The notes under the pieces: model-generated
Databases searched by the model: none
What the model was told of the DNA's origin: nothing
Seen by the model: only the letters and a program-made list of their open reading frames with translations
Shown: piece after piece, positions 1 to 64,000 of the stretch
Layout of the letters: every line of letters begins with the position of its first letter
Numbering within the stretch: position 1 is the stretch's first letter
Made by a program: the position numbers and the translations under genes
Assembly (NCBI GenBank): GCA_020137815.1
Contig: CM035354.1
Coordinates: forward strand, 4,650,001 to 4,714,000
Reading direction: 5' to 3'
DNA: 64,000 bases
DNA from: Hormiphora californensis
Taxonomy: Eukaryota > Animalia > Ctenophora

Positions 1-816
1 GGCAGTTTGTATTTTTTTGGGGTTTTTTCCCTTTACTCGCATTTTTTTAATAACAAACCCCACCCAAGGGAGAGAGAAGAGGAGAGGGAGAGAAAGAGCG
101 GAGAGAAAAATGAGAATGATTTAGGAAAAAAAGGAAGGGGAGGGAAATAAGATAAGGCAAAATCGCATGGGGAAACCTATACTTCCGGTTTGCACTGCTG
201 CTTTACTCCCCCCAAACACCCACACAAAAATACCCCACATTTTTTAACATGGAAACAAATGGAAAACGGGTTTTCCCCCGGGCCACACAACTTGCCTTTT
301 TCGACCCCCCTTTCCCCCTTTTAAAAACAAAAAAACCAAATACACACCAAACGCGGAAAATTTGCAGTTTACACTTCCGTTTTAACTTTTGGTTTTAAAG
401 GTAAATGGTTTCTTTTCCCAGCGGGGGCATCTAGCTTTTTAAAAACCACCTCCAATCTTTGGCAAACAGTAAACAAACACAAAAACTCTGACCAATTTTA
501 TATTTTTTGTATGGGGGTGAAAAATGATCTCTCGGTTCCCCCCCCCCGAAGAACACGTTATAATCCCAATCTCCTTTTGAAGGTAAATAGACTGATGAGA
601 GAAACGTTTCTTTTTTTTTCTCCAAAACCCCCCCCTATCCCCCCTCAGCAAAGAGAAAAGGTACCCCAGGGTTTTTTTTTAGAAAAGTGAGTATGGATCA
701 CCCCTTTCCAAAAGACGCAAAAAAACACTTTTAGAAGAGGGATTTTATAACCCGTTGGAACTTCTCTCCCCAAAGATTTTCTTTTTCCCCCTGTTTCTCC
801 ACCTCCCTTTTCTTAC

Positions 817-1016
817 CGTAAAAGTTAGATAACTTCTCAACATCATCTAAAAACGGCTCCGTTTCTACTAACGACTGGCGGACCTTCAGGTTCGTTTCTC
901 TGGGAAGGAATACCGGAAAAGATTTAAGGGAGAGAAAAAAAGAGAGGGAAAGCAAGAAAGAGAGCGGGAGAAAGAGAGCTAAGCGGGAGTGAGAGATAGA
1001 GAGAAGAGAGTGAGAG

Positions 1017-1090
<74 letters not shown>

Positions 1091-4000
1091 AAGCGATAAT
1101 GGGACACTAGTTACCATGGTAACAACTAACAATATACGCACACAGAAAACATTTCTTAAGAAATAAAATAAAAAAGAACAATTAAATATAAATGTGAACA
1201 CAGAGAGAAAAAAGAGCTCACCCGTCTAATTCTGCAGTTTCGATGAAGCCCAGGCCGTTTGGAGCTGAAGTACTTATCAGTAACATATCCGCCTGAGAAT
1301 GAGGGTTAAAATAAGTGTGTGGGAACAGTGTATACGATCTCTTTTTTACTGTTATTTGTGCACCCCCTCCATCCCTCTCTTTCTATCTATTCTATGTGTT
1401 TTACACCATGCCAATATTATGAGATCTACCCACAAAATGAGTATTTTTCATCTCATTCCAGAGAATAATTTTGTAATCTCCCAGGCCTTCTACGTTACCC
1501 AAGTACCCGTTACCTACACGTACAGAATATGAACGACCTACGGCCCGAATTATCCCACGAAACATAATACAGATATTAGATATCATTGACCGCAATTCCC
1601 AGGGTCTAACGTGATCACCGCGATGTTCCCCATTTCTCTCTCCTGCTCTTTTGTCTCGCATACCCGCATCTCTCAGTCAGAGGGGGCACACTGCACCTAA
1701 TACAACAACCATCCCTAGTATAATTATACCCTAATACAACAACTGCTACAGTGAGAGGGAGGGGCGTGTGTCCTTTGTTATGCGGACAGCGAGTACAGAC
1801 TGAAACAGCATCCCCCATGTGCTTCATTTGCATTTTCAGCACATATCTCCAGCCCTCTACCACGACACCCTGTATACTGTATTGGTATCTAGCCCTCTCC
1901 CACGACACTCTGTATACAATTGGATCCCTTACCGGTACTGCATCGTTGTTTTTTAACTTCACAAGATCCCCACATTCCACCTTGTACCAGAGATCTTCAG
2001 TCCACTTACCATCCCGCAACACTAACGTCGTACGGTTGTTTATCGACTTGTCACTCTTCCACCGAGCCTAAGAGGAGGGAGTTGTAAATTATTATACTGG
2101 GTAATGGTTATGGGCTCTAAAATATCCTGGTTCTGATCAGTTGATGTCCTTCAAGTTGGGTGAAGTAGGTGAGAACAAGGAAAATATGGTGGCTAGACCG
2201 GTGGTGGGAGGTATTTTATTTCAGTTTTATCATTTCACGGAAGTAGTTCATTTAAGTACAAAATGGAATACACTATGTTGCCAAGGCCCACTCCCTCCCG
2301 ACCCCCATACACCTTATCTCCTCCCCTATCTTATTGCCCTCCCAGGTGTCCCTATAATGTTAGGTCACCATAAACTGGCGGTAACCCAAAAGTGTCCTAT
2401 ATTCGTCTTTATTGCCCAGAGACCTACAAATCTAAAAAGGATTCACTTACGATATCATCGAGGGCATCTTTGGTGGCCGTCACACACAGTACGAATAGAA
2501 GGGGCATTAGGGAGGTATACCATTCCAGAGCAGCGATTTGGGGAATTAACTAACGGGAAAAGAGGGGTTTAGGGATTCATTTAGTTGATTTTTTTTCTTT
2601 TTTCATTTAGTTGAGTTGCAAATTCAATTTATATTGGCCAATCATGCAGTTGACCAATCATGTAACTCACCTGAAGTATAAAGATGACAAGAAAGTACGT
2701 GTTTGCCAGTCGCATGAACTGCTCGGCCAGGTTTACTATTAGAAAGGTGTATACTGAGTACTTGGTCGTGCTGATGTAGTTACTCTGGGAGTGGGGATTG
2801 GAGGAGTTAGGTTGGTCTACCGAACCCTCACAGTGCGGGGTGAGTCACACAAGAGTTAGGTTGTGTTATGATGTGATTCACAGTTATATAGAGGGATTTG
2901 TAACTGTAGAAAATAGAAATACAGCTCTTCAGAAGCATGACGTTTCGAGACACTGCAAAAGACTTTGAAAAGAGAGAGAAAATAAAGAGAGATAAAATAA
3001 AGAGATAGAGTGTGATGGTGTTTAAGACAAAAGATCAGCTCACTGTTGTCATCTACAGCTCAACAAATCGTTTTGATAAAAGTTCGAAACTATGTAAATT
3101 TTCAAACCATTTATTGACCAAATTACTACAAAAGATCACCACCCCCCTCTGCCCCGTCTCTCTGACTCCTTCGCTAAATGAAGTCTCCCCCTTAGAACAA
3201 TTCAAACACCTTTCTTTATCACCCCTTTATAATACCCCCCTCTTTGAATTTTCTCCCCCTCTCATACTACAGTTGCTTTAAATACAGGTGCGAGATGACG
3301 TTATACATAGTCCGTAGAACACTCACAACAGGAGATGTTGCACTATGATATAAGTACGAATTCCTTCGTAGGGTGCACTTAGCGCCAGCAAGGGAGCTGA
3401 TACTTTGTTACCAAAAGAATTCCCCAATTCTCAGTATTATCAGTTTTCTACTTAATTTACTTTTCTATCTCTATTCAATATTCATACATCTACTCACCGA
3501 GAATTTTTGTTCCGTATTAAATGCCCGGTCATTGCTCCGAAGTATCCGAATTCCCTGGGCCTCATCGGACGATTTCAGCCCGAAGCACTCCTTTACCTTG
3601 TACACAATTTCCTCAAACGTGGAGCGTGCTGATAAAAGAGGGGTGGAGGGGTGTTATACAATGATCTGTAATTTATGTGTACTAGTTCTATATAAAGGAT
3701 GATCTATATAAAGGAGTTATCAACATGAGGGGCTGTGAACAGTGAGAGAGAGAGAGCTTCATGAGGGGAGGTTTTGTGTGTGTGCTAAGGACCCCGCTAG
3801 AATTGTGCTGAAGGTCAATAGTTCTACAGCTGTACACCAGTATGATGTCCTTGTGTGGCTCTTTGAGGGTTCAGTATATCAATGGTGTAGCCGCATTGTT
3901 TGTTCAATGTTGTTTATAAGGTGCAAGAAGAATGAGGTAGAAAAATGAAAATTAAGGAGAATAAGAAGGCTAAGCTGTGTTAATTTTGCTTGAGAGAAAA

Positions 4001-4841
4001 TGTGTGTGAAAAGAAGTGCATGTCTATATTTTCAGGTGTGTCATGTGTGTATAAGATTGAGTACTGAGTACACAGCACATGTATATCAGACATAGTGTCA
4101 CACACGGTGTTACAACGAGTGCAGTGGTAGATCTCGTATTACTTGGCAGAGCTCCCAGCTGATCACTGCATGTTACAAGAGAATGCACGATTCACACCAG
4201 TGTGGATATCAACCACGTACTATTCTACAGAACACGACTAACACACTCGTTATATATATGATCATGTCAAAAGTAAGCAGTAAGTACTATATCTCAGACA
4301 AAACTTTTGTCACAAAAGCTATATATAATCACAGGGGGCCGGTTTACAATATGCTGCTGTGAAGGACTTACAGTGAATGGCATCGTACTCTTTATCTCCT
4401 TCACTCATAACTGAGGTTAATATACGCTAAACCAGCCCCTTTATTTTGTCATAGCTGGTGTCTTTTGTGGGTGTTAGGTTTCAAAAAAAGGGTTTACACG
4501 GTTTGTGCCTATCATGGAAGGCAGTGAACAGGTTTAAGACAACTGATTTGAGACAAATGTGTACAAGTACTAACTGCACAGAGAATGTATCAAACGAACA
4601 TACAACGTTAACAACTGCACTAAAACAAACAAAAGGAGAGGCGACCCATCCCAAGAACAACACACAACCAGAAATACATACACCCACAACTAGACATACA
4701 TTGATGACGGTGGGCTGTAAATTAGCAGCCTGAGGGTAGGAAGTGGGACAAACATCTTTTTGACGTACCTTTGATGACCTCTGCGTGTGGAGCAGGGGAG
4801 TTGGCGGCGGGGTTGCCATCCTCAACGGTTTCAACGTTCAT
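817..4841 (-). CDS. ATP8B: P4-type phospholipid flippase ATPase (ATP8B-like), 5' part; multi-exon, continues toward and off the left edge in degraded sequence
   Basis: Spliced exons at about 4768-4841 (MNVETVEDG...), 3498-3629 ([17 protein letters not shown]), 2671-2785 (SNYISTTKY...[18 protein letters not shown]), 2450-2547 (LIPQI...TATKDALDD), 1932-2067 (KSDKSINNR...GDLVKL), 1222-1292 (ADMLLISTS...IETAELDG) and 817-900 ([10 protein letters not shown]). GT-AG boundaries and the DGETNLK motif are diagnostic. Confidence 0.88.
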
Positions 4842-5879
4842 CAGGCGGGTGACCTCATCAGCTGACGGACCCTCGTTACTCCCGTGATGCCTGGATAGGG
4901 GTCTTGGAGAGGGAGGGAGAGGGAGGAAGATGGGAGAGGGAGGGAGAGGGAGGAAGATGGGAGAGAGAGAGATCAGAGGGTGTGAGAGATAGAGATGTAG
5001 AGAGGAGGCAGATTGTGTTGCTGCAGCAGGAATAGCAAATACTCACGTCAATATGGATCTCAGTTAGTGCAATCCGACCGGGATGAAGGTATGGTCCCAC
5101 ACGCACACACACACACACGCACACAGACACAAACACAGATACGGGAGGGAGTACGGAGAGGGAGAGTTATGCGGGTAACTAACAATAGCTTGCCATGCAC
5201 TAGAGAGAAAGAAGGGTGATTGTGCTAATTGTAATTTCAAATCAATCAGAGAATTTCAAACAGCTAGAAAGGTTATCCCTTTGTTTGCTAACCCCGTGCT
5301 TCAATCAGAAATTATAGCGAACAGCAATATGTATATCGGAATACGGAAGAGAGAACAGAGGAAGAAAGGGAGGTAAAGTGACCAAGGAGAGAGGGAAGAA
5401 ATAAACAAAAATTGGTATTGTTATGAGATTGTAGGGATTGAGCTAGGGATTGAGCTAGGGATCATCCTCTATTCGACAATGAGAGACTTTAATTTGATGA
5501 ATATTGAATTCAAAACCGGCCACCGGGGGCAGAATCAAGAATGTTGTGAGCAGCAATTTAATTTATAAGTCAAAATAGTAGCGAATGCAAAGCTTGGCTT
5601 TAAGTTATATTCATTGATGCTTTCTGATATCTGATGCCTTGCTTACCAAAAGGTTGTCGTTTCTCGCCGGGCAAGCTTTAGCTTTACTAGGAAATTTTAT
5701 TGATTTTTGATTTTTCACTCTTTAAAAAACGGACCTAACAAACCGCTGACAAATTATGAAATGAGGTTATTCAGCTGGATAATTTGAACATAAAACAACT
5801 ACATAACAGTGGATACTGGACCTCCAAAAAGGAGGAAAACTAAAAAAGTGGAAACGGAAAAAAGCGGGAAAAGAAAAAC

Positions 5880-6070
5880 TTAAATTTTAAAATAAATTAA
5901 TTCATATTCGTCAAGGTCGCGCGGCTCAATTGTGGCGTCGTTAAACAAAATTATTTCGCGCTCGCGCACCAAGCGACTGCGCGGCTCGATATATTATTTT
6001 TTATTTTGGATTTTTTGCGTTCTAAAATTTTTCCACAAATTTGAAAATTTGAATTTTGAATTTTTCGGGT
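5880..6070. promoter_or_regulatory. Candidate bidirectional promoter between divergent ATP8B-like and SQSTM1
   Basis: Cluster of CGCG motifs (gtcgcgcggctc, tttcgcgctcgcgc, gcgcggctcg) and AATTTGAA/TTTGAA repeats in a CpG-poor background. The same signature occurs at 40790-40840 and 52360-52480. Confidence 0.4.
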
Positions 6071-6141
6071 CTTAAACACTGCTGATTAATATTCTCCGTA
6101 ATCCGTATGGCTATATTTTCAATCATACACCAAGATAAATT

Positions 6142-6391
6142 GGGCCAGCGTTAAAATCTGGGTGTTTTGGGAGTGCTGACAAACGGTTTTTTAGGGTTAG
6201 GGCTAAAGTAGGGTTAGGGTTAGGGTTGGGGTTTGGGTTTGGGTTAGGCCTTGACATTCCCTACCAGATAAACTTTGAATCAGCCAAAACGGTTGAGTGG
6301 TTTGGCGGTTAGAGCCATTTTAGTGAATCAACTTTTTTGGCAGCGCGCACCTGTAAACAGGCCCCCAAACACCCAGATCGTAACGGCGCCC
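6142..6391. mobile_element. MITE with imperfect TIRs, 8-bp TSD and an internal telomeric-like array
   Basis: GATAAATT is duplicated at 6134-6141 and 6392-6399. Ends are GGGCCAGCGTTAAAATCTGGGTGTTT and the inverted AAACACCCAGATCGTAACGGCGCCC. TTAGGG/TTTGGG repeats lie at about 6191-6247. Confidence 0.75.
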
Positions 6392-6435
6392 GATAAATTG
6401 CTTTCAACATATAAACCCTGATTTTTTATTCAGGA

Positions 6436-8160
6436 ATGAAAATAAAATGTTTTATCTCGTTGGGAGAGGATCAAGCTGCCCAGGAGGTCCGCCTCTTCAA
6501 GGTGGACATGACCTCCGAAAACGCGTATTTTGACCTGCATGCCATGCTGATGGCGTGCTATCAAGAACCCATGGAGTTAACAATGAGTTGGACTGACTGC
6601 GAGGAAGATCAAATCGTGGTCAGCAGCAACTCTGAGCTAAAGATGGCTTTTGAGGAGCAGAAAGAGCCGTCTACACTGAAACTGAATGTTGCAGTGAAGA
6701 AGACTCCAAGGTTTGGGGAGACTGTATGGGGAGGCTATGCGAACAAAAAGCCGGACAAGTGCAAGAAACCAGTTAAGAGGATGCCAAACTACCAGAATGT
6801 ACACCTAAAGCACCCCGGAGTTACTTGTGATGGATGTGAGGGGCCGGTTTGTGGACCTCGGTTCAGGTGCACTGAGTGCGAGGATTACGACCTGTGTAAA
6901 CCTTGCAAGAGGGCTGGGAAACATACTGAGCACATGACCCGGCACAAGTTCCAGAAAATACCATATCACCTCCGACATACCGTTCGTAAGTTTACAGTGA
7001 ACGTCTAGGATGTTTGTTACAGTGAAAATACAATCATATTTTCGTGTACGAGATTCGAAGTGTACCGGAAAGTGCTGAAGAGAATTAGAAGAGTATGAAA
7101 GTGTGATATCGTACCCAATAAAACTATAAGGAATCAATTTGATTTTGCTGCTCACACGTGTTTTAACTTTTCAGATTACATACACCCGTTGAACAGAGCA
7201 GAACACTTTCACGATTGTGACTCTGCCATTCCCTTAAGTTGGGACATGATGGCCCAGCTAGAGGTGTCTGAACGGGCCACGAGTGAGCCCCAGGTAGAGA
7301 ATGCTGATGATGACGACACCACTGTAAAGGCTGCTGAGCCGTCCAGCGAGCCCAAAGTTGCGTTTTGTGATACCACAACTACTGAGATCATGTCTGATAA
7401 ACAGCTGATATCTCTTGAAGAATCCTCCGTGCCCACTTTCTCCCTGCCCGCCGACCTCGAGACCCCGGTAATAACTTGTGTAGTATATCGACCCATATGT
7501 AGGGGTCGGAGACTTTTTGTTTTGATTTTCAACTAATTTGCAATAATATACAGGAATTAATTAAATACACACATTAATATTTCTGGTAAAAGTCATATAA
7601 TTTCATCCCTTATAGGTGCTCTCTCCTCCCTGTTCCGATGCTGAGTTTGTACTGCTGGATGAGGATCAATCCACTAGCCCCCTAGATGATGATGAGGGTG
7701 TCCTCCTGGTCTCTACCCCAACCCCTACCATTGAACCTTCTACCCTCCCCTCTGCAGCTGCTGCCCCCACTGCTGCTGTCCCCACTGCTGCTGTCCCCTC
7801 TGCTCCTGAATCTGCAGCAGCCCCTGCATTTCAAGAGATGAGACCAGTACCTGTACAAGATGTGTACCCCGTTAGCCTACCCGTTACCAACTGTGAGTAA
7901 TATTTATCCATATTTACCAATTTACTCTATCTAGTAAGTGTAACATCTCCCTAATGGGACTCCCTATCACTCTCTCATCCTGTCTCCTCTAGTAACACTC
8001 CGCCCCTCCCCCTATTATAGTGGTGCTGCCCTCTCACGTGTACTCTGCACTCCTCTGCATGATGGACATGGGCTTCACCAACGAGGGAGATGTCCTCGCC
8101 AAGATGTTGCTCAAGAAGAATGGGGACATCAATGCTGTCATGGATCTGAACCCTCGATAA
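6436..8160 (+). CDS. SQSTM1: Sequestosome-1/p62 autophagy receptor (PB1-ZZ-LIR-UBA), 4 exons
   Basis: Exons at about 6436-6985, 7175-7467, 7616-7892 and 8021-8160. PB1 with acidic WTDCEED motif, ZZ finger HPGVTCDGCEGP...CTECEDYDLC, candidate LIR DAEFVLL, UBA MDMGFTNEG...KNGDINA. Confidence 0.92.
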
Positions 8161-8599
8161 GATATGGAGAGATATAGTACAGGGTGTCCCAGAATTCTTC
8201 TTTCAGGGCCACCCCGTACGAAATAATTTGGACTCTAAAGAGAAAAAAACTGTTGTAGCTGACATGTAAAAATGTTAGTTAGCGACCCCGTATAATTTAT
8301 TGATTTAAAAATGTCTGCCAGAAAAAACTCGTTTTGTAAAATAAAAACAGTTGTTTTAATCGCTTTTATTTGTTTCAAGAGACCTGTACCTGTTCAGTGC
8401 ATGGCAGTTTTATCATACCTTTTTTATGTCAAGTACAATATATGTAGCTGTGTCAAAACTTTTCTAAAATCAAAATGACATTGTTTTCAATCGACTCCAC
8501 TCGATCGTATCTCGCTGCCAGATAGCTCCACTGCGGGAAACACCTGACACTTGATCGCCTCCAGTATATCCTAACTTGAACCCATTTTAGTGGTATGAA

Positions 8600-9409
8600 A
8601 TGGTGAAGCTCAGTCAGAAGAACAACCTCTTCGCCTCCTTCGCTATCATCTTCATAACAGCAGTCTTTCTATAGTAAGTAGTGATGTCATAATGAGCTAC
8701 ATTACACAGGTAGATATGACGTCACATAGTATGTAGTGTGACTTCACACGTGTATACTACACAGGTTCTGAGGTGTACACTTGTGTATTAGATCACCATT
8801 TGTATCTTGATGATCTAATGCCACATTTGTACAGACATCCTGGAATATTCCAAAACAAGATTTTAAACGCTATTTTATTACAGTGTGATAGAAACAGCGG
8901 ATTTGTTTAGTACGAGGCCGGTCCACAATGATATTGCTCTTGCTGCGTACAAGGCGTGTGAAGAGGTAAATACGATCTTATCTCTCTTATACCCCTCTTC
9001 TTCTGAATGTTGTCTTATTCCCAAACCCCCAGCCCCAAGCTGCCACCTCCCTATCTCCCAAACTATCACCTGCCTATCTCCTAAGTCCTAACCACTGCAC
9101 ATCATCCCCCAGTCCCTCCAGTTTGGTGGTATAGACTGTGACTGCCAGGTCCAGGAGAAGTGTGCCCTGTGTACTGACATGACAGCCCCGGAGTGCAAGA
9201 GAACAGGAAGGAGGGAGTACATGTCCTGCAAACACCCTGACCACCCTGGGTACTATCAACAGTGTGACAGCACGGAGAGTGAGGCGAGCCAGAACTTCTG
9301 GGCGTTCTACCTGTCCAGTGGTGTGGTGTTAGTTGGTAGTTGTTTAGTTGTTAATCGGAGGAAGAAGTTCTTAGACAATTGTAATGCAGCGAGACAACAA
9401 GAAATATAA
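8600..9409 (+). CDS. JTB: Jumping translocation breakpoint (JTB)-like small membrane protein, 3 exons
   Basis: Exons at about 8600-8673, 8884-8966 and 9112-9409. N-terminal hydrophobic segment, Cys-rich ectodomain (EKCALC...PECKRTGRREYMSC...YQQC), then FWAF transmembrane segment and RRKKFLD tail. Confidence 0.8.
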
Positions 9410-9984
9410 TGTGTTGTGAGTTTAAACTGCTAGTTGGGTGCTACCGTAGCCAAGTTTGCATGTATAAAATTGTGTGTTTACAGGCCGCTTTTTTTACCGG
9501 AAAACTTCTGACACCTTGACAGGGATGGGGAGGACTGTTCTGTTATAGGTCCTAAACAAGAGCCGGAGTTATATATATTGACAGGGATGTGTTTGTGTAT
9601 ATGTTGGAATTATTTGTTTCCTTATTAAAATGTTCTATTAATTTGCTGGTTACCATGGTAACGTGCAGGTCATTAGTCGGTTGCTATGGTAATAACTGGG
9701 TCATTAGCTGCTGAGTGAATGTGTTACTTCCTTGACCCTCACACACACACACACACGCGCCACCTTGTTCAGTATTATTTGGGTGCGTGCCTCTCTCTCC
9801 GTCTCTCATTATTGCTCCATTTCTCTCTCTATCTCTCAGTCTATCTATCTCTCTGTTTTCTTTCTCTCTCAGTTTTCTGTCACTCTTCCTGTAGCATGTG
9901 GTTGCGACGCCGTCCATCACTGTTTGCTTGGGCCTCGGGGAGCCATGTTGTTTTATGCATTTATGCAGCTATAGTCTTACGGCT

Positions 9985-10038
<54 letters not shown>

Positions 10039-10562
10039 CACTCTTCCTTTCATTGACACCCTCACATCATTCATCTGACAAGGTGTGTACAGGTACATAC
10101 ACTAGCAGCACTCTCCGTTTCTAATCTGACTATTAGTACTCTACGTTTCGAATCACACTCTCCTCAATTGCCTTTGTAGTTTGTTGTAGTTCTCATCTCC
10201 CCTTCCTCTCTCTCCATCATGCAATCCGATTACGCTTACGTGGCATATGATATCATTTTATCTCTCATTTGCCCCATCTCTCTCCCAGTATTCCTACTCT
10301 GACTCTCTTAATTCCTTTTGATTCAAGACTCATTTGACTATTCTCTTTCTCTTTCTCTTCATGTACAATATCATGAATATGCCTAGCAATTAGTACACAC
10401 TCTCACTTCGTCTTTGTTTCTGCAAACCCCCCTCCTTGTATTCAGGGTACACTGTCAAGCTTTATCTGCAATTCTGTATACTGTATAGTTTCACTGTCAG
10501 CTATTGTAGTTCCTGTATCTTTACTTACTTAGTCACACACTGTGTTCCTCAGAGGGCTGGGA

Positions 10563-13500
10563 ATGCTGTTACGTAGACTTGCCGAATCAGCCCGCCGGGT
10601 ATGTAACACACAGTACAGCTAATATAATCACCTTGTAGCTGTACACTCCGCGTCTCTGGAGAGAAGAATATATTCTCATGAGGCTCTAATTATGAGTCAT
10701 TCTCCTATCTAGGCAAAAGTCGTAGAGCTTCCCCGAGCTTCTGCATTTTTGATAATAAGTCATTCGGGGACTCAAAGTCAACTTTTATACTTTTACCTGA
10801 CCGGTCTTTAGTCAAAGAATAATTCAGACAGCATTATAACTGGTCTGTCTACCATACCGTTTCCAGTTTCTACACTTGTTTCACAGGTGCAGCGGTATCA
10901 CACCCTCCCCACCTCCACAACCTTCTCCTCTACCCCTGACATGGTCCGGAAGGCAATGAGAACAAGGGAGGACCTGGCCAAATGTGAACGGATCATTGTC
11001 AAGTTGGGAAGTGCAGTTGTAACGAGGGAGAAGGGAGATGGCCTGGCACTGGGACGACTTGCTAGTGTTATTGAACAGATATCTGAGCTGCATTATAAGG
11101 GTAAGTTACCGTGTGGTTACCATGTGGTTATCATGTGGTTACCATGGAGATACCATGTGGTTAGCATGTGGTTACCATGTGGTTACCATGTGGTTACCAT
11201 GGAAACTACATTACATATCATGATGGTAACCCCACTCTCTCCCAGGTAAACAGGTGATCTTGGTATCATCTGGAGCGGTTGCATTTGGTCGACAGCGGCT
11301 TATAAACCAGTTACTAATGGGTCAGAGTGTACGGCAGACACTCCGGGATATCAACAAACACAAGCTAGTTATCAACCCTAGGGCGTGTGCTGGGGCGGGC
11401 CAGAGTGGGCTGATGAGTCTGTACGAAGCAATGTTCGCCCAATATGGCATCCCCTGTGCTCAGGTACTAGCCAGTTTAACAATTTGAATGAGGCTGGTTT
11501 AGATTCAGTTGCATGACACTATGTCTGCACACAATTCAAGGTTTAGGATGATCTGAATCGGATATTATCTTATCTCTAACTCTGCTAATTCTGCTAATAA
11601 ACCTCACTCAGGTGCTAATTACAAAACCAGATTTCACCCAAGTTGACAGCAGAAGGATGCTCCAATCAACCCTAAACGATCTGCTAAATATGAACATTGT
11701 CCCGATTCTAAATGAGAATGATGTAGTCACCAATGATTCTGATTCAAAGTAAGTTGTACCTTAGTGTAAGTTGTGTACCAATTTGAACATCTTTTATATT
11801 ATCTGTTCAGTTGTTCCAGGAATCTGTTCTGCATTCCAGGAATCGTGTTTCCATGGTAACTAATGATAACATTTGTACAGGTACGGTCGGATAAACCTGA
11901 ATGACAATGACAGCTTTGCAGCGGCTCTAAGTGTTGAACTTGACGTAGAGCTACTGATTCTGCTTAGTAATGTGGATGGTATATTTACTGGACCCCCTGA
12001 AGATGCCAGTTCCAGGCTTATTGAAACTTTCAACCCCCAGAGCATGATGGAGGTGAGTGGAATACAACTGAATTAATCTAAATAGTTATTTCTTTATTCG
12101 ACCCTGTTTCCCGCAAAAATAATTATATTTGATGAATGATCTAAAGAATTGAGATAATATCTGGTATCACTAAAGTTACTAAATCTGTCCCCTCAGGTAA
12201 AGTTTGGGGGCAAGTCTAGTGTTGGAAGGGGTGGTATGGCCAGCAAGTGTGCGGCTGCAATGTGGGCAGTGGAGAACCAAGTATCAGTTGTTATAGCTAA
12301 CGGTATGAGTAGAGGGTCTACTATCACTGACATAGTGGCGGGGAAGAAAATAGGAACATTCTTCTCTCTGGAGACCTCAGATGGTCCTTCTCCTGAGACC
12401 CAGGCTCACATGGCACGGTTAGGTGGCCGGGCTCTGGCCGCACTACCTGCTGAAAAACGTGCAACCATCATCAACAACCTGTCTGAGTTGCTGGTTAAGG
12501 AACGGGACTCCATCCTGAATGCAAATACACTAGATTTAGAGGCAGCCAAGGGCAACCTATCGGATCACAACATAGCGAGGTTGAAGTTATCTGAGGACAA
12601 GTTGAGGACTCTGGCTAGTGGGTTGAAGTTGATTGCGGAGTCAGCCCACTCTACCACTGATCAGGTTATTAGGAGGATGCTGATAGCAGAGGATATGGTC
12701 TTGGAGCAGAAAACTGTGCCAATAGGTTAGTATTTAATTATACATGGCTTAGGCCTTAGGAATATATGCTATGGTTTGATATTTGACCTGGCATTGAAGG
12801 TATTGCTCATGCTTGACCCTCTCTAACCACACCCTGCGGCGACAAAATAGAAAGATAACGATTTTAAAACAGCTACCACTATCCACAGGAGTATTGTTGG
12901 TGATATTTGAGTCCCGTCCAGATGCACTACCCCAAGTTGCCGCTCTCTCCATTGCCAGCGGCAACGGACTCATGCTAAAGGGGGGCAAGGAAGCCTGGCA
13001 TACAAACAGGTATACATGGTGGGCACTGGGCATGATTAATTAGATCATTTCATTGTCATACTACATAACTGTATTTCAAAGCGAGCGGAGAGGACCGTGT
13101 TTTCTGAGATATTTCTAAACCAGTACATCACCACCATCTCTCTCGTACAGAGGGTGTTGTTTGGGTTAGTTCACCACCATATCTCTCACTAACAGGGTGT
13201 TGTTTGGGTTAGTTCAGCGTGCCCTTGAAGAATTCTGTCCACCCACTGCCATACAACTGATAACATCAAGAGAGGAGGTATCAGATCTGCTGTCCATGAA
13301 CCAGTTTATTGACCTAGTGATACCACGAGGCAGCTCTCAACTTGTCAAATCTATCCAGGTACTTTAGAGCTTTCTTTCATTCTAGGTTTGATCTTAGTGG
13401 TGTACTACAGCAGCACTCACACTAACAGTAATGTCTCATTCCTCCCCCTAATTAACAACAGTGATATTTTATTACCCCCTATCTCCAGGAGGCAGCGGGT

Positions 13501-15032
13501 TCCATCCCAGTCCTGGGACATGCCGAGGGTATCTGTCACGTGTATGTAGATGGGGAATGTGACACTGAGAAGGCTCGCAGGATTGTCATTGATGCCAAGG
13601 TAGGTCTGAGTGATAACATGAGATCTGCTAGGGGCCACCTAGAATATCTCAAGTATTATTACACCCCCCAAGTGTGACTATGTAACCGATAACCCCCCGC
13701 CCCCCCCCCCTCAGTGCGACTACCCGGCTGCATGTAACGCGATGGAGACCCTTCTAATACACAAGAGTCACCTTTCTGGTGGTCTCTTCCACAAACTAAT
13801 AGATGACCTGAAACAGAGTAACGTCAAGGTACTTGGTATAGAGAGAGGCAATACAGTTGAAACTATAACAATTATTAATTACTACAGTCACCAACTATTG
13901 TTCCTCCCTAGATCCATATTGGACCACGTCTGGCCATGCTGCTCCCCGTTGCCCCTAAACCACTGGATACCTTTAGTATTGAGTATGGAGCACTAGAGTG
14001 TAACGTTGAAGTAGTAGACTCTCTCCAAGATGCAGTTCAGGTTGGTTTGTTCGGGGTGTGTTACTGTCTTCTTGGAAATTTCAATTCTGAGAAATAGCTT
14101 TATCAGTTTGTGCGATATCACGTAACGGGCGAACTGGCTCCGGTTAATCAAAATTATTCAAATTATGACGTCTTCAACAGCTTTACATATGTCAAATTTC
14201 TGACCAATTCGAGCTTAGATTTTGTTGCCAGCTGAATTTCTCTGGATTCTCCTTGATATACGGTGCTGGAACGCGCGGGTAGAGACTTGTAAAGTATCGC
14301 GCGCGAGTGTGTACATGGCACTGTGCCAGGTACTCTATTTCTGTTGTGAATGAACAGCTGTGATATGAGATCACACTGTGGGCTCCCTGGATAATACAGG
14401 GTGATCTAACACCGTACCCGTCCACGTCCCGAATGAAGAAGAACTTGTGATGTCACTATAATACCAGTCCAATCCCCTAGGCCTAACTCCCTTATGACTA
14501 CTAACATCCTCTCTCTTTTCAATTTCAGCATATTCACAATTATGGCAGCGGACACACCGATGTTATTGTGACCGAGTGTGACAAGGCGTCCAAGGAGTTC
14601 CTCAGTTCAGTAGACAGTGCGTGTGTGTTTGTTAACTGCAGTTCACGATTCTCGGACGGATACAGATTCGGCCTGGGTGCAGAGGTGAGTTGTGATCGAT
14701 GAAGTATGAGAATTAGTGTTGGAATTTGGATTCACCCATATTTCTAACCGGAACCCTCCATTTCATTCTAATATATTCCTCCCCCTAAGATATTGAAATA
14801 TTGACTAATCCCCGGTTCCTGCCCCAGGTTGGTATCAGTACAAGTAGGATCCACGCCCGAGGTCCAGTAGGAATTCAGGGTCTATTGACTACCAAGTGGA
14901 CCCTAGTGGGTAAAGGTACAGACCGTTCACGAGTTTACAGCAGGGGAGAAACGGAAATCATTTGTATTCCAAGAGCTGCCCATTCTCAAAGGGGAGAATG
15001 CTAACCTACAGCTAGAAGAAATAGGACAGTGA
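10563..15032 (+). CDS. ALDH18A1: Delta-1-pyrroline-5-carboxylate synthase (glutamate 5-kinase plus gamma-glutamyl phosphate reductase), about 13 exons
   Basis: [103 protein letters not shown]. The homologous C-terminus needs a 1-nt frame correction near 14919. Confidence 0.95.
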
Positions 15033-15437
15033 TAGTGAATATGAGAGTGATAGTGATAGTGACACCGATAGCACGGCAAGAGACGCCTAATATATGATTA
15101 GATGACTGGTTAAAATGGTCTATTACTTTTTAGTGCACGAGGCCGAAGGCCGAGTGCTCTAAATACAACAATAATGAACCGAGACCGATAGGTCGAGGTA
15201 GATCCTTTTACTTAGCTGCCGAGCCTGCGAGGCACGCTAAGTGTAACTACTGAGCGAGCCTGCGAGCTCTGTAGTTGTACTTTTGGGCCGAGCCTGCGAG
15301 GCCTAAAAGTGAAAGAATCTTTAACATTATTGTTGTGTAATAGAGCATGTAAAAGCAGTCATCTAATTTTATTAGATGATTTTGGAAACAAACTGAGTGA
15401 AAGAGATAAAGATTGAGTGAGAGAGAGAGAGAAAGAG

Positions 15438-15486
<49 letters not shown>

Positions 15487-15660
15487 TGTGCAGTAGTCAC
15501 TACTGCACTGCACACGCCCTAACCCTTATCTTTTCTTCCCCTCTGCAACTATAGGTCACGTGATCGTCACGTGATGGCACCACACCAATGAGCGTCCTGC
15601 ATCTGCTTTCCCTCTCTGCCTTCGATTCTCTCTTTTCATATCTCTCTCTCTCTCACACAC

Positions 15661-15773
<113 letters not shown>

Positions 15774-16095
15774 TAATCTTTATCCCGTTCACTCAGTTTG
15801 TAATGTTTGTAATGTTCACACTGTGTGCGTGTGACTAGAAAGTGTTTAATTTTTCACATACCACTGCAGCGGTATTTTACTTTATAATTACTAGTGTTTT
15901 TGCAGTGGTCTAAAACTTCACAGTACACTTTAACCACCGGAAACGGTGTACTGTGAAAACTTAGATAACCGGTTAAAATTGTCTAATAACAATTGTTAAA
16001 TGATGGGTGTCAGCATTCTGTACGTGTAGTTGAATTTTCATGAGATATGACCGTTGAACGGCAATCATGGGTTTCTGTGTGTTTGTGTGTGTATA

Positions 16096-18667
16096 CAAGG
16101 TGGGCCACGGATTGTTGGTCATGGTTAGCGAGGTGGTGCGGCAAAACGGTGATATTTGTGAGAATAAAAATTATGGGAGCACTCTGGATCAATTCCTTGG
16201 TAACTTTTTCCATAATTTTTTGTCAAAATTTCGAAAATTCATTTTTCATTCCTTCATTCATTTCTCGTTCACTCATGATGTGAGCATCCTAATTTTCCAT
16301 CATTATGCTATTTTTCTTTGGCTTGAATTTATCTTTCCAATGAGTACCATAAAAATGAAATTGAAGCACCAGGTCACGCAGCAGTTGAGAAAATGTTCAT
16401 GCATGATTTTGGCTCTTTTTGCGACTTTCAAACAGCTGTATCACGGCTACCTTTCGTTCAATCTTCTTAAAACTTTGGGAAAACATTGGATAAGCAAAGA
16501 TCTTTGCTCACAAGAAAAATCAAGGCCAAAGGTCAAAGTTCATTTTTCATTTTTGTTAGTTCATTCCGTTCATTCAGGAACCAACATCCCTAAAGTGATG
16601 AAAAGGTTTGGGTTTTGTTTGGCCCATATCCTGCAATGACAGAGAGGTGTAATAGCATGTTTCCGGGCTAGTTTGAGGGTGTCCATGTGATCATGATGAT
16701 ATCTGACACCTTTTCTGAGCCATAATTTAGGGATTCTCTCAAATTCAAGCATGTAACTTGGTGTTTCTGCGACTAGTACCGTGCAACAATGTTATGAGAT
16801 CTCATAACACCTCAAAAATGATGATTAGCTCAATGAAATGAGTTGATTTATGATCAAAATTGTTCGTTTTGTTCAATTTGACATCGGTTTTAATCTTTTC
16901 AATCATAAATCAACTCATTTCATTGAGCTAATCATCATTTTTGATGTTTTATGAGATCTCATAACATTATCGCACGGTACTAATCGCAGAAAAACCAAGT
17001 TGCATGCTTGAATTAGAGAAATTCCCTTAATTATGGCTCAGAAAAGGTGTCAGATATCATCATGATCACATGGACACCCACAAACTAGCCCGGAAACATG
17101 CTATTACACCTCTCTGTCATTGCAGGATATGGGACAAACAAAACCCAAACATTTTCATCACTTTAGGGATGTTGGTTCCTGAATGAACGGAATGAACTAA
17201 CAAAAATGAAAAATGAACTTTGACCTTTGGCCTTGATTTTTCTTGTGAGCAAAGATCTTTGCTTATCTAATGTTTTCCCAGAGTTTTAAGAAGATTGAAC
17301 GAAAGGTAGCCGTGATACAGCTGTTTGAAAGTCGCAAAAAGAGCCAAAATCATGCATGAACATTTTCTCAACTGCTGCGTGACCTGGTACTTCAATTTCA
17401 TTTTTATTGTGCTCATTGGAAAGATAAATTCAAGCCAAAGAAAAATAGCATAATGATGGAAAATTAGGATGTAGTAGGGACGAATCTTAATTTTTTGACT
17501 CACTATTTGGTGGAAAGCAAATTCCGGTTGTAACCCACCTATTTTGACCCGCCGAACACGATCCCGTTCATAGGTAAGGTCGCAAAAGTGAAGAACATGC
17601 CCAAATCGGCCACGCCCTTTTACCTGTATTTTCAGCCTGTAGCCAAAAACATAAATCCTCTTAGAATAGGAGTAGAGACAAATCTGAGGGCACTAAAGTG
17701 ATCAGCGCCCTCGTATTAGTGGGGGTAGGTGCTAGAATTAAGTCTCTATCTCATGTGGTTAATTAGATAATTGGATAATTAGGTTTCCACATAACCGTTT
17801 TTTGGCTATATGGCTATAGCCACTTAGAAATGGTTTAGAGACTTTTCACTGGCGCCATTTTGTAGGCAATAGCCAAGTTATGGGGGGTCGACGTCGGACT
17901 TTTAAGCTCTATCTCCAACCGTTTAGCCGTTATTGGGCTTGAACGATGCTCAAAATCGGGCTTTTTACCGTTTTTCGCTCATTTTGAGCATCAATTAAGC
18001 CCAATAACGGCTAAACGGTTGGAGATAGAGCTTAAAAGTCCGACGTCGACCCCCCATAACTTGGCTATTGCCTACAAAATGGCACCAATGAAAAGTCTCT
18101 AAACCATTCATAAGTGGCTATAGCCATATAGCCAAAAAACGGTTATGTGGAAACCTAATTATCCAATTATCTAATTAACCAGATGAGATAGAGACTTAAT
18201 TCCAGCACCTACCCCCACTAATACGAGGGCGCTGATCACTTTAGTGCCCTCAGATTTGTCTCTACTCCTATTCTAAGAGGATTTATGTTTTTGGCTACAG
18301 GCTGAAAATACAGGTAAAAGGGCGTGGCCGATTTGGGCATGTTCTTCACTTTTGCGACCTTACCTATGAACGGGATCGTGTTCAGCGGGTAAAAATAGGT
18401 GGGTTACAGCCGGAATTTGCTTTCCACCAAATAGTGAGTCAGCCACTTCTTTTTATAAGAGATTCGTCCTTACTAATGCTCACATCATGAATGAACGATA
18501 AATGAATGAAGGAATGAAAAATGAATTTTCGAAATTTTGACATAAAATTATGGAAAAAGTTACCAAGGAATTGATCCAGAGTGCTCCCATAATTTTTATT
18601 CTCAAAACTATCACCGTTTTGCCGCACCACCTCGCTAACCATGACCAACAATCCGTGGCCCACCTTG
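16096..18667. mobile_element. Compound foldback: outer TA-flanked hairpin element containing two long internal hairpins
   Basis: 16096-16287 is the reverse complement of about 18476-18667 (CAAGGTGGGCCACGG ends, TA on both sides). About 16285-16865 pairs with 16900-17471, and about 17497-17956 pairs with 17981-18440. Confidence 0.85.
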
Positions 18668-19065
18668 TACATGTGTGTTTGTGTGTGTGTGTATGTGTGT
18701 GTTTGTGTGTGAATGACATCATATCATATTTGCATGTGTTCTTTTGTTTCTAATTCAATCGTTACCCCCAACATAATGGATCTGTGTTTAGTGAATTGTA
18801 TATGGGGTGGAGTTGAGATGGTAAAACACACTCAAGATACGACCTAGTAGGGGACACTACTTGTACAATTACACGCCTGCCCAGTTTAATGCAGACCGTA
18901 ATACGAGATGAACGATTGCACGATTGGGACTGACTACTGGCATAGTGTCCCCTACTTTAGCTACGAAACACGAATTGTCTCAAGGTGGTATGAAACATAA
19001 GAATGTCAATGTCACTCGAACACACACGCACATGAATCATATTGATCTGGTCCCGCACAAAACAT

Positions 19066-19151
<86 letters not shown>

Positions 19152-19157
19152 TCTCTT

Positions 19158-19219
<62 letters not shown>

Positions 19220-19310
19220 TCTGAGTCCCTGCTCATTTCAATTTCATTTCTCTAAATTTCTCCAAAAACATAATACTTGATTACACAAAACACTAAATAT
19301 CCCCGAAACA

Positions 19311-22300
19311 TTATAAATCGAGTCTCTTCCTTCGGCCCTCGTTAACCGATGAGTTAAGGGGAGGTGGGGTATCGGGTGAGATATTGGCTGGCCCGGCTGT
19401 CAGGTATCCTGCAGCTCCAACTGGCCCAGTGAGGTATCCTGCCGTCTTAGTATCCTGGGGGAGGGAGGATGGGGTTAGGGAAACCATCATTTTCAATATA
19501 ATTTCCATGTCATTGGAACAGCCTTGGTATTTCAGCTATCCCTTCCCGCGTGTAGGACCGGAGAGGGGCCTCTGAGGGGTCGTTACACCACCAATTGCAA
19601 TATGTAACAACCAGGTCACGGAAACATTTCTCCTGGACCATGGTTAGGGAAAACATTTCCTGGTCGCTGTAATAATAAAATAAACACATCATGAGACAAT
19701 CAGATTCTAGACCAATAAAATTACCTCCAAGAAAAGGTCGTGTTTCTGATCCTTGTAGCTGGCCCATACTGGACTGTTGGCCAGTTTAGCTTGTACCTTA
19801 TCTCCACTCATCACATCCATTTGCATTGCTTTCAGGGCTATAACCACCTGAAATGAAACAACTTGTTGAGGGTGGGAGATAACCACGTTGTCCAGAGTTC
19901 CCTGACGTTACTAAGCACACTGTCGGGCGGCCCCTCGCTTCAGCGAGGAAATGATTCTTGGCAGAATGTATTTTACCTGTGCTTTGGCTGACGCGGGTGT
20001 ATGGAAGTCGTCCTCCAGTAGACTCAGCAAATACCCAACTAGGTCCACCTGCAGTGCCTGTGCTACCAGGGTCGGGACATTCTTGGTGAAGGCTTTATGA
20101 CACACCTCAGCACCTACTGCCACCGCCTCGTGCCCCCTCTTCATGGCGGTCATAATGTGTTTTACAGAGTCTGTAGTGTTCGCTAGGCACTTTACACAGC
20201 TGTCATTGGAGGTGATGGAGACAAGGATCTGGAGTGAGAGCCGCCCACATCCTGCCGGGTTACTCGCCATGAACTGGGGGAGGGAGGAGGGGGTTACTAA
20301 GATGGTTACTAGCGTGGTTACTAGGATGGTTACTAGGCTGATTACTAGCGTGGTTACTAGGATGGTTACTTGCTGCAGTTTTCTAGAAAAATATACATCA
20401 ATGTCCAATCCAGACCCTCTTTCCTTGATGATGAGGAGCCTTGTTGAGAGGAGTAGTCCCGGGCATGCCATGGCCTACAAGGTTGAGGATTTTGCTCGAT
20501 CTGTTTATGGAGACAAGCGTGAAGATGTCGATCATATTGGTATTTTTGAGCTTGTCTCTAATGGTGAGGAGGTCCCTGGTTTCTCCGCCAGTGATTTTAA
20601 CACACGTCAGTTTACCAAACCGGTTTTGAGTACCCTGTTGGAGTCTGCCTGCAGCTTGCTATTCAAGCAGTGCCTTCCTTACTTCATGGAAACTAGGAAG
20701 TTACACGACCAGGTTGCTAAGTTGGAGAAGGAAGCAGAAGAAGAAGAGAAGAGTTCAGTTCCCGCCACCTCCACCAGTGCCTTACAGCTGAGTGAAGAGC
20801 TGAATGCTGCCCAGAGGAAGATCATCGCCCTCCAGGAGCAAGTGATTGCGCTGAAGGATGATGTCAGATTGGCTGAGTCCAGTGCAGTCACCAAGACAGT
20901 AGAGAGAGATATGAAGAGCTTTTCTACTGTTCTCTCTCAGAATTGTGCAGTAGCAATGGCACCAAGGAGGATCCAACAAGCTGTGAGGAAAGCTACATCA
21001 AGCTCTGTTCCCGAGGACAGGTCCTGTAACCTGATGATATTTGGGTTGCCAGAGGAGTCATCGAAGGAGACTGTTCAGACCTCTGTCAAAGGAGTTTTGG
21101 ACCAGTTGAATGAGAAGCCAGTTCTGGACAAGTGTGGCAGAGTTGGTAGTCCGACAGCTGGGAAGGTGAGGCCTGTCAGAGTAACCCTCAAATCGAGGGA
21201 AACTCTGATCGCTATTCTGAGGAAGGCGAAGGAACTAAAGGGTTCTACAAAATACTGCAAGGTGTTTCTAGAGCCTGATAGGACCCCCGAGGAAAGATTG
21301 GAAAGGAGAAGAACTCTACAGACTCTGAGTGATTTGAGAGTGTCACATCCTGAGGGACGTTACGTGATAAGACGTGGAGTGATTAAGTGTGTGTAGAACT
21401 CCGGGTGTTGCCTGTTATAGCGGGATTTTCCTGCGTTGGCAAAGCCCTTGATTGGGTGTGTGTAAATATTTGATTTTCATTGTTTTCCGAACCCTTTCTA
21501 AATTGTACCCCGATAAAAAAAAGGTAGTTACTAAGATGGTTACTAAGGTAGTTACTAAGGTGGTTACTAGTGTGGTTACTAGGCTGATTACTAGCGTGGT
21601 TACTAGGCTAATAAGGTGGTAACTAGGATGGTCACTAGGATGGTTACTAATGTGGTTACTAAGGTGGTTACTAGGTAGACGAATACCTGTATAAGTTTAG
21701 GAAGGTGTCCAAGAGATGGAACCTGTTCCGACAGTATCGGTTGAGAGGTCAAAAGAGCGACTAAAGCAGCAGCAACAGTTTCAGCTGTCTCCCCGCCACT
21801 CTTGTGTTCCATGACCGTCTCAAACAGGGCAGACATGAACTCCCGCGGTTTTCTAACCGACCAACTGGGCTGTCTGATAAAGTGCTTGATAAAGACACCC
21901 CCCACCACCAGTTCTCCAGCCATGTCGCTGTATCGGACATTGAAATCGGAGGGTAACCGCCAGTCAACGTCAATATTCTTCAGCTTAAAGAGATAGAAAG
22001 AATGTTAGATTGTGTGGAGCTAAAACCGAGGAAGAGAGAGTGAATTCTGGGTCTAATATGGCACCAGTTAGAGATTCCAGGCATCAGGCCAGTACTAATC
22101 ACTGAACCCAATAGACGATTAGTAAAGATTGTAAATCACCTGGTCCTTGTAATGGAAGGTCATCATTTTCTGGACGGTTGCACACAACTTCTCTCTACTC
22201 TCATCACTCCACACTAGTTCTGGATTCTCGTGTGTGTTGTCGAACATGTGGATGGCTGTCTCAGCACTGTCAGAGAGCGCCTCCACAAAGAGGGATGGTA

Positions 22301-25300
22301 GGAACTTGAGGAGAACTAGGCGGACCTTGGGACCCACCAACTTGTCACTCAACATCTGGGGAATAAGGGGTGGTTAGTGGTTACCATGGTAACACTCCTA
22401 ACAAATAGTTACCATGGTTACAGTACTCTCAACTAATGTACCTTTGACAGAAGAAGGGCGGTATCTTCCCGTATCTCTGGTGTTGAAGAGTTACAGAAGA
22501 GATGGAGAAGGTAAATCAGGGCACCCTTAACCAGCACTTCCTTGATGACTGTGGTGTTCGAAACTAGCGCGTGCAACACCTGTAGTTAAGGGTGGTCATT
22601 TACACAATTCTGTAATGTGGTTATTGTGTGGCGCTATGTGATGGTTCGGTAGATCAAAGTGGTTATTGCAACGGGATTGCAACCCTGCACGAGTATGAAT
22701 TGTTATCAGTTATGTTCTGTGAAAGGGTCGAGCAATGATGGAGAGATTGTGTGTCTGTGTGTGTGACTGAATATCAGTTGTGTCACATTACCTGGAGAAC
22801 TGAGGAGCGAGATCCAGGTACCAACATAAACATAACCAACAGAGATCCCATCACCTGAAATATACATGTCATACACCGTGTGTCATGTGACCACGTACCT
22901 TTGCCAGTGGGCCGCTAGACAGAAACCACGTACCTTTGCCTGTGCGCCGCTAGACAGAAACCACGTACCTTTGCCTGTGCGATACTAGACAGAAACCACG
23001 TACCTTTGCCTGTGCGCCGCTAGACAGAAACCACGTACCTTTGCCTGTGCGATACTAGACAGAAACCACGTACCTTTGCCTGTGCGCCGCTAGACAGAAA
23101 CCACGTACCTTTGCCTGTGCGATACTAGACAGAAACCACGTACCTTTGCCAGTGGGCCGCTAGACAGAAACCACGTACCCTTGCCTGTGCGCCGCTAGAC
23201 AGAAACCACGTACCTTTGCCTGTGCGCCGCTAGACAGAAACCACGTACCTTTGCCTTTGCGGCGCTAGACAGAAACCACGTACCTTTGCCTGTGTGCCGC
23301 TAGACAGAAACCACGTACCTTTGCCTGTGCGCCGCTAGACAGAAACCACGTACTTTCGCCTGTGCGCCGCTAGACAGAAACCACGTACCTTTGCCTGTGC
23401 GCCGCTAGACAGAAACCACGTACCTTTGCCTGTGCGCCGCTAGACAGAAACCACGTACCTTACGCTCCAGTTGCAGATTGGAGGCTGGCGCCAGTTTCTG
23501 GCGCCAGCCTCCAATCTGCAACTGGCGCAAGCTGGGAGAGTCCCTGTGCGCACGAAATCTTCGTTGACTAGCAGGGTTTTCGATGTGATTTGCATCTAGA
23601 GTGGCGCGTGCGGCAGTGTCAGCAGTGTCAGCAGGGGCCTGCACCATTGTACATTGTAACTAACTTCGGTCGCAAAATCTCTAACTGGACCATTTGCCTG
23701 TGCGCCGCTAGACAGAAACCACGTACCTTTGCCTGTGCGCCAAAAGACAGAAACCACGTACCTTTGCCTGTGCGCCGCTAGACAGAAACCACGTACCTTT
23801 GCCTGTGCGCCGCTAGACAGAAACCACGTACCTTTGCCTGTGCGCCGCTAGACAGAAACCACTTACCTTTGCCTGTGTGCCGATAGACAGAAACCACGTA
23901 CCTTTGCCTGTGTGCCGCTAGACAGAAACCACGTACCTTTGCCTGTGCAATGCTCTCCACGCACTGTTGATTCCTTGTAACCAGGACCAGGACATCAAGG
24001 GCTAGTAACTGTATCCCTTCATCATTCATCTTTAACAAGGCAAACAGGAGTTTGAAATACCCGCAACACGTGCCCTCATATCCTGGATTGTGGTTCATAC
24101 AGTTCTTGAGGGCTGATAGGGCGGCATTACTCCGAGACATCCGCTGTAGCTGCTCTGAGGTTATCTGCGAGGAAGATAGAGTGAGGGAGATAGAGGGAGG
24201 GCGATAGAGGGAAATAGATGGGAGAGGAAGATAGAGGGAGGAAGATAGAGGAAGATAGAGGGAGATAGAGGGAGGGAGATAGAGGAAGATAGCTATCAGG
24301 GAGGGAGGGAGGGAGATAGATTGGAGATGGGAGAGGAAGATAGAGGGAGATAGAGGGAGGGACTAGGGAGGTAGAGGGAGATAGAGGGAGGAAGATAGAT
24401 GGAGATAGAGGGAGGAAGATAGAGGGATATAGTGGGAGGGAGATCGTCTTCCCATCCATAGATAGCCATCTGGCATCTTAGTTAAGTGATTAATATTTTA
24501 GTGATCTGACATCCGATTAGTACTCCTTTGTTTATCGGTGAAGTGAATTGAGTTACACGAACGAAGAAAAAGACATTTTATTTTTTGTTTAGAATTAAAC
24601 ATTTTGAATTGAAATTATAATTAGGATCTTCTCTACTAGTCTATCCACTATGTTCAATGTTCATGCTCTTCTACGCAGAGAATAGGGGTTGACTGCATCA
24701 AAAATTCCACTCCACCATCTAGCAGTTTAGCCACTTTACCATCTAGCAGTTTAGCCACTCCACCATCTAGCAGTTTAGCCACTCCACCATCTAGCAGTTT
24801 AGCCACTCCACCATCTAGCAGTTTAGCCACTCCACCATCTAGCAGTTTAGCCACTCCACCTTCTAGCAGTTTAGCCACTCCACCTTCTAGCAGTTTAGCC
24901 ACTCCACCATCTAGCAGTTTAGCCACTCCACCTTCTAGCAGTTTAGCCACTCCACCTTCTAGCAGTTTAGCCACTCCACCTTCTAGCAGTTTAGCCACTC
25001 CACCATCTAGCAGTTTAGCCACTCCACCATCTAGTAGTTTAGCCACTCCACCATCTAGCAGTGTAGATACATAGCATCAGAATTTGAGGGGACATGATCA
25101 TCAGCCAGTGTGAATTCACACTCGGAGAGGTTTTGGTAATATCCAGGACACCAGAAGTAAGAGAGGACAACGCTGATCTCATGCTCGAGGAGGTACCCAC
25201 AGGACAACTTAATGTTGGCGTTATCCTGGATCTGGCCAGTTCTCCGGTAAACGGGATACCTGTTCTTGTACCCAGTCATGTAGCACATAGAGGATCGGGT

Positions 25301-27075
25301 GTAGGAGCTTCCAGTGTAGGGGACCAATCCAAACCTATATTCTCCTGTTCTCTTGTTTTCAAGAAACACCACGACAGAACCATATCGACCACCAACCCTC
25401 GCATCCCTCTCATCGTGATGTCCAGCCTCGTTGTAAGCCATGGTCAGGTTAGTGAGCACCCACTCTGGACCCCTATCATTGGTACAGGACAGCCACAGAG
25501 CATCGTCAGCATCACAATCTCCGCTGGCAACGGATGCAGAACAAGCTCCAAGTTCTGTCGAGTTAGCGGTACAGTTGAGATCTTCCGCGATCACAGATAT
25601 ATCCCGATCTCGCATTGTGTCACAGTCGAGCTTGTCACTGCTGTTAACGTTCTTGGCGGCGTTGTAATCCACCAAATAGTCGTATCCAGCCTCGTGACAG
25701 AGAAGCGTGGCAGTCCTTGCGTCTACTCCGTCAGCACAGACTAGACCGCTGGTCTGGGTGCCATTCAGCACGACAGTACCGTTAGAAGATATGGCACCGT
25801 TCACCTTCTGCAACTCAACATCCATGCCTTGTAAATCCATCCCATCATCCTCCGTACTACAATGGAGCACTAATCCCTCACTGTAAGAGCAGTCGTGGTG
25901 GCCAATGGGGTTGTAGGTACAGTTATGCAGTTCTCGGGCACCAGGGATGCACTGCAAGTTATCCAAAGCGAACACCATGCCAAATCGATCCCTCCAACTG
26001 TTATAAGATATTCGATTATAGGAAAGCCCATTGTTCGACCATGATACCATGCTATTGAATCCAGCCGCTCGGCAGAGAAAATCGGCAGTGTTGTCATTCA
26101 TTCTATCGTCACATACCATTCCTGCTGTAAGGGTACCATTATCTTCTTGGACCCATACAATCAGAGTCCCCCACGAGACTCCAATTTGATCCTCTGAGTC
26201 AGTTAGTGTAGCATATGATATGTATGTATACGCGTGGGCGTGTCCTCCAAGGAGAAGAAGTGCTGCCGTAGTAGTCAGTAGTTGAGTGAACATGGCTTCA
26301 ATCGTTCCGGTAAATTAAACTAGCTTTGCAGTGACCTTTTATACTGCTAATAGGACGGTATAACGCTCTTCTCTCACCCGTGTGAGTGCCATCTGTTGGA
26401 TGGAAATTCTTTGTTGTTCGGGACATGTGGACTAACGCAGCTTATCGTTAATAGAGCCGATGGGAGATGCCTCCTCACTAAACTATTTATCTGCCCTCTA
26501 CTGGATGCAAGACTCAAACAAAGATTGATCTTTTCTCTATAGCATGTAAAACAAAAGGCCGGCACCATGAAAAACTAACTTCACAAAAGGTCATCACCTG
26601 ATATGCCCTTCCCTCTAGTCGAGCCCTTTGTTTTTATAGTAGTGCAGGTGATCACGTTGCTCACTCACATATTCATAAAGGACTCCCAGCATGCTGCAGC
26701 AGCTCTATAATATACGTGGATTATACGAGTTGGAGTATAGATGAGCTATTCGACTATAAGCTATTCGACTATAATAGTGGTGCTATTGATCAGCTGATGA
26801 TCATACGAGTAGCTCCGAAATTATCATACTACATGATTGTAACCTCACACAGATCTCCTTTGACTCGGTTCGGAGGGGGCAGTATTTCGGAAGACAATTT
26901 GGAGAGTGAAATATATTGGGGGAGTAGAGATATAGGCGGTGTCTACTGCCCAGTCAATTTTTCTTAGTTTTTAGTCACTAGATCACTCACCTGGCTTCCA
27001 TTTCCCATGCTTAGAGCGGAGTGAAGGTATTGTGCTTGATCTCCCAAGAAACTTAACAAATCCTGAAAATTTTAT

Positions 27076-27148
<73 letters not shown>

Positions 27149-28755
27149 GTACCACACAGAATTGTTTGGCATCGTTAAGTTGGTATGACGGTTGCTCGTT
27201 GTAAACACGAACAAAGATCTCCCCAAGAATCAACTCATCCTTGTGGGCAGAGAATACAAAACCGATGTCTCCAAATGCATCGTTCTGAAAACAATGAGTT
27301 TAGTTAAAAGTAATCCATGTGGTTGCCATGGTAACTACACCTGTTGCTATGGTAACTCACCCATTGCCATGGTAACACCCGTTGCCATGGTAACTACACC
27401 GACACGTGTTGCTATGGTAACTACACCGACACGCGTTGCCATGGTAACTACACCCGTTGCCATGGTAACACCCGTTGCCATGGTAACTACACCCATTGCC
27501 ATGGTACCTTCACCCGTTGCCATGGTAACTACACCGACACGCGTTGCCATGGTAACTACACCGACACGCGTTGCCATGGTAACTACACCGATCTCCATGG
27601 TACCTACACCCGTTGCCATGGTACCTACACCGATCTCCATGGTAACTACACCGATCTCCATGGTAACTAAACCGATCTCCATGGTAACTACACCGATCTC
27701 CATGGTAACCCACCTGATTACGTGACTCGGATTGTTCTTCCAGGTACTTGAGGAGTTCGCCTCTTGTTGAGACATCCCAAACAAAATAAGGGTTTTCCAC
27801 ATTACTGAGGGTGGTTATGAGGTTATTAGGTTCTGGAGACTAGTAGGGATTGGTTTGACTTTTGCCATCTTTATTCTATTGGTTCAGTTTATAATACAAG
27901 GTGGAGATACTACAAAGGATATGTCACCTGTTCAGTAGTTTAAGGATCTGTTTCGCATCAGGATCAGTCATTAGCCCCGCTATGTATGGCGTCAGCAGGC
28001 ACTGAAGGACTTTCCGTACAGCGGGGTTCTCGGGTGTATCCCCCATATAGCCGCCCAGCCGTGATATAGCGTATATGGCCTGTTTTGCCACTTTGTTGCT
28101 CATAGCCTGCTGGTTGGAATCCTCCGACACTTCCACTCCTCCTTCCTAGGGGCGGGGTGATGGTAGGTTGCAAGAACCGACCGAAACAAGTAAACAACCA
28201 ATCAGAACTCGTTATTTAGGTCACGTGACTGGTTATCAGCCAATCAGGGACCAGTATTTCCTGATTCGGTCGGTTCCTGGTTGGTTGGTGAGAGCGGTTG
28301 GTACTATTGCAGCCTTCCTAGGGGCTGACGGTTCACCAAGAAAGGCTGTATGGGGTGGTGATGGAACCTATATTATATGCGCTCAGGTGGATATGGTGTG
28401 GTGATATGATACACTAAATCACTATAATCACTATAATCACTATGAGGGGTCATGTGGCCTGATCTATGGAACCCTCACAAACTGTATGTTATAGTGTGAG
28501 TCACACATACCTCCAAAGTATAATCATAGTTAAAGAGATGGGGTAACATGGTCCAGAGGACACCGTTCTTCAGTAACTGCGTCTGGAGGATGAGGTCCAC
28601 CGCAAAGTTGAGGGTGGCGTCAATACAGGCGTCCACCAACTCAGGGAGATGGGAGTACCTCATCAGCCGGCAAACCTCTCCAACTACCCTCGGCATTTCA
28701 CTGATCTAAAGGAGGTGTATGTGTGAAGGGAGTGAGGGGGGAGAGATGGAGAGAT

Positions 28756-28841
<86 letters not shown>

Positions 28842-31800
28842 TGTGTGTGTGTAGGAAAGAAGAAGAAAGATAGAGAAAGAAGAGGGACACATAAAATGAT
28901 GAAGACAGAATATATCCCTACCTTGGCTCGAGCGGCCTCGAATGCAGCACTCTCACTAAAGCACCGTATAATGTGGGTGCAGACCCTGACGGGCATGTCC
29001 CCGGGTTTGCTACCAATTCCAAGAACAGTGGAGCACCGTTCCATGGCAGTTGCCAGGGTTTCCAATCCATCATCCCTTCTTAACTCCTCTGAAAACACAC
29101 AGTGATAGTAGTACGTGGTAATAGTACGTTATCATACAGTGGTAATAAACAATGGCTCAATATATAATGTTGCTGTAGACTTCATCGCAGGTGGTTTATT
29201 CAACTCTAACTACAGTTATGTTATAACGTAATAGCTATAGATGTACATAGATACCTATAAAGTAGTTCGTGGATATCAATGTAAACATACAGATTAAAAG
29301 TACTCAACAATAGGGTTGCTGTAACTTCAATGAACAAGTGTTTCACACTCACAGTTAGACTGATCAGCTTACTAAAGTTACGCTACACTATCGTCTACAA
29401 TGATACTAATACAGTACTATGAGTTAACTAGAGGTTAAAATACGTTACTATCAAATTTAATTCTAGGATCAGACATCAGGGATCAATGGTGGTTGCAGTA
29501 CATGAGTAATCAAATAGTAAACACGTAACCAGATGAGGGGGAGTAGCGATGGTAAGAACAGGGCTACCACAGGGAGATGTGTGCGACTGCAAGTAGGACT
29601 CGAGAGGACTTACCTGATCTACTTGTGAGGCATGGGTAACCGGAGTAGTTGTATAGGTGGAGAACCTGGGAGGGAGGGAGTGAAGAATTGGGTACCCGGC
29701 ATACTTGTATGGGTGGAGAACCTGGGAGAGAAGGGAGGGGAGATGAGCATGGGGTACCCGGCATATTTGTACGGGTGGAGAACCTGGGAGGGTGGGAGTG
29801 GAGATGATTATATGGGACATGGGGTACCCGGCATACTTGTACGGGTGGAGAACCTGGCAGGGAGGGAGGGAGTGGAGATGAGCATTGGTTTAAATAACGG
29901 GTAGGAATGAAGATGAGAGCGGGGGAGTACAGAAGGAATAAGGACGAACACTTTGTACAGCCAAGAATGATTGTTTTACCTCGCCATAACGTTTGAAAAG
30001 TATGCTCTGTGTCCGCAGAATAAGGTTTATATGGATGGGATTAGGTCCATTCTGGAATTCCTTATTTTTGGAGCAGAGGAACTCATATGCCTTGTTAACC
30101 GCCTCAAACATTTCCCTTCCATCTGGATTCTTGTCGGGATGGTACCTGGTAGAGATCAATTGTATAGTAACCATGGTAGCTCAAGAAGGTAACCATAGTA
30201 ACTCAAGAATGTAACCATGGTAACTCAAGAATGTAACCATGGTAACTCAAGAAGGTAACCATGGTAACTCAAGAAGGAAACCATGGTAGCTCAAGAAGGT
30301 AACCATGGTAGCTCAAGAAGGTAACCATGGTAGCTGAAAAAGGTAACCCTAGATTATGATCCATGATCTTACTTGGTGGCAAGTTTGAAGTATGCCTTCC
30401 TCACTACTTTCTCTTCAGGCGCATTCTCTCCATCGTCCAACTTCAGACCGAGTGTAGCCAGGGCATCACTTACAGAAATATCACTACCCTTCTTTTCACA
30501 CTCCTTCTTCCTGTGCAGGGATGTGTATCTTGTTACCATGGTAACTCTGAAGGGACAAGATAACAGTGATGTTACCATGTCGTTACCATGGTAACTCTGA
30601 AAGGTAATTATGTTGTTACCATGTTGTTACCATGTGGTTACCATAGTAACACACAACATACCAGTTCTCCAGACAATCCTTGAGCAGTTTGACGGGCTGG
30701 TCAATTGACCAATCAGGGAACTTGTCCTCGTTACACAGGTTCCGTAGGTAGTAGATGGAGCAGAACAATTCTTTATCAAGGGCTTCGTGGCCAATAGTGG
30801 GTATCGGTATGTACTGAAAAAAAATGGAGGGAGAGTTCATCACCCAAATAAGGACCCAAGGGAGATACCAAATAAGGACCGAAGGGTCACCAAATAAGGA
30901 CCGAATGGAGGGCAGGATGTGTACCTGGTACAGTGCACGTGTGTTGCACATGAGCCTCGGTTTAAAGTCCCCAAGATGTATTGCAATCTTTTGGATCATA
31001 GTTCGTCTCATCTCACTCGTCCAGATGGCCTCGGGGGTGTCAAATTCTCCCAGGAATATTTCACTGAACTTGGCAGGTCCGTGGTTCTCCAGGAAATATA
31101 TCATCGCCTGTGGGGAGAGGGGAAGATAACAGGAAATATATCATCGCCTGTGGAGAGAGGGGAAGGTAACAGGAAATATATCATCGCCTGTGGAGAGGTG
31201 ATTGGGAGTTGAACCTTTTGTTCAACAGAAAGATTGCCTCAATAGAGACCAAATATATCTGTAAACTCACACTGGGGAGTAGAGGTGAGAGGATACTATT
31301 GACAGCAGTGTCAGCACTGTCACTCTGTCTAAAGGCCTGTCTCAGATGGGTATTCTGAAGGAACGTCGCTATCGGCTTCACATTGCTGCCTGGGGAGTAA
31401 GATATATCAAGTACAGGGAGGATTAGAGCAAACTGAGGGTACATGAAAACCTCGACGAAGTATCTATCGTTTGGAACATTGTCTCTCTCCAGTCTCCACT
31501 GCACACTCTCTATCGATAGAGAGATAGCTATCCCTCCACTGACCTGTGTACATGAGTATGAAGTAGTAGACCCCCGTTTGATAGAGTCTAGGTAGTGCTG
31601 GATTATCTGCCATAATATTGTCTAACAGTATAGCAACTTTCTCTACTATCACCGGATCAAAGGTGAGTAACAGTTGGACAAGGTGTGGCAGACATGTCTC
31701 TGATAGGACCCTCTTTGACCGGGGAATGGGCCGAATAATACCTGGGGGACGAGGGGAGATGTTTGTTAGAAACACACTGTTTTGTGGATTCTGGGACTTG

Positions 31801-34800
31801 TCATCCAGTAAATATGTAGTTATTTGTTTCTTGTAACTAGGATAGCTAACTATTGTCTAGAGATTGTACCCTTACCCCCATCTTCCTCTCTGCTTGGGTA
31901 AAAGGAGCAGATATCAATCAACATATTCAGTACCAGGATGGCCAGATCGGTCTCATTCAGGAGAGCAGTTCCCCCGGAGCAGGGTAGACTCCATTTTAGC
32001 TGGGCCACCGACCTCAGGGGCCTCCAACCGTCCAGACCATGGGCCCAACACTTGGTACGTTCCGATAGGACACCCTCCTCCCAGAGATCACTCATCTAAT
32101 GAGATAAAGGGGGATATAGAAGTAGATGGAGAGAGAGTGTGAAAGAAGACGTAGAGACAGGGAGAGATAAAGGGGAAGTATGGTTTAAGTAATGCGGAGA
32201 TGGTAAAAAAGAGTAGTACCTCTCGGAGGCTGTATGGCCCAAATCGTTCCTTCTCCTTATTCCCATAGTACCATTCCTTCTCTTCGTGAATAGCACCAGT
32301 ACCCTCCAGGAACATACTCTGAAATATACCACGTGTTAGCGCTTGTTTCTATCAATGCAAAAGGATATGGGGGGGGGGGTGTTAAAACTCTCGGGAGAGT
32401 AAACATTGTTGAATCACCAAACCATGTGACTTGATAGTACAGACATACAACAACATCCTTGTTGTTCAACTCTTGTCACTAGGATAAAGGGGGGGGGGGG
32501 TCTACATGTGTATCTAATCTCTAACCTGGAAGGGTGTGGTAGCCCGGGAGGTATGGAGGTGAGCCAGGGTCACCAGATCAATCAGGACCTTCACTCCACC
32601 CGCATCCAGGAGGAGCTTCACGTTCTTCCTGTTCTTTAGTAGTGAGTGCATGAACTGCAGCAACCTATCTCGTTCCTACACAGGGGGGGGGTTGTAAAGA
32701 GTGGATTGGGTTGTGAGCTGCAGTTGCCGTGCGCATGAACCACTGTTAGGGGACATTACGAGCATGGGCATGAACCATGATTGTAATCTTCCGGCTCCCC
32801 GGACAGTGGTTTAGATAACAAGCACACTCTTAGTGATACCAGCTATGGCGATTGTATCCAGATCTTACAGCGCTGATGTGTAACGTACCTGCTTGTCACT
32901 GCACTTATCGAGCATATGCACAAGGTATCTTGTATCATTAAATGTTCCAATGTCCTCATGATACACTCTGTACACAACTGTCATGGCCTGAAATAATAAT
33001 ACAACGTTTAATTCAGACTGTGATGTTGGTCATTATTGATTGCTAAAATAGCTCAAATAGAAACAAAGTTAGTGGTTACACCAGTTACACACAAGGTTAC
33101 ACACCAGTTACACATGTTTACCTGTAGACACATGGCTCTCATTTGAACGGTTGTGGTTAGTAGAAACCGATGGTAGATATCGTTGAAGAACTCGTAGGGT
33201 TTGTGTATCTTGCTGATCTTGGTGTCTTCTTCCAGTAATAACCGGAGATAGTAATCACCTATCTTAACCTCACTCAACAAACTGTCATAGTGTACCTGTG
33301 TGCGTGTGTGTGTGTGAATCTGTTATACACATGTGTCATGTGCTAGTGCACGTTTCTGACTGGTACTATGACTGTCATAGTAACAGTCAGAAACTTCACA
33401 GTATGATAATTATACCACAAATGATTCACTGCTTTAGTAATATCTGCTCACCTCAAATTCGATATGGTTCCATGATATTTCATGTTTTCCTCCCAGCTCT
33501 TTATCAACGTTGAATGCCCGCAGCTCAGCGTCAAGCGCTTCTTTCAGCTCCTCTCGAGTCTTGTAATTCCAGATAAGAGCAGCAGTAGCATGGTCCTGAT
33601 AAAACCTGGAAGGAGGGGGAGGTACTAGACTAGTATAACTCGTAGCTAGTAAACATGTCAGGTTCAACCTGAGATGCTTGGGTGATATGAGATCAGCACC
33701 TGGAGAGCTGTTTTAGAGAGATCCAGGATCATAAAATGGACAACAATAAAGGGACCCTCATCTCGAATGATCCTACCTGGCATAGAAGAGAGCCCAGTTA
33801 AGCTCAATCTTCAGTTGCTCCCTTCTCCGTCTCAGCACCACGGGTCTATCATCCTCCTTGGGCTGCTCAGTCTCCAAACCCACCTGCACCCCTACACGCG
33901 TCTTCCAGTGCATGAGGGCACTCTCCAAATACTGGACGTTAATGGAGAACTTCTGGGATTTAACGAGGGTTTGGACCAGTTTTAGGTTGTCTCTGTTGTT
34001 CAACAGGTCCTTCTCTTCCTCAGATACTTCCTGGAATTAGTAGCATTAAAACACAACAAGTTATAGGGAGGAGGAGACAGGGACGCAAAGTTATTGGCCA
34101 TGTTGTCAGAACAACCATTACCTCATCTGACTGCAAGTAATTCAACAGTCCAATCGGTAGAATCCTTCTCAACAGGGATAAAGATGTTTTGTGACTTGCT
34201 GTCCACAGAGCAATAAGGTGTCTGGAGAGTTGTCGCATTGTCAGTTGTCTGCTATCAGTTGCCGGGGTTACCAAAGCAACTCTAAGATGCCGCAACACAG
34301 CACCCTCTGCCAGCGCTAACTCCTGCATCCTTAATGTTACCTCAGCGTTACCCTCCTCAATAATGGCCTTCATCAGGAGTCCAGCTCCCTTTTTAATTGA
34401 TAGTGATGGGTGGAGAAAGAGCCTGAACAAACACCTACCCAGACCTGGGAGAGGAGTCTTGATTAGTCAGTTCGAATATAATGTTAGTGACCAACATCAT
34501 TCGAACTGACTAACAGTATCAATCTTATCTTTCTCTATCTCACCTGCTAGCATCTCAAGAAGCATATCAAAGTGATTTGAGTCCGTTGTCTCACTGTACG
34601 GTGCACAGAGAGCATAGGAGAAGAAATCCAGCAGTGCATTAATAACCAGGGCCCCTGTTCCCTTGGTGATGTGGCACTTCAGTAAATCTACCAGTTTCTC
34701 CAGGAAGGCTTTAGTTGATAGTAGAGAGGCTTTGTTTAGCTGTTCTTGCCTTAGATCAAAGTTATCGTGCATCGGCTGCATCAGAGTGGCAATTAGATCT

Positions 34801-34856
34801 ACTGCAGCGTGGCTGACTCCGTCATTATCATGCTTGAAACTTCTTATTACCTAGGT

Positions 34857-34928
<72 letters not shown>

Positions 34929-34929
34929 C

Positions 34930-35015
<86 letters not shown>

Positions 35016-36628
35016 TAGTTCAACTAATCGTACCTTTAACCCTAGTTTCTCTCTAAACCCAGGGAGATTGGTGAAGGTAGAGAACCCCGCTTTAGAAGCA
35101 ACCAACCTCCGCATCGCATGGAAATTAGCCTCTATTTCCTTGACAGATGAACACTGAAAAAGGTTTGAGTAAAACAATCTGTAGTTCATTATTACGTCAC
35201 TATAGGTTTAAAAACGAGGATCTAAGCTATGATTATGAAGTCACGTTACCAATCTCAATCTATATCGGCACCCACCTCAGCTAGAACGAGTGCCTGTAGT
35301 GCATTGTTGATTAGTCTCTCCTTGTTCTCTGCAAACAGTCTCTCCTCCGTTACCGCGTGTGACAGGCCACTGTAACTAACATTTGTGTTAAAGAACCGGG
35401 TCGCTTCACTAAGAGGTTGAGTGGTGTCTTTCTTCGTCATCGCCTCCGCCAGGAGCTTCAGACACGTGCTCTCTATATCCTGGGGAGGGGTTCAAACTAA
35501 CAGTGAACAAACATTAAGGATAGCAGATAAATTATGAAAGATAATTACTGTTACTATGGTAACCACATCGTTGCTATAGCAGCAGTATAATACCTCTTCA
35601 ACAGGAGTAAAGAGGGGTCCAATCCGTGCACCCATATTAGTCGGAGCACTCTGTACACACACGTCCTTGTTACTATTACCCCTTGCACCATCCAGCACAC
35701 TCGCTAACAGGGCATCCCTGTCATGCGAGGTATAGGAAACCTTCTCCAGATTAGAAAACTCAATTGTCAAATGTTGGGGGTCCTCAACGTGCCTGACAAG
35801 CGCCCAAATCTCTGCTAGAGGGTATACCGCACAAACATTGTATGTGCTTGGTTCCCGCTCAATCACACACGACTCAGAGAGACACATGATCCGTGGTGTG
35901 CCTGATCTGGTCACATTGAACTCCGCTAGAGAGGTGAGAGACTGATCATCACTAAATGAACCCCACCTACCCACCCCGTAATCCTGTTGAGATACCACCT
36001 TCTTGTTGGTATTTACCACTATCCCCATACCCTTCAGGGCCTCCTGTTCAACACTCTGTAACAGGGTGTCCAACTGGGTACACCCAAATAAGGACATCTG
36101 CCCATAACTACCATGTATCAACACAAATCCTCCCGGGTAATCCTGGACCTTAGCAACCGCCTGGATGTCTTTATAAAAGTAAAACCTCCTAATCTTCCCT
36201 GAAACAGCTCTCTCTTCAATGCCACAGGGTGTGATTGAGAGAGCCACCTCCTGCCTGTGATCTGTTTCATCAATAACCACACACCGGTAGGTAGGGAAGG
36301 TGAGAGTACTGGCGTTACTGAACTTCCGGCATTGTTGTAGTGTGTAGGTTAGCAGCTCCAACCTATACTCGCAACTAAATGTCATGTCTGTAAAGGCCGG
36401 TTTTCCCGGGTTCTTCCGGACCATTAGTTTGAACTCATTGCTTGATTTAGGGTTTGGTTGGATGCCCGATATGTCCGAGTAGGGCCATTGGTTTGTTAGT
36501 TCTGAGGAGCCAGGATTGTATGTTGAGATGGCATCTGTACCCACAGAGAACACTCTCTTGTACTTCCCTCTCCAGCTGTGTTTGGTGGTGTAGAAACTAA
36601 CCAGGTCCGCATTGCCACCTCCTCCCAT
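19311..36628 (-). CDS. DNAJC13: RME-8 / DnaJ homolog subfamily C member 13, multi-exon
   Basis: N-terminus [21 protein letters not shown] repeats ([40 protein letters not shown]), J-domain [15 protein letters not shown]-terminus [10 protein letters not shown]...AGYLT. One expected segment near 29100-29620 is garbled or missing. Confidence 0.95.
20371..21522 (+). mobile_element. ORF1-only non-LTR retroelement inserted antisense in a DNAJC13 intron; ORF about 20401-21396
   Basis: Coiled coil followed by NLMIFGLPE...RVG...RPVRVTL...[12 protein letters not shown], the RRM/CTD pattern of LINE ORF1 proteins. Short 3' UTR ends in an A-run at about 21515-21522. It interrupts a GGTTACTA 12-bp minisatellite, and no RT ORF follows. 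Confidence 0.75.
21523..21675. repeat. 12-bp GGTTACTA minisatellite (continues at 20292-20370 on the other side of the ORF1 element)
   Basis: Direct tandem units such as aaggtggttact and aggatggttact. Confidence 0.9.
22891..23948 (-). repeat. 35-bp minisatellite made of the DNAJC13 exon end plus splice donor, more than 20 copies
   Basis: The unit on the minus strand is GTACGTGGTTTCTGTCTAG-CGGCGCACAGGCAAAG. The real exon ends ...GCACAGGCAAAG|GTACGTGG at about 23937. Confidence 0.92.
23463..23690. mobile_element. Small insertion within the 35-bp array carrying a perfect 28-bp-arm hairpin
   Basis: CCAGTTGCAGATTGGAGGCTGGCGCCAG-ttt-CTGGCGCCAGCCTCCAATCTGCAACTGG. Short inverted ends tccagtt / aactgga. 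Confidence 0.6.
24706..25062 (-). repeat. 24-bp tandem repeat, about 15 copies, starting at the SRCR stop codon
   Basis: Plus-strand unit ACTCCACCATCTAGCAGTTTAGCC. The first unit overlaps the final codons TGC TAG. Confidence 0.92.
25055..26293 (-). CDS. Secreted multi-SRCR (scavenger receptor cysteine-rich) protein, single exon, nested in a DNAJC13 intron
   Basis: 412 aa with a signal peptide ([21 protein letters not shown]). Two clear SRCR-like domains (GMVCDD...[10 protein letters not shown]...LDNLQC...LHNC...[12 protein letters not shown]; GLVCAD...LLCHEAGY...DLNC...DALWLSC) and a third divergent one. No transmembrane segment. Confidence 0.85.
   Translation of the reverse strand: MFTQLLTTTAALLLLGGHAHAYTYISYATLTDSEDQIGVSWGTLIVWVQEDNGTLTAGMVCDDRMNDNTADFLCRAAGFNSMVSWSNNGLSYNRISYNSWRDRFGMVFALDNLQCIPGARELHNCTYNPIGHHDCSYSEGLVLHCSTEDDGMDLQGMDVELQKVNGAISSNGTVVLNGTQTSGLVCADGVDARTATLLCHEAGYDYLVDYNAAKNVNSSDKLDCDTMRDRDISVIAEDLNCTANSTELGACSASVASGDCDADDALWLSCTNDRGPEWVLTNLTMAYNEAGHHDERDARVGGRYGSVVVFLENKRTGEYRFGLVPYTGSSYTRSSMCYMTGYKNRYPVYRRTGQIQDNANIKLSCGYLLEHEISVVLSYFWCPGYYQNLSECEFTLADDHVPSNSDAMYLHC
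26336..26344 (-). promoter_or_regulatory. TATA box upstream of the nested SRCR gene
   Basis: Minus strand TATAAAAGG about 45 nt upstream of the ATG at 26293. Confidence 0.5.
27321..27710. repeat. Minisatellite of palindromic GTTGCCATGGTAAC cores, about 18 units of 18-27 bp
   Basis: Seen directly and fills most of a DNAJC13 intron. Related arrays occur at 11101-11205, 30165-30350 and 30530-30650. Confidence 0.9.
28171..28279. mobile_element. 109-bp MITE in a DNAJC13 intron
   Basis: TIRs CAAGAACCGACCGAA / TTCGGTCGGTTCCTG, GTTG duplicated on both flanks, internal CCAATCAG twice and GTCACGTGAC. Confidence 0.8.
34856..35013. repeat. (TTAG)n microsatellite
   Basis: About 39 tandem TTAG units in a DNAJC13 intron. 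Confidence 0.95.
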
Positions 36629-37676
36629 GGAGCCAAACCTGCAGAGAGGGAGGGGGTTGGAAGAGAAGTGATAGAGGGGAAGGCGAGGGAGAAAGTAAAA
36701 TGATAGAGGTTGGTAACATCAGGGAGGGGGTAGAGGAGGGGTTTTAGAAGAAGAGAAACTAGAAAGAGGTCAATAGATATGGAACAAATGAGAGAAATCA
36801 AATTCATTGTGGTAGGACAATTTTAGGGAACATCTATCAGTTGCCATGTGGTAATTTGATACGATACACGGGAATCACACCACTACTACGACAGTGTATT
36901 TCTTGGTACATACATCCTTTTTCTCTCTTACCGGTCCCCCTTAGACATGTAATGAGTGAGCAAGAATCTGAAAACCTGCAGTGAAAGAATGTACCAGGTG
37001 TGGAAAGAGCTAGAATACTGTGCAGCAGTAGTAGCAGTGGGGGGATACTGGCAGAGAAATTGTAGAAAGGAGGAGACGTGAGATAAGTGATAACGGATAG
37101 AAACCAGTAGGAAGGTGGGGTAAATATTTACGGGGTAGTTCATGTAATCACAATATGTGATATACATAACCCCATGAGGGCCGAGGGGTTACTACTGCTG
37201 CTGCAGCTGCCCCGAGATAGAGATGGCGGAAGGGAAGGCGATAGGCGGATGGGTTGGTACGTGCCGCGCGCAATCTCTCCCCGGTCCTCGCAGCGATGTC
37301 ACCGCGCGTTACAAACAAGCTACACTGAGTGCGTCAAAGGTAAAACTAATAGACACACTCGGAGGAGGAGGATAGTGCCCTGATTTTCGAGGAAAACACT
37401 GTCACATGATAAACACACTGGCTGAATAGGGAATTAACAGATTTAGGTAACTCACCTTTCCCCCGGGTTTTAGGTGATCATATATGCTAGATAGAAGGGA
37501 GAGGATGGGTTAGATTGGTACACTAATTAGACTACATTGTATCACGAAGAGAGAGAGTGTATTACAAATAGATGATATCATGGTAAAATAGTAAGAGATA
37601 CATTTAAAAACGGTGTACTAATACAACTGAAATATGAGATATAATATGTCAAGTGTTATAATATCTTGTTCCTACT

Positions 37677-39138
37677 TTACTCCCCCATCTTCTCTTCTTT
37701 CACTTCCTCTCCACTTCCAGCTACTGCTGTGTTTTGAGTGTTACTAGTGCTACTATTCTGAGTGTTTTGAGTGTTAGTAACAGCCCCACTTCCCTCCAAA
37801 CTCTCAACAACAAACTGATTAGGGTGACTCAGTCCAAACTTGGCCTCTCTCCCCTGAGTAAACTCGAAGTACTTGGTACACGCTATCTGATAATGTTGTC
37901 CCTCTGAGTAGTTTACCATCTCCTTTATTACCCCCTTGGGTATCTTCCACCCACTCAATGTCTTCTCCAGGTTCTTACTGTCCATATGTTTGAAGGGGCA
38001 TCCGTGGCAGTCCCCCGCCCCCGGTGGGGAACCAGTTATAATCTTTAGACACCCATACGCCTTCTTATCCTGCCTCTTGCCCTCCTTTCCAAACAGATGC
38101 CGTATCATGTAGTCATGGCCGCTCTTGTTGTACGTCTCACTATCCATATGATGACAGAACTGGCTCCGGAAGAATCCCCTCACTTCCTCAATATTGAGTC
38201 CTAGACCCTTGAGAAACAGACAAAACTGCAGCCTAGCACCGTGTTTCATATGATGGTTGGTTGTCAACCACTCGTAGACATACCGCATACAGGGTGGGAA
38301 GGCAGCCTTGCTAAGTTTGGGAAGTTCACTAATAGATATCTCCCCGACCTTCCTATTCTGGTCAGGCTCCTGCTCTGTTGTTGTCAGTTCCTTTATCATT
38401 GACATCAGCCTCTCATCCTCAGCTACTGAGGGGAGTGCACGGGCAGCACTTCATCAACGATTTACTCAGCTGTGCTCGGAACATGCCAGTTACAATTGGT
38501 ATTAGCTCCGTATGTGGTACAAATGCTATCCCTGCCTCTAGATACACCTTACGAGATCGAACTAGCTCCAGAGCTTCCTGTGAAGGGTAACTTTGAAGAT
38601 GGTCAACTGGGATGAACGGTTCATGATGTGACTGGCATCCCTAATCTGCTGTTCCCGTGCCCTAACCTCACTTTCACTCGCCACTTGGAAATGATCCAGA
38701 AACTGCCGAACCTCATCTGGTCCTGTCCTCTAACCTCAACCTCAGCAACTCCTTCTCAGTGTCGCAGAACCATCCTCCTCGCCTCCTCTGTCCTGCAGAA
38801 GGCCATCCTAAGTAGGTAGTGAGAGATGTGATCCTTCCTTCTCTCTTCCTCCATCAATCTTGATAGAACTCTCAGAATCCTCCAACAAGTTAGCTCGAAG
38901 GGGTAGTTTGTTGGTGATCTCACCAGTCACCATGTTCTTGTATTCATCACTCCTCTTGTTGAACCTCACTCCCGCATTGTAAATCGACCGGAGAACAGAG
39001 AGACGATCCAGTGCAACGTTGTATAGTTCCGTCGTGGTTATGTCGCCGTGGGGCGGTTTTTCGTACATTTGTAATCGGGACCGGTACTCAACCGCCACCC
39101 GAACCGCTCTCCGCCTCTTGCTCAAACTGAAATCCATG
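37677..39138 (-). CDS. PRIM2: DNA primase large subunit, apparently intronless, with several frameshifts in the middle (probably consensus errors)
   Basis: LQMYEKPPHGDI, ALDRLSVL, RKDHISHYLLRMAFC, ALELVRSRKVYL, FPPCM...HHMKHGARLQFCLFLKGLG, YMIRHLFGKEGKR, DCHGCPFKH, HYQIACTKYFE, HPNQF. Confidence 0.92.
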
Positions 39139-39263
39139 CCGGAGGAAACTGCAGAACGGGTAGGTGGTGGTTTAAAAAAGGAAATCAAAAACACTAAACA
39201 GATGTACAGTTAAAAAACATTTAAATTTTAAATCACACACAAAGACAAGAACCAAAATAATAT

Positions 39264-40022
39264 TTATAATTTCTTCAAGAACAATTGATCGCTCGAAAAA
39301 CAAGAGGGAATATGAATGTCAGTGGCTGTTTGAGTTTTAAAGAATCCCATCATTTTCTTTAGGGGACTATCATCTATTTCATCCTGTATCTTTTCAGCAG
39401 CTCGTTCCAACAAGTCCAGATGAGCAGCAATGGCTGACACCCCATTAGCCACCGTATCAATTTGGGTGAATGTGGCTTTGAGGTGGCGTGCCTTACTGGC
39501 AAAGTTCTCAATTCGAGAATCCTCCACGTCAATACCGCTCTCCTGATGAAAATATTGGAAAGGTGTTCAATCCCATTGCATAACAGTGGTTCTCCGTCAT
39601 ATTGTCCACTCGCACAGCGTCGCCAAAAGTGTTGTCCACGACGTCCAAAACGTGCAAAGAAAAGCACTCAATGTGAGAGATGAGATCGCTATGGACGACG
39701 CTGTGCGGGCGGCCAATATGACGGAGCACCACTGATATGGAGGATTATTTCAATGTTGTGTATACTTATTCATCATCAAGTACGGACCTGCATGGTCAGA
39801 AGAGTAGTGTAAAGTTCATCTAAAAGTTTATCCACTCCATCAAAATCGAGATCCAGGGAGCCACCAACCTCGGCTTTTAGCAGTCCTAGAAAGTAGTGAG
39901 CGGTTTCAACCATGGTCATACAATTAGTATACAAATTGCAATGTCCTGTGATAGAGGGCAGTGAAAAACCAGATTGTGTATCTACCTGAGTAAGCAGCTG
40001 ACAATTCCTCAGCAGTGCTCAT
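39264..40022 (-). CDS. BLOC1S4: BLOC-1 subunit 4 (cappuccino)-like coiled-coil protein; start uncertain, possible upstream exons to about 40298
   Basis: Exons MSTAEELSAAYS / GLLKAEV...DKLLDELYTTLLTMQ / ...KARHLKATFTQIDTV...LDLLERAAEKIQDE...LKKMMGFF...PSCFSSDQLF resemble the cappuccino pattern. Assignment is from remembered similarity only. Confidence 0.55.
39584..39734. mobile_element. About 150-bp MITE in an intron
   Basis: CAGTGGTTCTCCGTCATATTG...CGCACAGCGTCG is inverted at CGACGCTGTGCG...CAATATGACGGAGCACCACTG. No clear TSD. Confidence 0.7.
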
Positions 40023-41029
40023 CTTCAGTTCATTGTTCCTACAGCTGAATGAGTTAACGGTCTAAATAAACAGTTTTTTGACAAGGTTTACAACAAATAG
40101 TCTACCCTGGCCCTGGTAGGTCCATCGGAAACACTTGTGGGACATCCTAAGACTTTGTTAACTTATTTTCTTGCCTGGCTCGACTCCTTTTCGCGAGCTC
40201 AGCCCGTGAATTACAATTAATGTAAAGGGAGGGTTAGAATATAACAATTATTTTCACACTCAAGCATCGCGTCTCTTCTTTAAAGTTCTGACTCATTTTT
40301 CTCTCTGAGTCGAATTGTTTCAAACAATCACGGGTCACGAGCTTGATTAGACCTTTGTTGGATCACATTCCTTTGTTTCTCCATTAAATTCTTCAAAAAG
40401 AATTATACGGACTCCAGAAATTAAAAGAGGTCCGTTGTCGCAAATTTAAATTACAAAACACGCCCAAAAGTCAAGGGGGTAGTTGAAAGTTTTAAAATCC
40501 GACCTGTGTGGCTTGTCTAGAGACGCCTCAGACCATCTTTGAGTGCAGTAATTTGAGTGCACGGAAGCGGAAAGATTGGAGCTGCCGCTGTGGCGTCAGT
40601 GACCGGCTTAAGCCTGAGCCAGGCTGACACAAACCCTCTTTCACGACTTTGTTTACTTGTTAAAACAGAGCAACGAGCAGGTTTACGCCACACAGCGGTA
40701 GCTAGAAACAGGAAACAAAAAATCGAGAAATTTAAAATTTTCACTTTAGGAAAAAGTTTTTCTTGGATTTTTTTTCTGGCTTGCTAAAATGAATTTGCGT
40801 GCGCGTTCGTACGCGCAAATAAAGTATCGCGCGGCTGTTCGGCCAGTTTTGGACTTTTTTGGATCTGAGATCATCTGACATCTCATTTCAATTTTAACAA
40901 ATACGACAAGGGCATGACTGCACGATAAAAAAAAGTTTCAATAAATAGTTAAAATCATACCCTCTCAATAAAAGTAACACTCTTTGTCAATCTTTAAAAG
41001 TAAAACAGTGTCATCGTACTTTCAAAGTA

Positions 41030-44000
41030 CTAAACTTCATACCGTCCTTTTAGTTTGAGTCTTGGTACAATATTCATGGACTGTAGTTCCTGAATGAGCA
41101 GCTTACACCCGTATGGCATCTGCACGTGGCTAATATTGCAGCTACTAGCACAATACTGACAGTACCCTGTGTAACCCAACAACCCACACCCAGTACAAAC
41201 CTCAACCTCAAACTGATCTGAACTGATCATTAGTCGTTCTAACAACAACATGCTACTTCCATACGCAATCAAACAGTCTCTCTCCATCTCCCCCAACCGT
41301 AAACCTCCATCCCTGCTCCTCCCCTCTGTTGGCTGATGAGTGAGACTCGTCATGGGTCCTGTTGCTCTTGCATGCATTTTATCGGCAACCATATGTTTCA
41401 ACTTCTGATAGTAGATAGGACCGAAGAAGATATACGCTTGGAGGGGCTGACCAGTAATCCCTGATGTTATAAACTCTTTCCCTTCGTAATTGTAGCCACT
41501 CTTAACCAAATCCTCGCAAATATCAATCACCTTATCCCCGCCGAAAGCAGTCCCATACCCAAAATGTCCGTTTAGAACTCCCCTCTTGGCGGCAATCAGC
41601 TCTATCAGCTTACCCACAGACATACGAGATGGAAACCCGTGGGGGTTCATGATCATGTCAGGGCACATCCCACTCTCCGAGAAGGGCATATCTTCCTGAT
41701 TAACAATGAGTCCCGTAACACCCTTCTGGCCGTGACGACTACTAAACTTGTCCCCTATTTCCGGTCTCCTTGTCTGTCTGAGCAGCACCTTGATCAGGTA
41801 TGCCTCAGTTTGGGTCGATGTGATCATGACACGTTCAGCAAAACAGGAGGTGTTGGCTCGGTGGGTGAGGGGCTGGTCCTGGTATTGCATTTCCTCGTGT
41901 GCAGCATCCATGGTTGCCATGGGAACTCGCTTGTTCACCATGACAGTACGGTTAGTAACAAGCAGGCCAGGATCTATTATACCATCCTCACTCAGGCACT
42001 GGGGAGGGAGAGGATGTGTTAAATGTATGGAAACACGAACAATAATAATTCATTCTCAAGACTAAATAAACAGTATATATTTTCTCACCTTGTGTTTGTA
42101 AATAACCTCCCCACTTGTAGGATCTCTGCTGGGCCCGTCAACCCGGTCACAGGTCTGGTTAGGGTACTTCTTGAGGCCAACTTGGGCCTTCGTATAAACC
42201 AGGCATCGCCCATAACCACGGTCTATCGAGGCCTGAGGAGGAGGCAATAATGTTAAATCATATCCGCAAATGTGCGACCAACTGAAGTGAGATACCGACA
42301 ATAATCAAGGATCACATACCAAACTACGATGAAAAAACCATAAATTCCTGAAGCTATAATAAATACCTTGTTGATGACAATAGCATCCTCTATGTCATAG
42401 CCACTGTAACTCATGACGGCTATAATGGCATTCTGACCTGCTGGCACCTTATCAAACTGTATCAAATCTATCGTCCGGGTTCTCACCATCGGTATCTGTC
42501 AGTGGGAGATAAACATTGTCAACTAATCATATGGCAAGTCAGATTTAGTACAAAATTGATAAAACTACATACACACTTTAGACCTGATATCGGGCCAGAG
42601 AAAGCTAGATTTACACTGATGACTCACCTGAGGGTACACTACATTGTACATGAGGGTATCTATTCTGTTCTGCTGGTTGTACGCTATAGCTCCCATTGCT
42701 TGTTTTCCCATAGCACATTGGTACGTGTTCCGCGGCGATTGGTTGTGGTGGGGGTACGGGATTAGACCGGCACATGCACCTGTACAGAGAGAGGTGGGTG
42801 ATGGGGAGATGGGGGAGATGCAGAGAGGACCGGATGTGAGGGCACGGTATCAATCTAGCACATTTGAAGAGAGGACACCGGTAGTTCTAGCCAGGGTAGA
42901 AGACAGCGGGTGCGGGAAGCTTACTTAGAAGAGTGAATGGTTCGATTTCCAAATGTGTAGAATGAATGTCAATGTCCGCTTCCTTCAGTGCGATATTAGA
43001 GTCGTTTTCCTCATTCACATCAAGGTATTCAACCAGACCATCTTTTAGAAAGTGCTAAACAGGGGAAATATTTGGATTATAGGAAGTGTGGGGAGATCAG
43101 GTTAAAAAGAAGTTGACAGAGACAGCGGACAGTCCTACCTCAAAAGTGCGGACTCCGTTTAGCAGTTGATCAATGTGATGTTGTTTGACCATCGGCTGTC
43201 CTTCCTCCACAATAATGTACGGTCTGCACACCCTACCTCCATCAGAACTAACGTTAATTACTCTTCTCCGTTCACTCGCGGACACAGACACGAACTCACT
43301 GATACGACCCTGCCTTCGCAATAATCTGAAAAAGTGACGGTCAGGATCGGTCGTGTGTCAAATGCTGTCGGTGTGTAGCTTTGCTTTATCGCGCGCGCTA
43401 TCCGAGAGTGGGGAGTGGTCAGTATTGTAAGTGCGCGTTTGACCTCAAATTTTAACACACTGTTACACATGGCTTGGAATTTATCCAGCAACTTTTACAC
43501 ACTGTTAAACCCACGTGTAATTTGATGATATATATACCTGAAATATCTGACCATGCGGGTAGCATGACGTGTAACGCCCAGCAGAGAACCATTTAGTAGG
43601 ATTGTATAGAACCGTGGATCACAGAATTCTTCCCCGTTTAGTGTCTTGACATTGACACACCCCAGATTGTAGATTAGCCTTCGCAATAAATCTTCATCCT
43701 GTGTGAACGACAGAGTTAAGGTACACATCGTCCAGAACTTGTAATTAGACAGTTTAAGAACCAAAGTCAACTGGGTAATTAGGCCCTAATTATAGTACCT
43801 GATCAGTGGTGATGTGTGTCATTAGTGCCAGGTTCTTCACCAGCCCACACACCTCCCCTTCTGGTGTATCACTAGGACACAACATGCCCCATTGGGAGGG
43901 CTGCAGGGACCTCGGTCCACTCACTTTCCTCGTCTTCTCAAACTGTGACTGGATCTTGGTCAGGGAGCCCAGAGCGGAGATATAGGACAATCTTGTCAGG

Positions 44001-47000
44001 ACCGCTGAAATACCACTTCTGTCCATCTTGAACCGTTTAATTGTCCAATTACCTGTTAGATGCATTTATGAGTTAGACAAACATAGTTCATATACTACCA
44101 GCACTATGAGTCGACAGACATTCAACTACTACGAGCTCAGTGTAGACCAAGCAGTGACCAGTAAACTCGATAAACAATGTCCCCCCATGGAACCCCATAC
44201 TGACCTGAAGATATAGCCGCCACTAGACCCATACTGATCTGGTCCTGTCTGACATGGGAGACGATATCGAACTGTTGTGTCCGTGGTTTGGGGATGTATC
44301 TATTTGCCATCTGCTGTAACTCCCCATTAAATCTTATAAACAGGTCCTCAAACAGGAGAGAGAGTAGACCACCTGCCAACTCCAACCTTTTGTTGCCATA
44401 GTAATCTCTGGGAGGGAGGGGGTTGTAAGATTTAGATACTGGATCTCGAGAGAGGGGGAGGGGTAAAACATGAACCGTGCGGTGGGGGAGGTTATGTTGG
44501 CCAGTTTTCCTAATTTGTACATGTCTCACCACGTGTAAGCCCAGTACGTGGTTTGGGCCCAGTGGAGAGAGACACAGGACAGACAGGTGATATAATAACT
44601 AATGACCGCTAATCTAGAAACACTCTCACGTCCCTCACAAATAATTCGAAACACTTTATGACGGAAACACTTTATGAAAAAGTGGAACTAGAAAATGAGT
44701 TCACATTTCATACACTCTGCCGTTTTGTGCTTCTAAAATGCAACATAAAGTAGTAGCATATTTAGTTACAGATTCTCACAAGCTGCCCATCACACCTTGT
44801 ACCTTCCTCTCTCTGTGTCAGAACAGACAAACAGACACAGCGTGTTATAATTTGTGCCGGTATATATGTAGTTGTATGTGTGTGCGGTACACTTCCGAGT
44901 TGTTTTCATTTGGGAGAGAGAGACAGTTAATTTATCATGTAGTACATGCAACAATACACTAACCACGACACACATCACACCGTGTATTTCAAAGTTAAAC
45001 GATAGTCTACGTACTAAAGTACATCTCATTTTAATCTTTTAAACCTTCTCGTCAGAGCTATAATACTAACCGTGAGAGTCTGAACAAACTAAAATCCCCC
45101 ATGATTAAATGATTCAATCTGTTAACTAACCTGTTGTCAAGGAAAGTATCATCTCCCACCGCTTGAATCATTCTCCTCACCATTAGTGCCAGATAGCAAC
45201 ACTTCAGGTGAAAATCATACTGTTCCACAGGGACGTGATTTAGGATCACCCTTGCTAACAGGTCCCTAGCCTCGTCTACAGGGGTCTTCTTCTCCTTTAG
45301 GTCGAGTTTCCGCATCCGAGACCTGGGTGAGATAAGAATAACATATATGCACCACCGTAACATTACCCATATAATGTTGTTGTTATCAGAGTATAAGTTC
45401 TAGAATTCTAGTGCAGTGATTTACCCTTACCTTTTCCCTATGAACTCCAGGGCCTGTTTCTGTGTGTAAATTCCTAATTGTTTGGGTTCCATAAGGGAGG
45501 CATTGAACTGGGTGATTATGAAATCCTCCACCCCTACCATCTGGACAACTGACTGGTCAGACTCCATCCCCATGGCCTTGAAGACTATCACCACGGGGAT
45601 CAACTCGGTCAAACTGGAGAAAAAGGAGGAATTAGTATCATGGGTGAGGGGAATGAGAAAGAATACTAATACCAGGGTAATCTTTTGTTTTTAATAGGGC
45701 ACCCCCACCCCAGTTTATTTTTGGGGAGTTGGACAAATGCAAACTGCATATAAACCACGTTTATAATGGAAAATGAGCCACTACACACTAATAGTAATGT
45801 GAGAATGAGCCACTACAAACCTGCTGAATTTGAGGTAAATCTTCCCCTTGTTAAAGAGGAGGTTTGTCTTGGTTTTCCTCTCGTGTGTTGAACTCTGTAC
45901 ATTACAGCTCACCTCCCCCTTGTTATCCTTCTCAACAAAGACCCTGTTTTTACTTAACTGCTCCTGGATCAAAATCACCTGGTGGACGTGATAACTATAT
46001 TTAGAATTGATCGGCATTCTACATGCTAGCAGTGTAGTTTATTAGTGTAGACTATAGAATACACTGTATAGATCTGTAATAATACCGTACACTTTGTCTC
46101 ATATAAGACCGTCCTCTCCGCACCGGGCCGAAGGCCCGGTGCGGCTACGTGAGGCCGCGTGAGGCTACGTGAGGCCGCGTAGCATTTGTACATCGAGGTT
46201 GCGCGATGTATAGTCAGTGTCTGACAACGTACACTTAGCTTGTTTGTAGACAGTGTGCCGGTACCGGCACACTGTAATGCCAGTTACACTGATCTGAAGT
46301 ATGCTAACAATGCTACAGTAACTGTAGTCTTTATCAACATCTTGATACGATGAAAGAGGGTCAAGCAAAACACGCTCTAGCCTCTTTACTCTGAGATATG
46401 GTAGCAGCATGACTCTTCTACCACCTGCCAGCGCAGCTCCCTTACCTTCTCAGTACCCTTTACAACAAAATATCCCCCGGGATCTAGAGGGCACTCATTC
46501 AGTTTAGCCAGCTCACTTTGGGACTTTCCAGAGAGAATGCAGTTACTGCTCCGTAACATTATCGGCATACGACCTGGGTGGGGGAAGGGTTTAGAGAAAT
46601 GAGGATGAGACTTGGAGAGAGGGGAGAGTGTTATAGTACAGATAGAGCGGGAAGGGGGCTGTAGAACAGTAGAACAGAAAATGATGGTAGACGGATAAGA
46701 ATAGTTTCACCACACTCACCGATAGGCAGTTTTCTCTTGATGACCCTCTGGGTACCCCGAGTGTACTCAATATCCACCGTTATAGGTGCTGAGTAGGTGA
46801 GGTCTCTCAGTCTACACTCGTGTGGGGTGATTGCCCTGGAATGGTTTATCTGTTATCATACAGCCAGGCACATAATATAGTACAGACACGCCGACGTATT
46901 TGCAACATTGGCTACTTTTAACCCACCACCCCTTACTTGTACCCCTCTCCAGTATGTCATGTCTAGTCAGTACCCCTCTCTATCTCTATCTCTAGTAAGT

Positions 47001-48438
47001 AGTTACCTAGTCAGGTTGTATCCCTCTTCCATATCGGGTGTGCCCACATAGATATCCCGGTATAACATGTAGAAGTTAGGGTCAGCATCACATACAATCT
47101 TCCTGTTGGCCGCCACAATCTTCTTGATGTCTACATTGATGAAGTGGTTGAAGGAGTCAATGTGCTGCTTCACCATCCCCTTCACCTGAGGGGGGGGGGG
47201 ATTTGACGTGGGCATTAGAGTGAGGGTAGTATTATGAAGAGGTGATATTAAATGAGCTGGAGAGTGGAGACCAGAGAAAGGAATGGTTTGAGATGACAGA
47301 CACTTCTTGGATCTTAGATGACAGATATACACACTTCTTGGATCGGAGAGTTAAGTAGAAGTTTCACAAAGATATTGAGCTATTTCTGAGAAATGAAAGT
47401 CATAAGACAGTATTGTACAGAATTATTAGACGTTTGCTATTGATCGTATTGCATTCTGTGGCCTATATTAAGAGAGACAAGGGAGCACAGTGGCCTTTTG
47501 GTGGTCACTAAGAATTTGACGAAAATTTTCTTTTGCACCTATCTGGTAGCTTTTTTGACGTAGAATCAAATGCACCCCTCACTCTTGCCTTGATTTTTTG
47601 AGGAAAGTGGTGTTTTTTCAATTACCCTTCTTTTTGGAAAAACACCACTTTCCTCAAAAAATCAAGGCATGAGTGAGGGGTGCATTTGATTCTACGTCAA
47701 AAAAGCTACCAGATAGGTTCAAAAAAATATTTTCCTTAATGACCACCTACTCCCATGAAAAAGGCCACTGTGGGGAGAGACAATCACATGCATTGAAATC
47801 TTTATAAGTGTAGCGAGAGAAAGAAAGAGAGTCAGCTAGAGAGAGAAAGATAGATCTGTTTAGCGGTGGTCAGACAGGAATTTACACATCTAGATGAGTA
47901 GATCAAAACAAAGCGATATATAATATATATAATTCTCTCTCCCACCAACCTGTAAGAATGCTGGTAACAACTTCCATTTCTCCTTTATCTCCTTCACGGG
48001 CTCATTAAGAGGAGTGGGGTCCCCAGCAAACAGACCATATGGATCCCTAGGTCCCCCGATCTCCCCACTCTCCCTCGGTCCCCCAAGCTCCCCACTCCCC
48101 TGCTCCATGGGCTCATCTCGGGCCTGCTGTGGGTCAGGTTGTTGTGTGTCAGACTGTTCCGCACCACGTGATTCCTGTGGCACTGGTTCCTGGGTAACAC
48201 GTGACATTGGTTCCTGGGTAACACGTGACATTGGTTGATCCTGGTCACGTGATATGGTGTCACCTGGTGCCTCTCTGTGTGATTCAAACAGCTCCTGTTT
48301 GATCTGTTTGATTGTCCCTCCCTCAGAGGTATCCATGGGTTCAGACTTCACAGCAGCAATCTCACTGCTTCCTTCCTCCTCCTCTCCCTCATAAAACAAC
48401 TCGGGAACCTGGCCCTCTCCTCCCCCTGGTTCATCCAT
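41030..48438 (-). CDS. POLR3B: RNA polymerase III second-largest subunit RPC2, multi-exon
   Basis: [106 protein letters not shown]. Confidence 0.96.
47486..47772. mobile_element. Non-autonomous Transib/RAG-like element (287 bp) in the first POLR3B intron
   Basis: CACAGTG at both ends, GGGAG duplicated at 47481-47485 and 47773-47777, long internal inverted arms. Confidence 0.82.
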
Positions 48439-48843
48439 CTATAGGGCCTGGTGAAGAAGAGAGGGGTGGTGATTATTAGTGAAGAGAGGGGTGTGGAGTT
48501 ATCCACTACACCACCAGCCATCATCCGCGGGGAAAACTAAAAACACGATGTTTCTTGTTTTTGTAAAATTCAGCTTCTTAACACGGTGGGAATATGAACA
48601 ACAGGGTTCGTGTGACACAACATTTATATAACAGAGCGTTTGGTAAAAATCTTAAAACAATCGTAAAAAGTGAGCAGGAGATCAGAGAGAAACTTTGTAC
48701 ACTTTTTAGGCCGCACACCGGTACTTTATCTAGACACAGACACAGACACACATTAGAAATCAGTAACCCGAATAATTAAGTGTTTCCCGCATGCATTTCT
48801 TCCCCCAAAAACCACGGACATGTAAAACCATGTTATCTCTTCT

Positions 48844-51476
48844 TTAGTCATCTCCCCTTATATTCTGGTAAAGATGAGCCATACTCTCGCCGTTATGGAT
48901 CCTCCTGATCGCCTCAGCTATCATAATGCTAACATCAATAACCTTCAACTTCTTGCACCTCTCCAGTTTATCCCCCACAGGTACGGTGTTACACACCACT
49001 ATCTGGTCTATCTCCTCGGCCTGCTCCAAGTTCCTCAGGACAACTCCCCGACATGACCCCGTGGGTTACCATCACATGGACCTGGATGGCACCCTCAGCC
49101 TTGAGAAGTCGGGCCGCGTCCAGGAAGGTCCTACTCTCAGTCGATCATGTCATCTACAATGATGGCTATCCTGTTCTTGACATCTCCCACCACCCTGAAT
49201 AGAGGGTTTAACTTTGGGAACTGCGGAGGGGACTGTTCCAGGGTAGTCAAATGTGAAGATTTGAGCGGAAAAGGAGGACTGGGGAGGCGGGGAACTTCGC
49301 CCATCGTCACTGTACTCTTCACCCTCGTTCTTTTCCTGAGAGGTATATTAGAAATTTAGTAGGTAGCTGGTATGGGTTGTATGTTCTTTTAGTTTGAGGA
49401 AAATCAACTTCCAAAATTTCACATTTCCTAACCGCGGCCAATCTACATAACGACGGAATGGGGATGCCTTGTTTAGTAGAGTCGATAACTACATCGACCT
49501 CTCCCAATTGTTCCAGTTTTTGTCACATCTGTTTGGAGCCTCGACACGACCTCTAAACAGGTGTTACTTTTTCACAAACTGTTTTCATCTTGGTGTAATC
49601 AGCAGTTGAAATGTTGTTGATCATAACAAAAACCTGACTAAATTTTTTCAACTTGGGGTAAAACCATGGGTGTCAAAAGTTAGCTCTAGGTCCCCTGAGT
49701 AACCATCCGGAGACTCCAAGAGATATTTCAAGCCGTTCTCCTGTAATCATTAATCCCGGTAGAGCACATATTTGAGTATGGACGTACGTGCAATTGCCTA
49801 CAACCTCAACGTTAATGTATAACGTTAATGTGCGTCTCTCTCTCTTTTCTCCCCCTTGAGAAAGAGTTATCTCGCGCGGCGCAACCGCACGTGCGGTTTT
49901 TCCAGAGAGAGTGAGAGACATACAATAACATGTAAACAGCCTGCCAGCGCTCACGTACGTCCGCATTGTATTTTGTTCTCCACCGGGATTAATGATTACG
50001 GGAGAACGGCTTGAAATATCTCTTAGAGTCTCCGGATGGTTACTCAGGGGACCTAGAGCTAACTTTTGACACCCATGGTTTTACCCCAAGTTGAAAAAAT
50101 TTAGTCAGGTTTTTGTTATGATCAGCAACATTTCAACTGCTGATTACACCAAGATGAAAACAGTTTGTGAAAAAGTAACACCTGTTTAGAGGTCGTGTCG
50201 AGGCTCCAAACAGATGTGACAAAAACTGGAACAATTGGGAGAGGTCGATGTAGTTATCGACTCTACTAGTTATGTTCTAATCATTCAAAACCTAGTGAGA
50301 GAGGGTGAAGGGAGGGTGGATCAAGGTAGAGTTATAGTCTAAAATAACTAACCTCTCCGTGTATAACAGCAATGTCCAGCTGGAGCCGCTCTGCGTAACT
50401 GCTAGCCCTCCTAGTGGCATCAGGGGATTTGGCAATGATGACACCGTTCTGGAAATCAGGTACATTGTCCAGGATGTATTGGATTATAAAGGGGGATGCT
50501 CTCAAGGTTGTCCACGGAACAGTCGAAGAAAGCCTGGATCTCCTTGTGATGTAGATCCATGGTTATCAGATGATTCACTCCTGGGGGAAGAGGTGATATT
50601 ATATAAAGCATGCTAAAGAGGGGACATGAAAATCAAGTTACATATTAGAACAGTTGGTTATATCTAAAATGGTGTCATCATTGTACACCTTATTACCAGC
50701 ATTGCAAAGGAGTTTAGCGACCAGTTTAGCAGTGATACACCCTCTCTTCCTCATTTTACACTGCCTTGAGTAGGGCAGGTAGGGAAGGACTGCTACTATC
50801 TTCCTAGCACTGCTAGTTTTACAGGCGTATATTACAATCAGTAGTTCCATAATGAGGTTATTAATGTTATTGCAGTCACCCGAACTGATAATAAACACCT
50901 CCTTGCTCCTCACGTATTCGTTAATCTGAGGGAGGAAGGAGATTCCAGTGGCATTTTGAGAGGATGGGTTTGTTTATAAAGGAGCAAGGTGGACATGGGT
51001 TGAAAATATGGTTAGTACACAACAACAAAACAGAAAGAGATAGCACAACAAAAGAGAGATGTGTAAAGAGGATACCTTGACTCCGGTTTCGTTTCTCAGA
51101 AACTCAGGATCCGCGAACCCCTTGAGAAAGACAGATTGTAGAAAATTTGCTCTGATCTCGGATCGTGGGTGCATACATAATTCTGTTTGAAGCAAAAAAA
51201 ACAAGATTTGCCACAAACACTCAAGCTCGCAGGGCGTGAAAAATCGGCAGCTTAGCTAATTACTCGAACTCCACTCGTTCCTACCTCTACGTCTGTCTCC
51301 TTGTTAGTGGGATGGGTAATGGCCAGGTCGCCCTTTGTTATCCCGAGAATAGTGCACACCTCGTCAGATAGTTGCGGGTGGGCAGAGCACCCGAACACTA
51401 TCATGGGAGGTCGGAGGGAGCTATTGCTGCCCCCTGAGGTCCGGCTCCTGCCGGCAGATCCGTGACGCATAGGCAT
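48844..51476 (-). CDS. PRPSAP: Phosphoribosyl pyrophosphate synthase-associated protein (PAP39/41-like), 4 exons; the last exon has small indels
   Basis: [42 protein letters not shown], insertion [49 protein letters not shown] and DGRxSPP distinguish PRPSAP from catalytic PRPS. Confidence 0.88.
49474..50268. mobile_element. About 800-bp foldback element in a PRPSAP intron
   Basis: 49474 to about 49760 is a near-perfect reverse complement of about 49985-50268 (TAGTAGAGTCGATAACTACATCGACC ends). Confidence 0.88.
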
Positions 51477-51703
51477 CTAGACAGAGGGAGGGGGTAGTAA
51501 CAGAGGGTGGAAAATGGTGTGGGATTGTACACGGATTAAAATAGCTCAGTTGAAAACGCAAAGCGAATTGAATAAACAAACAGTAATTGGTAGCAACTAT
51601 TTGCTGAGAATTCTTATATAGAGTATTCAGTCCATTTAAAAGGACTCAAAATCAAAAAGCCCCTCTATTGCAGTTTATAATTGGGGGTAAATAGTTTTGT
51701 TGC

Positions 51704-52289
51704 CTATGAAAGACGGGACACAATTTTGTTGGGTATGGAAGGTTTTCGGTTTCGCAGGATGTCGACTGATGCGGGTTCCAGGGTGGGAGCATTGGGACGA
51801 TTACGGCCCAGAGCATGATCACCGGAGTCGAAGTATTGCTTACCACCCTAAGGGAGAAGTAAGGTGTTATGGCTGATAATAAATGTGATAATAAAAGTGT
51901 TTGTCTAACTTGCCCCCATCATGCGTGTCCTCATAGCTTCTGTAGATTTCTTTTTGATGTTACCGTACTTGGAAACAGCCTTTAGCTGATCGTCTGCAAT
52001 AGCTTTCGCCTGAAAACGAGCAGTTAAAGTCGTGAGGGGGAGAGCGTTCCCGAAACTAGGAGCAGTTAGAGCGATGTTCTAATGAAACAACACGCTTCTA
52101 AAGTTTAGTACTCACCAGTACATCATCGGTAGGGGCACTGCTCGCAGGAGCTACATTTTGTGCTTGGATTTGGGGTACTTCACCCTGAGGAAAACGAAAA
52201 ATTGAGGCTTAAATTATGATTTGATATGAATGCGTATTACTCACTTCAGCTGGGGATATCTTAGTTTCGTTGTCTTGGCACGAGGCCAT
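51704..52289 (-). CDS. ENSA: Alpha-endosulfine / ARPP-19 family PP2A-B55 inhibitor, 4 short exons (not in the ORF track)
   Basis: Spliced MASCQDNETKISPAE / GEVPQ... / AKAIADDQLKAVSKYGNIKKKS... / GGKQYFDSGDHAL...RNRKPS. FDSGD is the Greatwall site and RKPS the PKA site. Confidence 0.88.
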
Positions 52290-52638
52290 TTTAAACAGCC
52301 ACGAGGATTAGTTTTGTGTCTTGTTTCTTCAAAAATTAGCCAAAAATCGGTATCCAGTTTTTAAATTTTGAAGTTTCGGGCCGTTTTTTCGAAACTTCAA
52401 ATTTTGAAATTTGGATTGAATTCCAATTAGCGCCGCGCATTTAAATTTTTCTACGCTGCGTGTTGCGCCGCGCGATGTAAAAATCAAAAACCTGAAGCAA
52501 GCTGAGTTGCGATTTTTGTTTTCAAAGCAAATTTGTCAAAGACGAACCTTTTCTTTGCCCCAAACCCTTCAAAAACAAGCGGTTGCCGGTTTTCTTCAGT
52601 TTTTCTAATTTTGAGGCTTTAGGGAATGCGGAGGAATA

Positions 52639-54062
52639 GGGATCCCTAAAAAAGTTCAGTATTTACACAGAGTTTACACCAGTTAAGCCACTTCATCACT
52701 TTCATCAACTACAACGTAAAACTATTTATTGAGCAGGAAGATGAATCTGATGTAACAGCCCCAAAGGGCAGGAAGACGAAACGCTGTTAATGTCGGAAAC
52801 GAAGTACGAGGGTGATAACCCTATGATAAAACAATTGAAAGAGACAGTAGATAACTTTGTTTCTGAAGTTTACCGGTTGAATTCGACGGATGATCCCAAC
52901 ACGATGAGTATCACCCTAGATCAGTTTAATCAATGTTATAAACAGATCCAAACTGCACCTGATTCAACGTTAACCAACGACAAATTAGCTTCGCCTTGCA
53001 AGCACTGGGGTTCGTACTTTAGACATTGTCTCAAGGACCGAACTACGAGTGAAATGATTAAGGCTACTTCGCGTATTTTTCTCTCCAGTATGAAACTTGC
53101 CCGAGCAACAATGAACAATTTTAAAACTGTTATCAGTGTGGAAAACCTCGAGAAGCAGCTGCGTGAATGCAAAGAAGAACTTGACCGTCATCGGGTTAGC
53201 GTGATCGAGCTTCAGCAAACGGTTATCAACCAACAGAACCAACAACTCAGTACAGTGACAGCATCGGTGCAGAAGGTGAAAGCCTACTCTACTGTTCTTG
53301 CACAGAATTGTGCTGCAACCTCCCCCAAATTGGGAAAACTGCCACCTTTACATCACCCTACTCCCGTCCAACAGCCCGGAAGAGAGAAGAACCTGGTTGT
53401 GTTTGGTCTTCCAGAAACAACGGATAGAGTAGCTAAAACTACTTTGGACGAACTGTTTGAGGAATTGCAAGAGAAACCAAAGGTGACAACGACGAAACGC
53501 ATCGGGGAAAGAAACGAGAAGCGCCCTAGACCGCTCTTAGTATCACTGGAGAAGAGATCGACTCTCCTGGCGCTGCTCAAAAAGGCACGAAACCTCAAGG
53601 ACTCCAAACAGTTTTCGGCTGTTTATCTCTCTCCGGACCTAACGCCCTCTGAACTGAAGGAGCAAAAAGCTCTCAGGTCCACTTTGAAACGGTTACGATT
53701 AGAAGATCCAGACGGCTGTTATTTCATCCGCAATAATGTTATCCAAGTGGGATAGTTCCCTACAAATTAACTATTTATTTATGCTCTTGTTTTGTATCTG
53801 TACCACTTTTGAAAGTGAGGAGTGTGTAGAGCGTTGGCTAGTAGTGCATGCTCCAATATTTTACACTATAAAGTGGTATATATAAATGAATATATTACAT
53901 TTACATTTACATTTACATTTCAGTTTTTCCCACGGTAGCGTGGGAAGAAAAATTTCGAAATCTGCGCTGTGATTGGCTAAAATTTTTCTTCGTCAGAAAT
54001 TTCAGCCAATCACAGCACACGCTGTAAACGCTGTGTAAATACTGAACTTTTTTAGGGATCCC
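52639..54062. mobile_element. TA-flanked TIR element that encloses an ORF1-only retroelement
   Basis: GGGATCCCTAAAAAAGTTCAGTATTTACACAG(a/c)GTTTACA at 52639 is inverted at about 54023-54062, with TA on both sides. Confidence 0.8.
52790..53755 (+). mobile_element. LINE ORF1-like ORF (321 aa) of a second ORF1-only retroelement, about 52680-53920
   Basis: Coiled coil, then REKNLVVFGLPE...KRIG...RPRPLLVSL...VYLSPDLTPSE. Homologous to 20401-21396. The 3' end has a (TTACAT)n tail at about 53894-53920, and no ORF2 follows. Confidence 0.78.
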
Positions 54063-54255
54063 TATAGTGTGTAAGCGAATTTTCAATATTCAAACGTTTA
54101 GCGGCTATATTTTACTAAATTACCGTCGTCGCCTTTCGCCTGTATTGTAACTTTCCTACTTCCTAGAGAGACTGACACCATTTATGTTTTGTAATTAAGT
54201 TATTTTATCAAGTTCTTATCCAGTATCCTTAATCACAACTTTCAACCTTTAGATC

Positions 54256-55077
54256 ATGTTAAGGTTTGCAGGAATCCAGCTAAAGCCCGGTGCCGATAAG
54301 CTGAAAAACCTTGCCCAAGCATCTGAGCTGGCTGTGAAAGCTGTTGCAAACGGTGCAAATTTAATCTCATTTCCAGAGTGTTTTAATTCCCCCTACGGGA
54401 ACCAATTCTTTGCAGAATACGCAGAGCCCATCCCTGATGGCCAAACCTCAAAGCACCTGAGTCAGCTTGCCAAAGAACAAAAAGTTCATATAATTGGAGG
54501 ATCAATCCCTGAGAAAGATGGTTCTAGTTTGTTTAACACCTCCCTCGTGTTTAACCCTGCAGGAGAGATCATTGCAAAACACCGGAAAATGCATCTTTTC
54601 GACATTGACATCCCAGGGAAGATTAGATTCCAGGAATCAGAAACTCTGTCTCCGGGAAACTCCGTTACAACGTTTGATTGTAATGGGTTTACAGTTGGGG
54701 TCGCCATCTGCTATGATATTAGATTCCCAGAGCTAGCACAACTGATGAGACTGAAAGGTGCTGATTTTCTGGTTTATCCCGGAGCATTCAACATGACTAC
54801 CGGACCTGTATATTTCGAGCTCCTGACCCGAGCTCGAGCGGTGGATAACCAGGTTTATTGTGCCAGTATTGCCCCCGCTACCGACCAAGAGGCAGGGTAT
54901 GTGTCCTGGGGTCACTCTGTCGTTGTAGCACCCACTGGGCAGGTGGTGGATTCTGCGGGACACGAGGAGAAGACAATATACTGTGATGTGAAGAAAGAGG
55001 ATATCCAGGCTGTCAGGGAGGGGATTCCTACTTGGAAGCAGAAGAGAGATGATGTTTATAAACTTACTGAAGCTTAG
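54256..55077 (+). CDS. NIT2: Omega-amidase NIT2 (nitrilase family), intronless
   Basis: FPECFNSPYG, KHRKMHLFDIDIPGKIRFQES, ICYDIRFPE, YPGAFNMTTGP, RARAVDNQVY: Glu-Lys-Cys triad present. Confidence 0.95.
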   Translation: MLRFAGIQLKPGADKLKNLAQASELAVKAVANGANLISFPECFNSPYGNQFFAEYAEPIPDGQTSKHLSQLAKEQKVHIIGGSIPEKDGSSLFNTSLVFNPAGEIIAKHRKMHLFDIDIPGKIRFQESETLSPGNSVTTFDCNGFTVGVAICYDIRFPELAQLMRLKGADFLVYPGAFNMTTGPVYFELLTRARAVDNQVYCASIAPATDQEAGYVSWGHSVVVAPTGQVVDSAGHEEKTIYCDVKKEDIQAVREGIPTWKQKRDDVYKLTEA

Positions 55078-55246
55078 TTGGGTTTTTGTCCATGTCTTTT
55101 ACTGTGAGTGTTTTTTGTGTAAAATTTGTTATTCAGTTCTTTTCTTTTTAAAGTTGTCTCCTCTTTAACTGCCTTGTTATTGATATTTTAACCCCTGCCT
55201 GTATCTTCAACACTTCCATCTGTAACTCCTCAATTTCCACTTCTAG

Positions 55247-56242
55247 ATGTTGCTGGCTCGGTCGTTGCGCCTGACCACCAACTACCATTTCATAAGATGC
55301 CTCCAAACACCTTCCTCCGAACTTCTTATTGATACTGCCGCTATATCTGATACTACCGCTATATCCGATACTGCCACTGTAGTGGGTTCCATATCCGATA
55401 GTGCTGCAGTCAGCACTCTGTCCGGAACCTCACCCCTTGGGGCTGTAGCTGAGATGTCAGGTGATGTGATAGCAGGTGTGACGACCCTCCCAACTGGAGG
55501 CGCTCTAAACATTGTCAATCACTACCAACACCTGTTGGACATGGTCCAGACTACAACTGGGCTGCCCTGGTGGGCGGTACTCTTTGGGACTGGGGTCGCT
55601 CTCAGGACCAGTCAGATAGCGATTGATGTCGGGTGTTTTAAGTACAACTATAAGTTGGAACCATTATTCGACAGAACTGATGAGATACGTAATGAGATAA
55701 TGAAGGCTAAGGCTAAGGGTGATCAAGCGAAGGTAATGGTTAAAAAGAAGGAGCTGCAGTTGTTCAGAAAACAAAATAAGATGACCTTGAAGGATAATCC
55801 TTTGATTCGGTTCGTGCTTACAAAATTTGCTGTTATAATATTGAATTTCGCCGCGGTTGGAGGTCTCGCTGTGATGCCATACCAGCCCTTCCTAGACTGC
55901 TCACTTCTCTGGCTTCCCAACCTGACTGTCCCAGATCCAACATTCATCCTTCCCATTATGAACACTGCTTTGATTGGTTATAAAATTGGTGTAGAGTCAG
56001 CAGGGTTTGGTGTAGAGGCAGCAGGGTTTTTTGGGAACCCCAAAGTGATATGTGGTCTTGTCATGGTAACTGCAGTAACCCAGGTTCTCTTTCCCTCCGG
56101 TCTGGTGGTCTACTGGTTTGCATCTAATTTGGCTGATGCCCTAATCTTCATGCCATTGTTGAAGAACGATGGATTCAGGAGAGCGGTGGGCCTGCCCACT
56201 ATAGAGGAACGAGCTGAGATAATGAAGAACAGGAAGAAATGA
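55247..56242 (+). CDS. OXA1L: Oxa1/YidC-family mitochondrial inner-membrane insertase, copy 1
   Basis: Transit-like N-terminus, TGLPWWAVL...LR, LWLPNLTVPDPTFILPI, FPSGLVVYWFASN. COX18 cannot be fully excluded. Confidence 0.85.
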   Translation: MLLARSLRLTTNYHFIRCLQTPSSELLIDTAAISDTTAISDTATVVGSISDSAAVSTLSGTSPLGAVAEMSGDVIAGVTTLPTGGALNIVNHYQHLLDMVQTTTGLPWWAVLFGTGVALRTSQIAIDVGCFKYNYKLEPLFDRTDEIRNEIMKAKAKGDQAKVMVKKKELQLFRKQNKMTLKDNPLIRFVLTKFAVIILNFAAVGGLAVMPYQPFLDCSLLWLPNLTVPDPTFILPIMNTALIGYKIGVESAGFGVEAAGFFGNPKVICGLVMVTAVTQVLFPSGLVVYWFASNLADALIFMPLLKNDGFRRAVGLPTIEERAEIMKNRKK

Positions 56243-56510
56243 TAATTTGTCAAAAAAAGTCAAGTGGTGTGTTTCTCGCAATCACTGCGTAAGCCGGCGG
56301 TGCTTATCTCCGATTCAAGCTCTAAGCCACTCCGTACTATGGTACTAAACTAACAGTAAGGGGGCCAGCCCTACGTGCAGTTTTGTATTAGATCTAATTT
56401 ATTGCTTTTTTATGGAACGTTTTACTTTGAACATTTTGTTTTCTTCTGATTGTTAATACCTCTAACTCTCTTACCCCTAAATTCACTCCGTCGCCCCCCC
56501 CCCCCTTATA

Positions 56511-59500
56511 CAGGGTGTTCATATGGGATCTTTACAAGCGTTGGGCTACACCCAGAAAAAAGTTGACAAGATTAGGTCATGAAACTTCATACTTGGCCTA
56601 TTATATACCCTCATTCAAGGTTCCTGGGGGTTTGGAGCTCTAGCACCCCCAGAAGTGTGTTTTTGGCATCAAAACTACCAGAAGGAATTTTTTTGTTGGT
56701 GCTGAGACTTTGCTAAAACAATTTTTGGTATTTTCTATGTCAATTTCTCTGTATATTGCCCTCAGAAGGATGATCCTGTATGCTGCTTTTGTGCTGGCAC
56801 ACATCAGACGAAGGATTGTAGAGCGAAGAAGAACAATGAAACAGGCAAGATGAAGTGTGTGAATTGTGAAGTTGGAGGATCACGAGAGGACAAGAAGTAT
56901 GCGAAGACCCACACGGCTTCAAGTATGTGGTGCCCTTCGTACATTAACGAGCGAGCACGGCTAATGGAGAGGACTTCAGGTGTGAGCAAAGAGAAAAAAA
57001 ACATGTACTGGACGAGGACCAAAGAGGAACTACTCAGGAAAAGACTTGGAAGATTGGGACACTAAATGTTCGCTCTCTTGTTAATAAAACTGGAGGTGTT
57101 ATTTCTCATCTGGAAGAAGAGGATTGTGATATCTGTCTCGTACAGGAAACCTTTTTGAAGTCTACGGATACTGGGAAACTCCAGGAGATTAGGGATAATG
57201 GATGGGATATTTTATCATGTCCACGAGGAGACAGAGGAGGTGGAGGAATAGGAATTCTTTTTCGGGACGGTATAGTCCTTCGACAGTGCCCAGTGAAGAC
57301 AAAGTTTAAGTCTTTTCAAGTGCAGGAGGTTCTCATCAGTGACAGAGATCAACCAAAGAGACTCTGTAATGTTTATCGTCCACCATACACAACTAAGTCA
57401 AGACTCACAGAGGCTACATTCCTATCTGAGTTCGGAGACTATCTTTCAGAACTTGTTATGAAGCAAGGTACTCCAATTATAGCAGGGGATCTGAACTTTC
57501 AGGTGCAGGACAAGAACAACTTCTACTCGAGGAAACTATTGGAGCTTCTAGATTCATTTGACCTTCAGCAAAGAGTACCACTATTGCCTACTCACCAACT
57601 TGGTGGAACCTTAGACCTGGTGATAACTACAAGGGAAACCAATCTAGGAGATTTAACAATTTGTCCTAATGGTACTACTTCGGACCACTTCCTGGTACAG
57701 TTTGGGCTTGAAGTGAGACAGGACCTGTCAAACTCTTGTATGCGGAAATCAATGTTTCGAGAATACATGGACTACAAGTCAATGGACAAGGAAGGATTCA
57801 GAGAGGACCTCCAGAAAGCGGAATTTGAACCAGGCCGGGATCCAGAGGAGAGTATTGTAAACTTCTATCGTTGGTTGGAAAGTGTAGTGGAAAGGCGAGT
57901 TCCGAGGAAACGGGTGAGGACAGGGAAAAAGTTTAAACCGTGGAGAGATGAGGAACTAAGAGGAATACTACGTAAGAGGAGGAGTGCGGAACGATACTGG
58001 AGGAAGCATGGAACTGAGGAAGCGAAACGGAGATTCAATGATTTGAAGAAGCTCTATGGAAACATGGACAAGGAAAAGAGAGCAGCTTTTGTTAAAGAGG
58101 ACTTGGATGCGGCAAAAGGGGACCCGAAGAAGCTACAAAGAAAGTTACAGAAACTCCTGGGAAAAGCGGAAACTATTCTTCCTGAGACTACCAACAACAA
58201 GAACCTGGCTGATGATTTTTCAAAGTTCTTTAGTTCAAAGGTGACCAAAATTCGGACCCAAGTCAATGAGGAGCAGCAGCAGGCTGGCGATTTTGTGGAA
58301 TCTGGAAAATCCTGTCATACAACATGGAATGAATTCAAAGAGATATCTGAGGAGGAACTTGTTTCATTAGTGAAATCGATGTCCAGCAAGCACTGTGACC
58401 TGGACCCGTTGCCCACTTGGGTGGTAAAGGAGTGTATAAGTGATCTGGCTCCTGCATTAACATCAATAGTCAATCAGTCTCTACATCAGTCTTCGGTCGC
58501 AGAATCTCTCCAGGAGGCACTTGTCTTTCCTACCATCAAGAATATGTATGGAGATCGTGAAGCTCTCAGCAACTATCGTCCTGTTTCGAACATCCCATTT
58601 CTGTCTAAGCTTCTTGAGAAGGTAGTTCTCACGCAACTCAATGACTACCTGGATCGCAACTCTCTTTTGGGCAAACATCAGTCTGGCTATCGTGTTGGTC
58701 ACAGTTGTGAAACGCTATTGGCAAGCATGTTCGATGACATTCTAGGGGAAATGGATAAAGGAAACGTAGTAGCTCTTATCTGTCTAGATATGAGTGCTGC
58801 TTTTGATACGGTTGACCATGGAAAGTTGTTGGAGGTGTTGCAGAAACGGTTTGGAGTGGATGGTGAACCTCTCCGATGGTTTAAAAGCTATTTGAGTTCC
58901 AGATCTTTTAGAGTTTCGGTCGGTGATTGCCTTTCGGAAACCCTTGCTTTACTTTGTGGAGTCCCTCAAGGGTCCCTCCTTGGTCCTATTTTGTTCCTAC
59001 TCTACATCGAGGCTGTACAAGATATTGTGGAGCCATATGGACTCCGGATAAAGTTATATGCAGATGATTCCCAGCTCTACGTGAGTCTGGTTCCTACGGA
59101 TGCTGCTGGCTGGGTTGAGGCAAAGGTGGATATTGAGGAGTGTCTGGCGAAGGTGAAGAGGTGGATGGTAGGGCAGTGGTTGAAGTGTAATGAGGCCAAA
59201 ACGGAATTCATCCTGCTTGGAAAGCGCAGTTCTCTAAGCAAAGTCTCTTTTGATCCAGTTATTAACTTTGGAGGAACGGAAATCTCCCCCAGTGAATGTA
59301 GTGGAACAGATGGTAAAACCCTGGGAATTCTCTTGGATCATAACCTTGGCCTTGAACGACAGGTTAACAATGTGAGGAAACAGTGTGGACTGATGTTACG
59401 AAACCTTTGGCAACTGCACAGGTGTTTTGATATCCCAACAAAGATAATGTTGGTCAAACAGTTGATTTTATCGAGGATAGACTACAGTAACATTCTGTAT

Positions 59501-60739
59501 TGTGGACTTCCTGGTCGAGTTCTCAGTGGGCTCCAGAAGCTTCTCAATGCCTGTGTTCGTTTTGTATTTAACCTCCACGGACACCAGGACAACTACATGG
59601 AGTATTTCAGGCAATGTCATATTTTACCGATCTCCTACAGGTTGGACTTCAAAGCATGTTTGATTGCCTACAAAATAGTCAATGGAACAGCCCCGTGTTA
59701 TCTCCAGGATTTGGTGCCACGTGATGAGACTTGGGGAACCTCTAGGACAACGAGGATGACTAATGTTCCGGATCCCTATAGGTTAAAACATCCAAAGATG
59801 ACCAGTATCAATGCCAACTCTAAGTTGAGACGTAGGAGGTTATCAGTATTCCTGCCCTCTGTCTGGAATGAGCTTCCTCTTGAGCTCAGGTCAATCCCCA
59901 ATGTGGATACTTTCAAAACCCGGCTGAAAACACATCTCTTCGTTGGTGCATTTGGAGTGGGTGATGGGGAACCCATGGCTGAGTTGTAATGTTTGTTGTA
60001 GTTGTGGGGCCTGCGGGCAATCAGTGTCATCCTCTCTCTAGCCATGTTATTAATTCATTACCTAGTATCCTTTTTTCGAGCAGGTGTGAGTATAGTGTGT
60101 TTTAATTTATATCTACAGGATTATGGGACCAGTTATTCCCTCAGTTTTATAAGTCAAGTTTATTTAGTCGTCTATATATTGTTTTTCAACCAGAGCTGTT
60201 CGAGTGTGTCATATAAGTAGTCGAGGATATACCGCTCTGATGATTCGGCGGAACATCGTCAATATTTTGACATGTCTCTGTCGGGTATGGGCGGTATATA
60301 AGCGCGGAATATTATTATTATTATTATTATTAATTCCAAAGTTTCATGATGATTGCTTGGATGTGTGGTTCAGTCACCAAGTTCCAAATAAACTGGCTGG
60401 AAAGGCCCAAAAACAGCAAAAATATATATTTTAGAGTTTTTTAGACACTTTTTTCGAAATTTCTACTTCATAAAACACATCCAATCATCACGAAACTTTG
60501 GAATTGACATAGAAAATACCCAAAAAAACATTCTAGCAATGTCTCAGCGCCAGCAAAAATTCCTTCTGGTAGTTTTGATGCCAAAAACACACTTCCGGGG
60601 GTGCTAGAGCTCCAAAACCCCCAGGAACTTTGAATGAGAGTATAGAATAGTCCAAGTATGAAGTTTCATGACCTAATCTTGTCAACTTTTTTCTGGGTGT
60701 AGCCCAACGCTTGTAAAGATCCCATATATGAACACCCTG
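56511..60739. mobile_element. Tc1/mariner-type foldback MITE (CAGGGTG ends) interrupted by a LINE
   Basis: CAGGGTGTTCATATGGGATC at 56511 is inverted at 60739. An uninterrupted copy lies at 62585-63216. Confidence 0.85.
56746..60331 (+). mobile_element. 5'-truncated non-LTR retrotransposon (CR1/L2-group-like): zinc-knuckle ORF1 remnant plus intact APE-RT ORF2
   Basis: ORF1 tail CCFCAGTHQTKDC and CVNC...H...C. ORF2 is open from 56948 to 59989 with LNVRS, QET, GDLNF, TLDLV, SDH, YRPVSN, DMSAAFDTVDH, GVPQGS, YADD, FKTRLKTHLF. (ATT)n tail at 60311-60331 and AATT duplicated at both ends. Confidence 0.93.
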
Positions 60740-60780
60740 TGTACCTCTAATTCTCCTATAATACCCCTAACTTCACTCCG

Positions 60781-61039
60781 GCTCCTGACCCGGGCCCGAG
60801 CGGTGGATAACCAGGTTTATTGTGCCAGTATTGCCCCAGCTACCGACCAAGAGGCAGGGTATGTGTCCTGGGGTCACTCTGTCGTTGTAGCACCCACTGG
60901 GCAGGTGGTGGATTCTGCGGGACACGAGGAGAAGACAATATACTGTGATGTAAAGAAAGAGGATATCCAGGCTGTCAGGGAGGGGATTCCTACTTGGAAG
61001 CAGAAGAGAGATGATGTTTATAAACTTACTGAAGATTAG
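60781..61039 (+). pseudogene. NIT2: Duplicated 3' third of NIT2
   Basis: Near-identical to 54819-55077 and lacks the 5' catalytic part. Confidence 0.9.
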
Positions 61040-61208
61040 TTGGGTTTTTGTGCATGTCTTTTACTGTGAGTGTTTTTTGTGTAAAATTTGTTATTCAGTT
61101 CTTTTCTTTTTAAAGTTGTCTCCTCTTTAACTGCCTTGTTATTGATATTTTAACCCCTGCCTGTATCTTCAACACTTCCATCTGTAACTCCTCAATTTCC
61201 ACTTCTAG

Positions 61209-62315
61209 ATGTTGCTGGCTCGGTCGTTGCGCCTGACCACCAACTACCATTTCATAAGATGCCTCCAAACACCTTCCTCCGAACTTCTTATTGATACTGC
61301 CGCTATATCTGATACTACCGCTATATCCGATACTGCCACTGTAGTGGGTTCCATAACCGATAGTGCTGCAGTCAGCACTCTGTCCGGGACCTCACCCCTT
61401 GGGGCTGTAGCTGAGATGTCAGGTGATGTGATAGCAGGTGTGACGACCCTCCCAACTGGAGGCGCTCTAAACATTGTCAATCACTACCAACACCTGTTGG
61501 ACATGGTCCAGACTACAACTGGGCTGCCCTGGTGGGCGGTACTCTTGGGGACTGGGGTCGCTCTCAGGACCAGTCTGTTACCGATTAAAGTCAGGGGTTT
61601 AAAGCAGTTCGTGAAGTGGGAACCATTCATCTCCAGACGTAATGAGATAGGGAAGGAGATAATTACGGCTGAGGATAAGGGTGATCAAGCGATGGCAATG
61701 GTTAAATGGAAGAAGCTGGAGTTGCTCGAAAAACAAAATAAGATGGCCTGGAAGGATAATCCTTTGACTTGGTGCGTGCCTAACGTCGCTGTTATAATAT
61801 TAAATTTCACCGCGATTGGAGGTCTCGCTGTGATGCCATACCAGCCCTTCCTGGACTGCTCACTTCTCTGGCTTCCCAACCTGACTGTCCCAGATCCAAC
61901 ATTCATCCTTCCCATTATGAACACTGCTTTGATTGGTTATAAATATATAAATATACATGTAGTTATGAAAATTGGTGTACACTTGAGGTACACCAAGGGA
62001 GCAGCCCGGAACCCCAAAGTGAAATGTGGTCTTGTCATGGTAACTGCAGTAATCCAGGCTCTCTTTCCCTCCGGTCTGGTATTCTACTGGTTTGCATCTA
62101 ATTTGGCTGAAGCCCTAATCATCGTGCCATTGTTGAGTAACGATGGATTCAGGAGAGCGGTGGGCCTGCCCACTATTATAGAGGAACGAGCTAAGATGAT
62201 GAAGAGCAGGCCTAATCTAAATGATCAAGCGAAGAAGGGGCTTAAGACGAGGAAGAAATTGGTGACGCGGCCACCCCCCCTACACAGGGGATCTCATCAC
62301 CAAAGGAAGAAATGA
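61209..62315 (+). CDS. OXA1L: Oxa1/YidC-family insertase, copy 2 (longer basic C-terminal tail)
   Basis: Intact 368-aa ORF; the first 122 codons are almost identical to copy 1. Confidence 0.85.
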   Translation: MLLARSLRLTTNYHFIRCLQTPSSELLIDTAAISDTTAISDTATVVGSITDSAAVSTLSGTSPLGAVAEMSGDVIAGVTTLPTGGALNIVNHYQHLLDMVQTTTGLPWWAVLLGTGVALRTSLLPIKVRGLKQFVKWEPFISRRNEIGKEIITAEDKGDQAMAMVKWKKLELLEKQNKMAWKDNPLTWCVPNVAVIILNFTAIGGLAVMPYQPFLDCSLLWLPNLTVPDPTFILPIMNTALIGYKYINIHVVMKIGVHLRYTKGAARNPKVKCGLVMVTAVIQALFPSGLVFYWFASNLAEALIIVPLLSNDGFRRAVGLPTIIEERAKMMKSRPNLNDQAKKGLKTRKKLVTRPPPLHRGSHHQRKK

Positions 62316-62584
62316 TAGTTTTGTCAAAAAAAGTCAAGTGGTGGGTCTCTCGCAATCACTGCGTAAGCCGGCGGTGCTTATCTCCGATTCAAGCTCTAAG
62401 CCACTCCGTACCGTGGTACTAAACTAACAGTATGGGGGCCAGCCCTACGTGCAGTTTTTATTAGATCTAATTTATTGCTTTTTTATGGAACGTTTTACTT
62501 TGAACATTTTGTTTTCTTCTGATTGTTAATACCTCTAACTCTCTTACCCCTAAATTCACTCCGTCGCCCCCCCCCCCCCTTATA

Positions 62585-63216
62585 CAGGGTGTTCATATGG
62601 GATCTTTACAAGCGTTGGGCTTCACCCAGAAAATATTTGACTAGATTAGGTCATGAAACTTCATACTTGGACTATTCTATACCCTCATTCAAGGTTCCTG
62701 GGGTTTTTGGAGCTCTAGCACCCCCGGAAGTGTGTTTTTGGCATCAAAACTACCAGAAGGAATTTTTTGCTGGTGCTGAGACTTTGCTAAAAAATTTTTA
62801 GGTATTTTCTATATTAATTCCAAAGTTTCATGATGATTGGATGTGTGGTTCAGTCACCAAGTTCCAAATAAACTGGCTGGAAAGGCCCAAAAACAGCAAA
62901 AATCGATATTTTAGAGTTTTTTAGACACTTTTTTCGAAATTTCTACTTCATAAACCACATCTAATCATCACGAAACTTTGGAAATGACATAGAAAATACC
63001 CAAAAAACATTCTAGCAAAGTCTCAGCGCCAGCAAAAATTCCTTCTGGTAGTTTTGATGCCAAAAACAGACTTCCGGGGGTGCTAGAGCTCCAAAACCCC
63101 CAGGAACCTTGCATGAGGGTATAGAATAGTCCAAGTATGAAGTTTCATGACCTAATCTTGTCAACTTTTTTCTGGGTGAAGCCCAACGCTTGTAAAGATC
63201 CCATAAGAACACCCTG
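62585..63216. mobile_element. Uninterrupted copy of the CAGGGTG foldback MITE
   Basis: TA-flanked, with inverted arms of about 260 bp. Confidence 0.88.
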
Positions 63217-63257
63217 TATACATCTAATTCTCCTATAATACCCCTAACTTCACTCCG

Positions 63258-63360
63258 GCTCCTGACCCGGACCCGAGCGGTGGATAACCAGGCTGTCAGG
63301 GAGGGGATTCCTACTTGGAAGCAGAAGAGAGATGATGTTTATAAACTTACTGAAGCTTAG
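63258..63360 (+). pseudogene. NIT2: Second NIT2 3' fragment with an internal deletion
   Basis: GTGGATAACCAGG is joined directly to CTGTCAGGGAGG. The deletion is bounded by CCAGG microhomology. Confidence 0.88.
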
Positions 63361-63529
63361 TTGGGTTTTTGTCCATGTCTTTTACTGTGAGTGTTTTTTG
63401 TGTAAAATTTGTTATTCAGTTCTTTTCTTTTTAAAGTTGTCTCCTCTTTAACTGCCTTGTTATTGATATTTTAACCCCTGCCTGTATCTTCAACACTTCC
63501 ATCTGTAACTCCTCAATTTCCACTTCTAG

Positions 63530-64000
63530 ATGTTGCTGGCTCGGTCGTTGCGCCTGACCACCAACTACCATTTCATAAGATGCCTCCAAACACCTTCCTC
63601 CGAACTTCTTATTGATACTGCCGCTATATCTGATACTACCGCTATATCCGATACTGCCACTGTAGTGGGTTCCATAACCGATAGTGCTGCAGTCAGCACT
63701 CTGTCCGGGACCTCACCCCTTGGGGCTGTAGCTGAGATGTCAGGTGATGTGATAGCAGGTGTGACGACTCTCCCAACTGGAGGCGCTCTAAACATTGTCA
63801 ATCACTACCAACACCTGTTGGACATGGTCCAGACTACAACTGGGCTGCCCTGGTGGGCGGTACTCTTGGGGACTGGGGTCGCTCTCAGGACCAGCCTGAT
63901 AGCGTTTAATGTCGGGTATGATAAGCAGTACATGAAGTGGGTTCCACACATCCCCAGACAGAGTGAGATATCTGAGGAGATGATGAAGGCTAAGGCTAAG
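63530..64000 (+). CDS. OXA1L: Oxa1/YidC-family insertase, copy 3, truncated by the window end
   Basis: Same N-terminus as copies 1 and 2, and open to the end of the window (...RTSLIAFNVGYDKQYMKWVPHIPRQSEISEEMMKAKAK). Confidence 0.82.
   Translation, partial: MLLARSLRLTTNYHFIRCLQTPSSELLIDTAAISDTTAISDTATVVGSITDSAAVSTLSGTSPLGAVAEMSGDVIAGVTTLPTGGALNIVNHYQHLLDMVQTTTGLPWWAVLLGTGVALRTSLIAFNVGYDKQYMKWVPHIPRQSEISEEMMKAKAK

Follow-up and report, generated by a model that had tools for sequence, protein, structure and literature searches.

Transib transposons are marked by a target-site duplication (TSD) of 5 bp according to the sections of Kapitonov and Jurka 2005 drawn on here (PMC1131882), which describe RSS12-like and RSS23-like ends in Transib5, Transib2_AG and the non-autonomous TransibN1-3_AG. 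Most Transib families have symmetric ends, as stated in excerpts of PMC8289069. For ctenophores, Tao et al. 2022 reported six proteins, all of them Transib or Transib-like, and found asymmetric ends in every Subgroup I Transib (PMC9435367). The available portion of their supplement shows five ctenophore Subgroup I elements (MleTransib_2823, MleTransib_3931, MleTransib_6236, PbaTransib_0868 and PbaTransib_8175), in which all eight marked ends start with CACAGTG and PbaTransib_0868 has a marked 5-bp TSD. Counted by eye in that portion, a TARG motif lies 16 nt (3' end) and 26 nt (5' end) past the heptamer in PbaTransib_0868 and MleTransib_3931, 17 and 27 nt past it in MleTransib_2823, and 16 nt past it in MleTransib_6236 and PbaTransib_8175, for each of which a 3' end alone is marked, TARG being an anchor of our own choice rather than the shading of Fig. 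1g in PMC9435367.

Asymmetric ends are also described for RAG-like (RAGL) transposons. ProtoRAG has spacers of 27 and 31 (excerpts of PMC8289069), and the ends of PflRAGL-A, or RAGL-A, show a 10-bp asymmetry in the sections of a preprint (bioRxiv 10.1101/2023.08.20.553239) that also describe nick-and-hairpin cutting as common to RAG, ProtoRAG and HzTransib. Passages of PMC8355894 propose, rather than demonstrate, a functional asymmetry or a pairing rule that preceded RAG2, and biochemistry on more Transib transposases is called for in the preprint sections (bioRxiv 2023.08.20.553239).

Here we describe a short element that is very probably a non-autonomous Transib, likely of Subgroup I and from a comb jelly; a Transib transposase whose gene lies elsewhere likely moves it. 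It was found in a 64-kb window, the whole stretch of DNA analysed, within a predicted intron of POLR3B, whose exons were placed by tblastn of two RPC2 homologues and whose GT/AG borders were picked out by eye in the translated sequence. The top 120 RPC2 matches show 66-70% identity across animals, with no named ctenophore among them. Elsewhere in the window, a lineage-specific SRCR protein has six relatives, two from Pleurobrachia bachei (61% and 58%) and the other four at 51-81%; this single gene family makes a ctenophore the likely host.

Table 1. Features of the element, its target-site duplication and the host intron, in window coordinates.
Feature	Position	Strand	Basis or remark
POLR3B (RNA polymerase III second subunit) intron containing the element, predicted	47186..47949	-	tblastn exons on either side
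Left TSD copy, GGGAG	47481..47485		sequence; single copy in the empty allele, runs X4 and X5
Short end: CACAGTG, 7 shared nt and inner motif	47486..47514	+	TAAG 16 nt past the heptamer
Long inverted repeat, left inner arm	47516..47621	+	106 nt, 93% complementary to 47634-47739
Loop separating the arms	47622..47633		12 nt; longer relatives leave the alignment at ~47620 and ~47638
Long inverted repeat, right inner arm	47634..47739	-	106 nt, partner 47516-47621
Long end, with heptamer CACAGTG	47738..47772	-	TAAG 27 nt past the heptamer
Insertion of 11 bases in the long end	47748..47758	-	placement slides by one base in a T run
Right TSD copy, GGGAG	47773..47777		sequence and empty alleles

The element spans 47486-47772 (287 bp) and lies directly between two copies of GGGAG (Table 1). 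Its whole length forms a near-palindrome of two complementary arms around a short loop, a feature that the first-pass annotation of this DNA had left unremarked. Coding capacity is absent, the longest stop-free stretch in six frames being 37 codons. Short, non-coding, bounded by terminal inverted repeats and a TSD, and multi-copy, the element has the structure of a MITE. It is the sole CAC...GTG pair less than 3 kb apart in the window that combines a 7-bp inverted repeat with a 5-bp duplication, and contigs from sequencing runs X4 and X5 skip exactly the element and one duplicate, which argues against a chance arrangement. No further copy was found in the window, the best other blastn match having an E value of 2.2. 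A miRNA or other Rfam RNA was considered and rejected: none of 23 Rfam matches reaches the gathering threshold, and these matches reflect the hairpin.

When the two ends were aligned to each other, their first 14 nt, heptamer CACAGTG included, formed a perfect repeat, after which 11 nt are inserted in the right end. Past the heptamer, GGTGGTCA begins after 7 nt on the left and 18 nt on the right, TCAYTAAG after 12 and 23 nt, and TAAG after 16 and 27 nt. The first-pass annotation had read the same heptamers, the GGGAG duplicated outside them, the inner-motif and TCAYTAAG spacings and the 11-nt difference, and both the sequence and the end alignment bear it out. Since 7/18, 12/23, 13/24 and 16/27 are all possible registers, the 11-nt difference alone is a fact, and calling it 12/23 is a choice of register. 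The RSS nonamer agrees with the 9-mers at spacers 12 and 23 in only four of nine places, which bears out the annotation's statement that the canonical nonamer is missing. The heptamer is followed by GCCTTTT, with neither an adenine-rich TR2 of the RAGL type nor an AT-rich nonamer. The AA expected of a Transib at positions 5-6 of a nonamer-like block, about 12 or 23 nt past the heptamer, is present at spacers 13 and 24, a weak test that involves two bases. A second indel of 8 nt, not remarked on before, lies just inside the shared motif; here it is the left end that is longer. If the published ctenophore Transibs are a guide, the short end corresponds to their 3' end and the long end to their 5' end, which would place the element on the minus strand.

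In a word screen of 21 listed sequencing runs, six contain at least half of the words, and all six are from one organism (organism A); marine metagenome runs with small word shares were left out of the evidence. The locus was compared in three of these six runs (X1, X4 and X5) and in a run from organism B (X7), whose contigs lack left-flank coverage. Contigs in two of the three organism-A runs, X4 and X5, carry the exact empty site with a single GGGAG, skipping 292 nt (287 + 5), the five letters fitting either side. These empty alleles prove a 5-bp TSD, for this one insertion, and so support the first-pass annotation in reading a Transib-like element bounded by such a duplication. A third allele, seen in one X1 contig, lacks the element and retains the two TSD copies, the left of them shorter by one base, separated by TTA, which is what a germline excision footprint would look like; we regard it as a candidate for one. 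In the four target 5-mers seen, 14 of 20 bases are G or C (vs 44% for the window), too small a sample to call the targets GC-rich. Among the contigs listed, none contains this insertion's own junctions or spans the whole element, and graph simplification beside a repeat may explain their lack. An assembly artefact or a chance hairpin was rejected on the strength of the empty alleles, the end-identical contigs and the loop-crossing contigs in independent runs. No contig of run X21, from organism C, matched the locus, which is not proof of absence from that organism. Relative to the window, X1, X4 and X5 also carry a 7-nt insertion at 47409; in X1 it is partial, and in the other two runs it is fixed.

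Both end types recur elsewhere in organism A. Expressed as multiples of flank depth, contigs identical to the short and long ends reach 5.3 and 4.4 in X1, 6.2 and 8.0 in X4, and 3.9 and 1.8 in X5 (a short-to-long ratio of 2.1 in the last), rough contig depths that give no copy number and that we read as several copies of each end type. In X4, a diverged subfamily has a long end that aligns over 135 nt with 19 differences (14%) and no gap, with TGAG in place of the TAAG motif. The same run contains a mini-copy of about 76 bp, in which 47496-47528 is joined to 47749-47772; it consists of a short end and the long end's outer portion, and the inner motif of the long end is missing. With this mini-copy, a short and a long end have been seen together in two copies. 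The motif-less mini-copy and the TGAG subfamily suggest that the inner motif may not be essential.

The two end types are found in organism B as well. Two X7 contigs have the long end, its 11 extra letters unchanged, and the short end is present in one contig each of X7 and X18. All four of the end-bearing contigs shown have T for C at position 9, in both end types. At the site of the 8-nt indel, the organism-B long end has nine extra letters, so this indel is not conserved. The possibility that the 11-nt difference is private to one copy was therefore rejected: the check that the first-pass annotation had proposed, whether the asymmetry holds across copies, shows it to be family-wide, with both end types recurring in organism A and again in organism B. 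As short contigs collapse a palindrome, copies with two short or two long ends may exist.

Other contigs in X1, X4 and X5 follow the arm up to ~47620, or from ~47638, and continue into ~200-255 unlike, AT-rich bases, from which we conclude that longer relatives with inverted repeats of ~135 bp exist. Together with an X4 contig of 1605 nt that has a 64-nt match to the arm, these longer relatives are candidates for the autonomous parent. The simplest origin for the element would be loss of the interior of such a longer relative, the 12-nt loop being the likely junction. Origin as a fold-back of a single end is disfavoured, since in the longer relatives the arm accompanies short and long ends alike.

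Scans of metagenome contigs (two) and viral contigs (three) gave no matches, and there was no Pfam match to a transposase family in the 14 ORFs scanned of the 47 window ORFs of at least 120 aa; a transposase with these ends was thus not found in those contigs or in the scanned ORFs. Five pattern matches in prokaryote genomes, all five without the element's interior, were taken as chance. Among the papers listed for Transib and for ctenophores, none reported this family, which may already be catalogued in Repbase or Dfam, outside that search.

Key likenesses point to the ctenophore Transibs. In the portion of the Tao et al. supplement consulted (PMC9435367), these have CACAGTG followed by G, bipartite asymmetric ends and, where marked (PbaTransib_0868), a 5-bp TSD, as the element does, and it likely comes from the same phylum. 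TARG-type motifs lie at 16/27 in the element vs 16-17/26-27 in those entries, the short end agreeing to the exact position, whereas the ends differ by 11 nt here and by 10 in the three published pairs counted by eye. Unlike the five ctenophore Transibs, the element is non-coding and near-palindromic. Its spacers differ from those of all five in that portion, which rules out each of these as its direct parent, and two exact motifs of the element were not found as end sequences there.

The insect Transibs, as far as the excerpts of PMC1131882 describe them, offer the parallel of TransibN1-3_AG, which are likewise non-autonomous, with RSS12-like and RSS23-like ends and a 5-bp TSD; their targets are GC-rich, as those of the element may be. 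CAC and AA at nonamer positions 5-6 are common to insect Transibs and the element (at spacers 13 and 24). In contrast, the insect heptamer consensus is CACAATG and is accompanied by an A-rich nonamer that the element lacks, and the RSS12-like end is the 5' end in these insect Transibs, whereas in ctenophore elements it is the 3' end that is short. From what is described of ProtoRAG and PflRAGL-A, RAGL transposons share with the element heptamer-led bipartite asymmetric ends and a 5-bp TSD, but they have RAG1L and RAG2L genes and an adenine-rich TR2, whereas the element has no genes, no TR2 and no nonamer. V(D)J RSS12 and RSS23 have the same heptamer and the same 11-nt length difference; unlike them, the element has no nonamer, its two spacers have sequence in common, and it is a mobile element rather than a host signal.

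We hold the assignment to Transib with high confidence. In the mechanism we envisage, a RAG1-like single-protein DDE transposase, made elsewhere, would bind the heptamer and the inner TARG motif of each end and pair one short with one long end, the motifs lying one helical turn apart. Cutting would occur at CAC and leave hairpins on the flanking DNA, as in RAG and HzTransib, and insertion would follow with a 5-bp stagger at a GC-rich site. A real preference of the enzyme for one short and one long end is, on balance, probable. The first-pass suggestion that a transposase with asymmetric end pairing exists or existed in this lineage gains support from the published ctenophore Transibs (PMC9435367).

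The reading that competes most closely keeps the same family and treats the 11-bp difference as a passenger: the enzyme would need roughly the outer 14 bp of each end, and the asymmetry would be inherited without selection. This is quite possible, if against our leaning. It draws on the X4 mini-copy that lacks the long end's inner motif and on the diverged subfamily in which that motif is changed, as well as on the mostly symmetric ends of Transib families and the finding, both in excerpts of PMC8289069, that in vitro cleavage changed little when ProtoRAG's distal TR5 element was deleted or mutated. However, the difference has been kept in two organisms and in a subfamily diverged by 14%, whereas the adjoining 8-nt indel has not; in the supplement entries available, a one-turn difference also appears in three further ctenophore families whose spacers are unrelated; and ProtoRAG is described in the same excerpts as preferring its asymmetric pair of ends (PMC8289069). 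These points favour a functional short-long pairing by a Transib transposase.

It is very unlikely that another superfamily with CAC ends (Chapaev, the EnSpm/CACTA type or a P-like enzyme) moves the element. Such an origin would be compatible with our not having found the mobilizing enzyme in the sequences searched, but Chapaev and CACTA TSDs are 3-4 bp, against 5 bp here. The empty allele fixes the TSD at that length, the mark of Transib in the sections of PMC1131882 used, and the short end matches the ctenophore Transib ends in the supplement entries position for position. A parent that is a true RAG-like ctenophore transposon with RAG1L and RAG2L would account for the perfect RSS heptamer, the 5-bp TSD and a one-turn asymmetry of the kind described for RAGL-A elements, but is very improbable, given that the heptamer and motif position match RAG2-less ctenophore Transibs, that the RAGL-type adenine-rich TR2 and AT-rich nonamer are absent, and that the six ctenophore proteins of Tao et al. 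are all Transib (PMC9435367).

The wider significance that the first-pass annotation attached to the locus is not supported. Its term RAG-like finds no support in the strict sense, as the element has no coding sequence, gives no evidence of RAG2 and has ends that match RAG2-less ctenophore Transibs. Nor is there support for regarding a difference of exactly 11 bp, or a 12/23 spacing, as special, since the three published ctenophore pairs in the supplement portion differ by 10. The anticipated news for RAG origins had already appeared: 12/23-like ends were described for Transibs in 2005, and asymmetric ends for those of ctenophores in 2022; because the ctenophore elements are in print, the picture of RAG origins is unchanged. 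What is new to report is a probable non-autonomous member of the ctenophore Subgroup I Transibs, from a possibly active family, and not the asymmetric-end design. Its practical value lies in its segregating insertions and possible footprint, which suggest that an intact Subgroup I enzyme may exist, and its many copies allow short-long pairs to be counted against symmetric ones.

A stronger proposal, which we put forward as tentative and rather doubtful, is that a still-active Subgroup I Transib of comb jellies enforces strict one-turn short-long pairing without RAG2. It is suggested by ends that co-vary between organisms, arms more than 90% alike, retention of the 11-bp difference and the candidate footprint. 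If it were true, the single-protein ancestor of RAG would have in this transposase a living counterpart open to experiment, and a 12/23-type rule would be older than RAG2 and the nonamer.

Palindromic mini-elements are common in this window. Two further elements are palindromic over their whole length, at 49474-50268 (795 bp) and 62581-63220 (640 bp). A TA-flanked element at 16094-18669, which we take from its ends to be Tc1/mariner-like, has 194-bp inverted repeats (97%) and internal palindromes at 16285-17471 and 17496-18441. At 52636-54065, 43-bp inverted repeats surround an ORF of 334 aa (52751-53755) with no Pfam match, which the ORF at 20101-21396 resembles. Finally, the segment 54253-64000 contains a tandemly repeated pair of nitrilase and Oxa1/YidC-like genes, with copies at ~54.8, 60.8 and 63.3 kb that are 92-95% identical, and an endonuclease/reverse-transcriptase ORF of 1013 aa (56948-59989) lies between copies of this pair.

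Follow-up and report, generated by a model that had tools for sequence, protein, structure and literature searches.

The 64-kb stretch of Hormiphora californensis DNA analysed here, hereafter the window, contains three tandem OXA1-type genes, all intronless, the third of which is cut by the window end. Positive selection on this expressed insertase array is well supported, and judged by its sequence the array is a young tandem OXA1-type cluster. We lean towards the view that the copies were driven apart on the predicted matrix-facing surface that captures clients, probably because they track at least one changing membrane protein encoded by the mtDNA.

Besides its OXA1-type gene, each duplicated unit contains a MITE, a trans-splice acceptor and a fragment of NIT2 (Table 1). 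The intact NIT2 gene has its best named match in Bolinopsis microptera NIT2 (69%), and the duplicated unit takes in its 3' end. Neutral divergence between units 1 and 2 amounts to 6/263 in the 3'UTR, 14/238 and 12/403 in the MITE and 5/258 in the NIT2 fragment, and the flanks of the variable block differ by 1-6% between copies 1 and 2. The units would have arisen by tandem duplication or unequal crossing-over.

Table 1. Features of the OXA1-type array, in window positions.
Feature	Position	Strand	Remarks
NIT2 omega-amidase gene, intact, intronless	54256..55077	+	Pfam CN_hydrolase E 1.8e-61; directly 5' of copy 1
Spacer, 169 nt, pyrimidine-rich	55078..55246	+	trans-splice acceptor AG abutting ATG; identical layout in all 3 units
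OXA1-like copy 1, 331 aa	55247..56242	+	five TM helices between presequence-like N-terminus and short tail; human OXA1L E 1.8e-17
Groove arginine R120 codon, copy 1	55604..55606	+	alignment-invariant, all 3 copies; three codons 5' of variable block
Hypervariable block 1, copy 1 (codons 123-194)	55613..55828	+	lower TM1, CH1-CH2 hairpin, TM2 start
Variable block 2, copy 1	55982..56035	+	TM3 end and matrix loop; indels vs copy 2
MITE of unit 1, hairpin-like	56507..60743	.	interrupted by LINE insertion ~56746-60327
LINE ORF, endonuclease/RT, within unit 1 MITE	57458-59989		
NIT2 3' fragment, start of unit 2	60781..61039	+	98% identical
OXA1-like copy 2, 368 aa	61209..62315	+	C-terminal tail long, basic, net +13
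Hypervariable block 1, copy 2	61575..61787	+	
Variable block 2, copy 2	61941..62009	+	
MITE of unit 2, 640 bp, uninterrupted	62581..63220	.	inverted arms of 187 nt with 96% complementarity
NIT2 fragment of unit 3	63258..63360	+	internal deletion ~180 nt
OXA1-like copy 3, first 157 codons	63530..64000	+	leaves window; block variant 63896-64000

A sequence-only reading of this region had described near-identical upstream DNA and first 122 codons, followed by an abruptly divergent block, and this description holds. The spacers of the three copies differ at 1/169, 0/169 and 1/169 positions, and the first 122 codons at three (copies 1 and 2), five (copies 1 and 3) and two codons (copies 2 and 3). 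Within the block, copy 1 departs from copy 2 at 37 of the 71 aligned codons, close to the earlier estimate of about 35 of 69. As had been claimed, every differing codon changes the amino acid (0/37 synonymous) and the conserved residues use the identical codon in 34/34 cases. Copy 3 carries a further variant, with 18/35 codons differing from copy 1 and 21/35 from copy 2, none of them synonymous. The second variable patch reported after GYK is also real, covering codons 246-263 of copy 1, where the copies are unalignable with indels. The C-terminal tails differ as well, the longer basic tail being kept in copy 2 (net charge +13, compared to +3 for the short tail of copy 1).

Given the 48 nucleotide changes observed between copies 1 and 2, neutral simulation leads to an expectation of 5.8-7.7 synonymous-only codons, whereas none was observed; the simulated probability of zero is 0.0001-0.002 for this pair and 0.01-0.04 in the shorter comparisons of copy 3 with either of them. 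These 48 changes are distributed 22/16/10 over the codon positions, and 31/37 amino-acid changes have a BLOSUM62 score <=0. The Nei-Gojobori estimates for the same pair are dS 0.063 and dN 0.327, where codons with multiple hits may hide up to three synonymous steps.

Likelihood tests were run with our own GY94 code on 310 codons of three sequences, using a star tree and no recombination. The M0 omega of the whole gene is 3.7 (P=6e-5), a test which is independent of the block limits, these having been picked post hoc from the data. Omega is 13 in the block and, based on few changes, about 1.1 outside it, so that these data do not establish purifying selection for the remainder of the gene. M2a compared to M1a gives an LRT of 63.7, with about 11% of sites at omega of about 32. 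The positive selection proposed earlier is therefore borne out by the codon models and by a dN far above dS in the block; a block dS matching dN, named beforehand as one refuting outcome, was not seen across the three window copies. Gene conversion of the flanks, which had also been suggested, is not needed, since the synonymous sites in the block and the flanks are of about the same young age.

The AlphaFold2 model of copy 1 (pLDDT 90) matches human OXA1L with Z 17.9 and an rmsd of 3.3 over 235 residues (TMq 0.74), and B. halodurans YidC with Z 16.8. According to the model, the protein has the Oxa1/YidC five-TM fold with a helical hairpin after TM1 and an intact groove arginine. This R120 in TM1 occurs in 3/3 copies, and copies 1 and 2 have the TM5 aromatic pair YW 289-290. 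The N-terminus is basic, its first 24 positions being free of acidic residues. Pfam PF02096 scores 25.5-25.9 bits, under the curated cut-off of 35, which is a threshold miss by a divergent family member; a profile of the clade matches human OXA1L with E 1.7e-56. As two family-conserved groove glutamines (at about codons 193 and 301) are replaced, insertase activity is not assured and the copies are regarded as candidate insertases. The TM2 glutamine is also missing in the closest relatives.

Human OXA1L and yeast Oxa1 (PF02096) share the five-TM fold, hairpin length, groove arginine and TM5 YW..SN with the window copies, as well as the basic tail with copy 2, at only about 26% identity. Unlike them, the window copies are tandem and multi-copy, have the TM2 and TM5 glutamines replaced and are positively selected in the hairpin and groove mouth. 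The assignment as OXA1-type and not COX18 is supported. The PWW-to-loop distance is 111-112 in the window copies, 109-110 in OXA1 (measurable in 2/4) and 130-133 in COX18 (4/4), and 3/4 named OXA1 proteins score above all four COX18 proteins with the clade profile. Animal COX18 belongs to the same superfamily and was among the top word-index matches, but its hairpin region is longer by some 20 residues (130-133 vs 107-112), which rules out this identity, and it forms its own clade. In a quick tree the window copies fall outside that clade, where a long branch joins them to a poorly resolved base, and OXA1 and COX18 were not distinguished by an Atlas feature search.

No close relative emerged from word-index protein searches, though ctenophore proteins are in that database. 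This is a limit of sensitivity, because a HMMER-wide search then found the relatives P0190-P0197 (ENA/JGI/Logan, probably other ctenophores). These group with the window copies in a single clade (SH-aLRT 100) and share their hairpin length and TM2 glutamine loss, but are 29-36% identical to them, and their cluster mates at >=90% show no excess change in the block. Two scans of JGI metagenome contigs gave no match.

The block had been read as the matrix coiled-coil, and the model indeed places it in lower TM1 and the CH1-CH2 hairpin, plus the TM2 start. The variable sites are on the predicted matrix side, namely lower TM1, the CH1-CH2 hairpin, the TM2 start, the matrix loop and the tail. With our own partition, amino-acid differences occur at 46/123 matrix-side and 6/104 IMS-side positions (P=4e-9); outside block 1 and with block 2 excluded the counts are 8/49 vs 5/68, a matrix bias which is not significant (P=0.15). 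Variable sites in 123-156 follow a 100-degree periodicity (0/10000 shuffles) which spares one helix face, and the CH2 periodicity is not significant (P=0.14). In fungal-dominated OXA1 homologues, variable and invariant sites do not differ in conservation (P=0.50).

That the array is real and expressed, and not an assembly artefact, is supported by multi-copy DNA contigs and a leader-joined RNA contig. The latter comes from run X7 and begins at 55245 with the ctenophore spliced leader, whose 3' end is joined directly ahead of the ATG; the RNA evidence consists of few low-depth metatranscriptome contigs, which cannot tell the copies apart. Relative to the single-copy NIT2 contig, the conserved 5' part has a depth of 3.4-4.2x in DNA run X2 and 6.5-14x in X5, although copy number is poorly measured by contig depth, the window itself possibly derives from X2 and the samples are possibly pools. 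Both runs contain the copy-3 block variant, and 15/16 listed differences in codons 133-149 of the contigs match copy 3; this support covers the copy 3 variant and not the block of copy 2. In a DNA run of a second study the contigs are multi-copy, with the copy-3 variant present and the apparent copy number higher. Several block variants, more than the window shows, are carried by the DNA contigs. The comparison leaves out runs X9-X13, which have small shares.

We propose that the units have no promoter of their own and are expressed from a NIT2 read-through transcript, because every unit has a trans-splice acceptor and would be excisable from it. The proteins would be imported and seated in the inner membrane, their hairpin lying on the matrix side. 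In YidC, substrates bind first at the hairpin (PMC8648943, PMC8920935). If nascent clients likewise bind at the hairpin and groove mouth of the array proteins, the variants would differ in the client bound or inserted. Selection would be diversifying, because block variants coexist and the apparent copy number differs between samples, and both observations favour a moving partner. One-way compensation would explain such a pattern less well than a client encoded by the mtDNA that is polymorphic or antagonistic, e.g. a selfish mitotype or a ctenophore URF. Within ctenophore species the mtDNA varies strongly, and it encodes lineage-specific transmembrane URFs (PMC6991124).

The same selection and structure data, together with the differing tails, would also suit a division of labour without ongoing conflict, in which each copy is selected for its own fixed set of mtDNA-encoded subunits or of relocated ones, e.g. 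nuclear ATP6/ATP9. Trypanosome Oxa1 paralogs serve different complexes (10.64898/2026.06.30.735475) and ctenophore ATP6/ATP9 have relocated to the nucleus (10.64898/2026.08.04.742770). However, the trypanosome paralogs are ancient and barely alike, whereas the window copies are 1-6% apart at neutral sites, and fixed roles do not predict extra variants beyond the window or a differing apparent copy number, making this division unlikely in our view. The confinement of change to the matrix side could instead reflect a non-mitochondrial antagonist in the matrix that is escaped or recognised, such as a toxin, a pathogen protein that is imported, or the product of a plasmid or a matrix-replicating RNA virus. 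Tandem, copy-variable genes with surface-restricted diversifying selection are a classic host-parasite signature. Since the IMS face, which is first reached from the cytosol, is almost invariant, we judge such an antagonist quite improbable.

Least credible is an origin with no selection for difference, from old blocks with gene-converted flanks, relaxed constraint, another frame or alleles assembled in tandem. The omega outside the block, one reverse frame without stops in the short copy-3 block and the high heterozygosity of ctenophore genomes (PMC8527503) speak for it. Against it, none of the 34 conserved residues has a synonymous change, and the shared-age selection model, with 6 parameters, beats the 9-parameter old-block model (omega<=1) by 17.8 lnL. 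Another frame as the cause is rejected by stops in all five other frames of copies 1 and 2 and by the codon-position counts. The helical-face pattern of changes, and the unit junction and multi-copy depth in public contigs, the second study included, also argue against this origin, which is largely refuted already.

Oxa1 had been described as normally single-copy, which is correct as the usual state, this core machinery having one or two copies in most eukaryotes, but it is not a rule, since trypanosomes have three paralogs and icefish two. TbOxa1-1/-2/-3 of Trypanosoma brucei likewise are more than two paralogs with differing tails in a lineage with divergent mitochondria, but are ancient, of low similarity and fixed in their roles, unlike the recent, tandem window copies with near-identical flanks and coexisting variants. 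Our literature searches turned up no expressed recent tandem OXA1 array with immune-gene-like hairpin selection, nor a paper on hairpin-mitoribosome contacts. The natural variants allow testing whether the Oxa1/YidC hairpin sets client specificity.

In sugar beet, Rf1 (RF-Oma1) is an inner-membrane quality-control gene clustered in variable copy number, and its product binds an mtDNA-encoded sterility protein (PMC7154926). Like it and the plant RFL-PPR genes, which form copy-number-variable tandem clusters with many variants, the window has a tandem cluster, and the X2 and X5 depth ratios differ, contig depth not being a copy count. Rf1 also originated from a housekeeping mitochondrial inner-membrane gene, but belongs to another protein family and kingdom, and a conserved bvOma1 lies elsewhere in beet. 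Binding of the sterility protein and restoration are shown for Rf1. By analogy, the array might be an animal nuclear restorer or suppressor locus, in which the core insertase, amplified and diversified, intercepts selfish mitochondrial proteins or refuses to insert them, a speculative reading to which we give a modest chance. If so, it would parallel RF-Oma1 in an animal, as the first candidate of this kind to be identified molecularly. In Physa, the one known animal CMS case, the restorer genes are reportedly defined genetically. Ctenophores are mostly simultaneous hermaphrodites. The array provides a concrete nuclear locus for tests of mitonuclear co-evolution or conflict in an animal lineage with extremely divergent mtDNA, and if the copies do chase a partner, it is a candidate animal counterpart of the plant fertility-restorer gene clusters.

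Base-targeted hypermutation of the DGR type is ruled out as the source of the block variants, as all six substitution types are present; the block sites varying by base are 13/34 for A, 7/16 for C, 10/29 for G and 13/26 for T. The nearby RT belongs to a LINE-type insertion inside the MITE. As a weak lead, the copy-2 tail resembles the block as a possible template in DNA similarity (3/2000 shuffles) and less so in protein similarity (179/2000).

At the window end an intact NIT2 gene is followed by three tandem intronless OXA1-like open reading frames (copies 1 to 3), each lying in a repeated unit ordered as part of NIT2, a 169-nt spacer, the ORF, a 3' flank and an inverted-repeat MITE of 640 bp. 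About 180 nt are missing from the NIT2 fragment of unit 3. Because the flanks were duplicated together with the ORFs, the copies are, judging from the sequence, DNA-level tandem duplicates, and an origin as retrocopies is ruled out. NIT2 has its best named match in Bolinopsis microptera (69%) and the transcript described below bears a ctenophore spliced leader, therefore the host is a ctenophore. NIT2 and copy 1 lie on the same strand with a gap of 169 nt (54256-55246), and a pyrimidine-rich AG acceptor precedes each ATG. This layout looks operon-like and would be resolved by trans-splicing. Within the 3' flank, contig depth is very high and loose ends are numerous at 56270-56380, which suggests an additional short dispersed repeat in the unit.

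Features in the window
Feature	Position	Details
NIT2, intact gene	54256-55077	first at the window end
Copy 1	55247-56242	331 aa
Copy 2	61209-62315	368 aa
Copy 3	63530->64000	>157 aa, cut by the window end
Start of unit 1	54819	inside NIT2 sequence
Start of unit 2	60781	inside NIT2 sequence
Start of unit 3	63258	inside NIT2 sequence
LINE-type element	56746-60327	long endonuclease/RT ORF at 57458-59989; splits the unit 1 MITE, absent from unit 2
Coiled-coil ORF	52790-53755	321 aa; lies between the arms of a 43-nt inverted repeat, which are 98% complementary (52636-54065)
Similar-looking ORF	20101-21396	
Cysteine-rich repeat ORF	25055-26314	minus strand, 419 aa, intronless

Human OXA1L is the best solved relative of the copies (E 1.8e-17; 1.7e-56 with the clade profile), and the match to Pfam PF02096 falls under its cut-off. 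The AlphaFold2 model, built for codons 80-331 from 52 aligned rows (pLDDT 90), matches human OXA1L with a TMq of 0.74 (Z 17.9, rmsd 3.3, 235 residues) and also fits YidC. The hairpin length of 111-112 in the copies, against 130-133 in COX18 (4/4), argues for OXA1 and not COX18. Relative, fold and hairpin length all agree with the OXA1-like identity proposed in the sequence-only reading.

A HMMER-wide search found eight unnamed proteins (P0190-P0197) with 29-36% identity to the copies. They form one clade with them (SH-aLRT 100) in a quick tree with long branches, built from 77 rows (60 drawn from the top 150 matches, 15 others and two copies), and are probably OXA1s of other ctenophores. The conserved TM2 glutamine is missing from these proteins too, so its loss is clade-wide. 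The clade is extremely divergent, with 29-54% core identity between most subgroups, and several members have long coiled-coil tails. In 16 comparisons with cluster mates of at least 90% identity, leaving out one 73-aa fragment, there was no block excess (0-5 of 67-71 block-equivalent positions vs 0-9 of 122-162 in the other core); clustering at 90% would conceal paralogs as far apart as copies 1 and 2 (81%).

In block 1 (codons 123-194), copies 1 and 2 differ at 37 of 71 aligned codons, none of them synonymously, and use the identical codon at 34/34 shared residues, just as the hand alignment had indicated. Copy 3 does hold a third variant, with 18/35 and 21/35 codons differing from the other two copies and again 0 synonymous. 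The changes fall on the three codon positions as 22/16/10, and in copies 1 and 2 every alternative frame of the block is interrupted by stops. In a neutral simulation the probability of 0 synonymous-only codons was 0.0001-0.002. By Nei-Gojobori, dN is 0.327 and dS 0.063 in block 1, so synonymous divergence there does not match the non-synonymous, and 0.031 and 0.022 in the 239 codons outside. Non-coding differences between units 1 and 2 amount to 1/169 in the spacer, 6/263 in the 3' flank, and 14/238 and 12/403 in the MITE halves; the NIT2 fragment differs at 5/258. The second variable patch (block 2) and the differing C-terminal tails were likewise recovered. The copy-2 tail (62180-62255) resembles the turn between hairpin helices CH1 and CH2 of copy 1 (55681-55753) in DNA (3/2000 codon shuffles), and is of unclear likeness at the protein level (179/2000); an old internal duplication is possible.

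Likelihood analysis used in-house GY94 code on 310 codons of three sequences, with a star tree, recombination disregarded, and block 2 and the tail left out. Omega was 3.7 for the whole gene (P=6e-5, no region picked), 13 within the block and 1.1 outside. The site model M2a was preferred over M1a (LRT 63.7); it places about 11% of sites at omega ~32 and gives ten sites a posterior >0.95 (130, 131, 134, 135, 140, 142, 144, 148, 167, 174). The omega of about 1.1 outside the block counts against a simple reading, as purifying selection is not demonstrated there. A merely older block, modelled with its own branch lengths and omega <=1, was disfavoured, being 17.8 lnL below the shared-age selection model despite 9 vs 6 parameters. 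Thus gene conversion of the flanks, which had been offered beside recent duplication, need not be invoked.

Block 1 begins 3 residues past the invariant groove Arg and in the model spans lower TM1, CH1, CH2 and the TM2 start, which fits the predicted matrix-side coiled-coil near the substrate entry. Block 2 is the TM3-TM4 loop. Sides were assigned from the helices of the model together with the established N-out, C-in topology. On this basis 46/123 matrix-side positions differ, against 6/104 facing the IMS (P=4e-9); outside block 1 (8/49 vs 5/68) there is no significant bias. Variable sites in codons 123-156 are spaced at 100 degrees (0/10000 shuffles), leaving an unchanged helix face (V128, K132, K136, P139, R143, E146, I147, E150, A154), and no periodicity reaches significance in CH2 (P=0.14). 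Non-conservative changes make up 31/37 of those in the block. In YidC the hairpin makes the first substrate contact, followed by hand-over to the groove (PMC8648943, PMC8920935).

Read evidence came from four of 15 public runs, as contigs placed on unit 1. In X2 (DNA, possibly the source of the window) NIT2 has a depth of 51 and the shared 5' part 174-216; the copy 1 block occurs without any difference at depth 45, beside two further block variants at 76 and 46. In X5 (DNA, a separate study with a different NIT2 allele) the depths are 227 and 1482-3278, with block variants at ~190 and 907. Over codons 133-149, 15/16 listed differences match copy 3. The ratios of ~4 and 6.5-14 suggest copy-number variation, although the depth of a contig does not count copies. 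The copy 2 block was not confirmed in reads, although the long tail of copy 2 occurs in X5, X7 and X8. A contig of X7, an oligo-dT metatranscriptome, begins at 55245 with ten additional letters that, together with the genomic AG, match the 12-base 3' end of the spliced leader known from ctenophores (PMC8527503). This 12-mer is found nowhere in the window, and its presence at the contig start shows that trans-spliced mRNA from some copy exists. As weak evidence, contigs of X8 span the MITE-NIT2 junction and the spacer and may be read-through RNA or DNA; one of depth 2 implies an additional variant, in frame, where TM2 begins.

We conclude that this is a real, expressed and positively selected OXA1 array. 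Most likely, every duplicate carries its own acceptor and would be resolved out of a read-through transcript, by which new copies would be expressed at once. The observed selection would diversify the matrix surface that, by likeness to YidC, may capture clients. Since several variants coexist and the apparent number of copies differs between samples, the data point to a matrix partner that is moving or polymorphic. Rival explanations are a fixed division of labour among the copies, as described for Trypanosoma (10.64898/2026.06.30.735475), or a matrix parasite as the driver. Ctenophores are mostly hermaphrodite. CMS and restorers are known from a hermaphrodite snail (10.1101/2024.08.08.607164), and ctenophore mtDNA is described as highly variable within species and as encoding lineage-specific predicted membrane proteins (PMC6991124). 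Functionally, the closest precedent is RF-Oma1 of beet. There, an inner-membrane quality-control gene forms a cluster of variable copy number, and the RF-Oma1 product binds the sterility protein preSATP6 (PMC7154926, PMC6894571). No such OXA1 array appeared among the matches listed for OXA1 duplication, selection and paralogs, ctenophore OXA1 and Oxa1 specificity, a literature set made up mainly of main texts of open papers; one of these papers reports that icefish have two oxa1l copies.

Elsewhere in the window, the coiled-coil ORF upstream of NIT2 resembles LINE ORF1-type proteins, yet terminal inverted repeats are present. The cysteine-rich ORF, whose repeats are presumably scavenger-receptor-like, is seemingly nested between exons of a large gene.
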